Shown here: piece after piece, positions 1 through 64,000 of the stretch
How positions within the stretch are numbered: position 1 is the first letter of the stretch
How the letters are laid out: every line of letters begins with the position of its first letter
Source of the DNA: Parcubacteria group bacterium
GTDB lineage: Bacteria; Patescibacteriota; Minisyncoccia; UBA6257; Colwellbacteraceae
Length of the DNA: 64,000 nt
Reading direction: 5' to 3'
Assembly: GCA_041649615.1 (NCBI GenBank)
Contig: JBAZMT010000002.1
Coordinates: forward strand, 10,017 to 74,016
Notes under the pieces: generated by a model
The model's database searches: none
Told to the model about the DNA's origin: nothing
The model's input: only the letters and a program-made list of their open reading frames with translations
Position numbers and translations under genes: made by a program

Positions 1-1272
1 TTGCGTTCAACGGTTATCGGAGAGGCTATTGCAAATTTATTAAAATTTCAGGGATACAAAGTCATAAGCGACAATCATTTGGGAGACTGGGGGACACAAT
101 TCGGCGCGCTTATTTACGCTTACAAAAATTGGGCGCAGAAAGAAGAATTCAAGAAAAATCCGATAGAGCATTTAGTGTCGCTTTACGTTAGATTCCACAA
201 AGAAGCAGAGGAAAATAAGACTCTCTTGGACGAAGCGAGAAAAGAAACGGCTAAACTGCAAAAGAAAGACGCGGAAAATACCAAACTTTGGAAAAGTTTC
301 GTGAGAGAAAGTCTTAGAGAGTTCGGGAAAATATATAAGAGGCTTGGAGTGAAGTTTGACGTTACGCTCGGAGAAAGTTTTTACGAGCCTGACCTAAAGC
401 AAATCGTGGATGATGCTTTAAGACTTGGCATTGCGCGGAAAGACGAAGGAGCGGTAAAAATATTTTTCGGGGACGACAAATTACCGCCTTACGTGATAGA
501 AAAAGCGGACGGAAGCCATCTTTACACGACGACCGACCTTGCGACCGTAAAGTACAGAGTCAACAAATGGCATCCCAAAAAGATTCTTTACGTAGTCGCA
601 AACGAGCAAGCGTTGCATTTCGCGCAACTCTTTGAAGCAGTTAGATTGCTCGGACTTGCGCCCGAAACCGAATTACAGCACATAAAATTCGGAATGATGC
701 TCGGCGCTTCGGGGAAGAAATTTTCAACAAGAAAAGGGGAATTCATAAAACTCACGGAACTGCTTGATAAAGCGAAAGAATCGGCAGCGGAAATAAACCC
801 GTCATCAGCCGAGGAAGTGGGGGTAGGCGCCGTGAAATATTACGATCTTTCGCATTATCGGCTATCGGACATTGTTTTTGATTGGGACGCGATGCTTAGT
901 TTAAAGGGCAATTCGGCGCCTTATATCCAATATACTTACGCGAGGCTTAGAAATATCGTGAAAAAAGCAGGCAGATTAAAACCGAAGATGGACGCGAAAA
1001 TTCTTTTGGGAGAAGCGGAAAAGAAAGTTTTGGAATCGCTCATCCGTTTTTCGGACATAGCCGCCTATGCCGCGGAGAAATGCGAACCGAATCATTTGGC
1101 GGAATATTTATTTAAGATGGCAAACGCTTTGAACGCTTTCTACGAAGCTTCACCTGTCATAAAAGCGGAAAAGAAAACAGCGGAAGCGAGACTCGCGCTC
1201 GTAGTGGCCGGAACGATAGTACTGAAAAGTGGGTTAACGCTTTTAGGAATAGAACTTCCAAAACGAATGTAA
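1..1272 (+). CDS. argS: arginyl-tRNA synthetase, C-terminal part (5' truncated by the window edge)
   Basis: ORF open from position 1. Conserved ArgS catalytic-core and anticodon-binding (DALR) segments: 'DGSHLYTTTDLATVKYR', 'ILYVVANEQALHF'. Stop at 1270-1272 is immediately followed by the next ATG. Confidence 0.9.
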   Translation: MRSTVIGEAIANLLKFQGYKVISDNHLGDWGTQFGALIYAYKNWAQKEEFKKNPIEHLVSLYVRFHKEAEENKTLLDEARKETAKLQKKDAENTKLWKSFVRESLREFGKIYKRLGVKFDVTLGESFYEPDLKQIVDDALRLGIARKDEGAVKIFFGDDKLPPYVIEKADGSHLYTTTDLATVKYRVNKWHPKKILYVVANEQALHFAQLFEAVRLLGLAPETELQHIKFGMMLGASGKKFSTRKGEFIKLTELLDKAKESAAEINPSSAEEVGVGAVKYYDLSHYRLSDIVFDWDAMLSLKGNSAPYIQYTYARLRNIVKKAGRLKPKMDAKILLGEAEKKVLESLIRFSDIAAYAAEKCEPNHLAEYLFKMANALNAFYEASPVIKAEKKTAEARLALVVAGTIVLKSGLTLLGIELPKRM

Positions 1273-2034
1273 ATGAATTTTTGGAAAGAATTGAATAAGC
1301 CCATCTCGGCTTCAGCGCCGATGGCAGGGGTGACGGATGCAAATTTTAGACGCGCGCTCGCGGAAGCGGGCGGACCCGATGTTATTTGGACGGAGATGAT
1401 TCCTTTGCCGGGAATTGTGGCTAAAGGAAAAGAAGCGTTTGAAAAACATATGCGATTTTCGGAGATTGAAAGGCCGGTAGTGTTTCAATTTTTCGGAGCG
1501 AAACCGGAACAGTTCGCTCTTTGCGGAAAAATTGCCAAGAAATACGGAGCGGATGGAATAGACATTAATATGGGATGTCCCGACCGAAACATTCTAAAAC
1601 AAGGAGCGGGGGCGTGCATTATAAAATCACCTAGCTTGGCAAAGGAAATTATCGGGATAACGAAGGAAAATTCTTTAGGGTTGCCGGTTTCCGTAAAAAC
1701 CCGAATCGGATATTCAGAGGCTAAGGAAACGGAAAACTGGATTACGGCACTCGCGGAGGAAAAACTAGCGGCGATAATCGTTCACGGACGGACTAAAGAA
1801 GAGGGAAGGAAAGGAAAAGCCGATTGGAAACAAATTAAGAGAGCGGGAAAAATCATCAAAACGATAAGTCCCGAAACAATTGTTCTCGGGAACGGAGACA
1901 TTAAATCGCGGGAAGAGGGAGAGATGCGCGCGAAAGAAGCGGGAATAGACGGATATATGGTCGGAAGAGCGCTTGTAAAGAACATGCGGTTTTTTGCGGG
2001 GCTACAAGGAATTTCACAACTCCGCTCGCTCTAG
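1273..2034 (+). CDS. dus: tRNA-dihydrouridine synthase
   Basis: 'MAGVTDANFR' Dus N-terminal signature and a TIM-barrel FMN-binding pattern ('GIDINMGCP'). 253 aa. Confidence 0.8.
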   Translation: MNFWKELNKPISASAPMAGVTDANFRRALAEAGGPDVIWTEMIPLPGIVAKGKEAFEKHMRFSEIERPVVFQFFGAKPEQFALCGKIAKKYGADGIDINMGCPDRNILKQGAGACIIKSPSLAKEIIGITKENSLGLPVSVKTRIGYSEAKETENWITALAEEKLAAIIVHGRTKEEGRKGKADWKQIKRAGKIIKTISPETIVLGNGDIKSREEGEMRAKEAGIDGYMVGRALVKNMRFFAGLQGISQLRSL

Positions 2035-2046
2035 GCTCACTCCATC

Positions 2047-2106
2047 TTAGAAACCAACGGTTTCTAATATCTTCCTACACGGGGAAAAATTTAGAATTTT
2101 TCCCCG
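2047..2106. terminator. two tandem perfect hairpins between dus (+) and tRNA-Trp (-)
   Basis: TTAGAAACC-AAC-GGTTTCTAA (2047-2067) and CGGGGAAAAAT-TTAGA-ATTTTTCCCCG (2080-2106), read directly from the sequence. Confidence 0.5.
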
Positions 2107-2118
2107 ACCTCCTTTAAC

Positions 2119-2174
2119 GTTCAAGTCCTTGTAGATAACACAAGCATCTCTTGCGGGGCTACAAGGACTTGAAC
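2119..2174. repeat. 16-bp perfect inverted repeat made of the tRNA-Trp 3' end (T-arm/acceptor) and an inverted copy just downstream of the gene
   Basis: gttcaagtccttgtag (2119-2134) and ctacaaggacttgaac (2159-2174), with a 24-nt spacer. Confidence 0.7.
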
Positions 2175-2224
2175 CTTGATTAACGGTTTTGGAGACCGCC
2201 GTTCTGCCATTGAACTATAGCCCC
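2154..2224 (-). tRNA. trnW: tRNA-Trp (anticodon CCA); CCA tail not encoded
   Basis: Reverse complement folds as a cloverleaf: acceptor GGGGCTA/TAGCCCC, D GTTC..GAAC, anticodon stem GCGGT/ACCGT with loop CTCCAAA, T-arm CAAGG-TTCAAGT-CCTTG. Confidence 0.85.
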
Positions 2225-2300
2225 ATACTTGACGATTTTAACTGTAAAATTATTATTTTGCCAACTACAGGAGGAAGCTAAAATATGTTTTAATTCATAA

Positions 2301-2711
2301 ATGACCGATATGAAACATAAGGGTAGAAAATGGGCGTTTGTCGCCGTTGCTGTAGCAATAGTTGTGTTTCTCGGGCTAACGCTTGGTGATACTTTCCTTA
2401 CCGGTTTATCAATTAAAAAACCCGCTCAAGGTTCTCAAGACGGAGAGAAAGTGCTTTATCACACTTTCACTTGTCCGCATTGTGAAAACGTAAGAGATTA
2501 CATCGAGGAAAACGGGATAACGGGAATAACCGAAAAGGAAATATCCATAAGCCAAGTAGCGGCGAACGAACTTTATGACAGAATGGTAGAGTGCGGGAAA
2601 GACGCCTCTAAAGGACTTACTGTTCCGGTGTTGTGGGATAATGGAGAGTGTTTCTTCGGAGACACCGACATAATTAATCATCTTCAAGGGCCAACTTCAG
2701 AAAATGAATAA
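2301..2711 (+). CDS. membrane-anchored thioredoxin/glutaredoxin-fold protein (CPHC active-site motif)
   Basis: N-terminal TM helix, then 'TFTCPHCENV...VPVLWDNGECFFG', a Trx-fold pattern. ATGA overlap with the next gene. Confidence 0.6.
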   Translation: MTDMKHKGRKWAFVAVAVAIVVFLGLTLGDTFLTGLSIKKPAQGSQDGEKVLYHTFTCPHCENVRDYIEENGITGITEKEISISQVAANELYDRMVECGKDASKGLTVPVLWDNGECFFGDTDIINHLQGPTSENE

Positions 2712-3207
2712 ATTAACCAAAGTCAGTCTTGCGGTCGTAGCGGGCCTTCTTTTAAGCGGAAAAGCGTTAGCGGTGTGCCCCGTGTGCACGGTTGCGATTG
2801 GAGCAGGACTTGGAATTTCACGATTGCTTGGAATAAGCGATCTCATCTCGGCAACCTGGATAGGAGCGCTCCTTGCATCGGCTTCTCTCTGGACGATCAA
2901 TTGGGCGGCGAAAAAAGGAGTGCAATTTAAAGGTTTCCGGGAAATAGTTTTCGCGGTTTTTTACGTCCTGACGATCGTTTCTTTGTGGATCTCGAAAATT
3001 ATCGGCATGCCGGGCAATAGCGTGCTTGGCGCGGATAAGATCATGGCGGGAATTGCTTTGGGAACGGTTATTTTTATCGGAACGGAAATAATCTATGAAA
3101 TAACGAGAAAAAAGAGAGGAAAGGCTTTGTTTCCTTTCCAAAAAGTCGTTATGCCTTTCGCGGCTCTTGCTTTAGCGAGCGCGATATTCTATTTAATAGG
3201 AATATGA
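2704..3207 (+). CDS. polytopic membrane protein with an N-terminal CPVC motif
   Basis: Four or five hydrophobic helices; 'AVCPVCTVAIGAGLG' in TM1. Translationally coupled to the upstream Trx-like gene. Confidence 0.5.
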   Translation: MNKLTKVSLAVVAGLLLSGKALAVCPVCTVAIGAGLGISRLLGISDLISATWIGALLASASLWTINWAAKKGVQFKGFREIVFAVFYVLTIVSLWISKIIGMPGNSVLGADKIMAGIALGTVIFIGTEIIYEITRKKRGKALFPFQKVVMPFAALALASAIFYLIGI

Positions 3208-3275
3208 ATGTAATTTTCAATTTACAATTTCTAATTTCTAAATAATTTTCAATTTATAAAATATTTATAATTTTT

Positions 3276-3809
3276 ATGGAAAACGATCAGGAAAAGAAAA
3301 TAGAGGAACTTATAGAGAAAGCTTCTCGCGGTAAGAAAGGACAACTTGATTTATCTTCCGATGAGGATCTTTCCGTTGCCGTAATGAATCTTCTCTCAAT
3401 TGAAGAGCATTTCTTTTTCACGGCTGAAAAAACCGAGAATTCGGATTATCTGGATTTGCTCGCAGAAGTGAGAGAAATGAGAAAGGAACTTTTGAAGAAA
3501 CTCATTAAAGACTATGAAGGAGAAGTTTGGTGCATATCAAAACATTTGCTTGCGGCTTCAATGAGATTAATGGAAGTAGGCACAAAGCAATTAGGGCAGG
3601 GGAATAAAAAAGAAGCGGAGGATATGTTCAAGAAAGCGTATGAACTTTATTCTCTTTTCTGGGGAATAAATTTGAAGATCGTGAAATTGGACGGCGTTAA
3701 AAAAATCGCCGATGACGAGTTAAATGTGAAAGATGCGGGAAAAGGAAACAAGGGATTTGGTAGATTAGGGGAGATTGTAAAGCGGTTAGTTGATTGTTGC
3801 AGAGAGTAG
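3276..3809 (+). CDS. hypothetical protein (177 aa, charged/helical)
   Basis: Clean ORF with coding-like composition; no recognisable family. Confidence 0.45.
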   Translation: MENDQEKKIEELIEKASRGKKGQLDLSSDEDLSVAVMNLLSIEEHFFFTAEKTENSDYLDLLAEVREMRKELLKKLIKDYEGEVWCISKHLLAASMRLMEVGTKQLGQGNKKEAEDMFKKAYELYSLFWGINLKIVKLDGVKKIADDELNVKDAGKGNKGFGRLGEIVKRLVDCCRE

Positions 3810-3812
3810 GAA

Positions 3813-4187
3813 CTAGAGAACAAATTTTCTGCCTTTGTATTTTTTAGCTTCAATGATAAAGGCGTTATCGTTTTTTGAACTGTGTCTTATAGAGTGACAA
3901 TTAGCACAGAGGAGAATGCATTTATCTAGTTCCTTTTTAATAACTTCCCATTTTTTATTAGCAACATTTCCAATGACAAAATCTTTTTTATTATGATTAA
4001 CGTGATGGAATTGAAATGCTGCTTGATTTCCTTGCCATCCACAATCGACACATCTTCCTCCTAGTAGTTTGATGGCGGCAAGCTTGGTTCTGTATCTTCT
4101 TATTTTTGTATTGCATGATCCACATCGGGTTCGCATTTTGTTTTGGTAATCCTTAAATTTATTACCACACAGCTTACATATGCGCAT
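3813..4187 (-). CDS. HNH endonuclease (free-standing, homing-endonuclease-like)
   Basis: '...HHVNHNKKD...N...LLCANCHSIRH' HNH motif with a Cys-rich zinc-finger N-terminus. Paralogous to the ORF at 41296-41769. Confidence 0.75.
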   Translation of the reverse strand: MRICKLCGNKFKDYQNKMRTRCGSCNTKIRRYRTKLAAIKLLGGRCVDCGWQGNQAAFQFHHVNHNKKDFVIGNVANKKWEVIKKELDKCILLCANCHSIRHSSKNDNAFIIEAKKYKGRKFVL

Positions 4188-4286
4188 GTCAATAGTATAA
4201 CATATTATGTTCTACCGTATTGGATTGGTAATCTTGAAATTAATTAATTATCTGTTAATATACGCAAGTATTCTTCAAGAATATAA

Positions 4287-4575
4287 GCCGCGATAGCTCA
4301 GTGGTAGAGCGCATCCCTCAAGTTCAACTTCGGGGCCTTCTGCAGTAATGCGGATTGAATAACTGGGTGAATTCGGAAAAGGTTCTTAGCTAGCGCTAAA
4401 AATAATTCCGAGCCAAGCTCAAAAGGACACAGGTTTTTGAGAAGGTGTAGAGACTAGCAAGTGAGCTCCAACAATAACCTTGCATAAGCGCCCGGCTCCC
4501 TTTAAAGGGAGATGATATAGTCCGGATATCCTCTGGAAGAGGATGGCGTCGGGGGTCCGATTCCCTCTCGCGGCA
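4287..4575 (+). tRNA. trnF: intron-containing tRNA, most likely tRNA-Phe (GAA); exons about 4287-4318 and 4536-4575; CCA not encoded
   Basis: Exons join into a 72-nt cloverleaf: GCCGCGA-TA-GCTCAGTGGTAGAGC-G-CATCC-CU|GAAGA-GGATG-GCGTC-GGGGG-TCCGATT-CCCTC-TCGCGGC-A. Body is Phe-like (discriminator A, GCGUC variable loop). The anticodon call rests on the inferred splice junction, which could be off by 1 nt. Confidence 0.7.
4319..4535 (+). ncRNA. group I self-splicing intron (subgroup IC3-like) inserted in the tRNA anticodon loop
   Basis: 5' exon ends in U and the intron ends in G. Internal 'CGAGCCAAGC' and 'GAAGGTGTAGAGACTAG...GATATAGTCC' match the conserved core (P7 and neighbouring elements) of the Azoarcus tRNA-Ile and cyanobacterial tRNA-Leu group I introns as I recall them. 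GGGG near the intron 5' end can pair with exon CCCU as P1 with a G.U pair. No ORF inside. Confidence 0.8.
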
Positions 4576-4581
4576 CAAAAT

Positions 4582-4621
4582 GTAACAAAGAACTCCGATT
4601 GCAATCGGAGTTCTTTGTTAC
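4582..4621. repeat. 40-nt perfect palindrome (18-bp stem, 4-nt loop) between tRNA genes
   Basis: GTAACAAAGAACTCCGAT-TGCA-ATCGGAGTTCTTTGTTAC; no T-tract follows. Confidence 0.7.
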
Positions 4622-4643
4622 TAATATTTAAAAGTTTTCGCTT

Positions 4644-4718
4644 GCCCTCGTAGTTCAATGGATAGAGCAGCACACTCCTAACGTGCTGATGGAGGTTCGA
4701 TTCCCCCCGAGGGCACCA
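4644..4718 (+). tRNA. tRNA-Arg (CCU), CCA encoded
   Basis: Acceptor GCCCTCG/CGAGGGC, anticodon loop CUCCUAA, T-loop TTCGATT; ends ACCA. One mismatch in the T stem. Confidence 0.7.
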
Positions 4719-4731
4719 AATTTTTGTTTTG

Positions 4732-4802
4732 TCGGGCTGCCGGGAGTTGAACCCAGACCTCATGCTCCCAAAGCATGTATACTACCGCTATACTACAGCC
4801 CG
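4732..4802 (-). tRNA. tRNA-Pro (UGG); D-arm/position-26 region irregular
   Basis: Reverse complement has a clean anticodon arm CATGC-TTTGGGA-GCATG (U33, G37), T-arm CTGGG-TTCAACT-CCCGG and acceptor CGGGCTG/CAGCCCG. The D region is 1-2 nt short of canonical. Confidence 0.6.
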
Positions 4803-4831
4803 GTGTGGTTTGTAGCGGCATTATAACCGCG

Positions 4832-4903
4832 TACCCCGAGAAGGAATTGAACCCTCATTTACTCCTTAGAAGGGAGTCGTTCTATCCGTTGAACTATCGG
4901 GGC
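4832..4903 (-). tRNA. tRNA-Arg (UCU)
   Basis: Reverse complement GCCCCGA-TA-GTTC-AACGGATA-GAAC-G-ACTCC-CTTCTAA-GGAGT-AAATG-GAGGG-TTCAATT-CCTTC-TCGGGGT-A. Confidence 0.8.
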
Positions 4904-5013
4904 AAATAAACTCCTATAGACAATAGAAGTTTTTGGTTAAAAATTCAATTTTATAGACTCAACGCAGAACGTTTGCTAAAATTGTTTGGTATCTAACTTC
5001 TGCTCGGGTTGTC

Positions 5014-5943
5014 ATGATTCTCCAAATCTTAATTTTTGCCGCCTCACTTTTTTTGGTTGTTCAAGGAGCAACGCTTGCCACAAAATACTCCGCTAAAGTC
5101 GCGGAGCGTTTTAATCTTTCCCAATATATTGTCGGATTTATTATTGTCGCCTTTATTTCCATTCTTCCCGAGACGGTCATTTCCATAAGTTCGGCCATAA
5201 GGGGAATGCCTGAATTCGGTTTGGGGACGATATTCGGTTCAAATATCGCCGATCTGACGCTTATTTTCGCCATAATGACGATAGTGGCAGGTAGAGGACT
5301 TAAGATAGAGAGCAAAGTACTTAAGGATGTTCGCTTTTATCCTTTTCTAATAATGTTGCCGGTTATATTCGGACTTAACGGCCATTATTCTCGGCTTGAA
5401 GGGATAGCGCTTATAGTAGCCGGAGTATTCTTCTATTACTTGTTATTTAAAAGAGAAGAAAAAATGGATGCATATCACAGCGGCGTAGGCAGTGTGAAAA
5501 ATTTCTTGTTTCTGGTTTTCGCCATGGTCATATTGCTTTTAGGATCGCAATTTACGGTGAATTCCGCGACTGAAATCGCAGAAGTGCTAAATGTAACGCC
5601 AGTGCTTATCGCCATGCTTGTCGTGAGTATTGGAACGACAATGCCGGAACTTTTTTACTCATTGAAAGCCGTAAGGAAAAAAGAGGACGGTCTTGCCGTT
5701 GGTGATATTTTGGGAACGGTAATGGCGGACGCGACAATCGTAGTGGGCGTAATTGCCTGCATAAGTCCGTTTTATTTTCCGGCAAAGATAGTGTATGTGA
5801 CCGGGACGTTCATGGTTATCGCTTCATTCTTCTTAATGAAACTAATACGTTCCGAACGCGTTCTTACGCGGCTTGAGGGATTTTTGCTTCTTGCTTTTTG
5901 GATAGTTTACGCCGTTATAGAGTTTCTGGTGGGCAGGAATTGA
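5014..5943 (+). CDS. Ca2+/cation antiporter (CaCA family, YrbG-like Na+/Ca2+ exchanger)
   Basis: About 10 TM helices with duplicated alpha-repeat motifs ('ILPETVISISS', 'GTTMPELFYSL'). Confidence 0.75.
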   Translation: MILQILIFAASLFLVVQGATLATKYSAKVAERFNLSQYIVGFIIVAFISILPETVISISSAIRGMPEFGLGTIFGSNIADLTLIFAIMTIVAGRGLKIESKVLKDVRFYPFLIMLPVIFGLNGHYSRLEGIALIVAGVFFYYLLFKREEKMDAYHSGVGSVKNFLFLVFAMVILLLGSQFTVNSATEIAEVLNVTPVLIAMLVVSIGTTMPELFYSLKAVRKKEDGLAVGDILGTVMADATIVVGVIACISPFYFPAKIVYVTGTFMVIASFFLMKLIRSERVLTRLEGFLLLAFWIVYAVIEFLVGRN

Positions 5944-5982
5944 TTTGGCGAGAATTTATCCATACAATAAATCCGCTAATAT

Positions 5983-6058
5983 GGTGTCTATAGTGTAACG
6001 GTTAGCACTAGAGTTTGTGGAACTCTCGGTACGGGTTCGAATCCCGTTAGACACCCCA
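5983..6058 (+). tRNA. tRNA-His (GUG) with G-1 and encoded CCA
   Basis: G-1 + GTGTCTA...TAGACAC-C-CCA; anticodon arm AGAGT-TTGTGGA-ACTCT. Confidence 0.9.
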
Positions 6059-6060
6059 TG

Positions 6061-6096
6061 ACAATCCCCGTGTAAACACGGGGATTGTAATTTTCA
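6061..6096 (+). terminator. rho-independent terminator after tRNA-His
   Basis: ACAATCCCCGTG-TAAA-CACGGGGATTGT followed by a T-rich run. Confidence 0.65.
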
Positions 6097-6199
6097 ATTA
6101 CTAATTTTCAATTTTAAAATCCCAATTTCCAATGGCATTATAATGCGGGAGATATGTCCTTTTCGGCGTTTTAGTGCCTTATTATAATTGGTAAATACT

Positions 6200-6934
6200 A
6201 TGGACTTAATTCGCGAGTGCAAAAAGCTGATTGAGGCTTGCAAAAACGGGGAACTCGGTCCGACAGAGATGCCAGAAGATTCCAATCCGGGATTTATAAA
6301 GAAAGATAAAGAGCTTAGAATCGCGTATTTCACTCTGCCGATGGCTCTCAATTACCAGCGTGACAGTTTTGCCATGTGGCGAGCCGCTCTCGAGACTTAT
6401 AAAGACCCAGAAACGCGGAATGTTTTTAATGTTAACGCAACGACAAAAATGTCGGAAGCAAAATTGAGAGATAATCTTTTAAAACATAAATTGGCGCTTC
6501 AACCGAACAAACATACGGATACTTGGAAGAGAATATCTGAATCGGTTTATGGAGGCTGGAAAAGTTTCGAAGGAATGATATCGGCCTCGGATAATGATTT
6601 TTTGAAACTCAAGGAAGTGATTCAAGGATCAAACAAGAAAGGATTTCCTTATTTATCCGGTCCAAAAATATTCAACTATTGGTCTTCTATTTTAGGCAGG
6701 TACGCCGGAGTGGTTTTGAAAAACACGGAATACATAGAAATAGCCGTGGATACGCACATACTGAAATGTTCGGTCAAACTTGGAGTCATAACGCCGAAAG
6801 AAGCGGAAAAACTCGGGCGATTGGAAATCTCGGAGAGGTGGCGCGAAGCCTTAAAAGGGTCAGGAATATCTCCGGCCGATATGCATTTTGTCTTGTGGTT
6901 TTGGAGCAGAAACGGATTCATTTATAAACCATAA
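6200..6934 (+). CDS. putative helix-hairpin-helix DNA glycosylase-like protein (HhH-GPD superfamily, archaeal 8-oxoG glycosylase-like)
   Basis: 'FPYLSGPKIFNYW' resembles the HhH Gly/Pro-rich loop; 245 aa. Family call by motif only. Start taken at ATG 6200; the TTG at 6188 is the alternative. Confidence 0.4.
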   Translation: MDLIRECKKLIEACKNGELGPTEMPEDSNPGFIKKDKELRIAYFTLPMALNYQRDSFAMWRAALETYKDPETRNVFNVNATTKMSEAKLRDNLLKHKLALQPNKHTDTWKRISESVYGGWKSFEGMISASDNDFLKLKEVIQGSNKKGFPYLSGPKIFNYWSSILGRYAGVVLKNTEYIEIAVDTHILKCSVKLGVITPKEAEKLGRLEISERWREALKGSGISPADMHFVLWFWSRNGFIYKP

Positions 6935-6962
6935 TTAAAAACTGCCCAACGGAGCGGTTTGT

Positions 6963-7604
6963 CTATTTCAGTTTTCCGTCAAACTCTCCCATCAAGGTCT
7001 GATATTTGCGGTTGAGTTCGTTAATGGCGATGACATTATCGTTCATTTCTTTCGTAATTTTTTCCGTTTCCGCGTTGAAGTTTTCAGGGGTGTAACTCGT
7101 GAATTTTTTTCTCAAAACGTCTAAAAGCGCACGGGTATTCTCGTTGTAGTTCAAGAGTTTATCAACTAAAGAGATCTCCGTTGTTATGGCCTGCATGCCA
7201 AGCGCTTGAGCGTCGTTGTTCGGGACGGATGGCAGGGAAGAAGCCATTCTTTCCAACTCTCCCAGAAGCTCAATAGTTTTTGCGCGCGCAACTTCTACCC
7301 GTTCCAATTCTTGAATGGTGAGATTCAAGGCTTCATCGTATTTTCCCGCTTTATCTTTCTTTTCGATTTCGCTTATTGTATTAACGGAACTGCTTGAAAA
7401 TTCGTTTAGAAAGTCGGCGATAACGGCTCCGTTCATGCGGGCTTCGGCGAAACTTTCTGGAATGACAAATTTTTCTCTTGGAATGAAGGAAAAGCCGATA
7501 ATGGCGGCGAAAGTAATCGCGACCACTCCGAGTGACGGCAATATCCATTTACGGAACATGAGGCTCATATTATGAAAATTCTTTACAACAATCAAATCTT
7601 GCAC
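6963..7604 (-). CDS. hypothetical membrane-anchored protein
   Basis: Single N-terminal TM segment, then a coiled-coil-like region; no family recognised. Confidence 0.45.
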   Translation of the reverse strand: MQDLIVVKNFHNMSLMFRKWILPSLGVVAITFAAIIGFSFIPREKFVIPESFAEARMNGAVIADFLNEFSSSSVNTISEIEKKDKAGKYDEALNLTIQELERVEVARAKTIELLGELERMASSLPSVPNNDAQALGMQAITTEISLVDKLLNYNENTRALLDVLRKKFTSYTPENFNAETEKITKEMNDNVIAINELNRKYQTLMGEFDGKLK

Positions 7605-7624
7605 TAAATTTAAGCCTGTTTTAA

Positions 7625-7695
7625 GCGGGATTAGTATAGTGGCAGTACGCTACCTTGCCAAGGTAATGGCGCCGGTTCGATTCCGGTATCCCGCT
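7625..7695 (+). tRNA. tRNA-Gly (GCC), discriminator U, CCA not encoded
   Basis: GCGGGAT-TA-GTAT..., anticodon loop TTGCCAA, T-arm GCCGG-TTCGATT-CCGGT, acceptor ATCCCGC-T. Confidence 0.85.
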
Positions 7696-7866
7696 CATAT
7701 TTCAAAGCCCTCTTTAAAGAGGGCTTTGAAATATGAATCCCTAAATTCCTACTGCGACAGACAAATACTCGCTCGGGGTACCCGCTTTGCTATAACGTAC
7801 ACCTTCACTCGTATTTGTCTCGTCTCGCTATGGAATTTAGGGATTAGGGATACCGGAATCGAACGG
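7695..7866. repeat. nested palindromic region downstream of tRNA-Gly: a 42-nt perfect palindrome, a 13-bp inverted-repeat pair, and an inverted copy of the tRNA T-arm/3' end
   Basis: 7695-7736 TCATATTTCAAAGCCCTCT-TTAA-AGAGGGCTTTGAAATATGA; 7737-7749 ATCCCTAAATTCC paired with 7832-7844 GGAATTTAGGGAT; 7847-7866 gggataccggaatcgaacgg is the reverse complement of the tRNA 3' segment ccgGttcgattccggtatccc. Confidence 0.7.
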
Positions 7867-7896
7867 AACATAGAGCGAGGTGTTAAAATTAGGGCA

Positions 7897-9444
7897 ATGC
7901 TTATGAGCCTAATCGCTCTTCTACCGATAGTGATACTCGTCTTTTTGGTTCTTTTTTCTCACCGAAGTTTTTTGGTATCGGTTATCTTGGCGCTTACGGT
8001 TCTCTTAACGATCGGTTTTTTTGTCTGGAAAATATCACCCATTGTTCTTTCCGCGGCGGCGATTAAAGGAGTTTTCGTGGCTCTCGAAATCATATTAATA
8101 ATTTTCGGCGCTTTGCTTGTTTTCGGAATATTCAGAAGACTCGGAGGAGAACGTTCCGCGGAACAAATTTTTGATAGAATATCGCCCGACTACCGAGTGA
8201 AAGCCGTTCTAATCGCATGGGCGTTTATCTGTTTTTTGGAAGGAATATCGGGATTTGGCACCCCTCCGATGATAACGGTTCCGATACTCATCTCTATCGG
8301 ATTAACGCCTTTGTCTTCCGTCGTGGTTTCTCTAATCGGGGACACTCTTCCCGTAACGTTCGGCGCGGTCGGATTACCGGTGACTTACGGATTTGCCTCT
8401 ACGGTCGGATCGGGATTGGCGAACGAGGCAGCACTTTTCATCTCAATCTTAAACATTATTATTTCTCCTTTTGTCGTGGCGGCCATTTTCTTTATGTCTT
8501 CAAAAGAAAAGAAAGGGAGGCTCAAGGACGTCGTACGGAATTTGCCCTTTATTTTATTTTCGGCTTTCGCGGTTTCAATCCCGTCTTTTGTGGTAATGAA
8601 GTTTTTCGGACCAGAGGTGCCTTCCATAATAGGAGGACTTTGCGGGATGATTTTAATATCTTTATACGCGATCATTCACCGGGAAAAAGAAAAAGAAGAG
8701 AACAAGCCTGAAAAAGGCAATATCATTCCGTTTGTTCCGTATATAATCGTGGCAGGAACACTTGCAATAACGAGAATTCCTTATATCAAGAATCTGCTCG
8801 GAAATTTATTTGAAATCAGCCTTTCTTCCATTTTAAAGACGAACATAAGTTATTCCATTCATCCTCTTGCATCTCCCGCGGCGATTTTCTTTGCTACGGC
8901 AGCGGGATTTCTCGTTTATTTCTTTTTGCGCAGAAATAAAAAATACTCGGCAGAGATACTTCGTGAGGCCGCGAAAAGAGTTGTTCAACCGGCCGCGGCG
9001 CTTATATGCATCATTATTTTCGTTCAAATAATGCTTAATTCGGGACTAAATGATGCGGGATTACCCAATATGATCACTTCAATCGCGAATATTTTTCGGA
9101 GCGCGGGGAAAGTGACAACCCTCTTTATTTCTCCCGCGATAGGGGCAATTGGCGCATTTATTGCCGGAAGTTCAACTGTTTCCAATCTTTTGTTTTCGTC
9201 CATCCAACAATCGGCTGCCGTTCTTTCGGGAAATGCGGAAAAACTGATTATTGCCATGCAGGGCATGGGTTCGGCGGCGGGAAATGTCGTTGCGATACAC
9301 AATATTCTTGCGGCGCTCGCAGTTGCGGGAGCGGGAGCGGCGATGGAAAAAAGAGTTTTAAGAACGAACTTGCCTTATCTTGCCATTTATTTGATTCTTG
9401 CGGGAATTCTTGGTTTTGCGATAACGGCCTTGGCTCTTGTTTGA
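7897..9444 (+). CDS. L-lactate permease family transporter (LctP/LldP)
   Basis: 'FLEGISGFGTPPMITVPILISIGL' LctP signature; polytopic. The ORF-track start at 7639 is rejected because it would overlap tRNA-Gly and the palindromes. Confidence 0.75.
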   Translation: MLMSLIALLPIVILVFLVLFSHRSFLVSVILALTVLLTIGFFVWKISPIVLSAAAIKGVFVALEIILIIFGALLVFGIFRRLGGERSAEQIFDRISPDYRVKAVLIAWAFICFLEGISGFGTPPMITVPILISIGLTPLSSVVVSLIGDTLPVTFGAVGLPVTYGFASTVGSGLANEAALFISILNIIISPFVVAAIFFMSSKEKKGRLKDVVRNLPFILFSAFAVSIPSFVVMKFFGPEVPSIIGGLCGMILISLYAIIHREKEKEENKPEKGNIIPFVPYIIVAGTLAITRIPYIKNLLGNLFEISLSSILKTNISYSIHPLASPAAIFFATAAGFLVYFFLRRNKKYSAEILREAAKRVVQPAAALICIIIFVQIMLNSGLNDAGLPNMITSIANIFRSAGKVTTLFISPAIGAIGAFIAGSSTVSNLLFSSIQQSAAVLSGNAEKLIIAMQGMGSAAGNVVAIHNILAALAVAGAGAAMEKRVLRTNLPYLAIYLILAGILGFAITALALV

Positions 9445-9508
9445 CCCGAAGCGAAAAAGTTGGTTCAATCCTCATAGAACCTGAAAAAAAGAAAGGAGGG
9501 GACGATTC

Positions 9509-9718
9509 GTGAAAAGACCGAGTGAAATGCCTTGTCCGAACAATTGTAAAAGGGAAGACGATCCAAAAAAACCGGTAATGGTCAAAATAGGCGGCGTTTG
9601 CCCGAATTGTTTAATGGGGATACCACACGGATCGGAATCAACTCTTTCACATATGAGAATACACGCCCTGAATATTTCGGGAAAAACCAGGAAACATATT
9701 CCGGGAGAATGGGATTAA
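9509..9718 (+). CDS. small zinc-ribbon-like protein (two CxxC pairs), GTG start
   Basis: AGGAGG Shine-Dalgarno 6 nt upstream of GTG 9509; 'CPNNC...CPNC'. Followed by a terminator. Confidence 0.4.
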   Translation: MKRPSEMPCPNNCKREDDPKKPVMVKIGGVCPNCLMGIPHGSESTLSHMRIHALNISGKTRKHIPGEWD

Positions 9719-9728
9719 CTAAAGAAAC

Positions 9729-9768
9729 AAAGCCTATCTTCTCGCGAAAAGATAGGCTTTTGATTTTT
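9729..9768 (+). terminator. rho-independent terminator
   Basis: AAGCCTATCTT-ctcgcgaa-AAGATAGGCTT followed by TTTGATTTTT. Confidence 0.65.
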
Positions 9769-9801
9769 CGGTGAATAGGAGCTAACTTGAATCGGTAGCT
9801 G

Positions 9802-11049
9802 ATGGATAAAAAAATTCAAAAATTAATTGAACGGGAAGTTTCGCGTCAAAATAAAACGATAGATCTTATTCCATCGGAGAATTTAATGTCTCCGGACATT
9901 CTTTCCATTCTCGGATCACCTTTGGCAAATAAATATTCGGAAGGGTACCCAGGCAAGAGATATTATCCGGGAAACGCCGTTTGCGACGAGATAGAGCTTC
10001 GGGCGCAGGAGGTGGCGCTCAAGGCATTCGGATTAAGTCCGGACGGATGGGCGGTAAACGTTCAACCTTATTCCGGATCGCCGGCGAATTTGGCGGTTTA
10101 TCTGGGACTTATGAATCCGGGAGACACGTTGATGGGCATGGAACTTGCCTCTGGTGGACACCTTACGCACGGGCACAAAGTTTCGGCGACCGGAAAATTG
10201 TTCAATTCGGTTCAATACGGACTTGGGAAAAGCGGAAGGATCGATTACAACACCATTCTTGCGCTTGCAAAAAAAAACAGACCGAAGGTCATCGTATCCG
10301 GAACAACCGCGTATCCTAGAAAACTGGATTTCAAAAAATTCGGCGAGATAGCCTCGTCCGTGAAGGCGTATCACGTGGCCGATATTTCACATATCGCGGG
10401 GTTAGTGCTTACGGGAAATCATCCGTCTCCTTTCAAATATGCTCACGTCGTGACCACTACGACTCATAAAACTTTGCGCGGTCCGAGAGGAGCGGTGATT
10501 TTTGCGAGGAAGGAACCGCTGAAATTGGGAGAAGGAACCATTAACGGAGCGATAGACAAAGCGATTTTTCCGGGAATCCAAGGCGGTCCGCACAATAATC
10601 AAACGGCGGCAATCGCAGAGTGCTTTTATGAGAGTTTAAACCCTGAATTTAAAAAGTACGGAACTCAAATCGTGAAAAATGCAAAAGCACTCGCGGCGGC
10701 ACTCATGAAAAAAGGATTCAAGCTGGTAACCGGAGGAACGGATAATCATTTGATTCTTGCCAATTTAAAGATTTTTGAGATCAGCGGAAGAGACGCTCAA
10801 AACTTACTTGAAGAAAACGGGATAGTAGCGAACAGAAATTCCGTTCCGGGAGATATCTCTCCCTTTAATCCTTCCGGGTTAAGAATCGGCACTCCTTCCG
10901 TTACAACGAGAGGAATGAAAGAAAAAGATATGGAGAAAATAGCGGACTTGATGCATAGAGCGATAGTGCTTAAAGGAAACGTAAAAGAAGAAACCGAACG
11001 TTTGGCTCTGAAATATCCGGCAGATAAATTCACTAAATGGAGAAAATAG
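9802..11049 (+). CDS. glyA: serine hydroxymethyltransferase
   Basis: Full-length SHMT pattern ('VTTTTHKTLRGPRGA' PLP-lysine region); 415 aa. Confidence 0.95.
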   Translation: MDKKIQKLIEREVSRQNKTIDLIPSENLMSPDILSILGSPLANKYSEGYPGKRYYPGNAVCDEIELRAQEVALKAFGLSPDGWAVNVQPYSGSPANLAVYLGLMNPGDTLMGMELASGGHLTHGHKVSATGKLFNSVQYGLGKSGRIDYNTILALAKKNRPKVIVSGTTAYPRKLDFKKFGEIASSVKAYHVADISHIAGLVLTGNHPSPFKYAHVVTTTTHKTLRGPRGAVIFARKEPLKLGEGTINGAIDKAIFPGIQGGPHNNQTAAIAECFYESLNPEFKKYGTQIVKNAKALAAALMKKGFKLVTGGTDNHLILANLKIFEISGRDAQNLLEENGIVANRNSVPGDISPFNPSGLRIGTPSVTTRGMKEKDMEKIADLMHRAIVLKGNVKEETERLALKYPADKFTKWRK

Positions 11050-11831
11050 ACGGAAAAGCCATTGCCGAGGAAGTGTATACCCGAATAGGGGACAGAACCG
11101 GAGACGGATTAAAACTCGTTGTCGTCATGGCGGGAGACGATCCGGCAACCGAGTCTTTCGTGGCACAGAAGAAAAAAGCGGCTTTGAGGACGGGGATTAA
11201 TTTTGAAGTAGTTAAATTTTCGGAGGAGGCGGAAACGGAAAAACTGGTGGAATCCGTAAAACGAGCATCCGAGAATCATGAAATAACGGCTGTAATAGTT
11301 CAGCTTCCTTTACCTCAAAAAATAGACAAAGCTCGCGTGCTTAAGGCGATAGAACCAACAAAAGACGTGGATTCGTTAAATGGGGGAAAAATACCGGCAC
11401 CGGCGGCTCAAGTAGTTAAAGAGATACTTAGATATTTGAATAAAGATATAAGCTTGTTTGATTTTGCAGTTGTCGGGTATGGGATTCTGGTGGGAAAACC
11501 GGTTTATGAATTTTTATTGCCTCGCGCGAAATCGGTCCGTATTTTTGAGCGTAGTGACGATTTAGCGGATGTTGCAAAAGCGGACGTGATAATTTCTGGT
11601 ACCGGCGTTCCGGGACTAATTTCGCCTCATATGGTGCGTGACGGGGCGATTGTTATTGATTTCGGTTATGGGATGAAGGACGGAAAAGTCGGGGGAGATT
11701 TTGACCCGCAGATTTCGGATAAAAATATTTTCTATACGCCGACTCCGGGAGGAACGGGGCCGATACTTGTCGCCGAACTTTTTCTAAATATAGTCTTACT
11801 TGGCCGAAGCGGCGATTCGCTCAATCTCTAG
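11037..11831 (+). CDS. folD: bifunctional methylene-THF dehydrogenase/cyclohydrolase
   Basis: FolD pattern ('[11 protein letters not shown]' and others); start overlaps the glyA stop. Confidence 0.9.
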
Positions 11832-12824
11832 GCTCAAGTCTTTCTCAATCTCTCTAAGGAGCGGTTTGTTTTCTCTTAATTTTTCTTTGGAGGCTTCAAT
11901 ACCCACGCCTAGTTTCTCTTCCTTAAACGAATAAGTGTTGCCGCTTTTTTTGACGATACCGTACTTCAAACCGGTGTTAATCAAATCTCCTTCATAAGAG
12001 ATTCCCTCGTTAAACATGATGTCAAACTCGGTAGATCTAAAAGGAGGGGCCACTTTATTTTTGACTACTTTGGCGCGAACTCTGTTTCCGACAACTTCTT
12101 CTCCTTTTTTGATTTGCGCGATGCGTCTTAAATCGACGCGAACGGACGAATAAAATTTGAGCGCTCTTCCTCCGGGAGTGGTAGTCGTTTCTCCATAGCC
12201 CATCATTCCGATTTTTTCTCTTATCTGATTGATGAATACAAGAAGAGTTTTGGACTTGGCGGCAATAGCCGTAATTTTTCTCATAGCCTGGGAAATCATT
12301 CGAGCTTGAAGTCCGACATACTGCGCTCCCATTTCACCCTCAATTTCGGCTCTGGGCGTAAGCGCCGCCACCGAATCAATGATTATGACGTCAATAAGTC
12401 CCGATTTAACGAGGCTTTCCATTATGTTTAAAGCTTCTTCGCCGTTGTCGGGTTGAGAAATTATAAGTTCCTTAATATCAACGCCAATCTTTTTCGCTCT
12501 TTCCGGATCAAGAGAATGCTCGGCGTCAATGAAAGCCGCTTTACCTCCTTTTTTCTGGGCTTCGGCGATTATCTGGAGACCAAGCGTGCTTTTGCCGGAC
12601 ATCTCCGGTCCGAATACTTCAACTATTCTGCCTTTGGGAAAGCCGCCTACGCCAAGCGCAAGATCAAGACTGAACGATCCGGAAGGGATGGACTCAATGT
12701 TTGAGTGCTTAATCTCGCCCAGTTTCATAACCGATTCCTCTCCGAACTTTTCACGGATGGATGCTATGAGCGAGTCCAAATCACTCCCTTCGTCAGGTCT
12801 GTTTTTAGATGTTTTCTTCTCCAT
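11796..12824 (-). CDS. recA: recombinase RecA
   Basis: Walker A 'GPEMSGKST'; near-invariant RecA core across the whole length. Confidence 0.95.
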
Positions 12825-13518
12825 AATTAACAGTTTCGGGATCCACGTTTAAATTTTCCGTTATGTAAAAGACTTTTCTTATGACGGTCGTTTCTCGTCC
12901 CAGAAATCTTCTAACTCTGATTTCAAACGTATTTAGACCGGCATCAAGCGAGACTTCTTTTAGGAAATAACCGTCCGAGCTCACCGGAACGGGCTCTCGG
13001 TTAATTATAATGGAATCTTTGGGATTTATCTTGCCTTCAATCGTAAGTACTTGGCTTCTTGTTTCCAAAAAATCCCTATCTTCCACCTTGGCTGGAAGAT
13101 TTACTTCAATGGACGGAATGCCGACGAAACCGACAAGGAAATACCTGGCACTCGGGATAAGGCCAAGCAGGGTGGCGAGCATGGCAATGGCAACGATAAG
13201 AGCGACAATGACCCAACTCTTTTTTCTGCGAACGACCGCAAAACGGTTTTTCGGGAGGATATCGTCTTTACCCGAAGTCTTAAGTTCGGTTTTGTTGTAA
13301 GCCTCAATTATAGGCTCCTGGTCAATGTCTAAGGTGGTGCAGATTTTTGCGATATAGCCCTTAATGTACGGAGCGGCGGGCATATTGCTCAAGTCGTTCT
13401 CTGCCATGGCAGAGAGGTATCTCTTTGGAATATTTGTCAGTTCGGATAATTTACCGATCGTAAGTCCGTGTTCAGTCGTTATTTCGGATAAAACTTCTCC
13501 TAGACTTTTATCGTTCAT
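12805..13518 (-). CDS. rodZ: RodZ-like cytoskeleton protein (HTH + TM + C-terminal domain)
   Basis: N-terminal XRE-type HTH ('[24 protein letters not shown]'), one TM, C-terminal beta-rich domain. Confidence 0.55.
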
Positions 13519-15592
13519 CGTTTAATTCGTTTTCTTCTCTTTCTGAGTTTAAATAAACCTCTCTCGGTTTCGCTCCATCGCCGGGACCGATGATGCCTTT
13601 GGATTCCATGATATCCAAGAGTCTTGCAGCCCGAGCATAACCGATTTTAAGACGTCTTTGCAATAATGAAGCGCTGGCTTTGCCTGCGTTCGAAACGACT
13701 TCTAAGGCGTCTGGAAACATATCGTCTTCCTCGTCATCGCTTGTGGCGGAACTCAATATTCCCTCAAGCTCGTGCGGGTCCGTGACGGAAAGATCGTTTA
13801 TTTCACCCTCGTTGTTATCAATAATAAATTGAGAAACGGCTTTGATTTCTTCATCGGTAAGATACGATCCTTGGATTCTTCTCGGCTTTGAGAGATCGGA
13901 AGAAACCAAAAGCATGTCTCCGCCTCCCAAAAGTTTTTCCGCTCCGGACGTATCAAGGATAGTGCGCGAGTCCACTTGGCTTGCTACCTGTAAGGCAATT
14001 CTTGTCGTGATATTCGCTTTGATGAGTCCAGTGATTACTTCAACGGACGGGCGCTGCGTGGAGACGATAAGGTGGATTCCGGTCGCGCGCGCCATTTGAG
14101 CGAGTCGCACGATGGAACTTTCAACTTCGCGTCCGTAAGCGGTCATCAAGTCGGCAAGCTCGTCTATTATGATGACGAGATACGGCATCGGGTCATTCTT
14201 GTGTTTGTCGTTAAAGCCTTTAATGTCTCTTACCCCTTCTCGCAGAAGAACTTCATAGCGCCTGTCCATTTCGGATATCGCATAACGAAGAGCCGAAATA
14301 GCTTTTTTACCTTCGGTGATTACGGGGGTGATAAGATGGGGAAGACCGCTATAGACGGAAAGTTCAACGCGTTTCGGATCTATAAAGATGAAGCGGAGAG
14401 TTTCGGGGGAATTCTTGTAAAGAAGAGAAACGATTATGGAGTGAATGGTAACGCTTTTTCCGCTGCCAGTCGCGCCCGCGACAAGCAGGTGAGGCATTTT
14501 CGCGATATTCGGGAAAACCGGCTCTCCCGAAAGTCCTTTACCGAGAGCGAAACCGAGCGTTCCGGCAGAATTGAATTCGGGATAATTTAAGAGGCTTCCA
14601 AGGCGAACGAGCGCCGCGGTTTTGTTGGGAACCTCAATTCCAACTAACGACTTTCCGGGAATCGGAGCTTCAATGCGCAAAGGATGAGCTGCAAGCGCAA
14701 GTGATAGATCTTGATTCAAAGCGGTGATACGTGAAAGTTTTATGCCTTCAGCGGGCTTCAGGGTGTATCTCGTCACTTTCGGACCGATCGTGATTTCTCC
14801 CATTTCCACCGGGATACCGAAGCTATCAAGAGTTCTTTTTATGATATTCGCGTTTGCCCTAAGGTCGCCTACGGTCGGTTTTTCCACGGAAGAATTGAGG
14901 ATATCAAGCGGAGGAGGAACGTAATTTTTGAAGGATAACTTTTTTTCCGTTTTTTGGTTTCCTTTGGCAATGAATTCGGACGCATCACCTGAAGAGGGGG
15001 TATTGTCTGCCGTTTCTGATTTTGGTTTGGACGAACCATTATTTTTTTCCGTTACGGTAACTTCATTTTCACCTTCGCCATTTACGACAAGTTTTTCATT
15101 TTCCGTTTTTCTGATCTTTAGTTTTCCCAGATCAATTTTTATCGGAATATCAATAATGAAAATAAGCCCTATTAAAACGATGGAGGAAGTAAGAACGATA
15201 CCTGCCGGGTGGCCAAACGGCATTTCAACGGCGCCGGCGGCGACACCGAGCCAGCCGCTTTTTCCCGGATAAATAATATCAATCAATCCGAGACTTCCGA
15301 GAACGAAAAGCGAACTTCCGATGATCGTTCGCTTCATTACCCCTCTTCTTCTTCCGAAAAGAAGCAAGACTCCGGCTCCAAGAAGAGTTACGGGAATGAG
15401 ATAGTAACCGATACCGAGCAGAGTCGTACCTGCTTTAAATATGGCTTCACCAACGGGACCGGCCTTGTGAAAGCCGGCGAGCAGTAAAATCAAACCGAGG
15501 CATAAGAAAATTATTGCCCAGATTCCCATAAGGACCTCCGGGCGTATTTTTTCCTTTTCCGGAACGTTCCTTGTTCCAGTTTTTCTTGCCAT
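13508..15592 (-). CDS. ftsK: DNA translocase FtsK/SpoIIIE
   Basis: N-terminal TM helices, Walker A 'GATGSGKS', FtsK motor and gamma-like C-terminus. Confidence 0.9.
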   Translation of the reverse strand: MARKTGTRNVPEKEKIRPEVLMGIWAIIFLCLGLILLLAGFHKAGPVGEAIFKAGTTLLGIGYYLIPVTLLGAGVLLLFGRRRGVMKRTIIGSSLFVLGSLGLIDIIYPGKSGWLGVAAGAVEMPFGHPAGIVLTSSIVLIGLIFIIDIPIKIDLGKLKIRKTENEKLVVNGEGENEVTVTEKNNGSSKPKSETADNTPSSGDASEFIAKGNQKTEKKLSFKNYVPPPLDILNSSVEKPTVGDLRANANIIKRTLDSFGIPVEMGEITIGPKVTRYTLKPAEGIKLSRITALNQDLSLALAAHPLRIEAPIPGKSLVGIEVPNKTAALVRLGSLLNYPEFNSAGTLGFALGKGLSGEPVFPNIAKMPHLLVAGATGSGKSVTIHSIIVSLLYKNSPETLRFIFIDPKRVELSVYSGLPHLITPVITEGKKAISALRYAISEMDRRYEVLLREGVRDIKGFNDKHKNDPMPYLVIIIDELADLMTAYGREVESSIVRLAQMARATGIHLIVSTQRPSVEVITGLIKANITTRIALQVASQVDSRTILDTSGAEKLLGGGDMLLVSSDLSKPRRIQGSYLTDEEIKAVSQFIIDNNEGEINDLSVTDPHELEGILSSATSDDEEDDMFPDALEVVSNAGKASASLLQRRLKIGYARAARLLDIMESKGIIGPGDGAKPREVYLNSEREENELNDER

Positions 15593-15662
15593 AATCCAAC
15601 TAATTATAGGTAGCTTACGGACAAAACTAAAGGGTTCCCGCTCGTGTTATTATTAAAAGTCA

Positions 15663-16956
15663 ATGGATAAAATAACGCCTTCGGTTTTTCGGGCTTACGA
15701 CATTCGGGGCATATATCCTAAAGAGATAAACGAAGAGACTGTCCGTGTTGTGGTTCAGTTTCTTTCGCAATCGGTGTTTTCCGAAGGAAAAATAGTTGTC
15801 GCGATGGATGCTAGGCAAAGCTCTAAAAAATTGTTCCGAGCGGTAAAAAATGCCTTGAAAGGAAGAGAACTAATAGAGGTCGGTTATGCCACAACTCCCA
15901 TGTTTTATTATCTTTCAAACAGGTTTTCTGCGGCCGGAGGGGTAATGGTTACGGCTTCTCATAACGATCAAGAGTGGAACGGATTAAAGGTTGTAGGACC
16001 GAGGGCTGAAGCGATAAGCGGAGACGAGATAGAAGAAAGAATGAAGAAAAATGAAAATTAAGGAAAAATTTTTGAAAGTATACGCCGAATTTCTTTCGGG
16101 GGAGTTAAAAATACTCCGGAAAATAAAAATCGTTTTTGACGCCTCAAACGGATTTGCCGGCCAGATAATAAAAGAGGCGATAGGAGGAAACCAGCTTATT
16201 CAACCGATATTTATAAATTGCCGGCCGGACGGGAAATTTCCCGCTCACGGGCCGAATTCTTCCGCTCCCGGAGCAGCGGATGAGCTTATAAAAGAAGTCG
16301 TTCAGAAGAAGGCAGACGCCGGGTTTATTTTTGACGGAGACGGAGACAGGGTGATTATCGCCGATGAAAAGGGTAACTTGATTCATCCGGATCTTGTGAT
16401 CAGACTTTATACCAAGCACTATCACCCAGAAAAAATAATTATTGACCGGCGAATAGGGTGGTTCGTAAAGGAAGATCTTCGCACCGAAGAAAAGGTATCA
16501 ATAATAAAATCAAAAATAGGACATCTTAATGTTAAAAGAACCATGAAGGAAAACGGCGCCGATTTTGGGGCAGAAGGGTCGGGACACTATTATTTTCCGG
16601 TAGAAGGCACTTACATAGATTCCGGCGCGATAATGACTATGAGAATGATGACGATAATATCTGAAGACGGATCTCTTTCCGAATGGGTTTCGCGTCAAAA
16701 GCCGTATTTTAGATCGGGAGAAATATCTTTTTCAGTCGCCTCCGCGGAAAGGAACATTAAGTCGGTAGCGGATTATGCTAGAAAGAACGGATTTGAATTG
16801 GATTTTGAAGACGGACTGTATGCCGAGAAAGAAGATTTTCGCTTTTTACTGAGACCGGCGGCGAATGAACCGCTTATAAGGATGAATGCGGAAGCGAAAG
16901 AAGAAAACGTCTTGAAAAAAGGGGTTAACCTGATACAATCGCTTATCAGCGAATAA
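15663..16956 (+). pseudogene. phosphomannomutase/phosphoglucomutase (alpha-D-phosphohexomutase family) interrupted by a frameshift in an A5 run at about 16046-16050
   Basis: ORF1 (15663-16061) carries the active-site 'TASHND'. ORF2 (16051-16956) in another frame carries 'FDGDGDR' and 'IVFDASNG' (domains 2-4). The frames overlap in 'gaatgaagaaaaatgaaaattaa'. Confidence 0.7.
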
Positions 16957-16991
16957 AGACTAAACGAGGGAGAGCATTCTCCCAACGAATT

Positions 16992-17570
16992 ATGAAAGAC
17001 GTCATTGTAATAGACATTGAGACAAAGAATACTTTTTACGACGTGGGCGGAGAACAAAATATCGCTCGTCTTGAAATGTCTTTGGCGTGCGCATACTCGT
17101 ACAACAAAAACGAATACTTAAGCTTTTGGGAGAACGACGTGAAAGATTTGGGACAGATGTTAAAAGACGCGGCCTTTGTCGTCGGATTTAGCATAAACAG
17201 ATTTGATTTGCCGGTGCTTGATAAATATTTTGATTTCAGCACGAAAGCGTTGAGGAGAGTTGACCTGCTTGAGGAAATAGAGGTAAGCGTCGGAAAAAGA
17301 ATCGGATTAGATCTTCTTGCGCGAGCCAATTTGGGGACGGGCAAAACGCACAACGGGCTTGAAGCCATTAAATTTTGGAACGAAGGGAATTTAAAGGAAT
17401 TGGAAGAATACTGCCTGAATGACGTAAAAGTAACGAAAGAGCTTTTTGATCTTGCAAAGGGACAGAAATACCTTATGATGCCCGAAAAAGGAACGGAAGC
17501 GTTGAGAAAAGTCAGTCTGGATTTTGATGAAAAAATCAGGGAAGCGACAACCGAAAATACTTTATTTTGA
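16992..17570 (+). CDS. predicted 3'-5' exonuclease (RNase H-like/DEDD fold)
   Basis: 'VIVIDIETKN' Exo-I-like motif; 192 aa. Confidence 0.5.
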   Translation: MKDVIVIDIETKNTFYDVGGEQNIARLEMSLACAYSYNKNEYLSFWENDVKDLGQMLKDAAFVVGFSINRFDLPVLDKYFDFSTKALRRVDLLEEIEVSVGKRIGLDLLARANLGTGKTHNGLEAIKFWNEGNLKELEEYCLNDVKVTKELFDLAKGQKYLMMPEKGTEALRKVSLDFDEKIREATTENTLF

Positions 17571-18732
17571 TTACGCGGCAACCGCGCCGATAACGGCAAG
17601 CGCGGAAAAAGCGATGAAGCTGGCCTACGGTTCTTCTTTTGGGAATCCGGGATCAATTCATCGAGCCGGAATGAATGCGAGCGCTTTGCTTGATAAGGCA
17701 AGAGAAACAGTCGCTTTATCTTTGGGCGGAGATTTCAGCGGAATCGTTTTTACTTCTTCGGCGACCGAAGCCAATAATTTAGTTATTCGGGGAGTAGCAA
17801 AAAAATATATGGTCCGGAGAAGAACCGAAAGTTTCGGTTTGCCCGCGAGAGTCATTATTTCCGCGGCAGAACACGAATCGGTAGATCGGATGGCGGAAAA
17901 ATTGTCGGAAGAAGGAACGGAAGTCATTCGCGTGCCGGTTTATAAGAACGGAAAGGTAAATATAAAAGCGCTGAAAGAAGCCTTAAACGAAAGAACGGTA
18001 GTGGTTTCTCTCATATTCGTAAACAACGAAACGGGGGCGGTGAACGATGTGCTAAAAGTATCGGAAATAATTAAGGAGAAGAAAAAAGGAGAATATCCTA
18101 TATTTCACGTTGATGCTTCCCAGGCTTTTCAATACGAAGACTGTTCTTTTAATAGTACGGGAGCGGACGTAATAACGCTCTCATCTCACAAAATAGGCGG
18201 TCCGAAGGGAGCCGGCGCCGCGTGTTTTAGAAACAACGCCATTACTAGGCTTGTTGAGCCCATAACGTATGGTGGAGGACAAGAATTCGGAATGCGATCG
18301 GGCACGGAAAACGTACCGGCGATTTCCGGTTTCGCTGTGGCGATCAAAGAAGCCGATAGCTTAAGAAACAAAGAAATCAAGCGAGTAAGCGCGCTTAAAA
18401 AAATATTAATCCGGGAAATAGAGCGCTTGGTTCCCAAAGCCGAAGTTAACGGACCGGAACTGGAAGAGAGTTCGCCTCACATATTAAATGTCTGGCTACC
18501 GGGCATTTCAGCCGAGGAAATAATCGTGGCGATGGATATGGAAGGCAGCGCCATATCGTACGGTTCGGCCTGTTCCGCGAGGGCGTTTAGACAATCAAGG
18601 ATTTTGAGGGCAATGGGACATAAAGAAAACCGGGCGAGGGAGTCTGTGAGGATTAGCCTTGGCCGAGAGACTAAAATGGAGGATATCCGGAAATTTGTAA
18701 TAATTTTCAAGAAAGTAATCGCCAAATTTTAG
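17524..18732 (+). CDS. cysteine desulfurase (NifS/IscS-like class V aminotransferase)
   Basis: 'LYFDYAATAP', 'SSHKIGGPKG' PLP-lysine motif, 'GTENVP'. Start uncertain because it overlaps the upstream ORF. Confidence 0.8.
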   Translation: MMKKSGKRQPKILYFDYAATAPITASAEKAMKLAYGSSFGNPGSIHRAGMNASALLDKARETVALSLGGDFSGIVFTSSATEANNLVIRGVAKKYMVRRRTESFGLPARVIISAAEHESVDRMAEKLSEEGTEVIRVPVYKNGKVNIKALKEALNERTVVVSLIFVNNETGAVNDVLKVSEIIKEKKKGEYPIFHVDASQAFQYEDCSFNSTGADVITLSSHKIGGPKGAGAACFRNNAITRLVEPITYGGGQEFGMRSGTENVPAISGFAVAIKEADSLRNKEIKRVSALKKILIREIERLVPKAEVNGPELEESSPHILNVWLPGISAEEIIVAMDMEGSAISYGSACSARAFRQSRILRAMGHKENRARESVRISLGRETKMEDIRKFVIIFKKVIAKF

Positions 18733-18767
18733 TTTTTAAAGCCATCTTTCATGTGGCATAATTCAGC

Positions 18768-21700
18768 ATGATGCTTAAAGAGAAATCAAACATTCCTGAG
18801 ATAGAAAACGAAGTCCTAAAATTTTGGGAAGACGCCCGTATTTTTGAAAAAACGATAGAACAAAGAAAGGAAAAGAAAGCTTTTTCTTTTTATGACGGGC
18901 CTCCGTTTGCAACGGGACTTCCTCATTATGGACACATACTCGCGACTACCATTAAAGACACCGTTACGAGATTTTGGACGATGAAGGGCCATAGGGTTGA
19001 AAGACGTGTAGGATGGGATTGCCACGGACTGCCGGTGGAAAATCTCATAGAAAAAGAACTGGGATTAAAGGACAAAAAAGCGATAGAGGAGTACGGCATA
19101 GAAAATTTCAACAACGCTTGCCGAGCGGCGGTTTTTCGTTCGGTTGGCGATTTTCAAGAGACGTTAAAACGGGTCGGGCGATGGGCTGATTATGCCAACT
19201 CGTACGCTACGCTTGATAACACTTATATGGAATCCGTCTGGTGGGTGTTTAAGGAACTTTGGAAAAGAAATTTGATCTATTCCGATTATCGGGTCACGCC
19301 TTACTGTCCCCGATGCGGTACCCCTCTTTCCAATTTTGAAGTAAATCAGGGATATAAAAACGCGACCGATCCGGCAATATTCGTAAAATTTAAGCTTAAA
19401 GAGCAACAGGATAACATACCTACTTATTTTGTGGCTTGGACCACGACGCCGTGGACACTTACGGCGAATGCGGCGCTTGCGGTTAAAGAAGACATTGAAT
19501 ACGCCTATGTCATAAAGGAAACGGAGAGGGGAAAAGAAAGGCTTATTCTTGCGAAAGATCGGTTACTGGCCGCGGGAATCACCGATCTGCCGGAAAAAGT
19601 GGTACATGGAAAAGAGCTTCGGGGAATGGAATATATTCCGCTGTTTTCTTTCGTGGAACCGAAAAAGAAAGCTTATTTTGTCGTAGCTACCGATTTTGTA
19701 TCGGTAGAAGAAGGAAGCGGAATAGTGCACATTGCGCCGGCTTTCGGCGCGGATGATATGGAAGCGGCTCGGAAAAACGGAATCCCAGTAATACTTACCG
19801 TAAACAAGGAAGGGAGATTCATAGACGAAGTTAAACCCTGGAACGGACAATTGGTCAAAAAAACCGATACGGAAATAATCAGACATCTTAAGTCGGAAGA
19901 AGCGTTACTCAAAGAAGAAACCGTGGATCACGAATATCCTTTCTGCTGGAGATGCGACACGCCTCTTCTTTATTACCCCATAGACAGTTGGTACGTAGCG
20001 GTAACGAAGATCAGGGATAAACTCGTAAAGAACAACGAAAAAATAAGATGGGTTCCGGCGCATATAAAGACGGGGAGATTCGGCAAGTGGCTCAAGGATA
20101 CGAGAGATTGGGCGATTTCCAGAAACAGATTCTGGGGGGCGCCGATGCCGGTTTGGAAATGCGCCGATTGCAACGCTTACATTCCGGTCGGCTCGCTTGA
20201 AGAACTTGAAAAATTAACGCCCACGAATAATGAATATTTTTTGATGCGCCACGGAGAGGCGGATTCAAACGTTTTGGATATCGTTTCTTCTTATCCGGAA
20301 AAAGCCGAAATCGGTCTCACGAAAAAAGGAATAAAGCAGGTTCAAGATGCGGCAAAACTTCTAAAAAGAGAAAAGATAGATTTAATAATTTCCTCGCCGT
20401 TAAAAAGAACGACCGAGACGGCGAAGATAATCGCAGAGGCTTTAGCTAAAAAATATTCGGTTGACGAAAGGCTCACCGAATATAATTTCGGTTCGCTAAA
20501 TGGACGGGGAACGGAGGAATTTGAAGCGCTTGTCGGCGGGCACGCGGGAAAATTCAGCAAAGCGCCGGAAGGAGGAGAGACGATAGTAGAAGTGAGGAAA
20601 AGGATGATTGATTTCTTGAACGACCTAGAAGAAAGCCATAAAGGCAAAAAGATATTGCTTATCGGTCACGGAGACCCTCTTTGGGTGCTTGAGGGCACGA
20701 TGAAAGGAATGGACAGGGAAAAACTGGTAGGCGAGAGGAAAAAAATAATGCCAAAACCCGGAGAGGTAAAGAATATGAAATTCGGGAAAATGCCTCTTGA
20801 TGAAAGCGGAGAACTAAACATGCATCGCCCCTACATTGATGAAGTGAAAATAAAATGTCCCAAGTGCGGAGGGGAAGCGAAGAGAGAATCCCAAGTGTTT
20901 GATTGCTGGTTTGAATCGGGTTCAATGCCTTACGCGTCTTGGCATTATCCGTTTGAAAACAAAAAGAAAGTGGAACGTATTTTCCCGGCCGATTTCATAG
21001 CGGAAGGATTAGACCAAACGAGAGGATGGTTTTACACGCTTCATGTTCTCGCAACGGCTCTAACGTCTAAAAATTCCCAGTTCGGCAAAGATAAACCCGC
21101 GTTCAAGAACGTTATCGTAAACGGGCTCATATTGGACGAATTCGGGCGAAAACTTTCCAAAAAACTTCGAAATTACACCGAACCGGAAATACTGATAGAT
21201 AAAACCGGAGCGGACGCTCTTCGGTATTTCTTATTAAGCTCCACTTCGATCGGGGAAGATTATCGTTTTTCGGATAAGGGGGTGATTGAGACAAAAACGA
21301 GAGTAACGGAGAGACTTTTGAATTCCTATAATTTTTTCTCAATGTATGCACGCGACGCGGACAGGGCGGAAGAATACAATCTTCCGGCGAAAGAAAACAT
21401 TTTAGACGTTTGGATAAAAGCCAGGTTCAAACAAGCGGTACGGCAAATAAATATAAATATGGAGAAGTACGAACTGACTCAAGCAACGAGACCGATAGCA
21501 GAACTGTTAGACGACTTTTCAAACTGGTACATAAGGCGTTCCAGGACGAGGCTTCAGCGCTCGGAATCGGAAGATGATTTTTATGCCGCTTCAAAAACTC
21601 TTTACGATTGCCTTGTTCTGGCGGCGAAATTAATGGCGCCTTTTACCCCCTTTATTGCGGAAGCGGTGTATAAATCGCTTACAGCTCGCAAGGAATCGGT

Positions 21701-22247
21701 TCATCTTGAAGAATGGCCTAATTTAGGAGAGATAACCAAAGAAGAAGAGCGGCTTATAGAGACAATGGCTTTCGCGCGAATAGCGGCGAGCCAAATTCTG
21801 GCAAAAAGATCGGAGGCAAACATAAAAGTTCGGCAGCCGCTCAAGTCTTATAAAACTTCTCTAAAAGAATTGGACGGACAAACGGAGATTCTCGCGCTCA
21901 TCGCCGATGAAGCGAACGTAGGTCAGGTGATTTACGATGAATCTGCCGGAGAATCGGGAGTGCTTGATACGGAAATGACCGAAGATTTGAGAAAGGCAGG
22001 AATATTAAGAGAACTCATGAGACTTACGCAGGACATGAGACAAAAAGCGGGGTTTAAACCGAAAGAAAAAGCCGCATTCTACATTTACTCGGAGGACGAG
22101 GAAATCAATAAAGTGATTTTAGAAAATGAGGAAAAATTAAAGAAAGACCTGTCGCTTAAAGAATTAAGAACGCAAAAAGACGACGATATGAAGATCACAA
22201 ACGAGACTAAAATTGCAGATAGCGAAATTTGGGCAGGAATAAGATAG
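18768..22247 (+). CDS. ileS: isoleucyl-tRNA synthetase with an inserted histidine-phosphatase (PGAM-like) domain
   Basis: 'PFATGLPHYGHIL' (HIGH), 'KLSKKL' (KMSKS), CP1 editing region. An extra ~180 aa ('EYFLMRHGEADSN...ILLIGHGDPLW') lies between 'ISRNRFWGAPMPVW' and 'VFDCWFESG'. Confidence 0.95.
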   Translation: MMLKEKSNIPEIENEVLKFWEDARIFEKTIEQRKEKKAFSFYDGPPFATGLPHYGHILATTIKDTVTRFWTMKGHRVERRVGWDCHGLPVENLIEKELGLKDKKAIEEYGIENFNNACRAAVFRSVGDFQETLKRVGRWADYANSYATLDNTYMESVWWVFKELWKRNLIYSDYRVTPYCPRCGTPLSNFEVNQGYKNATDPAIFVKFKLKEQQDNIPTYFVAWTTTPWTLTANAALAVKEDIEYAYVIKETERGKERLILAKDRLLAAGITDLPEKVVHGKELRGMEYIPLFSFVEPKKKAYFVVATDFVSVEEGSGIVHIAPAFGADDMEAARKNGIPVILTVNKEGRFIDEVKPWNGQLVKKTDTEIIRHLKSEEALLKEETVDHEYPFCWRCDTPLLYYPIDSWYVAVTKIRDKLVKNNEKIRWVPAHIKTGRFGKWLKDTRDWAISRNRFWGAPMPVWKCADCNAYIPVGSLEELEKLTPTNNEYFLMRHGEADSNVLDIVSSYPEKAEIGLTKKGIKQVQDAAKLLKREKIDLIISSPLKRTTETAKIIAEALAKKYSVDERLTEYNFGSLNGRGTEEFEALVGGHAGKFSKAPEGGETIVEVRKRMIDFLNDLEESHKGKKILLIGHGDPLWVLEGTMKGMDREKLVGERKKIMPKPGEVKNMKFGKMPLDESGELNMHRPYIDEVKIKCPKCGGEAKRESQVFDCWFESGSMPYASWHYPFENKKKVERIFPADFIAEGLDQTRGWFYTLHVLATALTSKNSQFGKDKPAFKNVIVNGLILDEFGRKLSKKLRNYTEPEILIDKTGADALRYFLLSSTSIGEDYRFSDKGVIETKTRVTERLLNSYNFFSMYARDADRAEEYNLPAKENILDVWIKARFKQAVRQININMEKYELTQATRPIAELLDDFSNWYIRRSRTRLQRSESEDDFYAASKTLYDCLVLAAKLMAPFTPFIAEAVYKSLTARKESVHLEEWPNLGEITKEEERLIETMAFARIAASQILAKRSEANIKVRQPLKSYKTSLKELDGQTEILALIADEANVGQVIYDESAGESGVLDTEMTEDLRKAGILRELMRLTQDMRQKAGFKPKEKAAFYIYSEDEEINKVILENEEKLKKDLSLKELRTQKDDDMKITNETKIADSEIWAGIR

Positions 22248-22257
22248 GAATTTAATT

Positions 22258-22289
22258 CTGTAAATAGTGACGATCGTCACTATTTACAG
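22258..22289. terminator. 32-nt perfect palindrome between convergent ileS and trpS (probable bidirectional terminator); near-identical copy at 51251-51286
   Basis: CTGTAAATAGTGAC-GATC-GTCACTATTTACAG. Confidence 0.55.
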
Positions 22290-22297
22290 AAATAGGG

Positions 22298-23278
22298 CTA
22301 GATTAATCCCATTTTTGATTTCACTTCGCGGAGAGTTTCAGAAGCCAAGACTCTGGCTTTTTCGGCTCCTTCAGAGAGAATATTCCTCAATCGCTTCGGG
22401 TCGGAAGCGATTTCCTTTTGTTTTTCTCTAAATGAAGAAAGAGAATCGGATACGGCTTCGGCCATATTTTCTTTAAATTCTTTATAACCGACTCCTTTAT
22501 GATCGTTAACGATTTTCTTTATCGGAATGCCGGACAGTTCGGAATATATCAATATGAGATTCGCGAGAGCGGGCTTTTTATCGGGATCGTAAATTATCTC
22601 TTTCCCGGAATCAGTGACGGCGGAACGAATTTTTTGTTTGATGTTTTCAGGCGAATCGGAGAGATATAAACAGCCTTTCGGAAAAGATTTGGACATTTTC
22701 TTTTCCGGATTATCAAGACTCTTAATTCTTAATCCTTCAACGAAAATTCCTTTCGGTTCGGGAAAAGTCTTGCCGAATCTCTTATTAAAAGTTCTTGCCG
22801 TGTCGCGGGCAAGCTCCAAATGCTGTCGCTGGTCTTCACCAACGGGAACGAAAGCTGCCTTATAGGAAAGAATATCAGCGGCCATAAGGACGGGATAGTT
22901 CAAAAGTCCAGCGCTTGCCGGCTGGCCTTCTTCCACCTTTTCTCGGAATTCAATCATATTTTGAAGCTGTCCTGCGGGCGTAACGCAACTTAAAAGCCAG
23001 GCAAGATTCGTATGTTCCGAAACATCGGATTGCATGAAAAAAACGGATTTTTCCGGGTCTATTCCCAAAGCGATCAGATCGACGGCTACCCCGAATATAT
23101 CAGCTGATTTTTCGCTAACCGAGTATTTTTGGGTCAAGGCGTGATAATCAGCGATGAAATAATAACAGTCGTATTTACCCAAAGACTGGAGCGCGAGTGA
23201 TTGCTTTATCATTCCCAAATAATTGCCGACTTGGAGCTTTCCACTCGGTTTTATGCCGCTAACGACAATCTGTTTCAT
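22298..23278 (-). CDS. trpS: tryptophanyl-tRNA synthetase
   Basis: TrpS HIGH-region pattern at the N-terminus and 'KMSKS'; 326 aa. Confidence 0.9.
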   Translation of the reverse strand: MKQIVVSGIKPSGKLQVGNYLGMIKQSLALQSLGKYDCYYFIADYHALTQKYSVSEKSADIFGVAVDLIALGIDPEKSVFFMQSDVSEHTNLAWLLSCVTPAGQLQNMIEFREKVEEGQPASAGLLNYPVLMAADILSYKAAFVPVGEDQRQHLELARDTARTFNKRFGKTFPEPKGIFVEGLRIKSLDNPEKKMSKSFPKGCLYLSDSPENIKQKIRSAVTDSGKEIIYDPDKKPALANLILIYSELSGIPIKKIVNDHKGVGYKEFKENMAEAVSDSLSSFREKQKEIASDPKRLRNILSEGAEKARVLASETLREVKSKMGLI

Positions 23279-23305
23279 TGTTCCGAATTATAAGCCACTT
23301 GCGGC

Positions 23306-25105
23306 CTAAACCTCAATTATGACGGGTAAGATCATCGGCCTTCGGTAAGTCTTGTTATAGACAAACTGGCCGATCTGGTCCCGGAAAAGAGTTTTCAGAT
23401 AATCGGAGTCCAACTGTTCTTTTCTCGGTATTCGAGAGAGGACGGCTTTTACTTTGGCCCTGATGTCCTCAAGAATTTTTTGGTTTTCTTTGAGATAAAT
23501 GAATCCTCTTGAAATGATGTCAGGGTTTTTAACCAGCCGACCGTCTTTGCGGTTAATGGTCGCGATTATCACAATCATTCCTTCTTGAGCGAGAAGCCGG
23601 CGATCGCGAAGAACCACTTCGCCGACGTCTCCCACTCCCAGCCCGTCAACCATAACGTAGGAAGTGGGAAGGGACTCATCCGTCATTTTGATGGAATCGG
23701 GCTTCATGTTTACAACTTGGCCATTATCGGGAAGAAAAATATTCGTTTTGGAGATGCCGCACTGGACGCCGTTTTGGGCGTTCATGGTTCTCATAAAGAG
23801 GTATCCGTGAATGGGAATAAAGAACCGAGGTTTCACAATTGAAAGAATGGTTTTAATTTCCTCTTGAGACGCATGTCCGGTGGAGTGGATATCAATCATT
23901 TTAGTGTGGTAAACGAAGGCTCCCTGACGAACCAGGTTGTCCTTTAGCGCTTGAACGCTTCTTTCGTTTCCCGGAATAACAGAAGAAGAAAAAACGATTG
24001 AATCGCCGGCTTTTATGCGGAGAGTCTTATGCTCGCCCGTGACGATCTTCATAAGGCTTGCGTTTGATTCTCCTTGCGCGCCGGTTGATAAGATAAGGAG
24101 CTTCTTATCGTCATACTTTTGGGTTTCCTCAAGAGATATGACGGTACCTTTTTTTATTTTGATGTAGCCGAGCTCTCGGGCTATTTCTATATTTTCTTTA
24201 ATGGAACGTCCGGAGAAGGCCACTTTTTTGTTCAACTTCTCCGCTATTTTGATGATCTCGCCGATGCGGTTCAAAAGCGTGGAGAAAATGCCGACAATTA
24301 TCCGACCTTCAGCCTTGAGGAATAATTCTTCCAGATTCTTTTCTACCGTTTTCTCGGGTACCGTCCATCCGGGAGTTTCGGCGTTCGTGCTGTCTAAAAA
24401 TATCGTATGGATGTTTTTCTTAGAAATAAGCACGAGCTCGTCAATGTTTTTCGGTTTCCCTGATTCGTCCGCTTCCACTTTAAAGTCGGCGAAAGTGGCC
24501 ATGTTACCGACGGGAGTTTTTAAGACAAATCCGGTCGTATCCGGAACGCTGTGAGAAACTCCGAAAAATTCCGCTTCAAAATGCTTTCCCAAACGAACGA
24601 TTTCTTTGTCTTTAATTATTCTCACCTCAAGCTTCGGGGCGTTAACGAACTCGCTTTGTCGCTTAACGATCATTTCTTTTGCCAGCGCAGTTGTATAAAT
24701 CGGGGGATTACCCAACTTACCTATGATGTAGGGTATCGCTCCTATGTGGTCGAAGTGGGCGTGAGTAACTATCATCGCGCGAATATTCTTCCGCTTCGGT
24801 TCAAGAGAAGAAACATTCGGGATAATATAATCAATGCCCGGCGTTTCTTCTTCGGGGAATTGAATGCCGGCGTCAACGATTACAATTTCGTCTTCGTATT
24901 CAAAGAACGACATGTTCCGGCCGATTTCCTCAAGACCTCCCAAAGCGGCAAACCGCAAGACGCCCCCTTCAGGAGATTTTGCGACAAACGTCCCCGAGGA
25001 GACTTGTCTTATACTTCCCGGTCGGTGAAAACGCCTTTCCGCGCCGGAATTAGTTTTTTTATATGTTTTTTCCATGTTTTTTTCTAAAAATATCTCAAAA
25101 CTCAA
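23306..25105 (-). CDS. rnj: ribonuclease J (beta-CASP metallo-beta-lactamase)
   Basis: 'VTHAHFDHIG' MBL motif, beta-CASP and C-terminal domain. The N-terminal ~50 aa extension may reflect a later true start. Confidence 0.9.
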   Translation of the reverse strand: MSFEIFLEKNMEKTYKKTNSGAERRFHRPGSIRQVSSGTFVAKSPEGGVLRFAALGGLEEIGRNMSFFEYEDEIVIVDAGIQFPEEETPGIDYIIPNVSSLEPKRKNIRAMIVTHAHFDHIGAIPYIIGKLGNPPIYTTALAKEMIVKRQSEFVNAPKLEVRIIKDKEIVRLGKHFEAEFFGVSHSVPDTTGFVLKTPVGNMATFADFKVEADESGKPKNIDELVLISKKNIHTIFLDSTNAETPGWTVPEKTVEKNLEELFLKAEGRIIVGIFSTLLNRIGEIIKIAEKLNKKVAFSGRSIKENIEIARELGYIKIKKGTVISLEETQKYDDKKLLILSTGAQGESNASLMKIVTGEHKTLRIKAGDSIVFSSSVIPGNERSVQALKDNLVRQGAFVYHTKMIDIHSTGHASQEEIKTILSIVKPRFFIPIHGYLFMRTMNAQNGVQCGISKTNIFLPDNGQVVNMKPDSIKMTDESLPTSYVMVDGLGVGDVGEVVLRDRRLLAQEGMIVIIATINRKDGRLVKNPDIISRGFIYLKENQKILEDIRAKVKAVLSRIPRKEQLDSDYLKTLFRDQIGQFVYNKTYRRPMILPVIIEV

Positions 25106-25201
25106 ATGTTAAATGTCAAAACCACAACCAATTAACTCAAATCTTTAAAGATAGAAGGCTTAAGTTTTGAAATTTGAGTTTTGACATTTGAGATATCTCT
25201 G

Positions 25202-25283
25202 TGCCGAGAGGGAGAGTCGAACTCCCATGCCTTGCGGCGCTAGCACCTGAAGCTAGTGCGTCTACCAGTTTCGCCATCTCGGC
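25202..25283 (-). tRNA. tRNA-Leu (CAG), type II with a long variable arm
   Basis: Reverse complement GCCGAGA...anticodon arm CTAGC-TTCAGGT-GCTAG, variable arm CGCCGCAAGGCAT, T-loop TTCGACT, discriminator A. Confidence 0.85.
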
Positions 25284-25298
25284 TTAATTAAAGAGCGT

Positions 25299-25637
25299 TT
25301 ATTTTAAGCCTCGTCCTTCGTATTTTTCAAATATGGACCAGAATTTGAGCGGTTGCCATCCTTTATTATGAACTCTGTGAAAGTCGCCTTTGGGTATTAA
25401 GAAAACATTGCCTTTCGTAACTTTTTCTCTCGTCTCACCGATCTCCATTTCTCCTTTTCCGGAGATAAAAACGTAAACTTCTTCGGCATTTTCATGAGAA
25501 TGTCCGGTAGTTGATTTGTGAGGATTCAGTTCCGTGAGAGACAGGGTCAGATTACCTAACGTCTTTAAGTCATACACGCGATAAACGTCGTTATCTCTTA
25601 TTAAATCAGCCTTTTTCTTATAGACTCCGAGATCCAT
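25299..25637 (-). CDS. cupin-domain protein
   Basis: Conserved cupin two-His/Glu beta-barrel pattern ('LIPKGDFHRVHN'). Confidence 0.6.
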   Translation of the reverse strand: MDLGVYKKKADLIRDNDVYRVYDLKTLGNLTLSLTELNPHKSTTGHSHENAEEVYVFISGKGEMEIGETREKVTKGNVFLIPKGDFHRVHNKGWQPLKFWSIFEKYEGRGLK

Positions 25638-27187
25638 TATTTAAATTTTCGGTTTGTGTTTACGTACCACTCTTCTGCGTTGTCTAACCTGTCGGAAGAA
25701 GTAACGGCAACGTCTGCGGCAAAACCTTTTAGGCGAGGAGAAGAGACATAAAGATAGTCAGGGAAGACCGTAAAAACGGCTCCAACGTTATCTGTTATAA
25801 CGGAAGACAGGTCTTGAAGCAAGACGCTTCTCGTTTCGGGATCAGCCTCGGAACGAATATCTTCCATAATCAAATCGGCTTCGCGATTATTGAAAAGGGC
25901 GAGATTAAGACCTGGGTAGAATCGTTTTGAGGAATGCCAAAAGGAATAAAGATCGTCTTTGACGTTTAAGATATTTCCGAAAAGGAGAGCTTCGTAATCC
26001 CTGTTTCTGATGGATTCCTGAATGTCAGCCGACCGGAGAGCGGAAATGTTTACAACCGCTCCTTTGGCTTCCCAGGCTTCTTTGAGACGCAAAGCCATGG
26101 CGGAAAGAGGAGCGATGTCGGGAACGGTAAGTCTGAATTCAAGTCCCGAAAGCGAGGTATCGGTAACTCCTGGTTCAGGGCTTCCTTGAACAGGGCCGAA
26201 AGAAGGTTCGGCGTATCCCGAAAAGACGTCGTTAATTATCTCATCGCGTGGAACGGAAGAGGATAACGCTTTGCGGAGACTCAAATTGCGGAATTGAGTT
26301 ATTAGGCCGGAGTTTAGAAACACGGCGTAATACCTCGAGGAAGGAATGGGATGAACGTTCTTAATAACGGAAATTTGCGAAAGAAGGCCGGGGTCGGAAG
26401 TGGGCAAGCCGTCAATATCTCCGTTGTTGAAAGCTTTAATGAGCTCGCCCTCGTCCGTATAAAACTTGAATGTAAATTCCTTAATATAAGGAGCTTTTCC
26501 GTGATAATTTTTGTTGGCGACAAGAACGTACTCGCTGATGAATCCGTCTTTTTCTTTTTTGTAGGACTTGTATTTGTAGGGGCCCGAGCCAACGGGTTCG
26601 CGGGCGTAAGACGAAAGACTGAAATTCGCCGGAGGAATGCTTCCGAATATGTGTTTCGGGATAACGACCATGCCTTTTAAGGTTTCCTCAAAGAAGACGT
26701 AAGATGAGGGAAGGGTGAATTTAACTTCCAATTCGCTTATCCTTTGGACGCTTGCTCCGTCAAAACTGACGGAAATGGGCGAACGGGATTCCGGATCGGT
26801 GATGGTATCAAAAGTGAATATCACATCATCGCTCGTTATTTTTTCGCCATCGCTCCATTTGAGGCCTTCTTTCAAGCGAATAGTCCATTCTTTAAGAAAC
26901 GGATCGGGCTTAATGCTTTCGGAAAGTCCCTCCAAATCGTCAAAGACCAATTTTGAAATATCGTGATCCGCTTCATTACTTGAGATTATTGGGTTAATAA
27001 AAACCGGCTGACCCACTATTCCTTCACGCCAAACTCCGCCATAAGCGGCGACCTGAACGGTTTTGGTGTTTATGAGATAACCGACATAAAGAATGATGGC
27101 TATCAAAAGAACCGCCGAAACGGCAATGATTGCCACGGCTTCTTTCCTTTTCAGGGATTTGAAGAGTTTTAAGAACCTATAGAACAA
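25637..27187 (-). CDS. ABC transporter substrate-binding protein, family 5 (peptide/nickel type); no permease gene adjacent
   Basis: Size (516 aa), an N-terminal anchor and SBP_bac_5-like conserved blocks. Confidence 0.7.
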   Translation of the reverse strand: MFYRFLKLFKSLKRKEAVAIIAVSAVLLIAIILYVGYLINTKTVQVAAYGGVWREGIVGQPVFINPIISSNEADHDISKLVFDDLEGLSESIKPDPFLKEWTIRLKEGLKWSDGEKITSDDVIFTFDTITDPESRSPISVSFDGASVQRISELEVKFTLPSSYVFFEETLKGMVVIPKHIFGSIPPANFSLSSYAREPVGSGPYKYKSYKKEKDGFISEYVLVANKNYHGKAPYIKEFTFKFYTDEGELIKAFNNGDIDGLPTSDPGLLSQISVIKNVHPIPSSRYYAVFLNSGLITQFRNLSLRKALSSSVPRDEIINDVFSGYAEPSFGPVQGSPEPGVTDTSLSGLEFRLTVPDIAPLSAMALRLKEAWEAKGAVVNISALRSADIQESIRNRDYEALLFGNILNVKDDLYSFWHSSKRFYPGLNLALFNNREADLIMEDIRSEADPETRSVLLQDLSSVITDNVGAVFTVFPDYLYVSSPRLKGFAADVAVTSSDRLDNAEEWYVNTNRKFK

Positions 27188-27395
27188 GTTTCAGAATAGA
27201 AAGGATTACGAATAGGACGATAAAGGCGGCGGTGATCCAGAGAACGATGTTCTCCATACCTCGCCTTTTTTGGTAAAAAGATTCGCCTCCGCCAAAAAGA
27301 CCGCCGACTCCCGAAGATCGGTCCTGAATGAGAACTAAAGCGGTAACGATGATCGGTATTATTATTTGGGCAACAACAATCGCTTGCATGTTCAA
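27177..27395 (-). CDS. secG: preprotein translocase subunit SecG
   Basis: Two TM helices with a Gly-rich loop ('GVGGLFGGGESF'). Confidence 0.7.
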   Translation of the reverse strand: MNMQAIVVAQIIIPIIVTALVLIQDRSSGVGGLFGGGESFYQKRRGMENIVLWITAAFIVLFVILSILKLVL

Positions 27396-27452
27396 AGGAG
27401 AAATCAGTCCGTTAATAATAGCGTTTTTCCTTAAATAATCAAGGGTGTTAGC

Positions 27453-29006
27453 CTATCCCAAGTAGGAAGTCAGATCTTGTCCAGTCATTTCGGGGGGTTT
27501 AGGGATGCCCATTAACTTAAGTATCGTGGGCGCTATATCGCATAATGAGCCGACCGACAAGCTCTCTTGTCCTTTTATTTCTTCCGGTGACCGATCTCTC
27601 ATGAATCGGTTATCCATAACGATGAAAGGGACGGGACTTGCGTTATGTTTCGTGTCTTTCTGACCCGTTTGCGGATCAACCAATTTTTCGGCATTGCCGT
27701 GATCGGACGTTATGACGAGAGTCGTATTTGTTTTTAAACAGGCGTTTGCGATAAGACCGATTCCTCGGTCTATTATTTCAACTGCCTTTACGACCGCGTC
27801 AAAATTTCCCGTATGGGCGATGATGTCCGGATTGGCGTAATTCGCGAGGATGAATCCGTATGATCCTTCTTCCACCGCGGTCGTGACGCGATCCGTAATT
27901 TCCGCAGCCATCATTTCGGGAAACTGATCGTGGGAAGCGACTTTGTTTGAAGGAATGATGATCCGGAATTCGTTTTGGAAAGGATCTTCATCTTCGCCGT
28001 TCCAAAAATAAGTCACGTGAGCTTTTTTTTCGCTTTCCGCCACGCGGAGTTGCATTATTCCTTCGCTCGCGATGATTTTAGGCAAAGGATTCGGGATGGT
28101 ATCCAGGGAAAAAGCGGCCGGAATGCCGATACCCGGCTCATATTCGGTAAACGAAACGATTTCGGTTTTGGGGAAAGACGTGCGAAACATTTTGGAGATT
28201 TGTTTCATTCGGTCTTTTCTGAAATTGAAGAAAATAACCGAATCGGACGGCTTAACCGACAAATTTTTGCCGAAAGAAGCCGGACGGAGAAATTCATCCG
28301 TAATGCCCGAGGCGTAACTTTCTCGCACGTAATCGGACGGCGTTATCGTTTTGTCGCTTTCAGCGGTCATGGCTTTAAAAGTGAACTCGGTTCTGTCCAA
28401 GTGATTGTCTCTATCCATGGCGTAATATCGCCCCGAAAGGCTGCCGATTTTTTCTTCCGGCAGACGGCTCAAAAGTTCCAAACTTTCTTTTGGCGGACCA
28501 TCGCGTCCGTCCGTAAAAAGATGAAGTTTGTAATCAACGCCGAGTTTTTCTGCCATGCTTATAAGCGCAGACAAATGTTTGAAGGAAGAATGCGTGATTC
28601 CGGAGCCCAGAAGTCCCACAAGGCATACCGAAGCATTGCGTTGTTTGGCTCCGCCAAAGGCTTCAAGAAATACTTTATTTTCAAAAAAGGAACCGTTTAC
28701 GATGGAAGAATCGATCTGAGCGACGCTTTGGTAAATTATCCGTCCGGAACTGATGGTTAAGTGACCGATCTCGCTGTTTCCTTCTTCGTTCCAAGGGAGA
28801 CCGACCGCGAGACCGCTTGATTGAAGGCTAAGACAAGGGAAAGAAGCCTTAATTTGGTCTAAATTGGGGAGTTTTGCCACATAAAGAGGGTTTGTGTTGT
28901 CTTTGGGTCCGATTCCCCAGCCGTCAAGAATAATGAGAACTAATTTACGGATATTTGTGTGAGGCATATAACGTGTATTAGTATTTACGAAGTGAAGGTC
29001 ATACAA
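27453..29006 (-). CDS. gpmI: 2,3-bisphosphoglycerate-independent phosphoglycerate mutase
   Basis: 'KLVLIILDGWG' iPGM hallmark and metal-binding His/Asp blocks. The true start may be M14 at about 28967. Confidence 0.9.
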   Translation of the reverse strand: MYDLHFVNTNTRYMPHTNIRKLVLIILDGWGIGPKDNTNPLYVAKLPNLDQIKASFPCLSLQSSGLAVGLPWNEEGNSEIGHLTISSGRIIYQSVAQIDSSIVNGSFFENKVFLEAFGGAKQRNASVCLVGLLGSGITHSSFKHLSALISMAEKLGVDYKLHLFTDGRDGPPKESLELLSRLPEEKIGSLSGRYYAMDRDNHLDRTEFTFKAMTAESDKTITPSDYVRESYASGITDEFLRPASFGKNLSVKPSDSVIFFNFRKDRMKQISKMFRTSFPKTEIVSFTEYEPGIGIPAAFSLDTIPNPLPKIIASEGIMQLRVAESEKKAHVTYFWNGEDEDPFQNEFRIIIPSNKVASHDQFPEMMAAEITDRVTTAVEEGSYGFILANYANPDIIAHTGNFDAVVKAVEIIDRGIGLIANACLKTNTTLVITSDHGNAEKLVDPQTGQKDTKHNASPVPFIVMDNRFMRDRSPEEIKGQESLSVGSLCDIAPTILKLMGIPKPPEMTGQDLTSYLG

Positions 29007-29028
29007 ACTAACATTTCAATTTTATCTT

Positions 29029-30552
29029 ATGATTTATCAAATTGCACTCGCCGCAGGAGGGCTTCTAGTAGGCGGCTTATTGGGTTATTTATTAAGGCAA
29101 AGGACGGCTGTTAAATCGGCCAATTCCATAGAGCAGCAAATAAAGCGCAAGTTTGAAGAGGCGGAGACGCAAGTAAAAACGGAGATCGGCAAGGCGGAAA
29201 AAAGGGCCGAGTCCATATTAGAGGAAGCGAAACAGGAAGAAAAAGAAAGAAAGGCGGCTGTTGAACGGACGGAAGAAAGACTTCTCAAGAAGGGGGAGCT
29301 CTTGGACAAAGATGAAGCGGACTTAAGACAAAAATCGGAGGAACTTAAGGCGCTTTCGGAAAACTTGGACAAGGAATCGGAGGAACTTCAGAAGATGAAA
29401 GAATCCGTTTCTTTGGAACTTTCCAAAGTAAGCAAGCTTTCGCCAGAAGAAGCCAAAAAAAAGTTATTGGCGGAGGTAAAAGAAAACAATAAGGAGGAAT
29501 TACTGGATATATTAACCAAGCTTGAACGGGAGAAAAAAGACGAAATAGAGAAGAAGAGTTTGGACATTATTACGACCGCTCTTCAACGTTATTCCAGATC
29601 GCACATATCGGACATCACGACTACGGTATTTACTCTGCCCTCCGAGGACTTGAAGGGCAAAATAATAGGAAGAGAAGGAAGAAATATAAGGGCGCTTGAA
29701 AGAATAACTGGCGTGGAGTTCGTAATCGACGAAACGCCGGACACGATTCTCATATCTTCCTTTGATCCGGTTCGGAGAGAAATAGCGAGACTTACGCTTG
29801 AAAAGCTCATTCAGGACGGAAGAATCCAGCCGGCAAAGATAGAAGAAAAAGCCGAAGAGTCCAGAGCGGAAATAGACAAGAGAACTCAAGAAATCGGAGA
29901 AGAGGCCGTTTATGAAGTGGGAATATTGAATCTTCCGAAGGAAATAGTTCATCTCTTGGGAAGACTTCATTTCCGGACGAGCTACGGACAAAACGTTTTG
30001 ACTCATTCAATGGAAGTGGCGTTTATCGCCGGAATGATGGCCGAGGAATTGGGCATCAACGCCGAAGTAGCAAAGAAAGGAGCGTTGCTCCACGACATAG
30101 GAAAAGCCATTGATTACGAGGTGGCCGGAAATCACGTTGATTTGGGAATAAAAATTTTGAAGAAATACGACGTTCCCGAAGCCGTGATTGAAGCAATGCA
30201 GTCCCATCATGACGACTATCCGTTCGCGAGTCCCGAGGCGTTCATAGTCGCAACGGCCGACATTATTTCGGCCGCAAGACCCGGGGCAAGGAGGGGAACG
30301 CTTGAGCAGTACGTCAAAAGGCTTGAAGACCTGGAAAAGGTGGCTTCTTCCTTTGAAGGAGTCAAAAGCTCCTATGCCGTTTCTGCTGGCAGGGAGCTTA
30401 GAGTGTTCGTAATTCCAGAGAAAATTGACGATTTCGGCGCATTACAGCTCGCGAAAAACATTGCGGGAAAAATTGAATCGGAAATGAAGTATCCGGGAGA
30501 CATCAAGGTGACTATTATTAGAGAAGTCAGGGCCGTTGAATATGCCAGATAG
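29029..30552 (+). CDS. rny: ribonuclease Y
   Basis: N-terminal TM, coiled coil, KH domain ('GREGRNIRALERITGVEFVID') and HD domain ('LLHDIGKA'). Confidence 0.9.
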   Translation: MIYQIALAAGGLLVGGLLGYLLRQRTAVKSANSIEQQIKRKFEEAETQVKTEIGKAEKRAESILEEAKQEEKERKAAVERTEERLLKKGELLDKDEADLRQKSEELKALSENLDKESEELQKMKESVSLELSKVSKLSPEEAKKKLLAEVKENNKEELLDILTKLEREKKDEIEKKSLDIITTALQRYSRSHISDITTTVFTLPSEDLKGKIIGREGRNIRALERITGVEFVIDETPDTILISSFDPVRREIARLTLEKLIQDGRIQPAKIEEKAEESRAEIDKRTQEIGEEAVYEVGILNLPKEIVHLLGRLHFRTSYGQNVLTHSMEVAFIAGMMAEELGINAEVAKKGALLHDIGKAIDYEVAGNHVDLGIKILKKYDVPEAVIEAMQSHHDDYPFASPEAFIVATADIISAARPGARRGTLEQYVKRLEDLEKVASSFEGVKSSYAVSAGRELRVFVIPEKIDDFGALQLAKNIAGKIESEMKYPGDIKVTIIREVRAVEYAR

Positions 30553-30638
30553 CCAGATAGACCGAAGATTGTGGAAAATCAGCCTATTTGGTATCATTTC
30601 CTAAGGTTTAAAGGTCGACCAAGCTAATCAAGAATATA

Positions 30639-30914
30639 ATGAAGAAACAGGATTTAGTTGAGGCCGTAATGAACGCCGCCCAGATTGAGACAAAAAAGCA
30701 GGCCGATCAGGCTGTTCAAGCAGTTTTTGACAGCATAGTTAAGGCTATGAGTCGCGGTGAGGATGTTGCTATAACCGGTTTTGGAACATTCAGAGTCGCA
30801 AGAAGAGCGGCAAGAATGGGAATTAATCCGAAGACTGGAGAAAAAATCCAGATAGCCGCTTCCGTTAAACCCAAATTCAGAGCGGGAAAGCTTCTCAAAG
30901 AAGCTGTTCAATAA
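30639..30914 (+). CDS. hup: DNA-binding protein HU
   Basis: 'ITGFGTFRV...GINPKTGEKIQIAASVKPKFRAGK' HU/IHF fold signature. Confidence 0.9.
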   Translation: MKKQDLVEAVMNAAQIETKKQADQAVQAVFDSIVKAMSRGEDVAITGFGTFRVARRAARMGINPKTGEKIQIAASVKPKFRAGKLLKEAVQ

Positions 30915-30932
30915 AACTTTTGGATATAATTA

Positions 30933-30961
30933 AAAACCGCCCGTTTTGTGGGGCGGTTTTT
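30933..30961. terminator. bidirectional rho-independent terminator
   Basis: AAAACCGCCC-gttttgt-GGGGCGGTTTT. Confidence 0.75.
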
Positions 30962-30971
30962 AATTAACGGT

Positions 30972-31832
30972 TTAAGGCAGCTTCAATAGCTTTTTAACGG
31001 CGGTGCTTATTTTGATGAACTCGGCATATCCCGATTTGAGATTGACTATGGCCGCGGAACAAAGATCTTTAACGGAAGGAATCTTTTCTTCAGCGATTAC
31101 GGACTCATCTTCAATCGGGGCAGACATTTCAGCTTCTTCTTTGGGAGCGGGGAGGTATATTTCCCGGATAATCGTGAAAGATCTCTCTACTAAGGCTCTG
31201 GCTCCGTCTATCATTTTTCTCGCCTCGGCCATTTCGGAGACGAACAAATCTTTTTTAATAAGTCCCGCTTTTTCTATTTTTTGAAGATCATCGTTGATTC
31301 TCACCCATCTTTCATTTGCGGTATCGGTGAGTTTTGACGTTTCAAGCACGAAGATGAAATTCAGCGCATCCGTCAGATTATCATTGTAGCTTTCATCCCG
31401 GTGAGCTTTTACGTCCTTGGCCAAACTCTTAACTTCTTCAAGATTCAAATCGTCCGAAGTTAATTCATCTTCGGCTTCTTTGAAATATTTTTCCTCCAAA
31501 TCAAGCCATTCCAAGATGGAGCTTCTAATGGTCGCAAGATCGCTTTCTTCCTCAATATTCGCTGAATTTAATTTTGTGCGGGCTGCTTCAACTTCTTTGA
31601 GAGAAAGGGAAAGCGCGTCCGCAACCACTTTTTTGCGAGAAGCCAATTCTTCTTCGGGAGACAAGACATTAGCGGCGGCGCTGTCCTTGGCCTCAATAAG
31701 TTCGGTAGTGCTTGAGCTTAGATTCTCCGTGGCAGAAGACAGTTCAGAGGCGTGTGAAACACAAGGGAAAGCAAGCACCGGAAAAACGGCGAGAAGAGAG
31801 ATTATTACAGGTTTTTTTATGGAAAATTTCAT
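30972..31832 (-). CDS. secreted hypothetical protein (signal peptide, coiled-coil)
   Basis: N-terminal 'MKFSIKKPVIISLLAVFPVLAFPCVSHA'-type signal peptide; no family recognised. Confidence 0.5.
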   Translation of the reverse strand: MKFSIKKPVIISLLAVFPVLAFPCVSHASELSSATENLSSSTTELIEAKDSAAANVLSPEEELASRKKVVADALSLSLKEVEAARTKLNSANIEEESDLATIRSSILEWLDLEEKYFKEAEDELTSDDLNLEEVKSLAKDVKAHRDESYNDNLTDALNFIFVLETSKLTDTANERWVRINDDLQKIEKAGLIKKDLFVSEMAEARKMIDGARALVERSFTIIREIYLPAPKEEAEMSAPIEDESVIAEEKIPSVKDLCSAAIVNLKSGYAEFIKISTAVKKLLKLP

Positions 31833-31838
31833 TAGAGA

Positions 31839-32303
31839 TTAAAATAAGGCTTGTTCAAGAAGCCTGTTGGCTTCATCGGGGTCGGGAAGGGTGACGTTTA
31901 GCGTATCAAATTCTTTTTTGATAAGGGAAGAGTTCATGTGAGTCGGGCCGTTTGAAGAAGCTTCGTAAAGAGCAACCGAAGTTTTCTCGGCTGATTCTCC
32001 ATAGGAACGAATTTCTTTAAGCGTGATATCAATGTCGGCCTCAAAAGAAGCGGCGACCGAGTCAATGGAAGCGATTTCCGAAACCGATTTCGTGACGCTC
32101 GGGGGCTTGATATCGCCGATCAATAAAATGACGAGAATCGTAGCCGCCATAACTACGGAACCGATCCAGAATTTGGGGAAGGCGAGTCTCGCGGAAGGAG
32201 ACGGTTTTTCGGAGGCTAGAATGGAAAATTTCGCGGAAAGCGCAAAATCATCGTCCGGGACGATATTTTGCAACAATCTTAATTTTTCCGTTAAACGATC
32301 CAT
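31839..32303 (-). CDS. putative anti-sigma factor (single-pass membrane protein downstream of the ECF sigma)
   Basis: Genomic context plus a central TM helix; weak. Confidence 0.4.
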   Translation of the reverse strand: MDRLTEKLRLLQNIVPDDDFALSAKFSILASEKPSPSARLAFPKFWIGSVVMAATILVILLIGDIKPPSVTKSVSEIASIDSVAASFEADIDITLKEIRSYGESAEKTSVALYEASSNGPTHMNSSLIKKEFDTLNVTLPDPDEANRLLEQALF

Positions 32304-32304
32304 T

Positions 32305-32886
32305 TTATTTTTCGTTCAATATGGTTCTTATTTTTTGAAGAGCCCGGTGTTGAATCAATTTTACCGCTCCTTCGGATTTGTTTATGGTCTCCGACACTTC
32401 TTTCACGGACAAATCTTCAATGAAGCGCATGATGATCACGTCGCGTTCAATGTCTTTTAATTCGTGCAAAGAAGCCATTATGCGAGCGATGTCCTTTCGG
32501 TCATCAATGTCCGAAATGTCGGGGCGAAAGATAAGTTTTTCCGAGACGAACTCCTCGTCAATGCTTATAACCGGTTTGGTTCTTCTATAGCGGTCAATGA
32601 TTAAATTTCTCGCTATCCGGTACAGCCAACTTGAAAAGGGAAGTCCTTTTTCGGAAAACCCCGAAATGTTCTGCCAGGCTTTTAAAAAAACTTGGTGGGC
32701 AAGGTCTTCAGCCTCCTCACGTTGGCCGACTTTAAGAAGGATGAAACGGTAAATGGCTGGAAGATAAAAATCGTAAAGTCGTCCAAAGGCTTCAGCCTCC
32801 CCACCCTTAGCTTCCAATATTAATTTGCGTTCATCCTCTAACATGGTAAACGAAAATAGGCCTCTATAGGTTACAAATAGCGGCAT
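32305..32886 (-). CDS. ECF-type RNA polymerase sigma-70 factor
   Basis: Region-2 'FLKAWQNISGF...FSSWLYRIARNLIIDRYRR' and region-4 HTH. True start probably M15 at about 32844. Confidence 0.8.
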   Translation of the reverse strand: MPLFVTYRGLFSFTMLEDERKLILEAKGGEAEAFGRLYDFYLPAIYRFILLKVGQREEAEDLAHQVFLKAWQNISGFSEKGLPFSSWLYRIARNLIIDRYRRTKPVISIDEEFVSEKLIFRPDISDIDDRKDIARIMASLHELKDIERDVIIMRFIEDLSVKEVSETINKSEGAVKLIQHRALQKIRTILNEK

Positions 32887-32973
32887 TTTTCCCGCTTTTC
32901 ATTGATTTTTCAGGATAGACGACCATAGGTTAATTTTACCAAAACAAAGACAGCCTGTTATATAATTATGTAG

Positions 32974-33183
32974 ATGGATATGGCAAGGACGGGAATAAAG
33001 AGGAAAATTTTGCCCCTTTTGGTGATTATCTCATGTTTTTTATTGGGAGGCCTTACGGCATATCTGATTTTTGGTGATAAAGACGAGGGACTTTTTATAA
33101 GCTCTATGTTTAAAAATCCGACAGGACAACCGCATATTAAAGGACCGGACGAACCGCCGCCGTTGCCGATTTCTGGACAATAA
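32974..33183 (+). CDS. small membrane-anchored protein
   Basis: One TM helix, Pro-rich tail; weak. Confidence 0.3.
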   Translation: MDMARTGIKRKILPLLVIISCFLLGGLTAYLIFGDKDEGLFISSMFKNPTGQPHIKGPDEPPPLPISGQ

Positions 33184-33212
33184 AAGAGGCCTCAATTAGA
33201 TTTAATTCCGAA

Positions 33213-33284
33213 GCGAGAGTAGCACAGTGGCCAGTGCGCCTGCCTTCCAAGCAGGATACGCGGGTTCGATTCCCGTCTCTCGCT
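33213..33284 (+). tRNA. tRNA-Gly (UCC), discriminator U
   Basis: GCGAGAG-TA-GCAC..., anticodon arm CCTGC-CTTCCAA-GCAGG, T-loop TTCGATT, acceptor CTCTCGC-T. Confidence 0.85.
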
Positions 33285-33353
33285 CATAAGTGTCCCTGGA
33301 AGAGATATCAGAAAAAATAAAAGAGCATGTTTTAAAACATGCTCTTTTTGGTT

Positions 33354-33734
33354 TCACATATTCCCTCTTGCTTCAAAGAGAGAGTCGCAGTACCTCTTTA
33401 AAACGAGATAAGCACTCCGTCCTCCGTCGTTAGAGAATGGAACGAAGGCCCCCCTTCGGAGACATAGGTCAGAAAAGACATTTCTATCCATAAGTCTCTC
33501 CTTGACGTTTTTGTCGAGATCCTGAGCGCGAATCGCCCAAGGCCTCCCGAACTCATCATAGATCGCTATGACGCCATTATTGAGATCCCATGTCCAAGGG
33601 GATCCCATACCAATGGGTTTGCCATTTTCAAGGTGACCATACAAGAGAAGAAAATCGTGATTGAGTAAGTTAAAGGACAACATATAATTCGTACCCATCT
33701 TTGCGTTCCTCCTATCAGAACATCTTGCGGGCAA
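33354..33734 (-). CDS. hypothetical protein
   Basis: ORF with coding-like composition; no family recognised. The start may be an internal Met. Confidence 0.4.
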   Translation of the reverse strand: MPARCSDRRNAKMGTNYMLSFNLLNHDFLLLYGHLENGKPIGMGSPWTWDLNNGVIAIYDEFGRPWAIRAQDLDKNVKERLMDRNVFSDLCLRRGAFVPFSNDGGRSAYLVLKRYCDSLFEARGNM

Positions 33735-33938
33735 GAGCTAGTTAAAGATTTCTAACTCTCCCTTCATTATAGCATATTTTATCTATATTGTCAAGTTATC
33801 ATTGATTTTACCAGTTATTTAAGACTAGACTCAATGTGAAGCTAGCCCTTGTATTCCATATTTTCTATTGGAAATAGGGATACCCGGGCATCGCTCGGCG
33901 AGAATATGAAAATAGATTTTCCTATTCTCGCTTCGCTC

Positions 33939-34010
33939 GCCCTTGTCGTTCAATGGATAGGACGCAAGATTGCGGATCTTGAAATAGGGGTTCGATTCCC
34001 TTCAGGGGCA
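33939..34010 (+). tRNA. tRNA-Arg with apparent anticodon GCG (unusual)
   Basis: GCCCTTG-TC-GTTC-AATGGAT-AGGAC-G-CAAGA-TTGCGGA-TCTTG-AAATA-AGGGG-TTCGATT-CCCTT-CAGGGGC-A; followed by a terminator. Confidence 0.6.
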
Positions 34011-34017
34011 CAAAAAA

Positions 34018-34048
34018 ACATCCCGCTTTGCGGGATGTTCGTGTTTTT
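34018..34048. terminator. rho-independent terminator, likely bidirectional
   Basis: ACATCCCGC-TTTG-CGGGATGT followed by TCGTGTTTTT. Confidence 0.65.
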
Positions 34049-34051
34049 AAA

Positions 34052-34552
34052 TCATCCGGATTCTTTTTCTTGCTTGTACAGATGTTCGTTCAACCTTCTG
34101 AAAAACGTCTGAATGTTTCTTCTGGAGAGGTCGCGACCGTCCTCAAAGAAAAAGATGTTTGTTTTAAGGTCGGAAAGACCGATGAATTTTCCGGGAAAGA
34201 TTTCTTCCTGCGGATCAAACCATCTGCATCTCCGCCGAAAATCGGCTCTGCTGTGTATTCGCGCGACTATGGAAAAAATGTCCGGAATAGTCTCGCCAAG
34301 TTTGTCGTATCCCCCTTTAAGAATGTGGGGAAACTTATTGGCATCCTTCAAGGTAACGGAGAGAAAGTCAATCGTGTAAGGTTTGTTTTTCCAGTGGAAA
34401 GTAAGCCTATTGAAGGGTCCCTCCGATTTTATCGGTTTCAAGACCAGGCCTTTAACCTTTGCGAGCGCGCTTATCAACACCGAAGACCTGCATCCCGGAA
34501 AAAGAACGATGGTGGTTCTGTATTTCAACTGTTGCTCTTTCAAAGAACTCAC
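34052..34552 (-). CDS. hypothetical protein (166 aa)
   Basis: ORF ends at the bidirectional terminator. An equally long ORF lies on the + strand (34028-34564), so the strand call is uncertain. Confidence 0.4.
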   Translation of the reverse strand: MSSLKEQQLKYRTTIVLFPGCRSSVLISALAKVKGLVLKPIKSEGPFNRLTFHWKNKPYTIDFLSVTLKDANKFPHILKGGYDKLGETIPDIFSIVARIHSRADFRRRCRWFDPQEEIFPGKFIGLSDLKTNIFFFEDGRDLSRRNIQTFFRRLNEHLYKQEKESG

Positions 34553-34631
34553 TCCTTTCGGTAAAACTAATGCGATAATAACAACCGAGCGTGAGAACGG
34601 TCAAGAAACGAGCGCCTGTTATAATTAATTC

Positions 34632-35180
34632 ATGAATATTCCGATAATATTGGGAACCGGAAGAGAGGGGAGAATTTCGGAAAGAGCGGCGGAGTACGTT
34701 AAATCCGTCATAGTGGAATCAGGACATAATACGGAAATAATTGATCCGCGCGATTACAAGTTTTTATTTACCGATAACGAGACTTCCAGAGGAGACGGTT
34801 ATCGCGAAAAAATAAAGAACGTAGATGCGCTCGTAATAGTTACGCCGGAGTATAATCACAGTTTTCCCGGAGAATTAAAAATACTTTTAGATACCGCCTA
34901 CGAGGAATATTTTTATAAGCCCGTAGGCATTTGCGGGGTTTCGGCGAGTCCATTCGGGGGAGCGAGAGCAGTGGAACAGTTAAAGCCGACACTTTCAGAA
35001 TTAAGAATGTTTATCGGAAGAGAATCCGTATTCTTCAGTTCGGCAAGAGAATTATTCGGTGAGGCCGAAATAAAAGACAAATCGTTTAAAGGACGGGTGA
35101 AGGCAATGTTAGACGAGATTGTTTTAATCGCGGGTAAAGTTAAACCCCTCTCCAGTTTTAAAACTGGAGAGGGGTTTTAA
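34632..35180 (+). CDS. NAD(P)H-dependent FMN reductase (flavodoxin-like fold)
   Basis: 'IPIILGTGREGR...ALVIVTPEYNHSFPGELK' NADPH-dependent FMN-reductase signature. Confidence 0.75.
   Translation: MNIPIILGTGREGRISERAAEYVKSVIVESGHNTEIIDPRDYKFLFTDNETSRGDGYREKIKNVDALVIVTPEYNHSFPGELKILLDTAYEEYFYKPVGICGVSASPFGGARAVEQLKPTLSELRMFIGRESVFFSSARELFGEAEIKDKSFKGRVKAMLDEIVLIAGKVKPLSSFKTGEGF
35142..35178. terminator. perfect hairpin overlapping the 3' end of the FMN-reductase gene
   Basis: AAACCCCTCTCCAGTTTT-A-AAACTGGAGAGGGGTTT. Confidence 0.6.
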
Positions 35181-35184
35181 TTAA

Positions 35185-35526
35185 TCATTCGTTTTTAGCT
35201 GAATGCTTTTTTCTTAAGTTAAAGATTCCCTTAAGTAACATTAGACCGCCCGTTCCTACGCCGATTTTGGCAGCAATGAGTTCGCCGGTTAAAAGCTCCG
35301 AAGAAACCGTTAAATAAGAGGCTTCAGCGAACTTTATGAGCGCGACGAAGAGCCAGTGTCCCAGCAGAGACATCACAACTACGCTTATACCTAGCGTAAG
35401 AAGGCTAATTCTTGAGTTCGAGAGCGAACGAAACCAATTCGCGGTGAACTCATCTTTTTCTTCGGGAAGCATTTCTCTTGTAGTTACAGCTTCTTTCGAA
35501 AAAAGAGCCTTTTTTGGGTTGGTCAT
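35185..35526 (-). CDS. hypothetical membrane protein
   Basis: Two or three hydrophobic helices; no family recognised. Confidence 0.4.
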   Translation of the reverse strand: MTNPKKALFSKEAVTTREMLPEEKDEFTANWFRSLSNSRISLLTLGISVVVMSLLGHWLFVALIKFAEASYLTVSSELLTGELIAAKIGVGTGGLMLLKGIFNLRKKHSAKNE

Positions 35527-35593
35527 TTAAATAACCTCCTTTCTAAAGATCTAGTTTTGGATTACATCTAATTCGAGGTCTTGTCAAACAAAG

Positions 35594-35995
35594 CTATTCA
35601 GTTGTCTTACCGTCGAAATGTTCTTCGTTCGCCAAAGCTTCCGCTTTAGTCTTATGAATCGTGCCGTTTTTATGCTCGGCGGGAGAATAAATGGTATAGA
35701 CTTTCAATTTTTCGGTCTCTGACGCGTTTATAATGTTATGAAGCGTTCCCGCGGGAATGACGATGGCCGAACCGTCTTCAATCTCGTGCGAAATGCCGTT
35801 TAAAACGGCGAGGCCTTTGCCCGCTTCAACGCGAAAGAATTGATCGCGGTCATCGTGAGTTTCTTCACCGATTTCTTCTTTGGGTAAGAGAGACATCAAT
35901 ACAAGCTGGCTGTGAGGAGCGGTATATAAGATTTTCCTGAAATTATCGTTCTTAAGGGTATCTTGCTCAATATTTTTTACAATGTATCCGTTCAT
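35594..35995 (-). CDS. cupin-domain protein
   Basis: 'VIPAGTLHNIINA' cupin motif. Confidence 0.6.
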   Translation of the reverse strand: MNGYIVKNIEQDTLKNDNFRKILYTAPHSQLVLMSLLPKEEIGEETHDDRDQFFRVEAGKGLAVLNGISHEIEDGSAIVIPAGTLHNIINASETEKLKVYTIYSPAEHKNGTIHKTKAEALANEEHFDGKTTE

Positions 35996-36072
35996 TTCAT
36001 TTTTTTATTTGATTAAGCGACAATTCATTCTAACAAAAAACTCTCAATTACTTGAGAGCTGTCGTAAAGGTT

Positions 36073-36492
36073 CTAGTCGCGATTCGCTTTTGTCTCGGAC
36101 TTTCCATATTTTGTGATCCATTCCGGATAGTAGATTAGGAGCGCGCGATCGTAGAGCTCAAACGCTTTTTTTACCAGAGCGAGATTGAATTCTTCCACTT
36201 CGGAGTATACGATGACGCTTATCTTGCCGTGGTGTTCTACGCCATCAGGGGCTTTCGCGGAGTATTGCACCAGTTTTCTCGCGTATCTACCGTTGAGGAA
36301 ATGAACGGTTTCAAATCTTCCTTTCATTGCGTAGTGGGATACTTCCTCGTCTTCGTACTTTTCATTGATCGTCAGAGTAAATGGCTTATTCATTCCAAGA
36401 GAATGGGCAAAGTTCAAAAGATCCAGAAATATTTCCCAGCTGAACTTGATGTCTCGCATCTCTGGTCCCTCAACCTCAAGACAACAATACAT
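36073..36492 (-). CDS. hypothetical protein (139 aa)
   Basis: AT-rich ORF; no family recognised. Confidence 0.4.
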   Translation of the reverse strand: MYCCLEVEGPEMRDIKFSWEIFLDLLNFAHSLGMNKPFTLTINEKYEDEEVSHYAMKGRFETVHFLNGRYARKLVQYSAKAPDGVEHHGKISVIVYSEVEEFNLALVKKAFELYDRALLIYYPEWITKYGKSETKANRD

Positions 36493-36555
36493 TTCAAAAC
36501 CTCCTTATTTTGTTGTTAAGAACTAACTTCTACAATTGATTTGTTGATTTGTCAA

Positions 36556-37167
36556 TTATTGTTTGAGATTTTTAATCAATTTTACAATTTCCGGAAATTT
36601 TGCGACGAGAAAATGACCCTTTTTACTCTTATAGATGGTTATATGAGCTTGCTTTAAATTTTTTCTGTATTTTTCTGCGTGAACGACAGGAACAACGTTA
36701 TCGTCTGCCGAAAAGAACAAATAAAGATTTTTCGTATTTTCTTCAAGCAAAGATAGGCCAGATTTCAACCGAAATCCGCCGGGAATGATTCTACTTTCCG
36801 GAAAACCATCATATGGCGGAGCAATAAGAAAAACGCCTAAAATTTTCTTCGGAAATTTATTTTCAGACAAATATTTGGAAAGAAACATTCCTCCGAGAGA
36901 AGAACCAATAAAGATAGCGTTGTTTTTTATTAACGGAAGAAATCGTTCAAAATAAATTTTCCACTCTTCATATTTTGCATTTTCCCGGCAGGGCATGCGA
37001 AGACGAATTAATTCATATTTTTTTCCAAGCTTTCTATCTAAAAAGGCGTCTTTCCATCCCTCTCTTTTCTTTACGGAAACTTTTTGGTTTTTGAGATACG
37101 ATAAATAATCTTTTTTATTTTTAAACACATCTCCTCCGCGAACTATAAAAATTTGGGTTTTAGTCAT
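36556..37167 (-). CDS. alpha/beta-fold serine hydrolase (YdeN/RBBP9-like)
   Basis: 'IFIGSSLGGMF' GxSxG nucleophile elbow; about 200 aa; very AT-rich. Confidence 0.55.
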   Translation of the reverse strand: MTKTQIFIVRGGDVFKNKKDYLSYLKNQKVSVKKREGWKDAFLDRKLGKKYELIRLRMPCRENAKYEEWKIYFERFLPLIKNNAIFIGSSLGGMFLSKYLSENKFPKKILGVFLIAPPYDGFPESRIIPGGFRLKSGLSLLEENTKNLYLFFSADDNVVPVVHAEKYRKNLKQAHITIYKSKKGHFLVAKFPEIVKLIKNLKQ

Positions 37168-37178
37168 TTTATAGAAAA

Positions 37179-37412
37179 TTATAGGATATGTTTTTTCGTA
37201 AATGCTCTTCCGGAACCGGACTTAAGATATTTCTCGAAAGAAAACGCCTTATATTTATCTGTGAAAGCGACATAGAACTCTAATTCTACTGGCAATCTAT
37301 TTGTTGTTGCGGGAACATATCCATTTTTATGTCTGCTCAATCGTTCTTCAATATTATCGGTACAGCCTATATAGAATCCGTTTTTACACTTGATGCTGTA
37401 AACATAATACAT
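37179..37412 (-). CDS. GIY-YIG nuclease-domain protein (stand-alone, 77 aa)
   Basis: 'YYVYSIKCKNGFYIGCTDNIEERLSRHKNG' GIY-YIG motif. Confidence 0.75.
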   Translation of the reverse strand: MYYVYSIKCKNGFYIGCTDNIEERLSRHKNGYVPATTNRLPVELEFYVAFTDKYKAFSFEKYLKSGSGRAFTKKHIL

Positions 37413-37621
37413 TTTTACTAATTGTAACCCGCTTTCGCTTAACTACTGCGGACTGTGTCACGCCGTAGCCAAGCTTCAGCGTGGCGAAGGCGATGGCGAT
37501 TTCCGGAAGTTTGAACCGGCGTTTGCGGCGAAGACCATAAGTTACAGTCGCCTTGATAGAATTGTGGGCGATTTACGCCGTATCTACAAAGAGAATCCTG
37601 CTTATTTCGATGTTCCGTCAT
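37413..37621 (+). pseudogene. start-less C-terminal gene fragment in a higher-GC segment (possible gene remnant)
   Basis: + frame reads '...CGLCHAVAKLQRGEGDGDFRKFEPAFAAKTISYSRLDRIVGDLRRIYKENPAYFDVPSFAQRIY*' with no start codon after the upstream in-frame stop. GC about 52% against a genome background of about 40%. Confidence 0.3.
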
Positions 37622-37683
37622 TTGCGCAAAGAATCTATTAGATACATTGGACTTACTATACAGATTTGATAAGTAACTCTAAT

Positions 37684-38292
37684 CTATAGCTCCACAGTGC
37701 GAAGACGAGGAAACAGCTCGATCAACAATTCTTCTCCCTTCTCGGTCTTGATGGGGCCGAGTATGACCCGCACGAATGGCACCTTGTTCTTGGCGCGGAA
37801 GTCGGCGAGTGCTTGCCAGTCGGGAGCATGCATTTGCGGCGCAAGATTGAGCGCAAGGTAGAGACTAAGATAAGGGGAGGGTGAATATCCTTTCGAGAAT
37901 ATCTTTTGTAGCTCGCTGGTAACTGAAGCCGTGAAGTCGCCGCTGAACTGATGATCGGTGAGCCGCTTCATTTGGAAGACATCGCCACTGAAGCCGTCTC
38001 TTGGCGTGGCGTTGGAGTCGGCCGCGTCGAGGATGAGAATATCGACGTCGGTATCATCTTTACGGAATCTCTTTATTGCCTCGTTCTTGGTGAGCGCCCC
38101 AGCTTTCATCTGCCGCAAGCCCTCCTCGATAACCGGAATGCCGACTAAGAACGGCTTTTTGAATTCCTTTTCATACAAACGCTTGAGGCGTACTGCCTCC
38201 GACAATTCAGTGTCGCGACTATCGCGTCCTTCACCGAATTGGCGCAAGTATTCGATGATTTCTTGCTCTGTGCAGTAGATAAAATGCTCCAT
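37684..38292 (-). CDS. hypothetical protein (202 aa) in the higher-GC islet
   Basis: Clean ORF; GC about 52-54% in a 100-nt sample; no family recognised. Confidence 0.5.
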   Translation of the reverse strand: MEHFIYCTEQEIIEYLRQFGEGRDSRDTELSEAVRLKRLYEKEFKKPFLVGIPVIEEGLRQMKAGALTKNEAIKRFRKDDTDVDILILDAADSNATPRDGFSGDVFQMKRLTDHQFSGDFTASVTSELQKIFSKGYSPSPYLSLYLALNLAPQMHAPDWQALADFRAKNKVPFVRVILGPIKTEKGEELLIELFPRLRTVEL

Positions 38293-38353
38293 AATTCGAA
38301 TCCCTTTAACTCTCCACTTTCAAAACCCTTTATCTAAGCCCTAAAAACGCTGG

Positions 38354-38440
38354 CGGAGAGGCAGGGATTCGAACCCTGGAAGCCCTTGCGAGCTTAACAC
38401 GTTAGCACCGTGTCCCATTCGACCACTCTGGCACCTCTCC
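38354..38440 (-). tRNA. tRNA-Ser (GCU), type II
   Basis: Reverse complement GGAGAGG...anticodon arm ACACG-GTGCTAA-CGTGT, long variable arm, T-arm CAGGG-TTCGAAT-CCCTG, acceptor CCTCTCC-G. Confidence 0.8.
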
Positions 38441-38555
38441 AAGACTCATAAAATTTACTATCAAAACGGTTCATTTACAACTCGTTCGGGACGCTGCGAT
38501 ATTGGCAAATATGTTATTATTCCAGGATAAGATTCGGGAAAGATCAAATAAATCA

Positions 38556-39341
38556 ATGAATAAAAAAATTATCGCAATATTGGCTGTCGTGATAGTCGCC
38601 GTGTTGGCCGGGGCTGTCATTTGGTCCCGGTATCAAAAAAGCGGTCAGTCCATCACGGAAAAGGCCGTGGAAGAAAAGACGGACTTTTACGAAATAACGG
38701 CCAAATACCCGATCGATCCGTGGGATAAGGACGGCGCCATCAAGGAATTCGTGAATTACCAAGTCGATCAAAGAAAAGAGGATTGGAAAGTCGGGGGCGA
38801 TATATATAACACGGAAAAAGACGTGGAGGCGCGGTTTCCGGACAGGCCGAAAATGGTGTATACGATGGACATTACCTATACGAAATACGATTCTCCGAAA
38901 TTCGGGACGAGATCTTACGTCTTTATCATCGGCGAATATACCGGGGGAGCGAATGCTAACGCGAGAGTGCAATCTTTTAGCTTCAATAAGGACGGACGAA
39001 TTCAAATAGGGGACATCTTGAACCTGGCGGACGATCATAACGATATCGAACTCACGAAGATATTATTCGACAAGGCCATGACCGACCCCGAACGGTTTCC
39101 CAGCGCCGACATAACAAGGGAAGGAACGGGTCTCGCTTATCTCAAGGACGATGGTATAACTTTCGATCAGAGCAAATGTCATTGCGACGGATTTCTTTTT
39201 TCGTCCAACTTTCAGAATTTCGTCATCAAGGACGAAGGAATTGATTTCTTCTTCGGTAAATATCAGGCGACCATAGGCGCGTCGGGAGTGGTCGATGTCA
39301 TGTTGGACTGGGACGCTCTGGCGCCGTATTTAGAAATATAA
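38556..39341 (+). CDS. secreted/membrane-anchored protein, DUF4163/DUF3298-like (RsiV C-terminal-domain-like)
   Basis: N-terminal anchor 'MNKKIIAILAVVIV'; 'YEITAKYP' block typical of this domain family. Recall-based. Confidence 0.4.
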   Translation: MNKKIIAILAVVIVAVLAGAVIWSRYQKSGQSITEKAVEEKTDFYEITAKYPIDPWDKDGAIKEFVNYQVDQRKEDWKVGGDIYNTEKDVEARFPDRPKMVYTMDITYTKYDSPKFGTRSYVFIIGEYTGGANANARVQSFSFNKDGRIQIGDILNLADDHNDIELTKILFDKAMTDPERFPSADITREGTGLAYLKDDGITFDQSKCHCDGFLFSSNFQNFVIKDEGIDFFFGKYQATIGASGVVDVMLDWDALAPYLEI

Positions 39342-39398
39342 TTTTACGAACGGATTTTCTTGTTATTTATCCGCTTTTTTGGTACTTTGACAAAGCTA

Positions 39399-40820
39399 AT
39401 GGCGGAAGAAGAAGCAAAAAAGGAGAAAAGACCACCGATAGTGGTGGTTATGGGACACGTTGATCACGGAAAGACGAGTCTTTTGGACTACATTAGAAAA
39501 ACCCGCGTTGCCGGAAAAGAAGCGGGCGGAATCACGCAATCTATCGGAGCTTACGAGATTGAACACGAAAGCAATAAAATAACATTCATAGATACGCCGG
39601 GACATGAAGCTTTCAAGGCGATGAGAACGCGCGGAGCGACCGTGGCGGATATCGCCGTTTTAGTTGTCGCGGCGGATGAAGGACCAAAACCACAGACGGA
39701 AGAATCAATAAAAATTTTAACGGAATCGCAAACACCTTATGTCGTGGCTATCACGAAAATAGATTCGCCGCGGGCAGACACGGAAAAAGTTAAAAACGAG
39801 CTTGCGAGCAAAGGCGTCTATTTGGAAGGGTACGGCGGAAACGTAAGCTGGCAGGGAGTTTCGTCCAAAACAGGGGAGGGAGTATCGGAGCTTTTGGATC
39901 TGATTCTTCTTCTTGCGGACGTGTCGGAACTCGCATATGACCCCGAAGCGCGCGCTTCGGGATTTGTGATTGAATCCAAAAAAGACAGCCGGAGAGGAAT
40001 CGTGGCTTCGCTTATATTAAAAGACGGGACTTTGAGGCTGGGACAGAATATTGTGACTTCCACGACGCTCGGGAAAATAAAAATTTTAGAGGATTTTACG
40101 GGGAAGGGAGTAAAAGAATTGCATCCTTCCGCTCCGGCGCTTGTCGTCGGATTTGAAGACATTCCTTTGGCGGGTGAAGAATTTGAGGCGGGAGAAGTAA
40201 CGCTTACTCTTTTGGAAGCAAAACAACGAGAAAAAAAGACAGAAGAAAAAGAAGGCACTATCGCCGCAGTGCTCAAAGCGGACGTCAGCGGATCGCTTGA
40301 AGTCTTAAAAGACGTGATGGCGGGAAAAATAAAGATAGTGGGTTCTTCGGCCGGAGACATAACGGATGGAGACGTTAAATCAGCCGTTGCCGCAAACGCC
40401 TTGATTATCGCGTTTCGCACAAAATTCAACAGTAAGTCGGTAGAAATGTTTGCGAGAAACAATAACGTAAAAGTATTTTCATCGGACATAATTTATGAAC
40501 TTGTTAAATCGGTTGACGAGTACATTGAGGAAACGTCCGAACCGGAAATTGCGGGAAGAATGGAAGTACTCGCCATATTCGGTAAAAAAGACGACAACCA
40601 AATAATAGGGGGAAAAGTCGTTGAGGGAGCGATCAGAACAGGGAGAAAGGTGGAAATAAAAAGAAGGGGAATGCTCGTAGGTGACGGAAAAATCGTCAAT
40701 CTTCAATCGGGGAAGAAAGACGCAAAGGAAGTGGAAGCGCCGAACGAATGCGGAATCTTGATTGATACGGTCGCTTCCATAAAAGTAGGAGATGAGCTTT
40801 CGCAAGCAGCAATTAAATAG
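39399..40820 (+). CDS. infB: translation initiation factor IF-2 (short form: G domain + C-terminal domains)
   Basis: '[12 protein letters not shown]', 'DTPGHEAF', 'TKID' GTPase motifs. Confidence 0.9.
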
Positions 40821-41124
40821 TCTCATAAGAAACGAAGTCGCGAAGGCAATTCAGAGAGAAGTGGAATTCCCCGCGGGCGCGCTTGTCTCCGTTACGGAAG
40901 TAAGAGTTTCGGACGATCTGGCTCACGCGGACGTAATGATTTCCGTTCTTCCTTCAGCGAAAAAAGACGCGGCCTTAAAGGCGCTAAACGCCAAACAATC
41001 GGAAATTCAAACGATTCTTTTCAAAAAAATAAAAATAATGTCCTTGCCGAAAGTCCGTTTTAATTACGATCCGGGACCGGAAAAAGCGGCGGATATTGAA
41101 AGAATTTCACTTGGTGGAAAATAG
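40792..41124 (+). CDS. rbfA: ribosome-binding factor A
   Basis: 'RNEVAKAIQREV...VSVTEVRVSDDLAHADV' RbfA signature; canonical infB-rbfA order. Confidence 0.85.
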   Translation: MSFRKQQLNSLIRNEVAKAIQREVEFPAGALVSVTEVRVSDDLAHADVMISVLPSAKKDAALKALNAKQSEIQTILFKKIKIMSLPKVRFNYDPGPEKAADIERISLGGK

Positions 41125-41157
41125 GCGTAACGGTTGCTAGAATCAGAGACGTTGCTT

Positions 41158-41229
41158 GGCCTGGTAGTCAAGTGGTAAGACGGAGCTCTGCAAAAGCTCT
41201 ATACGCGAGTTCGATTCTCGCCCAGGCCT
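41158..41229 (+). tRNA. tRNA-Cys (GCA), discriminator U
   Basis: GGCCTGG-TA-GTCA..., anticodon arm GAGCT-CTGCAAA-AGCTC, T-loop TTCGATT, acceptor CCAGGCC-T. Confidence 0.85.
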
Positions 41230-41295
41230 CTGAAATAACGGAATAGGCTGAATATATATTTCTTATTAGTGTTCCCTATTTGATATACTTATTAG

Positions 41296-41769
41296 GTGAG
41301 AACGAGATCTTGGACGGAAGAAAATTTGTTAGCAGCTATCCAGACTTCTTATAGTTTGAGACAAGTTATTAAAAAGTTAGGACTAAAAGCTGCAGGAGGT
41401 AATTATTGTCAGATAAAAGATTTTATAAGTAATAGAGGTTTTGATATAAGCCATTTTCGTGGAAAAGGGTGGAGTGCTGGGTTACGAGGAATAGGTAGGC
41501 CTCGCATCTCGTTAGAGGATATCCTGATCAAGGATAGTAGTTTTCAAAGTTTCAAACTTAAAAAAAGATTATTTGCCTCTGGTTTAAAACCAGAATACTG
41601 TGAAGAGTGTGGCTGGAATAAAAGGACAAAAGAAGGTTATTTACCGCTTGAACTAGACCATATTAACGGGGATCATAGGGATAATAGAATAGAAAATCTC
41701 CGTGTGTTATGTCCGAATTGTCATAGTTTAAAACCTACCCACAGAGGTAGAAAATTAAAAGGAATATAA
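41296..41769 (+). CDS. HNH endonuclease (free-standing), GTG start
   Basis: 'LELDHINGDHRDNRIENLRVLCPNCH' HNH motif and 'CEECGW' zinc-finger; paralogue of 3813-4187. Confidence 0.8.
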   Translation: MRTRSWTEENLLAAIQTSYSLRQVIKKLGLKAAGGNYCQIKDFISNRGFDISHFRGKGWSAGLRGIGRPRISLEDILIKDSSFQSFKLKKRLFASGLKPEYCEECGWNKRTKEGYLPLELDHINGDHRDNRIENLRVLCPNCHSLKPTHRGRKLKGI

Positions 41770-41775
41770 AGGTAT

Positions 41776-41858
41776 GCCCGGGTGTTGGAATGGTAGACAA
41801 GCGACACTTAAAATGTCGTGGAGGCAACTCCGTGTGGGTTCGATCCCCACTCCGGGCA
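41776..41858 (+). tRNA. tRNA-Leu (UAA), type II
   Basis: GCCCGGG..., anticodon arm CGACA-CTTAAAA-TGTCG, variable arm TGGAGGCAACTCCG, T-arm GTGGG-TTCGATC-CCCAC, discriminator A. Confidence 0.85.
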
Positions 41859-41863
41859 CTAAA

Positions 41864-42610
41864 ATGAAAGAAGAACATATTATCGTAGACGATCTGGACG
41901 TTTCTTACCTTGACCGCGGAGAGGGCGAAATCTTCTTGTTTCTTCACGGATGGGGAATGAACGCTTTTTCGTTCAACGATTTAATGGAACGATTCGGTGA
42001 TAAGAGATGCGTGGCGCTATCTCTTCCCGGATTTGGAGGAAGCGAGAAGCCGAAAACGGCGTGGAGCGTTGCCGATTACGCTAAATTCGTTCGCAAATTT
42101 CTTGAGAGACTTGAAATAAACGGAATTAAAGCGATAATCGCGCATTCGTTCGGAGGAAGAGTGGCTATAAAAGGAGTAGCCTCGGGAATTTTAGACCCGA
42201 AAAAATTGATTCTTATCGCTTCGGCGGGGGCGGCGAAAAAGTCGCTTAAGATGCGAATACTCGGGATGATCGCGAAAATCGCTAAAATATTTTTTGCCAT
42301 TTGGCCCTTGTCGCTTTTGAAAAATCGTTTGAAGCAGGTCGTGGGAAGCAGAGATTATTTAAGCGCGGGAGAAATGAGGGGTACGTTTATAAAAGCGATC
42401 AATGAAAGTTTGCTCCCGGATGCCAAAAAAATATCCATTCCAACGCTTTTAATGTGGGGAGATAGAGATACGGAGACTCCTCTTAACGAAGCTTATAGGT
42501 TTACGAGCGTGATTAAAAACGCGAAACTTGAAATTTTTTCGGGAGCGGGACATTTTGTTTTTAAAGAAAGATTAAACGAAGTCGCGGAGGCGATAAACAA
42601 ATTTCTATGA
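41864..42610 (+). CDS. alpha/beta hydrolase
   Basis: 'FLFLHGWGMN' (HGxG oxyanion motif) and 'AHSFGG' nucleophile elbow. Start placed at ATG 41864, just after the tRNA. Confidence 0.7.
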   Translation: MKEEHIIVDDLDVSYLDRGEGEIFLFLHGWGMNAFSFNDLMERFGDKRCVALSLPGFGGSEKPKTAWSVADYAKFVRKFLERLEINGIKAIIAHSFGGRVAIKGVASGILDPKKLILIASAGAAKKSLKMRILGMIAKIAKIFFAIWPLSLLKNRLKQVVGSRDYLSAGEMRGTFIKAINESLLPDAKKISIPTLLMWGDRDTETPLNEAYRFTSVIKNAKLEIFSGAGHFVFKERLNEVAEAINKFL

Positions 42611-44028
42611 TCAAGCGTTTTTTATCGCGATTCAATTTGCGTTACGTTCATTCGCTCGTTTATATGCTTCAGGCGACCGAGTATAAAGTCGGCGATTATT
42701 TCTCGTGGCTCAAAAGAGTTGATGATTTTCGGTTTGTTGAAAAAAGAAAAAAGCTCGTAAAGACGTTGAAAGCGAAAACACTCCTTGTAATGGGGTGGTT
42801 AATTTGGATTGTGGCTATTTTATTCAGCGTTTTTTATTCGTCAATTTTCGGATACGTTTCCACGATATTTTTAATCATTCTATCTCCGTACGTTCTCGCT
42901 TACGCACTCGGGATAATCGTTCTCTTGGGGCAATTCGTTCAAATCCCGGTTGAAAACGTGATTATTAGCCAAGCGCGGAAAGTATTAATTCGCCATAAAG
43001 CGACTCGGATCGCCATTGCGGGAAGTTTTGGCAAAACCACAATGCGCGAAATTATGAATATTGTTTTGTCGGAGGGTAAAAAAGTAGCCGCTCCGCCTCA
43101 CAGTTACAACACGCCTTTAAGCATCGCTAAGTTTGTAAAAGAGCTAAAGGGAGACGAGGAGATATTAATTTTTGAGTTTGGCGAATACTATCCTGGGGAT
43201 ATACGGAGATTGTGCGAATTCGTGAAACCCGATATGGGTGTCATCACGGGAATTAACGAGGCCCATCTTGCGAAATTTGAAACATTGGATAAAACGGCAA
43301 AGACGATCTTTGAACTTGCCGATTTTTTGGGGGATAAACCCGTGTATGTAAACGGCGAGAGTGAAAATGCGCGAGCGCACGCACGAAAGAATCATATAAT
43401 TTACGATCGCAACGGCGTTTCCGATATGCAAGTCAAAAAAGCCGAAACCGACTTGTCAGGAACGTCTTTTACGCTTGCGATTAATGAAAAAGAATGGAAC
43501 TTCAAATCATCTCTTCTCGGCCTTCATCAAATCGGACCGCTTACGGCCGCGATCGCCATTGCCAGGGGAAATGGACTGTCACTCGGGCAAATTCAATCGG
43601 GAATCGCAAAAACCAAACCGTTTGAACATCGCTTGGAACCGATTTATGGCGAAGACGGCGTTACGATTCTTGATGACAGCTATAACGGAAATCCGGACGG
43701 AGTAAAAGCGGTTATTGAATTTCTATCGTCTTTAAAAACCGGAGGCAGACGAATTTATGTGACTCCGGGACTTGTGGAAATGGGCGCTCGAACGAAAGAA
43801 GTTCACCGCGAGATCGGACGAGAACTCGCCAAGGCCCGCATTGAAAAAGTCGTGCTTATCAAAAATTCCGTAACGTCCTATATTGAAGAAGGATTAAAGG
43901 AAAGCCAGTATGAAGGAGAAGTAATTTGGTTTTCCGACGCTTTAAGCGCTTTTGCGGCTTTACCTCAAATGACCGCGAAGGGGGATATAGTTTTGCTTCA
44001 AAACGATTGGCCCGACCAATATGCCTAA
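42607..44028 (+). CDS. murF: UDP-MurNAc-tripeptide--D-Ala-D-Ala ligase with an unusual N-terminal membrane segment
   Basis: 'IAIAGSFGKTT' Mur ligase P-loop and 'DDSYNGNP'. The first ~110 aa contain 2-3 hydrophobic helices instead of the usual MurF domain 1. Confidence 0.8.
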   Translation: MIKRFLSRFNLRYVHSLVYMLQATEYKVGDYFSWLKRVDDFRFVEKRKKLVKTLKAKTLLVMGWLIWIVAILFSVFYSSIFGYVSTIFLIILSPYVLAYALGIIVLLGQFVQIPVENVIISQARKVLIRHKATRIAIAGSFGKTTMREIMNIVLSEGKKVAAPPHSYNTPLSIAKFVKELKGDEEILIFEFGEYYPGDIRRLCEFVKPDMGVITGINEAHLAKFETLDKTAKTIFELADFLGDKPVYVNGESENARAHARKNHIIYDRNGVSDMQVKKAETDLSGTSFTLAINEKEWNFKSSLLGLHQIGPLTAAIAIARGNGLSLGQIQSGIAKTKPFEHRLEPIYGEDGVTILDDSYNGNPDGVKAVIEFLSSLKTGGRRIYVTPGLVEMGARTKEVHREIGRELAKARIEKVVLIKNSVTSYIEEGLKESQYEGEVIWFSDALSAFAALPQMTAKGDIVLLQNDWPDQYA

Positions 44029-45190
44029 TAAAAAAACAATTGCCGTAATATTCGGGGGAAAAAGCGCCGAGCATGACGTTTCTATCATCACGGCGCATAT
44101 TCCGATAATCAACGCACTCAAGGTAGCGGATAAATACAATGTCTTGCCGGTTTATATCGCAAAGGACGGAAGGTGGTATTCGGAATCTTCAATGAACGAT
44201 TTGGATTATTTCAAGAGAGCGGATTACGAGGATAGACTGACCGGAGATAAACTGGTGGATATATCTCTTAACGGCGGATTCAAAATAATTCATCGGGGAT
44301 TGTTTTCTAAATCGATACCAATCGATATAGTGTTTACCGCCATGCATGGCACTTTCGGCGAAGACGGAAGTCTAATGGGAATGCTTCGGATGGCAAACGT
44401 TCCGTTTGTGGGATGCGATATGTCCGCTTCGGCAGTGGCTATGGATAAAATATTTACAAAACAGATTATTGCCGCGGAAGGCATCCCTGTAGTTCCCTTT
44501 GTCTGGTTTACAAGATATGACTGGGAGAAAATGCCGGATGAATGTTTAAGTGAAGCGAAAAAGTTGAACTGGCCGTTATTCGTGAAGCCTCCCCATCTTG
44601 GGTCATCGATTGGTATGGCAAAAGTGAGAGACGAGAAAGGGCTAAGAGACGCTATTGAGGTAGCGCTCCATTATGACAGTAAAGTTTTAATTGAGGAGAG
44701 CGTAGAGAACTTAATAGAGGTAACTCTGCCGATTATCGGGGATGACGAGCCACAATTAGGAGCTATCGAGCGGCCGCTCAATAAGTCGGATTTTTTTGAT
44801 TTTGAAGAAAAGTATCTGTCTCAAGGAAAAAAGACGGGACTGTCGCAAGGTTCTTACAGCGAAATTCCCGCCAAAATTGCGCCAGACCTTGCACGTGAAG
44901 TGGAAACATTGGGTAAGAAAACTTATCGAGCGCTCGGATGCTCCGGCATGGCGCGTATAGATTTCTTAATCAATGAAAAAAGTAACAACGTTTTCGTAAA
45001 TGAGGTTAATCCTCTGCCAGGAAGTCTTTATCATCACAACTTTAAAACCATAGGAATATCGGATATTGATTTGGTAAATAGACTTATCGCTTTTGCCGAA
45101 GAAAGGTTCACGGAAGAGCGAAAACTGACCCGAACGTTCAAGTCCGAGATCCTGAATAAAATAAGGGGAGGCAAGAAAGGAGAGAACTAA
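44021..45190 (+). CDS. ddl: D-alanine--D-alanine ligase
   Basis: 'IAVIFGGKSAEHDVS' and ATP-grasp motifs. Confidence 0.9.
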   Translation: MPNKKTIAVIFGGKSAEHDVSIITAHIPIINALKVADKYNVLPVYIAKDGRWYSESSMNDLDYFKRADYEDRLTGDKLVDISLNGGFKIIHRGLFSKSIPIDIVFTAMHGTFGEDGSLMGMLRMANVPFVGCDMSASAVAMDKIFTKQIIAAEGIPVVPFVWFTRYDWEKMPDECLSEAKKLNWPLFVKPPHLGSSIGMAKVRDEKGLRDAIEVALHYDSKVLIEESVENLIEVTLPIIGDDEPQLGAIERPLNKSDFFDFEEKYLSQGKKTGLSQGSYSEIPAKIAPDLAREVETLGKKTYRALGCSGMARIDFLINEKSNNVFVNEVNPLPGSLYHHNFKTIGISDIDLVNRLIAFAEERFTEERKLTRTFKSEILNKIRGGKKGEN

Positions 45191-45567
45191 TCTCCGCGGA
45201 CTTTTAATTTTCTTGCTCTGTCTTTTATGATTTTCGGAAGACGGACGCGCAGAATGCCGTTTTTGAATTCCGCTTTCGCTTTATCAGGATCAACTTCCTG
45301 CGGAAGGATGACGGAACGGGAAAACTTTCCCCAATAACATTCCTGGTACAGATAATTTTCATCCGATATTTCGTTACTGCGTCTTCTTTCGCCGCGGATA
45401 GTAACCGACTCGCTCGTGATGTCAATGTCCAAGTCATCCGGTTCAACACCGGCGATGGTGGATTCAATCACTATGTCGTCTTCCGTTTGGTAAACGTCTA
45501 TGGTGAGCTGACCTTCTCCTTCGTCTCCTAAATAAGCGAGACTATTTTCCGCGATTTTTTCTCTCAT
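45187..45567 (-). CDS. Hsp20/alpha-crystallin small heat-shock protein
   Basis: 'GILRVRLPK' C-terminal ACD signature. Confidence 0.85.
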   Translation of the reverse strand: MREKIAENSLAYLGDEGEGQLTIDVYQTEDDIVIESTIAGVEPDDLDIDITSESVTIRGERRRSNEISDENYLYQECYWGKFSRSVILPQEVDPDKAKAEFKNGILRVRLPKIIKDRARKLKVRGD

Positions 45568-46222
45568 GGTAGTACGCTTTTATTTTATCAAATTGATAGA
45601 ACAATATGAAGGCAATAAATACAAGGAAGATAGTTGGATAAAATTCCGGACCGAAACCGAGAACAAGAAGGTTGAAAATCATATGCACGACGACCGCGGC
45701 GATGATTCCGAAGAAAAGTTTTCCTTTGGCCCAGAGATAACCCAAGAGTCCCGAAGAAAGAGCGTGCATAAGAGTGGCGCCGATAAAACGAAGAACGGAG
45801 AGTCCAATGAATTCCTCGGTGGATCTTGCGTTCATCAGGAAAAAGAAATTTTCCGCCACGGCAAAACCCAAAGCAGCGGTAATCATATAAACCATTCGGT
45901 CTATCGGCTCGTCAAAGAACCGGCTGTGGCTTATGAATATGAAAACGGTGATAAATTTAACGAGCTCTTCTATCAAGGCATTTGCTCCGATTGATAAAAC
46001 CGAATATTCGGTGATGCCCAGGACGGGAGCGTAAATAGAGAATAGTTTTTCAAATCCCGCGGCGGCGAGAGCCGAGATAATGCCGAAAATAAAAGTTTTA
46101 GTGATAATGCTTTTCGGTTCGGGTTGTTCTCTGTCTTCAAGTAAAAAGAAAATAAGCCAGGCGGAACTCAAGAGAAATCCTAGGAAAATAGAGGCGGGGA
46201 TAATATAGTCGGTTATTGCCAA
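45542..46222 (-). CDS. PrsW-family intramembrane metalloprotease
   Basis: 'EELVKF' (EExxK), 'AENFFF', 'HMIFN' motifs within about 7 TM helices. Recall-based. Confidence 0.55.
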   Translation of the reverse strand: MAITDYIIPASIFLGFLLSSAWLIFFLLEDREQPEPKSIITKTFIFGIISALAAAGFEKLFSIYAPVLGITEYSVLSIGANALIEELVKFITVFIFISHSRFFDEPIDRMVYMITAALGFAVAENFFFLMNARSTEEFIGLSVLRFIGATLMHALSSGLLGYLWAKGKLFFGIIAAVVVHMIFNLLVLGFGPEFYPTIFLVFIAFILFYQFDKIKAYYHERKNRGK

Positions 46223-48351
46223 TGTTCAACCATAAGAAACTTTTCTCGGCGAACCTTTTTTGGGAGTTCTTGATAAACGGTTTCGGTAACGAAAGGCATA
46301 AACGGATGAAGCATTTTAAGCGAGCCCAAGAGTATCGTAACGAGCGTTTCCCTTGCCGCCGCGGCATCGCGTTCGTTATCCGATTTGAGGCGGGGCTTTG
46401 ATTCTTCAATCACAACGTCCGCGAAAGTATGCCAGAAATAATGATAAGCGGTTTCGGCCGCGTGATTAAAATCAAATTTTTCAATAAATCGGGATACTTT
46501 GTTCTTGGCTGCTTCCATATCGCGGATATTTTTGCGATCGCGAGCGGATAATTTGGGTTTTTTCTCGGGCTCCGTATAATCCATAAGAACAAAACGGGAA
46601 GCGTTCCAAATTTTGGTCGTAAAGTTTCGGTAGCCGCGGATTTTATCCTCGGAGATTATCGGATCCATTCCCGCGGTATTGCCGATAATCAAAGACATAC
46701 GAAGAGCGTCCATTCCGTAAGTCTCGGCAACTTCCAGAGGATTTATGACGTTTCCCTTTGATTTGGACATTTTCTGCCTGTCTTTGTCGCGAACGAGGCC
46801 GTGGAGATAAACGGTCTTGAAAGGAACTTTGCCGGTTCGGTAAATTCCGAACATTATCATTCGCATAACCCAAAAAGGAAGAATATCCCAACCGGTTTCC
46901 ATAACGTCTGTCGGATAGAATTTTTGGAAGTCTCCTCTCTTCGTCATAAGCGTGGCAAAAGGCCACTGTCCTGACGAAAACCAGGTATCAAAAACGTCTT
47001 CTTCGGCTTTAAAATTATTACTGTTGCATTCCGGACATTTTTCGGGAACAGGCTCGCTTATGATGACGTGGTCATTTTCGCAATACCAAACGGGGATTCT
47101 TATCCCCCAGACTATCTGGCGGGAAATATTCCAGTCGCGAAGATTCATTAGCCAGTGCATAAGCACTTTTCCGAAACGCGCGGGAATGATTTTTATTTTT
47201 CCGCTTTTAACGGCGTTAACGGCGAGATCGCGGAGAGATTTTCCTTTCGCGGGCGCATCCGTCATACGAACGAACCATTGCATCATAACGCGCGGTTCAA
47301 TAACCGAACCGCATTTATAGCAAACGGCGACTTCATGGGAATATTCTTCTTCTTTGATCAGCTTATTTCCCAGAAGTTCAAGCGATTTGTCTCTAGCTTC
47401 TTTAATTTTTAAGTCTCTAAGTTCTTTGCCCGCTTCATCGGTCAATTTACCGTAGCGATCGATAACGGAAACGGGCAAGTCGGGAATTTCTTTTTTGTGA
47501 GCGACCCAAATGTTAAAGTCGGCGGAATCGTGATAAGGCGTTATCTTCAAAGCACCCGTTCCGAAATCGGGATCAACCGATGCGTCGGAAATGACGGGAA
47601 TCGGTTTGCCAGTGATAGGGTTCAACACGTTTTTACCGACAAATTCTTTAAATCGGGATTTGGGATGAACGGCAACGGCCACGTCCGCCGGAATGGTTTC
47701 GGGACGAACGGTCGCTATTTCAACGAATCCATTACCGTCTTCCAAAGAGTATTTTACGTAGTAAAGTTTGTCGGCGCGTTCTTCGTGCTTGATTTCCAAG
47801 TCGGATAAAGTCGTCTGGTGTTTAACGCACCAATTGACCGGACGTTCGGCGCGATAAACGAGACCGTCTTTATAAAGGCTCTCAAACGTTTCATAAACGA
47901 TATCCTTAATATCCTCGTCAAGAGTGAATTTTTCTCTTGACCAATCGCAGCTGCTCCCTAGCTTCCGAAGCTGGCTCTCCATATATTGCTTGTTTTCCAG
48001 CGTGAATTTTTTGATCTCGTCGTACAGATCTTTCTTGGGAACATCCCAGAAAGAACGTCCTTCGCGCTCCAATTTTTTGTTGTAAACCACTTGAGTTTCA
48101 AAACCGGCATGGTCCGCTCCCGGGAGCCAAAGAGCTTTTCGGCCGCGCATCCGGTAATAGCGGATCATAATGTCTTCAAGCGTTACGAATAAGGCGTGCC
48201 CGATATGCAGGGATCCGTTCGCGTTCGGAGGGGGCATAATAATCGTAAAGGGCTTGCCTGACAGATTATCCGGATTGAAAAAGCCGGAATTTTCCCAGCT
48301 TTCGTAAATTTCCGCCTCGGAGCGATTATGATCGTAGCGCGTATCCATCAA
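46213..48351 (-). CDS. valS: valyl-tRNA synthetase (short form lacking the C-terminal coiled coil)
   Basis: 'PPPNANGSLHIGHA' (HIGH), 'KMSKSKGNVI'; 712 aa. Confidence 0.9.
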   Translation of the reverse strand: MMDTRYDHNRSEAEIYESWENSGFFNPDNLSGKPFTIIMPPPNANGSLHIGHALFVTLEDIMIRYYRMRGRKALWLPGADHAGFETQVVYNKKLEREGRSFWDVPKKDLYDEIKKFTLENKQYMESQLRKLGSSCDWSREKFTLDEDIKDIVYETFESLYKDGLVYRAERPVNWCVKHQTTLSDLEIKHEERADKLYYVKYSLEDGNGFVEIATVRPETIPADVAVAVHPKSRFKEFVGKNVLNPITGKPIPVISDASVDPDFGTGALKITPYHDSADFNIWVAHKKEIPDLPVSVIDRYGKLTDEAGKELRDLKIKEARDKSLELLGNKLIKEEEYSHEVAVCYKCGSVIEPRVMMQWFVRMTDAPAKGKSLRDLAVNAVKSGKIKIIPARFGKVLMHWLMNLRDWNISRQIVWGIRIPVWYCENDHVIISEPVPEKCPECNSNNFKAEEDVFDTWFSSGQWPFATLMTKRGDFQKFYPTDVMETGWDILPFWVMRMIMFGIYRTGKVPFKTVYLHGLVRDKDRQKMSKSKGNVINPLEVAETYGMDALRMSLIIGNTAGMDPIISEDKIRGYRNFTTKIWNASRFVLMDYTEPEKKPKLSARDRKNIRDMEAAKNKVSRFIEKFDFNHAAETAYHYFWHTFADVVIEESKPRLKSDNERDAAAARETLVTILLGSLKMLHPFMPFVTETVYQELPKKVRREKFLMVEHWQ

Positions 48352-48374
48352 CTCTGATTTTGCTTTATTTGGCC

Positions 48375-49445
48375 TTATGTCGCAAGGTTTCCGTCCGCCG
48401 CGAGTTTTCGTTTAACGCCTTTCAAATCTTCGATGTAACTTGAAACGGCGATCATTGCGGCATTGTCGGTACTTAAGCTTTTTCCCGGCGCGAGAAAAGG
48501 AATTTTTCTTTTTTTGGCCTCGCGCGCGAATTCGCTACGCAACAATTTATTTGCGGAAACGCCTCCCGAAATGGCTATTGAACGACAAGTATGATTATCC
48601 ACCGCGCGAAAGGATTTTATAACCAGACAATCAATAATCGCTTTCTCATAACTTGCGGCGATGTCGGCCTGAAATCCGGACGCGAGATTTTTGTTTTTGC
48701 CGATAATGGAATCTTTATTTATTTCTTTCCAATTCGCTTTATTACTGCCTTTTAATTTGTAGAGAAGAGAAGTTTTAAGTCCGGCGAAACTGAAATCGTA
48801 ATTTTTCTGGCCGACCATGGGACGGGGAAAATCAAAGGCATTTGCGTTTCCCTTAAGGGCCAGACGTTCCAATTCGGGACCTCCGGGATAAGGAAGACCC
48901 AAGAGGCGCGCTCCCTTATCAAGCGCTTCGCCCGCGGCATCGTCTCTCGTTTCACCAATTTTTTTAACGGCTCCTAGATTATCAAGTTTAAAAAGAATGG
49001 TATGTCCTCCCGAAACGACGAGCGCAATCATCGGAAAGAGTTTTTTATATTTTTTGGGATTAGACAGAAGAAAACTGTATAAATGTCCCTTAATGTGATT
49101 TGCGGCAAAAACATGCCTGCCGGTTTCTTTTCCGAGCGCTCGAGCGAATTCAATGCCCGTCCAAAGAGCCGGTTCAAGACCCGGACCGGCGGTTACGGCT
49201 ATAAAATCGCTATTTTTAAATTCGGGGATGGGCGTGAAGCGTTTTATCATAAGGGGCAGCGCCCGACCGTGTTCCCGCTTTGCGATATTAGGCACTACGC
49301 CTCCGAATTGTTTGTGAATGGCAATCTGCGATAAAACGGCGCTTTTAATGATTTTAAAGCGGGGGTTTGCAAGTTTACCCTTTGCTTCTACAAGCGCCAT
49401 AGCCGTTTCATCGCAGCTCGTTTCTACTGAGAAAATAAGAGACAT
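48375..49445 (-). CDS. tsaD: tRNA N6-threonylcarbamoyladenosine synthase TsaD/Kae1
   Basis: 'SVETSCDETA' N-terminal signature and ASKHA fold. The ORF-track N-terminal extension is rejected; start placed at Met 'MSLIFSVE'. Confidence 0.85.
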   Translation of the reverse strand: MSLIFSVETSCDETAMALVEAKGKLANPRFKIIKSAVLSQIAIHKQFGGVVPNIAKREHGRALPLMIKRFTPIPEFKNSDFIAVTAGPGLEPALWTGIEFARALGKETGRHVFAANHIKGHLYSFLLSNPKKYKKLFPMIALVVSGGHTILFKLDNLGAVKKIGETRDDAAGEALDKGARLLGLPYPGGPELERLALKGNANAFDFPRPMVGQKNYDFSFAGLKTSLLYKLKGSNKANWKEINKDSIIGKNKNLASGFQADIAASYEKAIIDCLVIKSFRAVDNHTCRSIAISGGVSANKLLRSEFAREAKKRKIPFLAPGKSLSTDNAAMIAVSSYIEDLKGVKRKLAADGNLAT

Positions 49446-49526
49446 ATATAGGGAAATAATTATCCCAAACGTCCCTAAAATCAATTTCTTGACGATAGGG
49501 CGGAAACGCAAGAATATATAAGTAAA

Positions 49527-50849
49527 ATGGAAGAGAAAAGGATATATATGGACTATGCGGCAACCGCGCCGGTAGACAGTCAAGTATTATCGGAGATGAT
49601 GCCGTATTTTTCCGAGAATTTCGGGAATCCTTCGTCGGTTCACGAATTTGGCGAAGAGGCACAAAAGGGGGTCGTAAAAGCGAGACAACAAATAGCCGAA
49701 TTCTTGGGATGTGATACTTCGGAAATTCTTTTTACAAGTGGAGCGACCGAAGGGAACAATACGGTCGTAAAAGGAATTGCGATGTCCCGGAAAATATGGG
49801 ACGAGCGAGAAGGAAAGCCGCACATAATAGTGACGGATATTGAACATGATTGCGTGCTTGAGTCGGCGAAAAGAGTTGCGAGAGACGGTCTTGCCGAAGT
49901 TTCGTTCGTGCCGGTTCAAAATGACGGTCGAGTAAACATAGAGACAATAAAAAGTCTTATTCGACCCGAAACGGCGCTTGTTTCCGTAATGTATGCCAAT
50001 AACGAAACCGGCGCGATACAGCCGATCAGGGAAATCGGAAAAATGATAGCGGAGTTGAATGCCACGGGAAGAAAAAGAATTTATTTTCATTCGGATTCCG
50101 CTCAGGCGGCGAATTATCTGGACTGCAACGTAAATAACTTACAGGTGGATTTACTTACCATTTCAGCGCACAAGATATACGGGCCGAAAGGAATAGGAGT
50201 GCTTTATGTAAGGAAGGGAACGCCGCTTGCGAAATTCATGGACGGCGGAGAACAGGAATACAAATTAAGGGCGGGAACGCATAACACGCCGGGAATAGTC
50301 GGTTTCGGAAGCGCCGTCTCAAGAATTAAGGATTACGCGGCAAAAAACGAAGAAATAAGGGTCTTAAGAGATAAGCTGATAGACGGAATACTTTCTTCGG
50401 TATCTCGTTCGGCATTGAACGGTCCGAAAGAAAACAGGTTGCCTAATAATGCGAATATCAGGTTTGAAGGAGCCGAGGGAGAAGCAATACTTGTGATGTT
50501 AAGCCAGGCCGGAATATCAGTTTCAACCGGTTCGGCTTGCGCGGCAAAATCTTTATCTCCTTCGCACGTTTTGAAAGCGATGGGAATGAGCGATCTTGAC
50601 GCGCACAGTTCAATCAGATTTTCTTTGGGAAGAGGAACGACAGCGGAAGACGTAAATTACGTGATATCCGTGTTACCGGGAATAATAGAAAAACTTCGCA
50701 GTGTTAGCGGAAGTTTCGGCGAACCGGCAAAGCAACCCTCTTCCGAAACAAACATGTTTTATAGCGATGACGTGCTTGATCGCGGAGGACTGCCCGCGGA
50801 TTTGGGATGTGAGAAGAACAGGAAAACGGGAGAGATAAAAGAAGAATAA
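49527..50849 (+). CDS. iscS: cysteine desulfurase IscS/NifS
   Basis: 'IYMDYAATAP', 'SAHKIYGPKG'. Confidence 0.85.
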   Translation: MEEKRIYMDYAATAPVDSQVLSEMMPYFSENFGNPSSVHEFGEEAQKGVVKARQQIAEFLGCDTSEILFTSGATEGNNTVVKGIAMSRKIWDEREGKPHIIVTDIEHDCVLESAKRVARDGLAEVSFVPVQNDGRVNIETIKSLIRPETALVSVMYANNETGAIQPIREIGKMIAELNATGRKRIYFHSDSAQAANYLDCNVNNLQVDLLTISAHKIYGPKGIGVLYVRKGTPLAKFMDGGEQEYKLRAGTHNTPGIVGFGSAVSRIKDYAAKNEEIRVLRDKLIDGILSSVSRSALNGPKENRLPNNANIRFEGAEGEAILVMLSQAGISVSTGSACAAKSLSPSHVLKAMGMSDLDAHSSIRFSLGRGTTAEDVNYVISVLPGIIEKLRSVSGSFGEPAKQPSSETNMFYSDDVLDRGGLPADLGCEKNRKTGEIKEE

Positions 50850-50853
50850 AGAT

Positions 50854-51216
50854 ATGTATTCAAAAGAAGTAATGGAGCATTTTCAGAACCCGAGAAATAT
50901 GGGGGCTTTGGAAAATCCGGAAGCGGTTGGAAACGTGGGAAACCCCGTTTGCGGGGACATGATGAAGATTTATTTGAAGATTAAAGACGGAGTGATAAAA
51001 GATATCGGGTTTGAAACTTTAGGATGTGTCGCGGCGATTGCCACCTCGTCAATGATAACCGAACTTGCGAAGGGGAAAACTTTGGAAGAGGCGGAAAAAA
51101 TTGAATTTAAAGACGTTGAGCACGCGCTTGGTTCTTTACCGCCTATTAAAATGCACTGCGCCGATTTATCAGTTCAGGCATTAAGGAAGGCAATAAAGGA
51201 GTATAGGGAAAATTAG
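50854..51216 (+). CDS. iscU: Fe-S cluster assembly scaffold (NifU/IscU N-terminal domain)
   Basis: 'NPVCGDMMK...GCVAAIATS...HCADL' three conserved Cys. Confidence 0.85.
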   Translation: MYSKEVMEHFQNPRNMGALENPEAVGNVGNPVCGDMMKIYLKIKDGVIKDIGFETLGCVAAIATSSMITELAKGKTLEEAEKIEFKDVEHALGSLPPIKMHCADLSVQALRKAIKEYREN

Positions 51217-51250
51217 AATCTGCGAAAAAAGAGTTTTATTTTTTTATGTA

Positions 51251-51286
51251 ATCTGTAATTAGTGACGATCGTCACTAATTACAGAT
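51251..51286. terminator. 36-nt palindrome after iscU (near-identical to the one at 22258-22289), followed by a T-rich run
   Basis: ATCTGTAATTAGTGAC-GATC-GTCACTAATTACAGAT. Confidence 0.55.
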
Positions 51287-51370
51287 TTTCAAAATTTCCA
51301 TCATTTGGCGAATTTATCAATAAGTTGCGAAAACAGGTGGTTTTTGGCAATATTCTTGACGTATATATGG

Positions 51371-51442
51371 GGCCCTATCGTCTAGTGGTTAGGACATCAG
51401 GTTTTCATCCTGGTAACAGGGGTTCGATTCCCCTTAGGGCTG
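51371..51442 (+). tRNA. tRNA-Glu (UUC)
   Basis: GGCCCTA-TC-GTCTAGTGGTTAGGAC-A-TCAGG-TTTTCAT-CCTGG-TAAC-AGGGG-TTCGATT-CCCCT-TAGGGCT-G; closely resembles E. coli tRNA-Glu as recalled. Confidence 0.85.
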
Positions 51443-51500
51443 CGTGCAAAGATTTTTTGAAATTCTGCCGGGGGCGCTTGCTTGGACGACCATAATCGCA

Positions 51501-52949
51501 ATGTTTTTCGTTTCGTGGCTTTTTCCCGTTGAAACGGCGATATTCATCATTCTTTTTGACATCTACTTCTTGCTTCGGACGATTCACTTTGCGATACACC
51601 TGGGTTTCGGGTATCGGGAAATGAAGAGGACGCAAAAAATAAACTGGCTGGAACGAACGAAAGAGTTGCCAGAAAGAAACGGGAAAAAGTGGAGCGATAT
51701 GTATCACCTTGTGATTTTCCCCATGTATAAGGAATCTTTGTCCGTCGTGAGAGAGAGTTTTAATTCGCTTTTGAAAACGAATTATCCGCTAGACCGGTTT
51801 ATCGTGGTTCTTTCCGGCGAAGAAAGAGCGGGAGAAGAGACGAGAGAACTAATAGATAAAATAAAAGAAGAATATGACGGGAAATTTTTCAGACTTTTTA
51901 CGACTATACATCCGAGCGATTTGCCGAACGAGATTCCGGGAAAAGGATCAAACGAAACTTGGGCGGCGAGAAGCGTAAAAGAGAAGGTAATAGATAAAGA
52001 AAATATTCCTTACGAGAATATTTTGGTTTCCACTTTTGACATAGATACGCAAGTTTTTCCCGATTATTTCGGCCGTCTGACTTGCGCTTACTTCACGGCG
52101 GAATATCCAGATAGAAGCAGCTACCAGCCGGTTGTGTTTTTTATAAACAATATTTACGAAGCTCCGATATTTGCGCGGATCGTGGCTTTTTCAACGACTT
52201 TTTGGAACATAATGAGCCAGGTCAGGCCGGAGAAGCTTATAACTTTTTCATCGCACTCAATGCCTTTCAAAGCGCTCGTGGAAATCGGATTTTGGATGAC
52301 AAATCACGTTTCGGAAGATTCCCTTATTTTTTGGCAGTGTTTTTTGCATTACAACGGCGACTGGAGAACGATTCCTTTGAATTATCCCGTATCAATGGAT
52401 GCGAACGTGGCGCCGACTTTTTGGCGAACGATGAAAAACATCTACAAGCAACAAAGAAGATGGGCGTGGGGATGCGAAAACATTCCATACGTTTTCGGAG
52501 GATTCATCAAAAACAAAAAGATAGCCATCCGACAGAAAATATATTGGGTGTATCAACACATAGATATTTATTGGGGATGGGCGACTAACGCCTTGATAAT
52601 TCTTTTGCTCGGCAGGTTGCCTCTTATTCTCGGAGGCGAAAGTTTTAACAAGACGATTCTTTCGTATCAGTTGCCGCAACTTACAAGCACTTTCATGAAC
52701 TTGGCGGTCGTGGGTATCATCACTTCGGCAATAATTTCGGTTGCGATTCTGCCGCCGAAGCCGGAAGGTTTCCGGTGGTATCACTACTTTTTATTTGTCG
52801 TGCAGTGGCTGTTGTTACCGATAAACTTGATAGTATTTAGCGCCATACCGGGACTTGATTCGCAAACGAGAATGATGCTTGGCGGCAAATTCCGGCTTGG
52901 ATTTTGGGTAACACCGAAGGCAAGAAAAGGAGAAAATTTACGAGAGTAA
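51501..52949 (+). CDS. membrane-embedded family-2 glycosyltransferase (processive, cellulose/chitin-synthase-like)
   Basis: N- and C-terminal TM helices; cytosolic domain with 'FDIDTQ' (DxD), 'SEDSLIFW' (ED) and 'KQQRRWAWG' (QxxRW). Start placed after the tRNA at ATG 51501; the GTG at 51444 would abut the tRNA. Confidence 0.65.
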   Translation: MFFVSWLFPVETAIFIILFDIYFLLRTIHFAIHLGFGYREMKRTQKINWLERTKELPERNGKKWSDMYHLVIFPMYKESLSVVRESFNSLLKTNYPLDRFIVVLSGEERAGEETRELIDKIKEEYDGKFFRLFTTIHPSDLPNEIPGKGSNETWAARSVKEKVIDKENIPYENILVSTFDIDTQVFPDYFGRLTCAYFTAEYPDRSSYQPVVFFINNIYEAPIFARIVAFSTTFWNIMSQVRPEKLITFSSHSMPFKALVEIGFWMTNHVSEDSLIFWQCFLHYNGDWRTIPLNYPVSMDANVAPTFWRTMKNIYKQQRRWAWGCENIPYVFGGFIKNKKIAIRQKIYWVYQHIDIYWGWATNALIILLLGRLPLILGGESFNKTILSYQLPQLTSTFMNLAVVGIITSAIISVAILPPKPEGFRWYHYFLFVVQWLLLPINLIVFSAIPGLDSQTRMMLGGKFRLGFWVTPKARKGENLRE

Positions 52950-52975
52950 AACCGGTTTTGTATAATTACTAGGTA

Positions 52976-53503
52976 ATGAGCAATAAGAGGATTTTTATTA
53001 TCGGCGGGATAGTTATTTTCGCTTTTCTCGTTGTGGTCGGGATTCTTTATTATTTTGGCAATAACTCCAGGGGAAAATTGGGCGGAGAATCAACGGGAGA
53101 CGCTTTTCTTGAAGAACTTGAAAACATTCCGGTGCCGGAGATGGGAGAAACGCCCTCAAATGAATCGGTTGCCGTTCCAGTCTCCGTAAGAGAAGCGGTA
53201 GAAGGGGCGAGCGAACAAATCAGATCTTTTCTTGTCAGCGTAGAGAAAGAGAAATTTACGCCGTCCATAGTTTCGGTAAATAAGAACGACACGGTACACA
53301 TTAATTTCACGGCGGTAGACGATGATTATGACGTGGTCGTTCCGGATTACGGGTTAAGTCAGAGGATGAGGAGAGGAGAAACAAAGACAATTGAATTTAG
53401 GGCGGAAACGGAAGGAACACACGTTTATTATTGCGAATCGTGCGGAGGATTGGACTCTCAAGCAAAAGGGTACATCGTGGTTAAATCATCCACACCCAAC
53501 TAG
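52976..53503 (+). CDS. membrane-anchored hypothetical protein with a beta-rich, possibly cupredoxin-like, C-terminal domain
   Basis: N-terminal TM; 'HVYYCESCGG' Cys-containing block. Cu ligands not canonical. Confidence 0.35.
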   Translation: MSNKRIFIIGGIVIFAFLVVVGILYYFGNNSRGKLGGESTGDAFLEELENIPVPEMGETPSNESVAVPVSVREAVEGASEQIRSFLVSVEKEKFTPSIVSVNKNDTVHINFTAVDDDYDVVVPDYGLSQRMRRGETKTIEFRAETEGTHVYYCESCGGLDSQAKGYIVVKSSTPN

Positions 53504-53530
53504 TAAATGAGAATGATATAATTAAATCGG

Positions 53531-54259
53531 ATGAGGAAGATCGCGTTTTTGATTTTCGCCGTTATGGGGATCGCTGTATTTTCTGCGGCGCCGGTTTTGG
53601 CTTGGACCAATCCAGCAGCTAATCCGGCAACGGGAGGAGGAGCGGTAACGGCGGAACAGAATGCTCCAGCAAGTTCCATTCTTATAAAGAACACAGGCGG
53701 AGTTTGGATTAATACGACGACGGATACGAGGCCTCTTGTGATTTCGCGCAATGGAACCGATAGCGAGCGGATAAATATCGGGATAACGGACGGCACAACA
53801 AATTTCTATTACAAAAATGACGAGGCGGTAGGTTCGATCTCCTTTAGAATTCAAAATACGGACACCGAGACGGGAGGAGGGGCGGCGGCGAATGATAATG
53901 TGATAATGACCATCTTGGGCGGCGGAGCAAGTTACGATAACGGTCGCGTCGGTATAGGTACTGCCAGTCCTTCATATAAATTGTCCGTAGCGGGTTGGAT
54001 CCAATCAACTACCGGCGGGTTTAGGTTTCCTGATGGAACAACCCAGACAACGGCTGCCAGCAGTTCTACCGTAAACGCGGCGAATGTTTCTGCGGGAACG
54101 TTCGGGGACAACACGGGAGGAGGTATTTATCTTTTCCCCTCAAATATCGGATTTAAGAGCGGTGTAAGCTCGTTTACGATACGGCCCATAAGCACTACGT
54201 CTATGGGAATTTATGATAGCGCGGGAGCGCAAGTGCTTGTTCTAGACGAAGGAACATAG
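53531..54259 (+). CDS. secreted Gly/Thr/Ser-rich repeat protein (tail-fibre/beta-helix-like motif)
   Basis: Signal peptide; 'GRVGIGTASPSYKLSVAGWI' resembles a motif common in phage tail-fibre-like and adhesin proteins. Recall-based. Confidence 0.45.
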   Translation: MRKIAFLIFAVMGIAVFSAAPVLAWTNPAANPATGGGAVTAEQNAPASSILIKNTGGVWINTTTDTRPLVISRNGTDSERINIGITDGTTNFYYKNDEAVGSISFRIQNTDTETGGGAAANDNVIMTILGGGASYDNGRVGIGTASPSYKLSVAGWIQSTTGGFRFPDGTTQTTAASSSTVNAANVSAGTFGDNTGGGIYLFPSNIGFKSGVSSFTIRPISTTSMGIYDSAGAQVLVLDEGT

Positions 54260-54335
54260 TTTTGTCTGTTGCCGTTTTTCAGAACCGACGTTCTCTGTCT
54301 CCAGCGAGAAGAGCCGTCTACCTCTCGGGCTTTTG

Positions 54336-54358
54336 CCCGATTTTTTAAAAAAATCGGG
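54336..54358. terminator. perfect AT-loop palindrome (probable terminator)
   Basis: CCCGATTTTTT-A-AAAAAATCGGG. Confidence 0.4.
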
Positions 54359-54446
54359 ACCGCACCAAAAGCCCTCCGACAGTTTCCTCAAAACAACAAC
54401 AGTACAAAACGTAAAGGGGGTTGGAAAAAAATAGTGTAAAATTGAA

Positions 54447-55193
54447 TTGATGGCTTTTGTTTGGGACGAGTTGAAGGAACTAAAAAGAATTTTTATTCCG
54501 TGGGTTTATATATTCGGGGTTTTGGGAATAGGATTTTTTTCGGTACCTGTTTTAGAAGGTAAAACGATCGCGGCGGAGGCATTCTTGCAAATGAAAAGCA
54601 TGCTCGTGCCGAAGGAAGTGGAATTTATCGTTACCGAGCCGGTTTCGGCGTTCGTGGTGCAAGTGGGCATCGCGCTTATGATCTCTTTTATTCTCACTTC
54701 GCCTTTTTTCTTTTACAGGCTAGCCAAATACATTTCGGGGGCGCTTTACGACAAAGAAAGAAGAACGTTACGAAAATTGTTTTTACCGGCGGCATTTCTT
54801 TTCGCGGCGGGGGCGGTATTCGGCTATTTCATAATCTTGCCGCCCACTTTTAAAATCCTTTACGAATATGCGGGGAATATCGGAGCAAAACCCTTCTTTT
54901 CCGTATCCGATTTTGCCGTTTTTACGCTTGGATTCACCTTCGCCTGCGGGATAATGTTTCTTCTGCCCGTGGCGATGGGAATCCTGAATTTCGTAGGGGT
55001 TACTAATAGAGCCATGTGGAAGAAAAACTGGCGTTACGCTTTCTTAATTTTTCTAATCGTGTCTGCTATAATTACGCCAGATGGAAGCGGGGTTACGATG
55101 ATAATGCTTTCATTGCCCTTGACCGGACTTTATTTTGTAGGCTCGGTCGCGGGTGGTAACGGTCGAAAACAAACTAAAAAGGATAAAAAATAA
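54447..55193 (+). CDS. tatC: twin-arginine translocase subunit TatC
   Basis: Six TM helices; 'ITPDGSG' TatC motif. Confidence 0.85.
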   Translation: MMAFVWDELKELKRIFIPWVYIFGVLGIGFFSVPVLEGKTIAAEAFLQMKSMLVPKEVEFIVTEPVSAFVVQVGIALMISFILTSPFFFYRLAKYISGALYDKERRTLRKLFLPAAFLFAAGAVFGYFIILPPTFKILYEYAGNIGAKPFFSVSDFAVFTLGFTFACGIMFLLPVAMGILNFVGVTNRAMWKKNWRYAFLIFLIVSAIITPDGSGVTMIMLSLPLTGLYFVGSVAGGNGRKQTKKDKK

Positions 55194-55194
55194 A

Positions 55195-55374
55195 ATGGGT
55201 TTCACAGAACTAGCGATAATAGTTGTTCTTGCAATAATTGTTTTCTTTGGCGGCAAAAAAATAGCCGAGCTTGCGAGGTCGGCCGGTCGCGCTTCGGCTG
55301 AATTCAAGAAAGGAAAGCTAGAGGCGGAGAAGGAAGTCAAAGACTTGATGAAAGACAATGAAGGCAAAAAATAA
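55195..55374 (+). CDS. tatA: twin-arginine translocase subunit TatA/E
   Basis: 'MGFTELAIIVVLAIIVFFGGKKIAELARSAGRASAEFKKG' TatA TM helix plus amphipathic helix. Confidence 0.8.
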   Translation: MGFTELAIIVVLAIIVFFGGKKIAELARSAGRASAEFKKGKLEAEKEVKDLMKDNEGKK

Positions 55375-55615
55375 GACAAACGAAAAAAGAAGAAAATTTC
55401 TGAAGCTCTTGGCTTTTGGCGGAATTGCGCTCGTAGCGGCAAAACTTTTCGGGAATAAACTAACGGCTTTAGCGGCTCCCGTTTCCGCTTTGCCGAAGAA
55501 AAAAGAAAGCCAAAAAACGTTCGGGGACAAAGTAAATATGATTGAGGACGACAAGCAAGTGGCTTTCATTGATAAGAGAACGGGAGAAGAAATATTTATT
55601 TTAGAAAAAGACTAA
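55358..55615 (+). CDS. small protein with a twin-arginine (Tat) signal peptide
   Basis: 'EKRRKFLKLLAFGGIALVAAKLFG' matches the Tat RRxFLK consensus followed by a hydrophobic core. Overlaps the tatA 3' end and is translationally coupled to the next gene. Confidence 0.5.
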   Translation: MKAKNKTNEKRRKFLKLLAFGGIALVAAKLFGNKLTALAAPVSALPKKKESQKTFGDKVNMIEDDKQVAFIDKRTGEEIFILEKD

Positions 55616-55616
55616 A

Positions 55617-55904
55617 ATGGCAATTAAAATATCCAAAAACAGGCTGGATATGGACAGCAAACCGATCAAGAATTCGGGACGCATAGACGCGACCGAAATT
55701 CACGGGATAGTTTATTACACGGACGTTCATTTTGAGGAAAAAGAATGCGCCGTTTGCGGAGCGCGTTTTAAGCCCGGAGACGGAATTGCGCTTTATGTCA
55801 GGAGAGTAACCGCGAAAGGAACCGATCTGATCCCGGCCCACATAGATTGTTTTTGCTGCGAGACAAAGAAAGGTCAATCAAAAAAGAAAATAAAAAAAAG
55901 ATAA
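55617..55904 (+). CDS. small Cys-containing hypothetical protein (zinc-ribbon-like)
   Basis: 'CAVCG...CFCC'; its stop overlaps the next start (TAATG). Confidence 0.4.
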   Translation: MAIKISKNRLDMDSKPIKNSGRIDATEIHGIVYYTDVHFEEKECAVCGARFKPGDGIALYVRRVTAKGTDLIPAHIDCFCCETKKGQSKKKIKKR

Positions 55905-56179
55905 TGGCGTTTGAATGGAAATTAATAGGGGACGATACGGGCGACGCAAAAACGGAAACTTCACAACCAGCGCAATCAACGCCTGTTCCACAGCCGGTGA
56001 CTTCGCAATCGGAGAATCCAAAGCCTGCGCAGTCAGAAGCGGAAACGCCTGCTAACGGACCGGCTTGTCCGAACCATAACGCATCGGAGAATACGGGTTA
56101 TCACAACGTTCATGACTCGGGAGTTTATAACTCGTATGATACGGGAGCGAACGTAGATGAGAATTCGGTAGTTGGTTAA
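55904..56179 (+). CDS. MAFxW-family protein A (91 aa): candidate precursor/substrate of the radical-SAM enzymes
   Basis: Starts 'MAFEWKLIGDDTGDAKTE'; Pro/Gln/Ser/Asn-rich; shares its N-terminal motif with the next two genes. Confidence 0.5.
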   Translation: MAFEWKLIGDDTGDAKTETSQPAQSTPVPQPVTSQSENPKPAQSEAETPANGPACPNHNASENTGYHNVHDSGVYNSYDTGANVDENSVVG

Positions 56180-56203
56180 TTTTTTTAAAAAAAAGAAAGA
56201 TAA

Positions 56204-57124
56204 ATGGCGTTTACTTGGAGCTCGCTTAGCGCGGGAAGCCCAATTGAAGACGAAGACTATAACGAGGTTAAAACAAACCTCGATTCGGTGTATTCGGCTT
56301 TAGGAATTTCCAGGCCAAGCTGCTCGGGGCCAGGATGGACGGTTTTGCCCGTATCAAGCGGTTCGGCGATAACTTCGGCTCAATCACAGCAGTTAAGGGA
56401 CGTAACGGACTATGCCGATACGAATTGGTGTAAGACGCACAACACGGCGCATTGTAGCGGAGTTAATTCTACTGAAAATGTAACTCATAATAGCGGTAAT
56501 AATGCAACAGTTAATGCGACGGCCAATACAACCGTTAGATCAACCCACAATTCTGGTCATTATACCTCTTACAACGCAACGGTGGATGCGTCGGATTATG
56601 TGAATGATTTCATGACTAACTGTTACCATTACATTGCTGCTGATTCTGCGGCAAAGGTAAATGATTATGTGACTGTTCAGACTATGCACTTCTCCGCTTT
56701 TCAATCTGGCCTATGTGGACAGGAGAACACTACACATAATACCACTGTTCGAGCAGCGCATTGGGGTCCTTTTAATGGAACGGTTAATTTAACAGTAAGA
56801 GCAGCGCACAATGCCGATTACGACAGTCCCGACAACATAGGAGCGCAGGCGACAAATAATACCACCCATTACGGTTCAAACTGGAGTCCTTATAACAACG
56901 GCGTTAATACGTCTGTAAGGAGCGCTTATTACGTTGATAACGACGCGCCCGATTACATAAGCGTAAGAACAACGCATAATACCACTCATTTAAGCGCGCA
57001 TAATGGTACTGTTCGAGCCGCCTATTGGGGGCCGTATAACGGAACGGTATATACGACGCACAAGGGAACACATCACTCAAATTATGACGGGACGGATAAC
57101 AGTACGGTGAGAAGCGTTTATTAA
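56204..57124 (+). CDS. MAFxW-family repeat protein B (306 aa): Asn/Thr/His/Tyr-rich, candidate radical-SAM substrate
   Basis: Leader-like N-terminus 'MAFTWSSLSAGSPIEDEDYNEVKTNLDSVYSALGI'. Repeated modules 'NTTH', 'TVRAAHWGPFNGTV', 'NNTTHYGSNWSPYNNGVNTSVRSAYYVDNDAPDYIS'. No signal peptide. Confidence 0.55.
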   Translation: MAFTWSSLSAGSPIEDEDYNEVKTNLDSVYSALGISRPSCSGPGWTVLPVSSGSAITSAQSQQLRDVTDYADTNWCKTHNTAHCSGVNSTENVTHNSGNNATVNATANTTVRSTHNSGHYTSYNATVDASDYVNDFMTNCYHYIAADSAAKVNDYVTVQTMHFSAFQSGLCGQENTTHNTTVRAAHWGPFNGTVNLTVRAAHNADYDSPDNIGAQATNNTTHYGSNWSPYNNGVNTSVRSAYYVDNDAPDYISVRTTHNTTHLSAHNGTVRAAYWGPYNGTVYTTHKGTHHSNYDGTDNSTVRSVY

Positions 57125-57136
57125 TATAGAAAACAA

Positions 57137-57937
57137 ATGGCTTTTACTTGGCAACAAAATATAGGAGTGGGTTCTTCCATTGATGCGGCGGATATTTTAG
57201 AAATTCGCACGAACGTTAATACGGTAGATTCTAAAAAATGTGTAACTCACAACGCGGGTGTTAATACAACTTATAATTCTGGGGTAGACAGCACTGATAG
57301 AGCGAGTCATTACTCAGGGCAGAACACAACGGTACGGTCGACTTATAATAGCAGTCAAAACAGTGCAAATAATGTAACTGTTTATACAGGACAAGACTCT
57401 GGTTATCATGGCACTGCCGATGCTGAATTTTGGGGACAGCACCACACAAGTGAAGAAGTGGGAGCGAAAACTTATGTTTATTCAGGCTTTAATACAGGTG
57501 TTTATACAAACCAAGATGCAGGGGTATTCACGGGCAATAATAGTGCTGTTCGAGCTACTCATAATACTACACACGACGGGAGCGATTATGATACGCAATA
57601 TTCTTCGCAGAATACTACCCATAACGGCGCACACTGGAGTCCGTATAACGGATACGTATATACGACAGTAAGGGCAAATTATTATGTGGATAATGATACG
57701 CCCGACTATATATCACACAACACAAACAACAATACCACTCACTACGGTTCAAACTGGAGCCCATATAATTCAAGCGTTAATACGACGGTTAGAGCAACTC
57801 ATAATGCGGGCGTATTGAGCATTCATAATAGCAATCACGACGGAGGAGACTATACGAGCCAGTATTCTACTCATAATCCGAACTATAAAACCGCTCATTG
57901 GGGACCGTATAATGCAACGCACAATCGCAATTATTAG
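57137..57937 (+). CDS. MAFxW-family repeat protein C (266 aa): paralogue of B
   Basis: 'MAFTWQQNIGVGSSIDAADILEIRTNVNTVDSKK' plus the same modules ('NTTHYGSNWSPYNSSVNTTVRATH', 'YYVDNDTPDYIS', 'HWGPYNAT'). Confidence 0.55.
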   Translation: MAFTWQQNIGVGSSIDAADILEIRTNVNTVDSKKCVTHNAGVNTTYNSGVDSTDRASHYSGQNTTVRSTYNSSQNSANNVTVYTGQDSGYHGTADAEFWGQHHTSEEVGAKTYVYSGFNTGVYTNQDAGVFTGNNSAVRATHNTTHDGSDYDTQYSSQNTTHNGAHWSPYNGYVYTTVRANYYVDNDTPDYISHNTNNNTTHYGSNWSPYNSSVNTTVRATHNAGVLSIHNSNHDGGDYTSQYSTHNPNYKTAHWGPYNATHNRNY

Positions 57938-58113
57938 CCTAGAAACTAGAAACCAGTATTTATACGGTAAACTAGAAAACGAATTTGGGTTCTGATTTTT
58001 ACGGGCCTATCTTGATTAGGATTATGGCGGAGACGGACCCTCCTACGCTAAAACTACGGAAGGGTGGCGACTGTCAAGTTGATATAGAGGAACCCCTTAA
58101 CTAAAATAGGAGG

Positions 58114-59403
58114 ATGAGATTTGAGGCGGCCGAACTTTTAACGACCGGACAATGCCCGTTGAGCTGCAAGTACTGTTACATTCCAAAGGTACCGGCGATG
58201 CAGGCGGTGCATGCCGATATCGTTAAAGGATTAGAAGACGGAACGTTTTTAGAAAATTTAAAAAAAATAGTGGGTGATAATCTGACCCACCTTAGTTTTT
58301 GGGGAACGGAACCGGCGCTCACTCTGCCTATTTTAAAAAACAAACTGGACGATATAGAAAGACTTTTTCCAAAGGCGAAAGAGATAGGTTTTTCGACTTC
58401 AATGGTGATGCCCGAGCCGATCATTGACTTTGCAAAGGAGCTTGAAAAAAGAGGACTGAAATTGAATTTGCAGGTTTCGCTCGACGGGCCGGAATTTATC
58501 GTGGACGAGAACCGGTTTCCCGGGGCGGCCAAGAAAATCCCCGAGGCGATACTTCACTTCGTGAAAGAAATGCAAGGGACGAACGTTTATATTGATTTGC
58601 ATTGGAAACCGACGCTCACGATTGAAAATATCCAAGCGATGACCGAAAAACCGGAGAAAATTGACGAATATATTAATTTTTTCCGTGATTTGGAGGCGGA
58701 AATAAAAAAAATAAATACGTCTTCAAACGTCATAATGAGGGAGGGAGGATATATTCCCACGCTTGCCGTACCGGGGAAATTTACATCGGCGGACGGAAAA
58801 TTATTTGCTAAATATTTAAGAACCCTACACAGCAAGGGTTACGAGAGCGCTTATTCGCATCGACTAACAAGAATAATAAACTATTCGGACGAATTAGGAC
58901 CAAAGAGAAGAATGTTTACCTGTTCGGGGGGAGATTCAAACGTGGGAGTAGGCGACAGTTTGCATATTTGCCACCGAACTTTTTACTTAAACGATCCGCG
59001 TTATGTGGGGGCGGTATTGGAAAAGGAAGGAATAGAGAATTGGGATGTTTCCATCTTTAACCAAGGACTCGTAGACCATTTGAGAGAGTGGTATATGCCT
59101 TCGGTTGACGATGAACTGAAACTCCAGAACTTTGATTATATTTTAAGAGGGTATCATGACTTCTGGGCGATTAAACTTTCTTCAATCGAGGTGATGACAA
59201 AGGAGCTTGCTCTCGCGGGGCAAGCCGACCCATTGTTTTTGGAAAACAAAGATTATATGAGTTTATTTACGCTTTTTATGGCAACCGCGCATTCGTGCCC
59301 GATGGAGGCGGTTTTAAACACGGGGACGCTTCAACTTACGCCCGTGTCGCTCATAAGAATGTTCGGGAACGGAGCCTTCAGGGAAATAATAAAAATCGTA
59401 TGA
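58114..59403 (+). CDS. radical SAM enzyme (CxxxCxxC), paralogue 1
   Basis: AGGAGG SD; 'GQCPLSCKYCY' rSAM cluster motif; C-terminal Cys-containing 'FTCSGGD...SLHICHRT'. Confidence 0.8.
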   Translation: MRFEAAELLTTGQCPLSCKYCYIPKVPAMQAVHADIVKGLEDGTFLENLKKIVGDNLTHLSFWGTEPALTLPILKNKLDDIERLFPKAKEIGFSTSMVMPEPIIDFAKELEKRGLKLNLQVSLDGPEFIVDENRFPGAAKKIPEAILHFVKEMQGTNVYIDLHWKPTLTIENIQAMTEKPEKIDEYINFFRDLEAEIKKINTSSNVIMREGGYIPTLAVPGKFTSADGKLFAKYLRTLHSKGYESAYSHRLTRIINYSDELGPKRRMFTCSGGDSNVGVGDSLHICHRTFYLNDPRYVGAVLEKEGIENWDVSIFNQGLVDHLREWYMPSVDDELKLQNFDYILRGYHDFWAIKLSSIEVMTKELALAGQADPLFLENKDYMSLFTLFMATAHSCPMEAVLNTGTLQLTPVSLIRMFGNGAFREIIKIV

Positions 59404-60722
59404 CATACCAGGAAGAAAACAATCAGTTAGTAGAATCGTTCTTGAATCACAGCTTCTTCAAGGGATTTAAACATCCCGAGCTTAAAGAAAGCGAGAATTT
59501 TAAATCGTTAGAGCTTTTCTTTAACGACAAATGCAACTTAAAGTGTAAATACTGTTATCTGCAACGGTTTGGAGAAAAACTGTATCCGCACGAACATCAA
59601 GACGGGGAAACACTTCTTAAAAATTTAAAAATGCTTTTGGATTGGTTGAACGAGAAAGAATACGTGCCGGAACACATAGAAATATTCTCGGGAGAAGTAT
59701 TTATCCAAGACGCAGGTTGGAAGGCGATAAATATGATCCTTGACAACTATAAGGACAAAGAAAAAAAGCCGGAATACATAGTGGTGCCAACAAACTTTAC
59801 TTTTATACTCTCGTCTGACCTCACAAAAAAGGTAGAGGATTTACTTACTAAGGCCAAAGAAGTTGGTCTACCTATAGGACTTTCCTCATCATTTGACGGG
59901 AAATACTGCGAAGTAAACAGACCTTTTAAGAGCGGGAAAGAGATAAGGGACGACGCTTATTACGACAAAGTTTTTGAATTTTCCAAAAAATGGGGAACGG
60001 GGTTTCATCCGATGGTCTACTCGGAGCATATTGAAGACTGGCAGAAGAATTGGTTGTGGTTCCAAGAAAATTTTTCAAAGCATCGGCTGCCGTGGAAAAA
60101 TATCTATCTTTTAGAAGTTCGGAACGTGGAATGGACCGAAAGGCAGATGGCGGATTTGGGGAAGTTTGTGGAATTTTTGATCCATTGGACTTTTGACAAT
60201 CCTTGCCATGGAGACGTAGGCACGTATTTAGATTTTCTCTTTGATGGAGGATACAACATTTTAAGGAACCCTTTGACGACCATCGGGAGAGGAATCGGAT
60301 GTTCCATTCAATCAAATTTGGTTTTGAGACTCGGGGATCTGTCTCTTGTGCCGTGCCATAGAACGTCTTATTCGCCCTTTAACTTCGGCAAATTTAAGGT
60401 AGAAAACGGCAAAATAACGAGTTTTGAATCAAAGAACGTAGATATGATGGTCGCCATATATTCTTTTGACGCGAGTACCCAGCCTTATTGCGAACAGTGC
60501 CTTCTGAAGACTTTGTGTTCGTTCGGGTGTTTGGGAAGCCAATTAGAAGTTACCGGGGACCCGTTTACGCCTATTCCTTCCGTTTGCCAGATGGAGCACA
60601 TAAAAGTGGCTTCAATGATTAAGGCCTATAAAGAACTCGGCATGTTAGAGCCCGTACTTGCGAGAGTGGGTCAAGGGAAAGCAGACGTACTCCAAGAACT
60701 AGCGAAAATGCTCGGATACTGA
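59400..60722 (+). CDS. radical SAM enzyme with a SPASM-like C-terminal Cys cluster, paralogue 2
   Basis: 'KCNLKCKYCY' rSAM motif; 'SLVPCHRT' shared with paralogue 1; C-terminal 'YCEQCLLKTLCSFGCLG...SVCQMEH' auxiliary-cluster pattern. Its ATG overlaps the upstream stop (ATGA). Confidence 0.85.
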   Translation: MTYQEENNQLVESFLNHSFFKGFKHPELKESENFKSLELFFNDKCNLKCKYCYLQRFGEKLYPHEHQDGETLLKNLKMLLDWLNEKEYVPEHIEIFSGEVFIQDAGWKAINMILDNYKDKEKKPEYIVVPTNFTFILSSDLTKKVEDLLTKAKEVGLPIGLSSSFDGKYCEVNRPFKSGKEIRDDAYYDKVFEFSKKWGTGFHPMVYSEHIEDWQKNWLWFQENFSKHRLPWKNIYLLEVRNVEWTERQMADLGKFVEFLIHWTFDNPCHGDVGTYLDFLFDGGYNILRNPLTTIGRGIGCSIQSNLVLRLGDLSLVPCHRTSYSPFNFGKFKVENGKITSFESKNVDMMVAIYSFDASTQPYCEQCLLKTLCSFGCLGSQLEVTGDPFTPIPSVCQMEHIKVASMIKAYKELGMLEPVLARVGQGKADVLQELAKMLGY

Positions 60723-60783
60723 TTTTGACACGAATAAACCCGAGCCGTATCATTTAGCCATATAACACTCTGAAAAAAACAAA

Positions 60784-61353
60784 ATGGAAAACCAAATAAC
60801 TAACACTCTGCAAGCCAGCAAATCTCAAGTTGAGCGTATTTTAAATTACGAGGATGATCTAAAGCGCATATTCGCTTCCCAGCATGTCAGCAATATAAAA
60901 AGAACCCTCAATTTTATGACGGAACAACTTACAACCGTTATAAACGGGGGAAACGTTGTGCCGACTTCCGAAGAGATGAATATGGCAGCGGAAATGGCGC
61001 GCGTTTTTGCGAACATTGCGCTTGAGAAACCGATTGAGCCGATATTTCGAGACCTTTCGGCGAGTTATCTTTTGATCATTCACAACTGGAACGAGGCTAC
61101 GATCAAAAATCATAATATTTCCACAAACGTCAAAATGACGAACGGAATCGTGAAGGCGCAACTAACGCTTATGGATACGATAGACGTACTCCAAAAAACG
61201 CTTGAAAAAATAAGAAAAACTCACCTATATGAACCGCCGGCGTTTAATTTAAGTAGATCGTATCTGGATAACTTGAAGAAAGCCATTGAAGAAAAAGGCC
61301 CGGACGCCTTAGTCCCAAAAAAGCCGGATAATGTCTCAAACCAAGAAAGCTAA
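60784..61353 (+). CDS. hypothetical protein (189 aa)
   Basis: Clean ORF downstream of the radical-SAM pair; no family recognised. Confidence 0.4.
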   Translation: MENQITNTLQASKSQVERILNYEDDLKRIFASQHVSNIKRTLNFMTEQLTTVINGGNVVPTSEEMNMAAEMARVFANIALEKPIEPIFRDLSASYLLIIHNWNEATIKNHNISTNVKMTNGIVKAQLTLMDTIDVLQKTLEKIRKTHLYEPPAFNLSRSYLDNLKKAIEEKGPDALVPKKPDNVSNQES

Positions 61354-61690
61354 AAAAGACCCGAGAATAGATTCGTTCTCCAGAGCTCTTAATTTATCCA
61401 TTTTTGAAAATTTTTCGGCGCAGGTGAGAGGAAAAGTGGATACGATAAGTAAAAACGCGATTACCGTAAAGGAAGGGAAGGACAAAGTAAAACTTTTGTT
61501 TGACAAGGATTTTCCGCCCGCCGTTATAAAAATAACAATTGGCGGCAAGACCGGGAAAAAAGCCGAGGATATTACTCTTGCGGCCGTTAAGACGGGAAAG
61601 AAGGTGTCGGCCAACGTCGCGTTGCTTCCATCCGGAGAATGGAAGGCCTTTGGAATTGCCATGAGAGAGGAGGTAAAATCCTCAAAGTGA
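61331..61690 (+). CDS. hypothetical Lys-rich protein (119 aa)
   Basis: ORF overlapping its neighbours; weak. Confidence 0.35.
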   Translation: MSQTKKAKKDPRIDSFSRALNLSIFENFSAQVRGKVDTISKNAITVKEGKDKVKLLFDKDFPPAVIKITIGGKTGKKAEDITLAAVKTGKKVSANVALLPSGEWKAFGIAMREEVKSSK

Positions 61691-63264
61691 GAAGAACGGT
61701 TATTTTTGCGGGCGAGGCCGGACAAGGCATTGACCGGACGGCGGTTATTTTTGGGAAAATCGTCGCTTTATTAGGCTATTCGTGCTTCATATATCGCGAT
61801 TACTCATCGCTTATTCGCGGAGGGCATAATTTCAGCATTGTTACTTTTTCGCGAGATGTAGTTAGAAGTCACGATGAAAAGGCGGACGTACTCGTGGCGT
61901 TAGACGAAAAGTCCGTTTTGGGCCATGAGAAAGTGATTCGGAAAGAGGGAATGATTTTTGCGGCAAAGGACATAGATTTGAAAGAAGGTGATAAACACTT
62001 CGTGAATAATGTTCTGCTCGGGATGCTCTTAAAATATTTTTCAATTCCGAAAAGTTCAGGAGTCGGGATTTTAAGAAAGGAAATCGGCGAAAGCGCCATC
62101 AGGGCGTTTGAATATGGTTATTCTAAAGATGTTAAGGGGGTCAATTTGGAGGTTTTGAAAACCGGTGTTTCATTAGAACTTTCTGACGGAAACCATGCCG
62201 TTGCCAAAGCGGCTTTGGATTCGGGGCTGAAAATGGCTTTTTACTATCCGATGACTCCGGCGACAGGAGTATTTGCCGAACTGGAAAGGCAGAAGAGAGA
62301 AAAGAAAATATTAGTGGAGCAAATGGAAGATGAAATCGCAGCCGCGAACGCGATACTCGGGGCAAACTATGCGGGCGTACCAGCCATGACGGGGAGTTCG
62401 GGAGGAGGGATCGCGCTTATGAGCGAAGCGGTAAGCTTTGCCGGAATGGCCGAATTGCCGGCGGTATTTTACGCGGCCCAGAGAATGGGGCCTTCAACCG
62501 GCGTGCCGACTTATACGGCGCAAGGAGATTTGAAATTTGTATTGAATATGGCTCCCGGAGAATTTCCGCGTTTGGTTTTAATCCCGGGAGACGAGGAAGA
62601 CGCGTATAAAGCGACAAGAGAAGCGTTCTATTTCGCTAATAAGTACAGAATACCAGCGTTTGTAATTTCCGATAAACACATTGCCGAGAGCTATTCCACG
62701 CATAAAACGCTAAAAAGCACGCTTCCAAGGGCTGCGGTTTTATCCGAAAAAGCGAGCGATGGTTATCAAAGCTACGCTTTTACCAAAGACGGTATTTCAC
62801 CGGCCATAATACCCGGAGGAGGGCAAATTTTCCGCGCGGCAAGCTACGAGCATGACGAATTCGGCCACACGACAGAAGACCCGGTGATTATAAAAAAGAT
62901 GAACGATAAGAGGCTCCGCAAACTAGAAACTCTTAAAAAAGAACTCACAAAATTCTCTGGAATCTCGGTCTATGGAAAGGGAGAAAAAATAATCGTGTTT
63001 GCGGGTTCGCCAAAGGGAGCGATCCTTGACGCTTTGCCGATGCTTAAAGGATTCAAAGCGATTCAGATCAATAGGCTTGCGCCTTTTCCCGAAAATGAAT
63101 TGGCGAAAGCCTTAAAGGGCGAATTTTACACGGTTGAAAATAACGCGACTGGACAACTGAAAGACATAATAAGAGAAAATTGCGGAGTCAGCGCGAAAAA
63201 AAGTTTTTTGCGTTATGACGGCAGACCATTTACGCCGGACGACATAATCAAATTTTTTAAATGA
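61687..63264 (+). CDS. korA: 2-oxoacid:ferredoxin oxidoreductase alpha subunit with a fused gamma-like N-terminal domain
   Basis: 'VIFAGEAGQG' gamma-domain Gly motif, then the alpha domain ('YYPMTPATG'). Start ambiguous: GTG 61687 or ATG 61639. Confidence 0.75.
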   Translation: MRRTVIFAGEAGQGIDRTAVIFGKIVALLGYSCFIYRDYSSLIRGGHNFSIVTFSRDVVRSHDEKADVLVALDEKSVLGHEKVIRKEGMIFAAKDIDLKEGDKHFVNNVLLGMLLKYFSIPKSSGVGILRKEIGESAIRAFEYGYSKDVKGVNLEVLKTGVSLELSDGNHAVAKAALDSGLKMAFYYPMTPATGVFAELERQKREKKILVEQMEDEIAAANAILGANYAGVPAMTGSSGGGIALMSEAVSFAGMAELPAVFYAAQRMGPSTGVPTYTAQGDLKFVLNMAPGEFPRLVLIPGDEEDAYKATREAFYFANKYRIPAFVISDKHIAESYSTHKTLKSTLPRAAVLSEKASDGYQSYAFTKDGISPAIIPGGGQIFRAASYEHDEFGHTTEDPVIIKKMNDKRLRKLETLKKELTKFSGISVYGKGEKIIVFAGSPKGAILDALPMLKGFKAIQINRLAPFPENELAKALKGEFYTVENNATGQLKDIIRENCGVSAKKSFLRYDGRPFTPDDIIKFFK

Positions 63265-63977
63265 AAAAAGAACCGCAAAACATAAATACAACAGAGAAAA
63301 ATACATGGTGCCCGGGGTGCCTTAATTTCGTAACGCTTGCGACGTTAAAGAAAACGTTAAGAAAACTCCACGACGAGAATAAAATAGATCTGAATAAAAC
63401 GGTTCTTGTTACGGATATCGGGTGCGGAGCGAAGATCTACGATTACATAAACGTCTCTGCCGTTTACGCTTTGCACGGACGAGTGTTGCCGGTGGCGACG
63501 GGAATAAAAGCGGCAAGACCGGAGCTTACGGTAATCGGATTCGGAGGAGACGGAGGAACGTACAACGAGGGAATGAATCACTTGATACATTCGGCAAGAA
63601 GAAACGTGGGAGTAACGATGATCGTTGCGAACAACAGGGTATTTGCCCTTACCAAGGGGCAACCGACGGCGACAAACGAAACGAGTTTCGGGATACCGAT
63701 CGATGCCATAAGACTTTCGCAGGATGCGGGAGCGACGTTTACGATTCGCGCTTCGGCGCTTGCGCCTGATTTTTTAGAAAAAGCTCTGGAAAAGGCAATA
63801 ACGCACAAAGGTTTTTCGCTTTTAGAAATAATCCAGCCATGCCTAATATTTAAAAATGACGTGGATGAGATCCGTAAAGAAACGGAAAAGCTAAAAAAAG
63901 CGGGGATACCGGAGGGAAAGAAGAGGATAACATGGGAGGAGGCAATAAGAGGACATATTGCATCAAAGAGAGACTGA
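63261..63977 (+). CDS. korB: 2-oxoacid:ferredoxin oxidoreductase beta subunit (TPP-binding)
   Basis: 'WCPGCLNF' and 'GFGGDGGTYNEGMNHL' TPP-binding motif. Confidence 0.85.
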   Translation: MKKEPQNINTTEKNTWCPGCLNFVTLATLKKTLRKLHDENKIDLNKTVLVTDIGCGAKIYDYINVSAVYALHGRVLPVATGIKAARPELTVIGFGGDGGTYNEGMNHLIHSARRNVGVTMIVANNRVFALTKGQPTATNETSFGIPIDAIRLSQDAGATFTIRASALAPDFLEKALEKAITHKGFSLLEIIQPCLIFKNDVDEIRKETEKLKKAGIPEGKKRITWEEAIRGHIASKRD

Positions 63978-64000
63978 ACTAAAATTAATTAATAAATGGC

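Follow-up and report, generated by a model that had tools for sequence, protein, structure and literature searches.

Why a TatC-TatA pair of the twin-arginine translocation (Tat) system should stand at the head of a run of genes for radical-SAM (rSAM) enzymes and for proteins without a signal peptide is the question raised by this locus of the window, the 64,000-nucleotide (64 kb) stretch of Parcubacteria DNA analyzed here. The genes tatC and tatA and those of an 85-aa protein (P85) and a 95-aa protein (P95) are densely packed on the + strand, followed by three MAFxW genes (preA, preB, and preC), two rSAM genes, and a conserved gene of 189 aa, d189 (Table 1). The identities given to tatC, tatA, the Tat-signal 85-aa protein, and the rSAM genes in the initial annotation are borne out.

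The junctions in the 5' part measure +1 nt (tatC/tatA), -17 nt (tatA/P85), +1 nt (P85/P95), and -1 nt (P95/preA), the last being the TAATG overlap already described between the Cys-containing P95 gene, at its stop codon, and preA. Those in the 3' part measure +24 nt (preA/preB), +12 nt (preB/preC), +176 nt (preC/rSAM1), and -4 nt (rSAM1/rSAM2), and the spacing of -17 to +2 nt first reported from tatA through the precursor genes holds up to preA and not beyond. The proposed operon structure was derived from this spacing together with a consensus scan for terminators. A terminator-like hairpin between sec242 and tatC suggests that tatC opens a transcription unit, the number of sites found by the scan in this region being no higher than in shuffled sequence, and no terminator was found by the same scan between tatA and the downstream genes. 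The 176-nt gap between preC and rSAM1 folded no better than shuffled sequence (z = 0.32), and no RNA element or attenuator was found there. The flanks inspected around the module contain genes for NifS, IscU, and OFOR and no other virion genes.

Table 1. Features of the tatCA-rSAM locus; positions are counted from the first letter of the window.
Feature	Position	Strand	Description
sec242	53531..54259	+	242-aa Sec-signal surface protein; N-terminal hydrophobic signal MRKIAFLIFAVMGIAVFSAAPVLA|W
terminator-like hairpin	54325..54340	+	TCGGGCTTTTGCCCGA then T-run; consensus scan
tatC	54447..55193	+	ORF from TTG; 247 aa from the probable start ATG 54450; about six TM segments
tatA	55195..55374	+	59 aa; N-terminal TM, FGGKK hinge, amphipathic helix
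P85	55358..55615	+	85 aa; RRKFLK
P95	55617..55904	+	95 aa; N-terminal MAIKISKNRLDM motif; Zn-type CxxC...HxxC domain; adaptor-like
preA	55904..56179	+	91-aa MAFEW protein; short paralogue, closest relatives only
preB	56204..57124	+	306-aa MAFTW protein; no signal peptide
preC	57137..57937	+	266-aa MAFTW protein; second of the preB/preC pair
rSAM1	58114..59403	+	radical-SAM enzyme; CPLSCKYC
rSAM2	59400..60722	+	radical-SAM enzyme; CNLKCKYC; weak SPASM-like C-terminus
d189	60784..61353	+	189-aa conserved cassette protein; at the usual position of a fibre-assembly chaperone
d119	61331..61690	+	119-aa protein; closest CPR loci only (12 loci)

TatC matched Pfam PF00902 (E 3.4e-45, 154.8 bits; cut-off 25.1), NCBIfam TIGR00945 (139.8 bits; cut-off 132.7), and the Aquifex TatC of the PDB (4B4A; E 2.5e-21). 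The ATG at 54450 is its likelier start, because the NCBI protein (P0121) has 247 aa. A Kyte-Doolittle scan, which is crude, gave about six or seven hydrophobic peaks over residues 14-234, fitting a six-TM polytopic protein. TatA, which starts at ATG 55195, 1 nt past the tatC stop codon (GTG 55153 is not the real start), matched Pfam PF02416 (E 1e-11, 44.3 bits; cut-off 21) and reached 46.4 bits against TIGR01411, under the cut-off of 53.9. Its sequence, MGFTELAIIVVLAIIVFFGGKKIAELARSAGRASAEFKKGK, combines an N-terminal TM segment (TM-like over residues 1-27), a Gly hinge, and an amphipathic helix. One TatC and one TatA, with no other match and no TatB, were found in the 64 kb of the genome covered by the window.

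The textbook RRxFLK motif noted earlier in the 85-aa protein was recovered as K10-R11-R12-K13-F14-L15-K16 (Tat consensus (S/T)-R-R-x-F-L-K), followed by a 13-residue hydrophobic stretch (LLAFGGIALVAAK) ending in the conserved Lys29. In the AF2 model of P85 (pLDDT 70), the signal and h-region form a helix (residues 9-35), which a disordered linker (36-58) connects to a beta meander of three strands (59-83). The P85 family includes 94 clusters, every one from CPR organisms, and has no Pfam domain. The pattern RRx[FLIVM][LIVMF] is present in 91 of the 94 members, with RRNFLK (49 times) and RRKFLK (28 times) among the variants, and all 85 aligned sequences have the RR pair. Lys29 is conserved in at least 90% of the members, and [GA][KR] lies 9-16 residues past the motif in 76 of 91. 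An A.A site after the h-region, present in the window protein as A37-L38-A39|A40, occurs in only 12 of 91 members, and therefore most of the family may be uncleaved anchors. Searches of Pfam, NCBIfam, and PHROGs gave nothing useful for P85 except a sub-threshold match of its signal region to TIGR02811.

P85 is also the sole ORF of at least 50 aa with a Tat-like signal in the 64-kb window, one antisense ORF artefact aside; further Tat substrates may be encoded in the rest of the genome. From tatC to d119, hydrophobic segments are confined to TatC, TatA, and P85, and P85 is the only signal-bearing product. The Kyte-Doolittle scan found no segment of TM or signal strength in P95, rSAM1, rSAM2, d189, d119, or the MAFxW proteins, in agreement with the earlier statement that none of the latter has a signal peptide. 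A match of the P85 HMM to the ORF at 30639-30914 of the window was rejected; this ORF encodes the HU DNA-binding protein, and the likeness of its beta arms was put down to chance.

The TatC-TatA-P85 triad was found in 17 of 17 distinct loci of Parcubacteria-type genomes, with gaps of -26 to +129 nt. Judged by these 17 loci and the invariant RR pair of the alignment, the arrangement is far beyond chance. The gene after P85 encodes a recurring IKIS..RLDM motif in 15 of the 17 loci (L124 and L125 lack it). A scan of 12,362 ORFs with the pattern [IVL][KRS][ILV]S..R[LIMF]DM found 14 distinct proteins, all encoded right after P85, and shuffles gave none. The genes past this putative adaptor vary, and their products, which are signal-less, either resemble lectins or fibres or are enzymes for modification in the cytoplasm. 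In other Parcubacteria/Paceibacteria, the TatC-TatA-P85-adaptor block occurs without rSAM genes, its candidate cargo being LamG/SPRY/DUF7483 proteins, an RCC1 propeller, or a beta-helix protein, with genes for a glycosyl-, sulfo-, or methyl-transferase beside them; some of the cargo proteins reach 1236 aa.

The rSAM cassette is one such candidate cargo, and the block of the window, TatC-TatA-P85-P95-preB-preC-rSAM1-rSAM2-d189, was found as nine genes in eight distinct CPR loci with TatC identities from about 40% to 81%. Their flanks differ, containing RpoB, RNase Y/HU, or giant surface proteins, and yet tatC-tatA-P85 lies directly 5' of the rSAM cassette in every relative that has this cassette in a cellular CPR chromosome. 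The initial annotation had called plausible a dedicated link of the Tat genes to an rSAM-modified product or to an exported partner protein, to be abandoned if tatCA stood next to unrelated genes in close relatives and transcripts ended between tatA and the downstream genes. Other cargo genes do follow in relatives, which bears out half of that refutation, yet the TatC-TatA-P85-adaptor block is constant. The version with a partner protein is the best reading of the link, whereas specificity for an rSAM product does not survive the rSAM-less loci with other cargo. On this comparison of gene orders, the varied neighbours reveal a broader rule rather than an accidental neighbourhood.

The cassette of MAFxW, rSAM1, rSAM2, and 189-aa genes is itself mainly viral, and at least 22 IMG/VR contigs carry it 3' of tail-fibre genes. 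Another 37 cassette loci whose upstream sequence spans 1.5 kb or more, among them all of the 22 IMG/VR viral contigs, have no Tat genes. In a cellular DPANN locus (L008), genes for TatC, TatA, and a KRKFLR protein of 57 aa come after the cassette. The possibility that the Tat-linked CPR loci are prophages was rejected, since they are flanked by genes for housekeeping functions or surface proteins (NifS/IscU/OFOR, RpoB, RNase Y, HU) and Tat is present in no IMG/VR contig.

P95 has its Cys and His residues arranged as C44-x2-C47 ... H75-x2-C78. Its domain matches 53 representatives, nearly all of them at the C-terminus, and stands at the C-terminus of 236-1655-aa proteins that match PHROG tail-fibre families. 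The latter include proteins of 1428 aa (L011) and 1655 aa (L101) with tail-fibre/central-fibre matches (E 1.7e-22 and 3.3e-26, respectively), both of which end in the P95 domain. By homology, P95 is a free-standing copy of a viral tail-fibre C-terminal domain. Pfam, NCBIfam, and PHROGs gave no useful identity for P95 itself, matches to PDB sequences were at chance level, and a single-sequence AlphaFold model (pLDDT 41) was unusable.

The MAFxW proteins, called precursors at first, resemble virus tail-fibre-type proteins rather than short RiPP precursors. In preB, an N-terminal domain of about 75 aa is conserved, and the tail, in which H, N, Y, T, and S abound, contains [TS]VR[AS]x[HY] repeats. 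The preB/preC pair precedes rSAM1 in most of about 100 distinct cassette loci; no useful identity for preA, preB, or preC was obtained from Pfam, NCBIfam, or PHROGs. rSAM1 scored just under the cut-off of Pfam PF04055 (E 2e-6, 28.5 bits; cut-off 29.5), and 264 homologues were found, with precomputed PF04055 annotations among homologues; in three loci, a GT1 domain is fused to it. rSAM2 scored 23.7 bits against the same profile, below the cut-off of 29.5, 1.3e-14 against PapB, and 21.2 bits against SPASM TIGR04085 (cut-off 27). Among the named rSAM/SPASM peptide-maturase equivalogs of NCBIfam, the best score was that of PapB (54.2 bits against a cut-off of 340), the others reaching at most 40 bits against cut-offs of 170-855. 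The gene d189 follows rSAM2 in 85 loci, viral and cellular, and had no family match beyond a sub-threshold HTH_28; d119 had no match in Pfam.

The last ~30 residues of sec242 (FTIRPISTTSMGIYDSAGAQVLVLDEGT) form a three-strand motif that is also found at the C-terminus of P85. Among the TatC-TatA-P85 loci examined, 11 have a gene with this motif at its end directly 5' of tatC, and an hhalign comparison of upstream-protein C-termini with P85 C-termini gave a probability of 90% (P 1.6e-6). A regex for the motif, written post hoc, matched only P85s and upstream Sec-exported proteins among 4618 ORFs. When an HMM of the P85 C-terminus was run against all locus ORFs, none of the upstream proteins came up at E <= 1, and the full-family P85 HMM gave a weak match to L028 (E 0.045). 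As read from the profile-profile comparison and the post-hoc pattern, P85 and the upstream Sec-exported proteins are homologous at their C-termini.

The trio placed directly ahead of signal-less fibre-like proteins and their modifying enzymes suggests a piggy-back route to the cell surface. Here it is proposed, with about an even chance of being correct, that P85 serves as a small escort or anchor with which fibre parts, already folded and modified in the cytoplasm, pass through TatAC, a minimal, substrate-dedicated translocase of Parcubacteria-type CPR. Substrates of Tat are exported folded and with their cofactors in place, and some of them cross as heterodimers with a single signal between them (PMC10924467). 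In the proposed sequence of events, the MAFxW proteins would be modified in the cytoplasm by the two Fe-S rSAM enzymes, and P95 would bind its metal there as well. The folded complex would then dock on the beta domain of P85, probably via the IKIS..RLDM strand of the adaptor, and the twin-arginine signal of P85 would guide the assembly as a unit across TatAC, as in hitchhiker export. Once outside, the cargo could remain attached to the P85 signal-anchor, which would be mostly uncleaved, or be passed to the homologous C-terminal beta domain of sec242, the end product being a fibre on the cell surface. The cytoplasmic modifications of the cargo across the loci (by rSAM, glycosyl-, sulfo-, and methyl-transferase, and GT1 domains) would call for export after folding. 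The viral cassettes without Tat would fit as well, because virion parts need no export.

The size of the cargo speaks against this escort role, as the largest proteins, if trimeric like phage fibres, would exceed known Tat substrates. It favors, together with other observations, a reading in which P85 is the only Tat passenger, membrane-anchored or released. Its beta domain would pair with the C-terminus of the upstream Sec-exported protein to anchor or cap it, and the downstream signal-less proteins would be co-regulated in a surface-structure locus, staying in the cytoplasm or leaving by other means. The three-strand motif common to P85 and the upstream proteins fits this reading, as do the constancy of TatC-TatA-P85 beside variable downstream genes and the outcome of the Rosetta-stone search, which found no fusion of the RR signal to adaptor or cargo and no direct P85-cargo link among 53 P95 and 94 P85 homologues. 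It leaves the recurring adaptor motif unexplained, however, gives no reason why a virus-derived cassette gains Tat only in cellular genomes, and does not account for how signal-less lectin-like and fibre-like proteins reach the surface; moreover, a 45-residue passenger made of an unstructured part plus a hairpin would need no folded-protein exporter itself. It is held to be rather unlikely.

An ordinary RiPP cluster is considered improbable. In that case, the MAFxW proteins would consist of a leader and a core, modified peptides would be excised from their C-terminal parts and set free, and Tat and P85 would serve an accessory exported factor (e.g., a protease partner or an immunity protein) or be unrelated. 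The conserved N-terminal region and hypervariable, repeat-rich tail of the MAFxW proteins are indeed like those of leader/core precursors, and the best matches of both rSAM proteins, though weak, are to peptide maturases (PapB, GrrM/OscB, HxsB, and QhpD-type). Every score against a named maturase is, however, far under its cut-off, the MAFxW proteins are 91-600 aa long and always paired, no protease or peptide transporter was found in the cassette, and the viral MAFxW pair lies directly 3' of tail-fibre genes whose C-terminal domain is P95. Less probable still is that tatCA is a general housekeeping Tat system merely adjoining the rSAM operon, even though TatA and TatC are reported to be generally present in Paceibacteria, Microgenomatia, and Saccharimonadia (PMC9166423) and tatCA is also found without the rSAM cassette. 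The recurrence of the block with different flanks in the eight CPR loci and one DPANN locus, the invariable place of P85 after TatA, the RLDM adaptor after P85 in all but two loci, and the short junctions (+1, -17, +1, and -1 nt) that link the genes all argue against such an accident.

Tat in the Parcubacteria-type lineage looks specialised, its constant companions being a single tiny twin-arginine protein and signal-less phage-fibre-like or lectin-like proteins that would be modified in the cytoplasm by rSAM, glycosylation, or sulfation. A wider reading, tentative and rather doubtful at present, is that ultra-small episymbionts (Parcubacteria-type CPR and, independently, at least one DPANN archaeon) have domesticated a viral rSAM-modified tail-fibre module for their own surface, together with other phage-like lectin fibres. 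A minimal TatAC and the ~80-aa P85 escort would hand the folded, metal-loaded, and modified parts to a Sec-exported stalk with the same beta module. Searches of the literature on Tat in CPR, Tat with rSAM/RiPP, Parcubacteria tail fibres, and SPASM with phage structural proteins found a general statement on TatA/TatC in CPR organisms (PMC9166423) and no description of such a module.

A large share of microbial diversity belongs to CPR bacteria and DPANN archaea, most of which appear to live attached to other cells. The locus points to a concrete, testable answer to how such cells could build attachment structures despite having few known secretion systems. If P85 does carry hitchhiking cargo, the known cargo of Tat would no longer be limited to redox enzymes, the P85 family of about 94 clusters and the IKIS..RLDM adaptors would gain a function, and parts of virus tail fibres would be seen reused as cellular surface fibres. 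The same model would draw attention to a widespread viral cassette in which two rSAM enzymes appear to modify fibre proteins. If the domestication reading holds as well, the fibre parts would form a new class of Tat substrates and the structure built from them would be a candidate organelle for attachment to a host.

Among the closest known systems is phoD-tatAd-tatCd of Bacillus subtilis, a substrate-dedicated minimal TatAC of Gram-positive bacteria. Like it, the present locus has TatA and TatC with no TatB nearby (within 64 kb), in one operon with their own twin-arginine substrate. PhoD is itself a functional enzyme cargo; P85, unlike PhoD, has about 80 aa and no enzyme domain, always holds third place in the gene order throughout a whole CPR lineage, and has genes for a signal-less adaptor and cargo behind it. 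The known Tat hitchhikers, such as HybO-HybC of hydrogenase 2 and DmsA-DmsB in E. coli, have carriers that are large, cofactor-binding subunits of redox enzymes. Similarly to those pairs, the partners in the window are co-encoded with only one RR signal among them, their complex being a proposal; in contrast to them, P85 would be a dedicated mini-escort or anchor with fibre-like or lectin-like cargo. P85 also recalls TIGR02811, the formate dehydrogenase region TAT target, in being a protein of ~66-85 aa with little beyond a Tat signal, encoded beside larger partners. It is not a member of that family, as its match (E 0.0013, 19 bits) falls well short of the cut-off of 48.45 and is confined to the signal region, in an unrelated genomic context.

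On the side of the modifying enzymes, the paired or single rSAM proteins with CxxxCxxC beside repeat-rich substrates are shared with the QhpD/QHNDH gamma, PapB, GrrM/OscB, and HxsB/HxsC systems. In rSAM/SPASM systems with extracellular products, such as QhpD acting on QHNDH gamma, cross-linking takes place in the cytoplasm and precedes export, and QHNDH gamma leaves the cell by a dedicated ABC-type system and is not known to use Tat. The enzymes of the window differ from these systems in scores far below the cut-offs, in putative fibre-like substrates of 91-600 aa, and in belonging to a mainly viral cassette. The likeness to the fibre modules of tailed viruses, where distal fibre genes precede those of assembly chaperones, is found in gene order, as in the viral loci the P95 domain ends the fibre proteins, preB and preC follow immediately 3', and d189 takes the chaperone position. 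The differences from those modules are the two embedded rSAM enzymes, which are unusual, and, in the window, the junction of this cassette with Tat genes on a cellular chromosome.

The locus is read here as a dedicated Tat operon with an unusual, largely virus-derived cargo, for which hitchhiking is the probable route of export. The tatC and tatA genes, securely identified by sequence, are ordinary members of their families and are followed by the genes for P85 (an 85-aa Tat-signal protein), P95 (a 95-aa Cys/His protein, here called the adaptor), the MAFxW proteins preA, preB and preC, the radical-SAM enzymes rSAM1 and rSAM2, and proteins of 189 and 119 aa (d189, d119). The junctions from tatC to rSAM2 are, in order, +1, -17, +1, -1, +24, +12, +176 and -4 nt. 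The tight packing of tatC-tatA with a Tat-signal protein described in the initial annotation stands, with two small corrections: the spacing of -17 to +2 nt holds as far as precursor A and not beyond it, and the upstream GTG start of tatA is replaced by a start at 55195. No terminator-like sites were found from tatC to 61731 by a scan for consensus matches only. Hydrophobic segments within the operon are confined to TatC, TatA and P85, in agreement with the MAFxW proteins having been described as lacking a signal peptide, and P85 is the sole credible Tat-signal ORF of the 64-kb window. A 248-aa ORF of TatC-like length with a TTG start (6188-6934) was rejected as a second tatC, having no TatC HMM match.

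Features of the Tat/radical-SAM locus and its flanks
Feature	Position	Strand	Remark
NifS	49527-50849	+	
IscU	50854-51216	+	
GT2-type membrane glycosyltransferase	51444-52949	+	
Cupredoxin-like protein	52976-53503	+	membrane-anchored
sec242	53531-54259	+	242 aa, Sec-type signal; outside the initial annotation
Spacer sec242/tatC			187 nt; terminator-like hairpin 54325-54340
tatC	54447/54450-55193	+	
tatA	55195-55374	+	
P85	55358-55615	+	
P95	55617-55904	+	
preA	55904-56179	+	
preB	56204-57124	+	
preC	57137-57937	+	
rSAM1	58114-59403	+	
rSAM2	59400-60722	+	
d189	60784-61353	+	
d119	61331-61690	+	
2-oxoacid:ferredoxin oxidoreductase	61639-63977	+	directly downstream of d119

The operon has one long spacer, the 176 nt that separate preC from rSAM1 (57938-58113), with a promoter-like site (58079-58107, 10/12 matches) and an AGGAGG directly against the rSAM1 ATG, with zero spacer; RNA structure in this gap was not above that of shuffled sequence (z = 0.32), and in the closest relative (L001) it measures 62 nt. 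The upstream NifS/IscU and downstream 2-oxoacid:ferredoxin oxidoreductase genes, a synteny common only to the closest relatives (L001, L003, L020-L023), could provide clusters and low-potential electrons for both radical-SAM enzymes, or be a coincidence.

CPR classes have been described as having TatA and TatC (PMC9166423). Sampling covered four TatC homologues (42-48% identity), taken from CPR genomes lacking the cassette (preB-preC-rSAM1-rSAM2-d189), and four further P85 homologues; TatC-TatA-P85 was present in 8/8 of these loci and in all 17 distinct loci overall. The association of tatCA with the radical-SAM genes, which the initial annotation proposed to check in relatives without them, is therefore not exclusive, as TatC-TatA-P85 is present there too; the Tat block predates its link to rSAM and extends beyond it. 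A minimal TatAC makes up this block together with a twin-arginine mini-protein that is encoded alongside it in all 17 loci. P85 proteins fall into 94 clusters (60-136 aa) without a Pfam domain; almost all come from CPR (Parcubacteria, Paceibacterota, Pacebacteria, Colwell- and Zambryskibacteria), and one contig is labelled candidate division KSB1. RRx[FLIVM][LIVMF] is found in 91/94 members (RRNFLK in 49, RRKFLK in 28), followed by a short h-region and then Lys or Arg. Since A.A follows the h-region in just 12 of the 91 (the P85 of the window has ALA followed by A), most P85 may stay as N-terminal anchors. An alignment-based model (pLDDT 70, moderate confidence) predicts that residues 9-35 form a helix and residues 59-83 a three-strand meander, with a disordered linker (36-58) in between. 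Genes for small four-helix proteins of PF05635 ("23S rRNA intervening sequence protein") are inserted at varying places in some Tat modules (L121, 3281-3649; L124, 9506-9850; L129, 2077-2463): ahead of the gene for the upstream protein, between the P85 and adaptor genes, or ahead of tatC.

The gene after P85 encodes I[KR]IS..R[LM]DM in 15 of the 17 loci, being in the window the P95 N-terminus (IKIS..RLDM), and lacks this motif in the other two. The strict pattern gave 14 matches, all directly after P85 and none elsewhere among 12,362 ORFs; L128 has the variant MRISATRIDM. The genes after the adaptor vary, and none has a signal peptide. In some loci they form the rSAM cassette. Elsewhere they encode LamG-, SPRY- and DUF7483-domain proteins of 800-1236 aa (E 2e-110), an RCC1 propeller that is joined to the adaptor, or a beta-helix protein (weak match), and operons of glycosyl-, sulfo- and methyl-transferases also occur. 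The signal-less adaptor is accompanied by cargo that varies and likewise has no signal, and by enzymes of cytoplasmic modification. What the loci share is proteins that undergo folding, metal loading or modification inside the cytoplasm, classically the reason why Tat is used.

The rSAM cassette is mostly viral. Alignment of rSAM1 homologues yielded 18 genome, 80 metagenome and 22 IMG/VR loci, in which cassette genes were traced with HMMs made from the window proteins; the constant core, in ~100 distinct loci, is a protein ending in the P95 domain followed by preB-preC-rSAM1-rSAM2-d189. In non-CPR loci the P95 domain forms the final ~90 residues of 236-1655-aa proteins, and those of L011 (1428 aa, E 1.7e-22) and L101 (1655 aa, E 3.3e-26) match PHROG tail-fibre/central-fibre families; in L104 a large terminase subunit (E 1.5e-32) lies a few kb from the cassette. 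HMMER, run in full against 1.84 billion representatives, gave 53 P95 relatives, nearly all matching at the extreme C-terminus. Judged by sequence, P95 is a free-standing copy of this C-terminal domain of fibre proteins and contains a conserved CxxC...HxxC, and the MAFxW "precursors", rich in H/N/Y/T/S with [TS]VR[AS]x[HY] repeats, therefore occupy the position of distal fibre proteins. Three MAG contigs, labelled Thermoprotei (L011), Omnitrophota (L018) and Paceibacterota (L017), are identical to IMG/VR entries (L105, L116 and L109, respectively). The odd taxonomic distribution of rSAM1 homologues, with Thorarchaeota, Thermoplasmata, Dehalococcoidales and Saccharibacteria among others, probably arises because viral contigs were binned into MAGs, or from proviruses.

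In three CPR loci (L035, 10001-12424; L006, 2466-4877; L028, 7007-9529) rSAM1 reaches 800-840 aa through a C-terminal fusion to a GT1 glycosyltransferase domain (PF00534, E 1.4e-11). Viral L104 has this domain as a separate gene inside the cassette (12521-13465), as L110 and L004 probably do. The fibre proteins may therefore receive glycosylation in addition to rSAM modification. Two giant proteins, P0337 (1765 aa) and P0345 (3108 aa), have many P95 matches, one with 19 stretches of the Zn-type part and the other with 9 stretches of the IKIS..RLDM-like N-terminal part and an apparent signal peptide start, so short P95 modules can form tandem repeats.

Upstream sequence of at least 1.5 kb was available for 43 distinct cassette loci. 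In six of them, all CPR (L001, L004, L006, L007, L028, L035), tatC-tatA-P85 lies directly upstream, and no Tat genes were found in the remaining 37, all IMG/VR contigs included; L020 and L023 have tatC-tatA-P85 too, at the contig edge. A viral fibre cassette has gained Tat in its cellular copies only. TatC identity among the Tat-positive loci lies between about 40% and 81%, and these loci have quite different surroundings: L035 has RpoB, L028 has RNase Y and HU, and upstream there are giant surface proteins of various kinds. The nine-gene block therefore moves as a unit in cellular chromosomes. L008, a cellular DPANN contig (Iainarchaeum, CDC48 adjoining), has the cassette and, ~500 nt downstream of d189 (4188-5272), TatC, TatA and a 57-aa ORF reading EEKRKFLRFLLAALAVVVAYIVFG. 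This ORF, with KRKFLR and thus KR where P85 has RR, is the top non-family match of the P85 HMM (14.8 bits, E 0.013, signal region only), and L008 possibly represents an archaeal link to Tat that arose independently.

Directly upstream of tatC, 11 of the TatC-TatA-P85 loci inspected encode a Sec-signal surface protein of 114-1651 aa (sec242 in the window). Its C-terminal pattern, ..N.F[KRS][IVL]......[LIVT].[IVM][FY]D..G..[IL][IL].FD[EQ]..., resembles that of P85, F.V.E...L.F.D..GEEI.I.DK; of 4618 ORFs with at least 60 aa, the post-hoc pattern picked out these two classes and no others (0.05 expected from shuffles). Hhalign of both C-termini gave a probability of 90% (P 1.6e-6, 36 columns), whereas an HMM of the P85 C-terminus alone did not match the upstream proteins at E <= 1. 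The two C-termini are likely, not provenly, homologous. A longer region with a conserved Cys pair, ..I[KR]ISSTGGNIR..ENLWVC.GG.C......GN[VI].VE......N.F.., is shared by sec242 and the upstream proteins of L004, L124 and L126-L131. The upstream proteins also have N-terminal "AWT.P...PP" or GNVGIGT-type motifs, which are common in CPR surface proteins, and their appearance is that of a large fibre family yet to be characterised.

Here it is proposed, with about an even chance of being right, that P85 is an escort taking adaptor and cargo through TatAC. Its beta meander would bind the IKIS..RLDM strand of the adaptor and hence the assembled cargo, in the window the Zn-type P95 and the rSAM-modified MAFxW proteins, and its RR signal would let the complex hitchhike through TatAC. 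Outside, the cargo could be tethered by P85, or it could dock on the upstream Sec-exported protein at its C-terminal module, the likely homologue of that of P85. Hitchhiking of this kind is known for some Tat substrates (PMC10924467).

Weak points of this escort function are the very large size of some cargo and the two loci without the adaptor motif, and no fusion proteins supporting it were found. The main rival, in which export is limited to P85, which then pairs with the upstream protein, the downstream genes being merely co-regulated, is somewhat unlikely. A plain RiPP reading of the MAFxW/rSAM cassette is rather improbable and fits the data poorly: rSAM1 and rSAM2 have a weak likeness to peptide/protein maturases, every score being far under the family cut-offs, those of all named maturase families included. 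An accidental neighbourhood of tatCA and the rSAM operon, also a poor fit, is very improbable.

There is no curated family for P85, the adaptors or the MAFxW proteins, and the literature searched describes no TatAC-mini-substrate-adaptor module, nothing linking Tat to rSAM products and no viral fibre module that has rSAM enzymes. Although its central mechanistic step is one that we infer, the strong comparative pattern offers a directly testable hypothesis for surface-fibre building by episymbiotic ultra-small cells. The nearest functional precedents are the substrate-dedicated TatAC pairs of Gram-positive bacteria, such as phoD-tatAd-tatCd of B. subtilis, and pairs in which one partner hitchhikes through Tat, for example HybO-HybC. 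The nearest precedent in chemistry is the rSAM cross-linking of a protein before its export, as carried out by QhpD on the QHNDH gamma subunit.

Follow-up and report, generated by a model that had tools for sequence, protein, structure and literature searches.

A conserved, apparently undescribed cassette for putative radical-SAM-dependent maturation of repeat proteins in Parcubacteria

The window, the whole stretch of DNA analysed here, covers 64,000 nucleotides of a Parcubacteria contig (JBAZMT010000002.1). As listed in Table 1, it holds three successive plus-strand genes beginning with MAF(E/T)W (proteins A, B and C), two radical-SAM genes, two small genes 3′ of these, and Tat genes upstream. 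The three reading frames and the ATGA overlap joining the two radical-SAM genes (read in the sequence as ATCGTATGACATAC), both described in an earlier sequence-only reading, were found in place, as were the Tat genes it had put near the cassette. In addition, the ATG of protein A shares one base with the stop codon of p95 (TAATG). A terminator-like hairpin lies 5′ of tatC (54325-54340), and the spacer ahead of rSAM1 contains a promoter-like site with 10/12 matches (58079-58107), similar sites occurring at chance frequency in the region. The true start of tatA is probably internal, and the TatA proteins of relatives have 60-72 aa.

Table 1. Genes and features of the cassette and its Tat flank (window positions).
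Feature	Position (strand)	Length	Description
tatC	54447..55193 (+)		homologous gene in relatives matches Pfam TatC
tatA	55153..55374 (+)		homologous gene in relatives matches Pfam TatA_B_E
twin-arginine mini-protein	55358..55615 (+)	85 aa	RRKFLK plus hydrophobic stretch
p95	55617..55904 (+)		small CxxC...HxxC zinc-ribbon-like protein; proposed docking adaptor
protein A	55904..56179 (+)	91 aa	MAFEW, Pro/Gln-rich linker, Cys junction CPNHN, ~5 octads
protein B	56204..57124 (+)	306 aa	two tandem N-terminal units, junction Cys (DYADTNWC), octad-repeat core
protein C	57137..57937 (+)	266 aa	one N-terminal unit, junction DSKKCVTHN, octad-repeat core
spacer	57938..58113	176 nt	sole sizeable intergenic gap within the cassette
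rSAM1	58114..59403 (+)	429 aa	radical-SAM enzyme, twitch-like auxiliary Cys triad
rSAM2	59400..60722 (+)	440 aa, counted from an internal ATG	radical-SAM enzyme, full 7-Cys SPASM domain
p189	60784..61353 (+)		all-helical accessory protein; invariant C-terminal motif Y-E-P-P-x-F-x-L-S-R-x-Y-L
p119	61331..61690 (+)		small protein; Parcubacteria chromosomal version only

Both radical-SAM proteins carry the CxxxCxxC and C-H-R-T motifs reported for them, at C14/C18/C21 and residues 286-289 in rSAM1 and at C45/C49/C52 and residues 319-322 in rSAM2. The C-terminal SPASM/twitch-like cysteines noticed in the second enzyme proved to be a full SPASM pattern of seven further cysteines, and all ten cysteines of rSAM2 are invariant in 37/37 orthologues. 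rSAM1 has three extra, twitch-like cysteines (C270, C286 and C395); these and C14/C18/C21 are retained by 31-33 of 33 orthologues. rSAM1 matches Pfam Radical_SAM with 28.5 bits; PapB is the best NCBIfam model for both enzymes (36 bits for rSAM1 and 54 bits for rSAM2, cut-off 340), and neither reaches the cut-off of any curated family. rSAM2, a hypothetical protein in the NCBI record, has 703 homologues, and its AF2 model (pLDDT 87.6) is matched best in Foldseek by CteB, anSME (second-best), TigE and ChlB, with a TM of ~0.55. In the family and fold comparisons, both enzymes matched peptide/protein maturases only and no housekeeping family. The two enzymes, which had been called paralogous, are related, but only as remote relatives (BLASTP E = 2e-5 across 52 N-terminal residues). 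As judged from sequence and predicted fold, rSAM1 and rSAM2 are members of the SPASM/twitch group of radical-SAM peptide/protein maturases.

The repeat proteins adjacent to these enzymes range from 91 to 499 aa. The candidate substrates have one or two N-terminal units of ~30 residues (xFxW...I...NE[IL][KR]xNxD). With the N-terminal 85 aa of protein B as query, 104 true cluster representatives were found among 1.84 billion proteins; the unit sits at the N-terminus in all of them, and the junction Cys is kept in 103/104. The leader-like N-terminus thought to be common to all three window proteins is indeed shared by B and C, whereas protein A has just MAFEW and the Cys junction in common with them, and its conservation is limited to close relatives (L109, L111 and L117). 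What had been read in the cores as recurring aromatic-x-N/T triplets is a regular 8/16-residue periodicity, with a lag-16 z of 5-6 over shuffled sequences in proteins B and C and of 6.4 for protein B. The octad consensus of the lineage is Y-N-[TS]-T-V-[RNY]-S-[TA], and octad periodicity is seen across nearly the whole family. Since no DNA-level tandem repeat was found beneath the protein repeats, the periodicity is maintained at the protein level. The excess of aromatic-x-S/T is due to the octad register, and enrichment of N-x-S/T is confined to some lineages. Similar cores in L002, L006 and L113 carry another N-terminus, which resembles HxsA3 and includes a signal or membrane segment, and thus the N-terminal units may not be the element that rSAM1 and rSAM2 recognise.

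An rSAM2 orthologue defined the 37 non-redundant loci in which conservation was surveyed. rSAM1 adjoins rSAM2 in 35 of the 37, and 24 encode two or more proteins with a MAFxW-type N-terminus inside 6 kb, which bears out the co-occurrence of these with the radical-SAM pair; C-type partners adjoin B-type genes in most loci. A p189 homologue follows rSAM2 directly on the 3′ side in 21/37 loci by BLAST and in more by eye. The AF2 model of p189 (pLDDT 82) is a helical bundle; its structural search gave no informative match and its family search no match in any library. Homologues of p119, which likewise matched nothing in the family libraries, occur in L001, L109-L112 and L114. The loci come from chromosomes of Parcubacteria, from contigs binned to archaea (DPANN and others) and from ~36 IMG/VR viral contigs; viral calls and MAG taxonomy may err for individual contigs. 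The gene order repeats in dozens of unrelated contigs. A conserved protease, transporter or RRE was found in none of the loci examined. These results show that the cassette is real and strongly conserved in gene order and motifs, as proposed for a radical-SAM protein-modification cluster, and that its conserved core is rSAM1, rSAM2 and p189. It is apparently undescribed to date.

In the many uncultivated viruses that carry it, the cassette comes after tail-fibre or baseplate genes; L037 encodes a PHROG tail-fibre protein, and L040 encodes baseplate and major-head proteins. A p95 HMM detects stand-alone copies in Tat-type cassettes, and the same domain forms the C-terminal end of tail-fibre/baseplate proteins in the viral loci L004, L037, L040 and L115, where these proteins (in L037 the PHROG tail fibre itself) are encoded directly upstream of the B-type gene. 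The B-type core of L043 exceeds the thresholds of DUF2345 (52.8 bits, cut-off 30.7) and Gp5_trimer_C (41.2 bits, cut-off 30.9), B and C of L115 fall slightly under them, and no MAFxW protein of the window reaches any Pfam threshold. The cores of proteins B and C align to the L043 core with z = 7.1 and 8.7, respectively, over composition-matched shuffles. The beta-helix assignment of the window cores is one of family transfer plus periodicity. On this basis, the MAFxW cores most likely fold as a gp5/VgrG-like beta-helical spike or fibre, and the octad array probably forms a trimer.

In six Parcubacteria loci, TatC-TatA precede the cassette together with a twin-arginine mini-protein, whose (R/S)RR(K/N)FLK equivalents lie 3′ of TatA in L109, L111, L114, L116, L117 and L118. 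The flanks of L114, L116 and L118 differ from that of the window and from one another, giving three further kinds of flank. The Tat genes are a conserved neighbour across Parcubacteria loci and no accident. The mini-protein has a conserved C-terminal beta-hairpin-like tail (...GEEIFILEKD) and matches two TAT-signal models weakly, both under their cut-offs. Since the MAFxW proteins lack a Tat signal, their export is put forward as a hitch-hiking hypothesis.

Gene content, conservation, motifs, folds and periodicity are demonstrated; our inferences, which follow, concern the identity of the substrates, their chemistry and trimerisation, and their export and role in biology. The substrates would be the neighbouring MAFxW proteins, that is, long repeat proteins and no short peptides. 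The two Fe-S enzymes, rSAM1 and rSAM2, would install covalent modifications on them in the cytoplasm; a thioether-type link from the junction Cys would be the most likely one, with iterative modification of the octads as an alternative or addition, and these modifications would lock or harden the assembly. In a virus, the product would form part of the tail tip, where the tail-fibre/baseplate protein would provide its p95-type zinc-ribbon domain as docking site. In Parcubacteria, where p95 is free-standing, the co-encoded TatC/TatA would export the modified and folded assembly, probably as a passenger of the twin-arginine mini-protein, and it would become a surface structure. The window would thus hold the cellular version of a mobile cassette that matures MAFxW spikes, exported or virion-borne, and we put the probability of this whole explanation at about 0.55. 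Counted in its favour were the synteny of the radical-SAM pair across CPR bacteria, archaeal MAG contigs and viral contigs, the maturase-class enzymes with kept auxiliary-cluster Cys, the octad periodicity, the L043 beta-helix scores, the viral tail context, the junction Cys, the Tat linkage, the lack of RiPP accessories and the HXS precedent. Counted against it were the Pfam scores of the window's MAFxW proteins, all under threshold, the different N-terminus on the similar cores of L002, L006 and L113, the fallible viral calls and MAG taxonomy, the detection of p189 by BLAST in just 21/37 loci and the missing Tat signal. Our verdict is a putative, undescribed variant of radical-SAM-dependent repeat-protein maturation.

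The sequence-only reading had recognised no known architecture, and the cassette does match no described family, but it has a relative in the His-Xaa-Ser (HXS) system (HxsD-HxsB-HxsC-HxsA; Haft's TIGR03976-03979). In HXS, a repeat protein destined for export is matured by two radical-SAM enzymes together with a small partner, and 99.7% of HXS systems are in Pseudomonadota (PMC13128918; Li et al., Nat Commun 2026). In three CPR loci (L113, L002 and L006), the rSAM1-rSAM2-p189 trio is joined to an HxsA3-like protein and to genuine HxsD and HxsB, and HXS is therefore its closest known system; directly upstream of the trio, HxsD scores 59 bits (cut-off 50), HxsB 507 bits (cut-off 370) and an HxsD-related protein 65 bits (cut-off 41). 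This arrangement, the explicit His-x-Ser runs in partner proteins of L002, L052 and L114, the Tat linkage in Parcubacteria and the published HXS mechanism are what one would expect if the pair matured [H/Y/N/D]-x-[S/T]-rich proteins that are exported and act in the envelope, e.g. as a barrier to incoming foreign DNA, the role of HxsA in E. coli, with viral copies serving superinfection exclusion or counter-defence and the octads forming a multivalent binding surface and no spike. We consider this doubtful. The HxsB model gives only 27 bits for rSAM1 and 20 bits for rSAM2, and neither enzyme matches HxsC. HxsD and a peptidoglycan-binding domain are absent from the window, its repeat proteins lack a signal peptide, and PADLOC returned nothing except weak viperin noise. 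Moreover, the viral genes lie inside tail-fibre modules, in fused order with the docking domain of a tail protein, and thus a virion part suits them better than an exclusion factor.

The leader-plus-core precursor logic originally proposed would make the cassette a classical multi-core RiPP system, in which the N-terminal units are leaders to which the maturases bind and the repeats are cores that are modified and cleaved out as small bioactive molecules, on the model of TvgA/TvgB poly-cyclopropylglycine or multi-core triceptide precursors. A conserved N-terminus ahead of hypervariable repeats, whose length changes two-fold among close relatives, would suit such precursors, as would the resemblance of the enzymes to RiPP maturases, the same N-terminal unit ahead of quite different Cys-repeat cores beside other radical-SAM genes (L073, L084, L088 and L097), and the T-V/I dipeptide of the octad, which is reminiscent of TVGG repeats, the target of cyclopropanation by TvgB (PMC9062424). 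However, no peptidase, transporter or RRE is conserved, p189 is all-helical and unlike a PqqD-type RRE, the substrates reach 499 aa, the cores of one member meet gp5/VgrG beta-helix thresholds, and the genes occur inside virion structural operons; the MAFxW proteins are probably not small RiPP precursors, and we regard this reading as improbable. The triceptide cross-links also suggested were rejected, cyclophane-maturase models giving 14-25 bits against cut-offs of 310-445. It is very improbable that the enzymes act on nucleic acid, a cofactor or a sugar and that their adjacency to the repeat genes reflects co-inheritance in a mobile module. Phages do carry other radical-SAM genes, such as those of the queuosine pathway in L037, and GT4 glycosyltransferases occur as a fusion with rSAM1 in L114 and beside the cassette in L034 and L049. 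Against this, the genes stay tightly adjacent and in one orientation in contigs of bacteria, archaea and viruses whose other neighbours are unrelated, both enzymes group with peptide/protein modifiers, and the partner proteins vary in step with them.

Several known systems resemble parts of the cassette. The T4 gp5 C-terminal domain and the VgrG DUF2345 region are triple-stranded beta-helix puncturing spikes. The MAFxW proteins resemble them in the 8-residue periodicity, where each octad has a single hydrophobic residue of inward type, in the family member above both Pfam thresholds and in the tail-tip position of the viral genes; they differ in that the window proteins stay under the thresholds, their composition is odd (N/T/S/Y/H/D), and the putative spike is divided among two or three small genes, each with its own N-terminal units. 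Neither gp5 nor VgrG is known to depend on radical-SAM enzymes. Among RiPP maturases, TvgB/TigE form cyclopropylglycine on TVGG/TIGSVS repeats, PapB and CteB form thioethers, and GrrM/OscB and ChlB form cyclophanes. They share superfamily and fold with rSAM1 and rSAM2, and the invariant Cys and T-V dipeptide of the cassette would be plausible target sites. In contrast, rSAM1 and rSAM2 score 10-50 bits on such models (cut-offs 300-850), the cassette lacks an RRE, peptidase and exporter, its substrates are of folded-protein size, and it invariably comprises two distinct maturases plus a helical partner. Repeat-modifying radical-SAM maturases are known to be able to act iteratively on tandem motifs (PMC9062424). 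Like the enzymes of the cassette as proposed, anSME is a SPASM enzyme acting on a full-length protein and not a peptide, but the sulfatase_rSAM model gives 20 bits (cut-off 349) and the MAFxW proteins have no C/S-x-P-x-R motif.

Ser-rich-repeat adhesins are glycosylated in the cytoplasm by GtfA/GtfB and have dedicated export. By analogy, the cassette would likewise combine a Ser/Thr-rich repeat protein, cytoplasmic modification and linked export, with GT4 genes at three loci, whereas its modifiers are radical-SAM enzymes, its export genes are Tat and not accessory Sec, and there is no sequence relationship. With HXS, the cassette shares two adjacent radical-SAM/SPASM-type enzymes with a small non-enzymatic partner, repeats rich in His/x/Ser-type triplets and, as we infer for the cassette, a repeat-bearing target protein that ends outside the cytoplasm. 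It differs from HXS in that rSAM1 and rSAM2 miss the HxsB and HxsC models widely, p189 is unrelated to HxsD, and the substrates lack a peptidoglycan-binding domain, have MAFxW N-terminal units where HXS has a signal peptide, and carry long octad arrays in place of the five HxS repeats. Viral tail modules and CPR/DPANN contigs, moreover, commonly carry the cassette.

The genes under study form an unbroken plus-strand series from tatC through p119, a small protein in its Parcubacteria chromosomal version, and are followed by 2-oxoacid:ferredoxin oxidoreductase genes (ORF list of the window; see the table). The series contains a trio of two radical-SAM enzymes (rSAM1 and rSAM2) and a protein that is all-helical in its AF2 model (p189), beside three repeat proteins (A, B and C). 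The ATGA overlap that had been read between the two radical-SAM genes is present, and the p95 stop and the protein A start share a one-base overlap (TAATG). In the Parcubacteria MAG, NCBI names both rSAM2 and p189 "hypothetical protein". Promoter and terminator scans of the region gave results at chance level and thereby did not define the operon limits. A prophage was ruled out: the remainder of the 64 kb is ordinary Parcubacteria chromosome in which other viral genes are absent, and aminoacyl-tRNA synthetases, RecA, IF-2 and 13 tRNAs are encoded elsewhere in the window. Upstream of tatC (51444-54259) lie genes for a GT2 glycosyltransferase (501 aa), a membrane-anchored cupredoxin-like protein (175 aa) and a signal-peptide protein (242 aa), an order kept in the closest relatives, the Tat-linked loci L109, L111 and L117, and not in L114, L116 and L118. 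The signal-peptide protein has a C-terminal motif, GRVGIGTASPSYKLSVAG...FPDGTTQ, of a kind that may be shared with tail-fibre-like proteins. Amid housekeeping genes, a small ORF (37179-37412) beginning MYYVYSIKCKNGFYIGCT resembles by eye a GIY-YIG motif, and another (41296-41769, 157 aa) has a homing-endonuclease or HNH-type look; both may be selfish elements.

Positions of the cassette and its neighbours in the window, and of repeat-protein genes in compared loci
Feature	Sequence	Position	Strand
tatC	window	54447-55193	+
tatA	window	55153-55374	+
85-aa protein, RRKFLK twin-arginine motif	window	55358-55615	+
p95, 95-aa CxxC...HxxC protein	window	55617-55904	+
protein A, 91 aa, MAF(E/T)W start	window	55904-56179	+
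protein B, 306 aa, MAF(E/T)W start	window	56204-57124	+
protein C, 266 aa, MAF(E/T)W start	window	57137-57937	+
176-nt gap	window	between protein C and rSAM1 genes	
rSAM1, 429 aa	window	58114-59403	+
rSAM2, 440 aa	window	59400-60722	+
p189	window	60784-61353	+
p119	window	61331-61690	+
length-variable repeat genes	window	56204-57937	
length-variable repeat genes	L109	5048-6648	
length-variable repeat genes	L111	3723-6592	
length-variable repeat genes	L117	3925-6598	
Cys-repeat-core gene	L073, viral contig	9143-9691	
Cys-repeat-core gene	L084, viral contig	13619-14296	
Cys-repeat-core gene	L088, viral contig	11112-11909	
Cys-repeat-core gene	L097, viral contig	9427-10029	

Both enzymes carry a CxxxCxxC cluster motif that is conserved in their orthologues, and they score just below the cut-off of the Pfam Radical_SAM model (28.5 and 23.7 bits against 29.5). 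The canonical seven SPASM cysteines of rSAM2 (C301, C319, C364, C367, C373, C377 and C396) are invariant in 37 of 37 orthologues, and rSAM1 has three further cysteines, C270-x15-C286-HRT and C395, which form a twitch-like pattern and are invariant in 33 of 33 orthologues; the SPASM domain model TIGR04085 gives 21 bits against a cut-off of 27. The best NCBIfam model for both is PapB (36 bits for rSAM1 and 54 bits for rSAM2, cut-off 340), followed by QhpD, nif11, SCIFF, HxsB, GrrM and others. Since the cut-offs are 300-850 and these models give no more than 14-54 bits, neither enzyme falls in a named family, and by NCBIfam cut-offs neither is a named equivalog (PapB, CteB/SCIFF, QhpD, anSME, PqqE or others). 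The confident AF2 model of rSAM2 (pLDDT 87.6) matches CteB, anSME, TigE and ChlB (E of 4e-10 to 3e-7, TM about 0.55), and a profile search of PDB sequences returned TigE and CteB. By NCBIfam, rSAM1 and rSAM2 are placed among the predicted rSAM/SPASM peptide maturases. The sequence-only reading had called the two paralogous, which holds at the superfamily level and not beyond it, the likeness being remote (BLASTP E = 2e-5 over 52 residues). No RRE (PqqD-like winged helix) was matched in the cassette by Pfam or NCBIfam, and both enzymes lack an RRE-like domain, rSAM1 starting at its cluster motif and rSAM2 having only two short N-terminal helices; p189, too, is unlike an RRE in being all-helical.

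A 5.8-billion-cluster database holds 703 rSAM2 homologues, all named "hypothetical" or generically. Loci from species-representative genomes, IMG/VR and specific contigs were compared, and conservation was counted over 37 non-redundant loci in which the rSAM2 orthologue is intact (30-82% identity). rSAM1 adjoins rSAM2 in 35 of the 37, and 24 have, no more than 6 kb away, at least two genes with a MAFxW-type N-terminal unit, contrary to the outcome named beforehand as fatal to a cluster, that MAFxW homologues never co-occur with rSAM genes. BLAST detected a p189 homologue in 21 of the 37, an incomplete count, with more recognised by eye from the C-terminal motif PP(A/S/I)(F/Y)x(L/I)(S/N)(R/K)xYL. 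Locus L043 has the cassette genes in permuted order, and this permutation, together with the co-occurrence of rSAM1, p189 and MAFxW genes, shows that the cassette is a unit. IMG/VR and MAG labels can err for single contigs (L005, labelled "Paceibacterota", and viral L038 are one contig), and under the standard code several viral loci appear in fragments. In viral L046, L048/L083, L051, L053-L055 and L058-L061, the orthologues of rSAM1 and rSAM2 are split into several ORFs (translation table 11), which suggests stop-codon recoding, or else sequencing errors. Cultured-phage records contain no close rSAM2 relative, only a 25%-identical rSAM of a Campylobacter phage, and no leader match. The PADLOC output was only weak viperin noise.

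The shared N-terminal segment that had been read in all three repeat proteins is present in B and C, and protein A has only MAFEW and a later Cys-containing junction. By HMM, the N-terminal unit consists of x[FY]xW, 8-12 residues, I and then NE[IL][KR]xNxD, and it distinguishes two gene types, a "B-type" with two tandem units and a "C-type" with one. An exhaustive search of 1.84 billion proteins with the B leader gave 106 cluster representatives. In the 104 true ones the match is always N-terminal and the host protein measures 105-330 aa; P0210 (1931 aa) and P0219 (955 aa) were discarded as spurious repeat or low-complexity matches. The Cys of the junction, D-Y-x3-N-x2-C, is present in 103 of these 104, and the C-type equivalent is D(D)NxxC. 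Behind the junction the length is hypervariable among relatives: in genomes with maturases 68-82% identical, B measures 283, 306, 463 or 499 aa and C measures 242, 266, 422 or 454 aa, the lengths 283, 306 and 499 aa for B and 242, 266 and 454 aa for C coming from genomes with rSAM2 about 80% identical. Since close relatives differ up to two-fold, repeat number turns over quickly. No DNA-level tandem repeat was found under the protein repeats of the window, which rules out recent DNA slippage as their origin. A word-indexed protein search with protein C gave no match, although close homologues are called genes on JGI and ENA contigs; because these homologues clearly exist, the null is taken as an artefact of composition or word index, and strongly biased repeat proteins can evidently be invisible to such a search.

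The cores have a composition rich in D, S, T, N, Y, G, V, A and H that is common to the repeat-protein family, and in nearly every member autocorrelation is highest at lags of 8 and 16 residues (periodicity z = 2.9-6.4 for B and C of the window, and 5-6 at lag 16). The octads, for example KDTTVDSG/DDVTVNAD (L043), GEDVGANT (L115) and QNSTVRSA/YNTTVYSG (window lineage), each have one hydrophobic position. The family cores share this octapeptide periodicity with the triple-stranded beta-helix of gp5/VgrG. The B-type core of L043 passes the Pfam cut-offs of Gp5_trimer_C (41.2 bits, cut-off 30.9) and of DUF2345, the VgrG C-terminal region (52.8 bits, cut-off 30.7), and B and C of L115 are just under threshold (25.5 and 22.1 bits). 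The window proteins have no Pfam match to either model, and against composition-preserving shuffles their cores align with that of L043 at z = 7-9. The family cores most likely form gp5/VgrG-like beta-helices, an assignment that reaches the window proteins through their family and not by a direct match.

N-x-S/T sequons are enriched 2-2.5-fold in the cores of the window lineage and are missing from many family members, for which reason N-glycosylation was rejected as a unifying feature. In L114, rSAM1 carries a GT4-type glycosyltransferase as a C-terminal fusion (5488-7980, 830 aa), and GT4 homologues lie just downstream of p189 in L034 (11891-12877) and L049 (12088-13050); because of these genes and the sequon enrichment in the window lineage, glycosylation of the repeat proteins may be an add-on. 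In L116, a 355-aa ORF (9853-10920) follows p189. In the viral contigs L073, L084, L088 and L097, the N-terminal unit of the repeat proteins recurs as WTDDPL...IK..HI.ELR, and what follows it are wholly unlike cores of Cys repeats (CNCNYCTCDCNYCTC, CTCDCAYAC, CSGTCSGGC, CECECTCTCTC). These genes adjoin one to four other rSAM/SPASM genes beside tail-fibre-type genes, and look like a wider class of virus-borne modules of rSAM enzymes and repeat proteins.

Many of the carrier contigs are viral. L040 encodes a major head protein besides LamG tail proteins and one that is baseplate-like. In L037 the gene directly upstream of the cassette encodes a PHROG tail-fibre protein of 1655 aa, and queuosine genes are also present; L007 encodes a tail sheath and an amidase. 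The zinc-ribbon domain of p95 is free-standing in Parcubacteria cassettes; in L004, L037, L040 and L115 the gene immediately before the B-type gene encodes a tail-fibre or baseplate protein with this domain at its C-terminus, which suggests that the domain is a docking point for B and C proteins. The cassette follows TatC, TatA and the twin-arginine mini-protein in six Parcubacteria loci. Among these, L109, L111 and L117 have flanks like those of the window, and three other kinds of flank are seen in L114, L116 and L118. Because the Tat genes stay beside the cassette despite these differing flanks, chance neighbourhood was rejected and the Tat link is probably functional, not accidental. The 85-aa mini-protein has a hydrophobic region besides its RRKFLK motif and scores below the cut-offs of the TAT models (13.4 against 16.7; 19 against 48). 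Neither a twin-arginine signal nor a signal peptide was found on A, B or C.

The reading that we favour, at a probability of about 55%, is that the radical-SAM enzymes modify the repeat proteins, as beta-helical spikes or fibres, in the cytoplasm. In viruses the products would be mounted on the tail tip via the p95 domain, and in Parcubacteria the folded products would be exported by Tat, probably hitch-hiking on the twin-arginine mini-protein. As for the chemistry, PapB and CteB are the closest of the enzyme models and folds, and for this reason a thioether formed by the invariant junction Cys is favoured. Alternatively, modification could be iterative at the T-V position, by analogy with TvgB and TigE, which act on TVGG and TIGSVS repeats (PMC9062424).

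A tentative extension, possible rather than probable, is that viruses of uncultivated hosts and Parcubacteria (possibly also DPANN archaea) share a cassette that builds a stapled puncturing or adhesion spike, and that the cellular form has been domesticated, is exported by Tat and is used on the surface. The two radical-SAM enzymes would covalently staple the chains of the beta-helical spike, and cells would export the pre-folded, cross-linked spike via Tat, hitch-hiking on the twin-arginine mini-protein and the free-standing docking domain; episymbiotic Parcubacteria might use it, for example, for attaching to or piercing a host cell. If true, it would be the first case of radical-SAM enzymes modifying a structural protein of the virion after translation, and Tat would have a new class of cargo. 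The chance that such a stapled viral or episymbiont spike is new in kind is substantial. Full-text searches of the literature outside subscription journals gave no paper on radical-SAM enzymes acting on tail-fibre or tail-spike proteins and none on the cassette in Patescibacteria, and among the papers naming HxsB or HxsC none treats the trio. Nearly all known radical-SAM peptide chemistry comes from small natural products, and radical-SAM maturation of whole proteins (anSME, QhpD and, in 2026, HXS) is just beginning to appear. Here, a large unannotated family couples two radical-SAM enzymes to spike-like repeat proteins in unexpected carriers, namely viruses and reduced-genome CPR (and DPANN-binned contigs), lineages with largely unknown cell-surface biology. 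If the repeat proteins are modified, the cassette would hold new protein cross-link chemistry on a beta-helix scaffold, a conserved Tat-linked Parcubacteria operon would be explained, and the HXS principle would extend far beyond Proteobacteria. The shorter members of the family, at 98-150 aa, would be tractable as substrates in co-expression, among them a 98-aa C-type protein in L031 and a 105-aa B-type protein in L003.

Three other explanations were weighed against modification of spike or fibre proteins. That the rSAM enzymes are unrelated to the neighbouring proteins is highly improbable. A classical multi-core RiPP, close to what the sequence-only reading proposed, would suit the placement of the enzymes among peptide maturases and the conserved N-terminal units, and is quite unlikely: instead of a short precursor peptide, the genes encode 91-306 aa in the window and up to 499 aa in relatives, and no leader peptidase or dedicated exporter is conserved in any locus inspected, TatCA being present in the Parcubacteria versions only. 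A triceptide reading was rejected for its maturase scores and its variable motif. The scores are far below the cut-offs (GrrM/OscB 24.9 bits against 310, AmcB 19.7 against 425, YhhB 14 against 445), and the triceptide maturase ChlB is no more than a general fold match of rSAM2. The motif itself is variable, with aromatic-x-[ST] enriched about 1.7-2-fold in many members and several others, such as L043 and L115, almost without aromatics; the enrichment is a by-product of the octad register.

The remaining explanation, that the repeat proteins are envelope effectors like that of the His-Xaa-Ser system (HXS), is rather unlikely, and the comparison is the closest available. Work of 2026 showed that HXS protects against phages: HxsB, HxsC and HxsD mature the periplasmic HxS-repeat effector HxsA, with +8 Da on SHRSS and N-terminal processing (PMC13128918). 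Two adjacent rSAM genes beside a repeat-protein gene are found both in HXS and in the window, and true HxS runs occur in partner proteins of L002, L052 and L114 (C-type). In three loci (L113, L002 and L006) the trio is preceded by HxsD (TIGR03976, 59 bits, cut-off 50), an HxsD-related protein (65 bits, cut-off 41), HxsB as a third rSAM (507 bits, cut-off 370) and a protein whose N-terminus matches HxsA3 below its cut-off (44 bits against 65) and continues into a core of cassette-like composition. In the 158-kb viral contig L052, a 246-aa protein (5677-6417) has long His-x-Ser runs at both ends (SHSSHSDHSSHNSHSNH...), and at least three further CxxxCxxC-bearing ORFs (7466-8494, 11916-13187 and 13180-14445), as read from the sequence, flank the trio in the stretch 6430-14445. 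Since HxsB and HxsD co-occur only with the HxsA3-type N-terminus and rSAM1, rSAM2 and p189 co-occur with the core type, we infer that the target of the trio is the junction or core; for the N-terminal units, docking may be as much a role as recognition by the enzymes. The repeats of the HXS effector are HxS, whereas the repeat unit of the window is the octad, with [HYWF]-x-[ST] triplets numbering 18 in B and 20 in C against about 11-12 expected. The HxsB model TIGR03978 (cut-off 370) gives 27 bits for rSAM1 and 19.6 bits for rSAM2, and the HxsC model TIGR03977 was not among the matches listed at E <= 0.1 (for rSAM2 the best 25 of 29), which makes it a very weak match at most. No HxsD match (TIGR03976 or PF27806) was found in p189, p119, p95 or the 85-aa protein. 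Because rSAM1 and rSAM2 fall short of the HxsB and HxsC models and the window differs from HXS in lacking HxsD, a signal peptide and a peptidoglycan-binding domain, the cassette follows the plan of HXS and is not a member of it. We rate it as a candidate case of rSAM-dependent maturation of repeat proteins, with HXS as the closest system.

Follow-up and report, generated by a model that had tools for sequence, protein, structure and literature searches.

A family of four-residue-repeat proteins encoded beside two radical SAM enzymes in Parcubacteria and tailed viruses: candidate enzyme-modified surface fibres

A 64-kb window (the whole stretch of 64,000 nucleotides analysed here) from the genome of a Parcubacteria group bacterium (GCA_041649615.1, contig JBAZMT010000002.1) raises the question of what is made from two adjacent genes whose products, B and C, are crowded with N-x-T/S triplets and rich in His and Tyr. 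A first-pass annotation of this DNA had offered crosslink or modification sites, His-rich metal-binding modules and N-glycosylation-type sequons as possible explanations, and had missed a third paralogue (A), a strict period-4 register and two radical SAM genes immediately downstream. Here, we report that A, B and C are members of a so far undescribed family whose building block is a strict repeat of four residues, and we weigh what the gene context suggests about its modification, export and function. The three proteins are as follows.

Protein A: 55904..56179, + strand; 91 aa; minimal paralogue with MAFEWKLIG, a Pro/Gln-rich linker, Cys55 and ~9 tetrads.
Protein B: 56204..57124, + strand; 306 aa; MAFTW N-terminal two-helix domain (residues 1-75), Cys76 and a tetrad-repeat region.
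Protein C: 57137..57937, + strand; 266 aa; short MAFTW N-domain (residues 1-34), boundary Cys35 and 58 tetrads.

B and C share 36% identity (BLASTP, E 4e-34), and the two near-identical modules previously noticed in them are present as described, one at residues 218-239 of B (NNTTHYGSNWSPYNNGVNTSVR) and 198-219 of C (NNTTHYGSNWSPYNSSVNTTVR), the other at residues 242-253 of B (YYVDNDAPDYIS) and 182-193 of C (YYVDNDTPDYIS). Tandem Repeats Finder reported nothing spanning these modules and only a weak 12-nt array in C (57475-57508, 2.8 copies, 68% matches). Repeat copies are 60-80% identical in nucleotides, with many synonymous changes, and comparison with the orthologues in a related locus (L008) gave dN/dS values of 0.02-0.05 for the N-domains and 0.13-0.21 for the repeats, with dS saturated. 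B and C are coding paralogues under purifying selection and not a DNA-level repeat; a non-coding or low-complexity artefact is excluded by the 126 representatives of B homologues, by dN/dS well below 1 and by the presence of one short 12-nt array only. The earlier suggestion that the shared motifs reflect protein-level selection rather than random low complexity was thereby borne out.

When C alone was used as the query, a word-index homology search returned no matches. The family was recovered only by exhaustive HMMER and context-based searches, with C-type orthologues in related loci found by phmmer and jackhmmer; the sample from public data comprised 126 B-type representatives of 50%-identity clusters, and the analysis covered 190 distinct proteins of the B and C types. 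The repeat unit that follows an invariant Cys is an in-register tetrad, [N/D/Y]-[S/T/A/G]-[T/G/S]-[Y/V/H/D], and its register is a conserved and selected feature. Identity at lags of 4, 8, 12 and 16 residues was 0.180 versus 0.064 at other lags (182 proteins), phase slips occurred once per ~135 residues (12,714 residues), and indels between orthologues measured 8, 16, 28 and 40 residues. Protein C continues through its 58 tetrads to the C-terminus in perfect register and with zero indels (column 1: N22 Y12 D7 R5 W4; column 2: T17 S16 A9 G8; column 3: T17 G12 S9; column 4: H15 V13 Y9 Q7). The repeats of B begin after its invariant boundary Cys76 and contain a non-repetitive insert at about residues 132-175, which displaces the register by one. 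Protein A is reduced to MAFEW, the Cys and the tetrads, and has orthologues only in two close relatives (L002 and L008). Family members range from 91 to about 600 aa, some reaching 400-600 aa, and two of them carry LamG lectin insertions.

Across the family, a conserved N-terminus contrasts with a hypervariable C-terminal region. Six residues are invariant in B-type proteins (M1, W5, E21, W45, D69 and C76). The repeat proteins contain a single conserved Cys, found as C-x-x-x-N in A, B and C, and the repeats are essentially devoid of Cys. The AF2 model of B has pLDDT values of 86-97 for residues 1-70, falling to ~74 by residue 80, and the monomer prediction gave no confident fold for the repeat region. 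What had been called a 'MAFTW leader' is thus, judging from the model and the conserved residues, the start of a confidently predicted, folded MxFxW domain of ~75 aa and not a simple short leader. For the fold of this domain, Foldseek found no match in the PDB and one weak match in BFVD, to an uncharacterised rudivirus protein (E 0.46).

Downstream of C lie two radical SAM (rSAM) genes and two genes for small proteins:

rSAM1: 58114..59403, + strand; 429 aa; CxxxCxxC (C14/C18/C21) and three further conserved Cys (270, 286, 395).
rSAM2: 59400..60722, + strand; 440 aa; CxxxCxxC (C45/C49/C52) and a complete seven-Cys SPASM signature.
p189: 60784..61353, + strand; helical-bundle partner with a conserved C-terminal YEPPAFxLSRxYL motif; core module member.
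p119: 61331..61690, + strand; small protein that follows p189 only in close relatives (L001, L002, L008, L010).

Both enzymes match Pfam Radical_SAM with scores just below the gathering score (E 2e-6 for rSAM1, for which 264 homologues were found, and 6e-5 for rSAM2), and their CxxxCxxC motif is conserved in 94-100% of 34 (rSAM1) and 37 (rSAM2) homologues. The SPASM signature of rSAM2 (C301, C319, C364-x2-C367-x5-C373-x3-C377 and C396) is 97-100% conserved, and the SPASM domain model TIGR04085 matches at E 3e-4; the auxiliary-cluster domain of rSAM1 is reduced and lacks the seven-Cys signature. The NCBIfam matches of both enzymes are all peptide-modifying rSAM/SPASM maturases (PapB, QhpD, HxsB, GrrM/OscB and the CXXX-repeat family), a nif11-type maturase being among the weak ones, and PapB is the top match in both cases (36 bits for rSAM1 and 54 bits for rSAM2 against a cut-off of 340). 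The closest solved structure to rSAM1 by sequence is ChlB (E 3e-5, covering the generic rSAM core only), and the closest to rSAM2 are 8vpo and CteB (5wgg). No RRE or PqqD-type recognition domain was found in the enzymes or as a partner, p189 being a generic helical bundle. The 176-nt spacer between C and rSAM1 showed no sign of a structured RNA or attenuator (folding z-score 0.1, no Rfam match). A promoter-like site lies at 58079-58107; such sites are not enriched in the region.

Two repeat proteins, the two rSAMs and p189 form a five-gene module. Every one of the 39 non-redundant loci contains both rSAM1 and rSAM2. B/C-type genes were present in 31 of the 39, as was p189, and the other loci are truncated contigs; wherever a locus was long enough to judge (31 of 31), B/C-type genes lay beside the two rSAMs and the helical-bundle protein. 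Four viral loci have the gene order rSAM1-p189-B-C-rSAM2-p189', with the repeat genes between the enzymes and one copy of the duplicated p189 behind each rSAM. The option of crosslink or modification sites raised earlier for B and C is therefore favoured by context, as two rSAM peptide or protein maturases follow these genes and co-occur with them in every judgeable locus. From this gene context, we consider it probable that A, B and C are the substrates of rSAM1 and rSAM2.

Further genes relevant to the module are located upstream of protein A:

p242: 53531..54259, + strand; Sec-signal protein with the fibre-type repeat GRVGIGTASPSYKLSVAG...FRFPDGTTQTTA.
TatC and TatA: 54450..55374, + strand; TatC 54450-55193 and TatA 55195-55374 (Pfam TatC, TatA_B_E).
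Small twin-arginine protein: 55358..55615, + strand; 85 aa; RRKFLK, a hydrophobic stretch and a conserved C-terminal GEEIxIxxK motif.
Zn-ribbon protein: 55617..55904, + strand; 95 aa; homologous to the C-terminal tip of viral tail-fibre proteins of 398-1655 aa.

The module occurs chiefly within blocks of tail-fibre genes of uncultivated tailed viruses. Scanning IMG/VR yielded 27 loci, which include at least two near-duplicates of others, and at least 25 distinct viral contigs carry the module. Wherever the upstream viral gene could be identified, it was of tail-fibre or tape-measure type: the upstream genes of L024 and L029 match tail-fibre PHROGs, that of L033 matches tape-measure PHROGs, and the tail-fibre context of L016 was read directly. 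The nearest upstream gene in most viral loci ends about -36 to +14 nt from the first repeat gene. When the search was started from B instead, two independent contigs again had B and C behind a fibre gene; one of them (L050) runs on into the start of rSAM1, and the other (L049) stops within the C-type gene. Tail-fibre proteins with the Zn-ribbon tip immediately precede B-type genes in L016, L024, L027, L029 and L050. The Zn-ribbon partner was found in 10 of 39 loci, with a free-standing copy in most bacterial loci, including this window, in which its stop codon overlaps the start of protein A by 1 nt. Searches of 50,697 GenBank phage records revealed no cultured-phage relatives of rSAM1, and no PHROG family was found for B, C or p189. 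Fibre linkage and Asn richness also recall the targets of diversity-generating retroelements; this possibility is partly excluded, as mismatches between repeat copies were on inspection mixed, mostly synonymous and not adenine-specific.

The locus in this Parcubacteria genome is flanked by housekeeping genes and not by phage genes, and the module is chromosomal. TatC/TatA genes adjoin the module in seven non-redundant cellular loci, one of which is from a DPANN archaeon and has its genes ordered differently, and in none of the viral loci. The small twin-arginine protein is also kept beside the module in cellular CPR loci (55-92 aa, no known family), and the archaeal locus (L006) encodes an analogous RKFLR protein. 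Its Tat-signal scores are below the curated cut-offs (TIGR02811, 19 vs 48 bits; TIGR01409, 13.4 vs 16.7 bits), and from its sequence features it may be regarded as a candidate Tat carrier or anchor. Direct reading of the N-termini of B and C confirmed that they have no hydrophobic or twin-arginine signal, as had been noted; specifically, no S/T-R-R-x-F-L-K followed by a hydrophobic region, as would be expected of a Tat substrate, was found. The repeat of p242 is common to a viral fibre-like protein (homologue L035 2-1471), and p242 may be part of the same surface structure.

One alternative is a classical RiPP pathway. B and C would then be multi-core precursors: the rSAMs would crosslink the tetrad region, which would subsequently be cleaved to release many small peptides for secretion, for instance as antibiotics or signals, with the MAFxW domain acting as a long leader similar to those of NHLP/Nif11 type. 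The peptide-maturase-type rSAM/SPASM enzymes directly downstream, the conserved N-terminus with a hypervariable C-terminal core, the leader-plus-core appearance of the short paralogue A and the nif11-type maturase among the weak matches all fit such a pathway. However, a protease, a C39/ABC exporter or a GG-type cleavage site was found in 0 of 39 loci, and substrates of up to 400-600 aa, some with LamG domains, with a strict register over their whole length, are difficult to reconcile with small peptide products. The position of the module after tail-fibre genes in viruses and the established role of Tat in exporting folded proteins also argue against this pathway, which we consider unlikely.

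A second alternative is that B and C are unmodified structural beta-helix fibres and that the rSAMs and p189 have a different target, for example the Zn-ribbon tip, some other protein of the virion or a small molecule. A few members of the family do have gp5/VgrG-like repeats: Gp5_trimer_C and DUF2345 both exceed their gathering thresholds in one relative (L044; 41.2 and 52.8 bits vs 30.9 and 30.7), which also matches a solved gp5/Vgr beta-helix (E 3.6e-4), Gp5_trimer_C matches 3 of 75 family members at E<=0.01, and B and C of this window have no match to gp5/VgrG models. Moreover, coupling ratios between tetrad positions are 0.8-1.2, and no discrete enzyme motif is suggested by the repeats. 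On the other hand, repeat genes and rSAMs were never apart in the loci examined, and the former can even lie between the enzymes, whereas no more than 10 of 39 loci have the Zn-ribbon and all judgeable ones have B/C. The repeats are also very polar (L+I+F+M ~6%) and almost devoid of hydrophobic core residues, which suggests that they have to be stabilised, covalently or otherwise. We therefore regard unmodified fibres as improbable.

The composition that first drew attention to B and C might instead point to glycoproteins, with glycosylation of the N-x-T and Ser/Thr-rich repeats as the main modification. Density of N-x-S/T is indeed about ten times the background (5.9 per 100 aa in B and 5.3 in C, against a mean of 0.51 and a maximum of 2.3 among 60 other ORFs of the window), although the 'dozens' counted earlier amount to 18 in B and 14 in C, that is, 32 in total and not dozens each. 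In composition-preserving shuffles, N-x-T was enriched (16 observed vs 4.4 expected in B, z 6.3; 10 vs 4.9 in C, z 2.6), but N-x-S was not (z -1.0 and 0.2); the tetrad consensus N-[S/T]-T-V yields this pattern. Column 1 of the tetrad is family-wide N in 26%, D in 18% and Y in 14% of cases, Asn being freely exchanged for Asp or Tyr among relatives; the N-x-T triplets and the richness in His and Tyr are this genome's version of the tetrad consensus. A GT1-family glycosyltransferase gene adjoins the module in L004, L010, L016, L023, L029, L036 and L046, and L013 has it as an in-frame fusion with rSAM1 (eight related loci with GT1 in all); in the window, a GT2 gene is located 3 kb upstream. However, a GT1 homologue was found nowhere in the 64-kb window, the GT1 gene is absent from about 30 of 39 loci, and the upstream GT2 gene is syntenic in close relatives only. 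No HMW1C-like or oligosaccharyltransferase-type enzyme was seen, in agreement with the first-pass annotation, which had noticed no N-glycosyltransferase here. With only N-x-T enriched, Asn replaceable and no matching N-glycosyltransferase in the window, the sequon interpretation is not supported, and glycosylation as the main modification is quite improbable.

Chelation of ions (Fe/Zn as in T4 fibre tips, Ca as in beta-rolls) by the His/Asp/Asn/Tyr-rich repeats is very improbable as the defining function: T4 gp37 and gp12 bind metals through His, the abundance of His noted earlier is real (5.6% in B and 6.4% in C vs 1.6% background) and Asp-rich relatives weakly resemble EF-hand/lanmodulin sequences, but these matches are composition-driven (E above 0.02), there is no HxH motif, and His is not a feature of the family, being conserved at no tetrad position, averaging ~5% of the repeat regions and interchangeable with Tyr, Val or Asp at the same position.

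The explanation that we favour, with a probability of roughly 55%, is that the A/B/C family consists of surface fibre or adhesin proteins that are modified by radical SAM enzymes and, in this cell, exported by Tat. The N-terminal MxFxW element would serve as a recognition or docking site, and the tetrad array would be the part modified in the cytoplasm by rSAM1 and rSAM2, aided by p189. As to the chemistry, side-chain crosslinks (of cyclophane or ether/thioether type) or epimerisation could be imagined, and a crosslink-type reaction on the repeats is a tentative suggestion. The tail-fibre gene blocks, the LamG insertions and the few gp5/VgrG-type triple beta-helix scores make fibre-tip or adhesin proteins the most likely products, in preference to small peptides that diffuse away; for A, B and C themselves, a fibre or adhesin role seems somewhat better supported than not, and its placement in the cell rather than in a virion is extrapolated from the homology of neighbouring genes. 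We infer that the modified, folded and signal-less proteins might cross the membrane via Tat as passengers of the twin-arginine protein, or anchored by it, and so become a cell-surface fibre or adhesin, Tat export of A, B and C having about even odds.

A more ambitious and rather doubtful version is that the rSAMs covalently crosslink or epimerise the tetrad-repeat, receptor-binding fibre of tailed viruses, and that CPR bacteria and DPANN archaea domesticated the module and linked it with a Tat system reserved for it, displaying a virus-derived, enzyme-hardened adhesin, plausibly for attachment to host cells. We found no description of the module in the literature on radical SAM/SPASM enzymes, Patescibacteria, DPANN, Asgard viruses, tail fibres and virion cross-links. 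If true, this would be, as far as is known from that search, the first radical SAM post-translational modification of a virion structural protein, and the peptide chemistry of radical SAM enzymes would reach beyond small natural products to large structural proteins of viruses and cells. It would also give a concrete role to many viral 'radical SAM / AslB-like' genes that are now filed as auxiliary metabolic genes, and would point to a candidate adhesin on the surface of CPR/DPANN episymbionts, exported by a route of its own; little is known, as far as we are aware, of the machinery by which these organisms attach. The compact five-gene module and the 91-aa minimal substrate A make these ideas directly testable.

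Several known systems resemble parts of this module. In the Tat 'hitch-hiker' export of hydrogenase small and large subunits, signal-less proteins matured in the cytoplasm are likewise exported, and by analogy the repeat proteins, encoded with TatA/TatC and a small RRxFLK protein, might hitch-hike as well; compared with those hitch-hikers, the twin-arginine protein here is of 55-92 aa, belongs to no known family and scores below the cut-offs of Tat-signal models. PapB/freyrasin (CX3D), the CXXX-repeat family (TIGR04115), HxsABCD and GrrM/OscB, a Gly-rich-repeat cyclophane synthase, likewise combine one or two SPASM-type rSAMs with a substrate of short periodic motifs. All of these families are among the weak NCBIfam matches here, and the paired rSAMs recall HxsB/HxsC of the His-Xaa-Ser system. 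However, scores of 14-54 bits against cut-offs of 300-850 make the enzymes members of none of these families. The PapB-type ranthipeptide maturase model (NF047865) gave 36 and 54 bits vs 340, and the Cys-X3-Asp/Glu repeats of its substrates are not seen here; HxsB gave 27 and 20 bits vs 370, and the repeat period is 4, not 3, which places the module outside HxsABCD; the cyclophane synthase models GrrM/OscB, YhhB and AmcB gave 14-25 bits vs 310-445. Substrates of 91 to about 600 aa, a folded N-domain, repeats essentially without Cys, the lack of an RRE, protease or exporter, and a context of viral tail fibres or Tat also distinguish the module from these systems.

The triceptide synthases HaaB (HAA), YhhB (HNR), HtkB (HTK) and ChlB (YDR) are rSAM/SPASM enzymes that modify three-residue motifs containing His or Tyr (PMC11499958). 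The motif [HYWF]-[ND]-[STAG] occurs 12 times in B and 15 times in C versus about 3.5 expected (z 5-6); family-wide, coupling between an aromatic residue in column 4 and N/D in the next column 1 has a ratio of 1.05, that is, none, and the likeness of rSAM1 to ChlB is confined to the generic core. Finally, although the family is far more polar than the C-terminal triple-stranded beta-helix of T4 gp5/VgrG, which has no associated radical SAM enzymes, the two are alike in their octapeptide (2 x 4) periodicity, with Val every 8 residues, and in their phage tail context.

The DNA at 56204-57937 holds exactly two open reading frames (ORFs) on one strand, encoding proteins B and C, and a third paralogue, A, precedes them, with a start that shares 1 nt with the stop codon of the gene before it. 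The features concerned are as follows.

53531-54259: p242, 242 aa, just upstream of the cluster, with a Sec-type signal peptide and a fibre-type repeat
55617-55904: Zn-ribbon ORF, 95 aa, a free-standing homologue of the tail-fibre Zn-ribbon tip
55904-56179: protein A, directly upstream of B, 91 aa, third paralogue with the MAF-x-W start
56204-57124: protein B, same strand as C, 306 aa
57137-57937: protein C, same strand as B, 266 aa

The first-pass annotation had singled out two modules shared by B and C, and both were indeed found in the two proteins in near-identical form. Judged from the residue pattern, the true signature of B and C is a strict four-residue repeat. Self-identity of their repeat regions peaked at all multiples of 4 among lags 4-40 (0.13-0.27, versus 0.02-0.10 elsewhere). 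From its invariant Cys onwards, C runs through 58 tetrads in succession with zero indels, with N, Y, D, R or W in column 1, small residues (T, S, A, G) in columns 2 and 3, and H, V, Y or Q in column 4. The same pattern is broken in B by one non-repetitive insert, and A contains 9 tetrads. In 182 members of the family, identity was 0.180 at lags 4, 8, 12 and 16 versus 0.064 at other lags, the consensus being [N/D/Y]-[S/T/A/G]-[T/G/S]-[Y/V/H/D]. A phase-tracking model gave one register slip per ~135 residues (12,714 residues of the family), and indels between orthologues measured 8, 16, 28 and 40 residues. B (186-191, 227-232, 274-279) and C (167-171, 207-211, 255-259) each have three copies of a special tetrad, W-[G/S]-P-[Y/F] followed by N; it is present 3-4 times per orthologue in close Parcubacteria relatives and is rare otherwise (9 of 190 family proteins). 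That the two paralogues carry equally many copies is a hint of concerted evolution or in-register co-assembly.

The possibility that these ORFs are non-coding, or a tandem repeat at the DNA level, was not borne out, because an exhaustive HMMER search of 1.84 billion cluster representatives found 126 that are homologous to B, dN/dS is low and no DNA repeat spans the modules. Repeat copies share merely 60-80% identity at the DNA level, and Tandem Repeats Finder reported one short, weak 12-nt array within C and none across the shared modules. The N-terminal domains share ~95% identity (pN 0.03-0.09) with their orthologues in L008, a genome from a related member of the Parcubacteria, and the repeat regions show pN 0.28 and dN/dS 0.13-0.21, values that are approximate because dS is saturated. 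These sequence comparisons indicate that B and C are real genes under selection at the protein level.

The N-terminus of B is predicted to be a folded domain. In an AF2 model based on a 51-sequence alignment, residues 1-70 had pLDDT 86-97, falling to ~74 by residue 80, with helices at 16-33 and 58-73; the repeat region gave no confident fold as a monomer. All of 30 diverse members share M1, W5, E21, W45, D69 and the boundary Cys76. Fold searches with this domain returned no informative relative. Residues 10-34 of B resemble 52-76 (motif G-x-x-I-(3)-D/Q-x-N/Q-E/Q-[VL]-[KR]-(3)-D), as if the B-type domain had arisen by internal duplication. In C-type proteins the domain is shorter and holds a single copy of the motif (BLASTP aligned B 50-76 to C 9-35), and in A the N-terminus is reduced to MAFEW plus a linker. 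TatC, encoded 1.5-2.7 kb upstream of A, B and C, also begins with M-A-F-x-W (MMAFVWDEL, 54447-54470); this may be a coincidence, because the segment aligned with the usual TatC N-terminal helix.

It had also been suggested that dense N-x-S/T triplets and abundant His could mark N-glycosylation-type sequons or metal-binding modules. B and C contain 18 and 14 such triplets (5.9 and 5.3 per 100 aa; mean 0.51 in 60 other window ORFs). Against composition-preserving shuffles, the enrichment held for N-x-T (z 6.3 in B, 2.6 in C) and disappeared for N-x-S. The N-x-T triplets correspond to the first three columns of tetrads such as N-T-T-V. N-glycosylation is not supported in the window: only N-x-T is enriched, the family does not conserve the Asn, and the window encodes no suitable glycosyltransferase. 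Since 8 related loci have a GT1-family glycosyltransferase alongside the module, fused in one of them, some lineages may use glycosylation as an accessory modification. The fusion is an in-frame rSAM1-GT1 protein of 803 aa (locus L013, 2466-4877), and stand-alone GT1 genes lie beside the module in loci L004, L010, L016, L023, L029, L036 and L046. His-based metal binding is unsupported as a family property. His is frequent here (5.6% in B, 6.4% in C vs a background of 1.6%). Within the tetrads, His and Tyr are options at columns 4 and 1 for which other lineages have Asp, Glu or Val.

Modification by radical SAM enzymes fits the neighbourhood better. Two such proteins, rSAM1 and rSAM2, lie directly downstream of C, followed by p189, which is predicted to form a helical bundle, has the conserved motif YEPPAFxLSRxYL at its C-terminus and gave no informative neighbour in structure searches. 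rSAM2 carries a fully conserved seven-Cys SPASM signature, and rSAM1 just three additional conserved Cys. NCBIfam matches of both were peptide-modifying maturases only (PapB, QhpD, HxsB, GrrM/OscB, the CXXX-repeat family and others). Because all scores were far under family cut-offs, both represent unnamed families; JGI labels them 'sulfatase maturation enzyme AslB'. rSAM1 has 264 homologues. Exact-protein look-ups, a species-representative genome scan and an IMG/VR scan yielded 39 non-redundant loci, all with rSAM1 and rSAM2; B/C-type genes and p189 were present in 31, the others being truncated contigs. Four viral loci had the order rSAM1-p189-B-C-rSAM2-p189', and a search begun from two B homologues recovered the same neighbourhood. 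Linkage of B/C-type genes to the two rSAMs and p189 is obligatory.

The spacer between C and rSAM1 is 176 nt (57938-58113), other cluster genes being <25 nt apart or overlapping. It contains a sigma-70-like site (58079-58107, 10/12 matches) and an AGGAGG ribosome-binding site, and no significant RNA structure. In three IMG/VR loci (L040, L041, L045; about 10000-12800), the rSAM1 and rSAM2 homologues are split into several 47-173-aa ORFs under genetic code 11, which suggests stop-codon reassignment in those viruses, or pseudogenes.

The IMG/VR scan gave 27 loci, including at least two near-duplicates. Genes just upstream of the module in viral loci include tail-fibre and tape-measure proteins (PHROGs; L016 read directly), the nearest ending about -36 to +14 nt from the first repeat gene in most. 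Two partners recur: a family with C-terminal 'SDTFGF...GRVKVKxxGPVxVGD' (13 loci), and tail-fibre proteins of 398-1655 aa with a C-terminal Zn-ribbon. Further evidence that members are fibre or adhesin proteins comes from two of them in which a LamG/ConA-like lectin domain interrupts the N-domain, and from an Asp-rich member that exceeds the gathering thresholds for Pfam Gp5_trimer_C and DUF2345 (VgrG) and also matches a solved gp5/Vgr beta-helix. Gp5_trimer_C matched 3 of 75 members, and neither B nor C of the window. B, C and p189 belong to no PHROG family, and no relative occurs in 50,697 GenBank phage records. Module contigs L009, L016, L018, L020 and L021 are binned as Dehalococcoidales, Thermoprotei, Omnitrophota, Gammaproteobacteria and Desulfobacterales MAGs; since two of these contigs, L016 and L018, also figure in IMG/VR as viral (L030 and L037), the labels probably reflect viral contigs binned with cellular genomes.

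The setting in the window is cellular. Its 157-kb Parcubacteria contig places the module among housekeeping genes (NifS/NifU, TsaD, pyruvate:ferredoxin oxidoreductase, RecG), with TatC, TatA, an 85-aa protein (RRKFLK plus a hydrophobic stretch) and the Zn-ribbon ORF upstream. TatC and TatA adjoin the module in 7 non-redundant cellular loci and in 0 viral loci, namely in Parcubacteria, Paceibacterota, two bins labelled Saccharibacteria and, with a different gene order, a DPANN Iainarchaeum. By its sequence, p242 appears to be a second virus-like fibre component beside the Tat genes; its repeat, GRVGIGTASPSYKLSVAG...FRFPDGTTQTTA, recurs in a fibre-like protein of 489 aa encoded by viral contig L035. 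Just upstream are genes for an N-terminally membrane-anchored cupredoxin-domain protein (52976-53503) and a membrane GT2 glycosyltransferase (51444-52949), syntenic with the cluster solely in close relatives (L002, L008). An Rfam scan of the 64-kb window found 11 tRNA genes (e.g. a cluster of three at 4644-4903, and 33213-34010) and nothing else at gathering score.

We propose that A, B and C would be substrates of rSAM1 and rSAM2 and that the products would serve as fibre or adhesin proteins. This cell might export them by Tat after cytoplasmic modification, the small twin-arginine protein being a probable travelling companion. As for chemistry, a thioether at the single invariant Cys, other crosslinks or epimerisation are possible. 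Known triceptide synthases modify HAA, HNR, HTK and YDR motifs (PMC11499958). [HYWF][ND][STAG] is over-represented in B and C; across the tetrad family no positional coupling marked a discrete motif, and neither rSAM matched cyclophane family models. The invariant Cys stands here as C-x-x-x-N, reminiscent of the C-X3-D of PapB.

No description of this module turned up in literature searches. A radical SAM/SPASM maturase with a periodic substrate is an already known kind of system; what is new is a substrate class of 91 to about 600 aa combining a folded N-domain with a four-residue repeat, the virion tail-fibre setting of such a pair, and the coupling of the module to Tat in CPR/DPANN.
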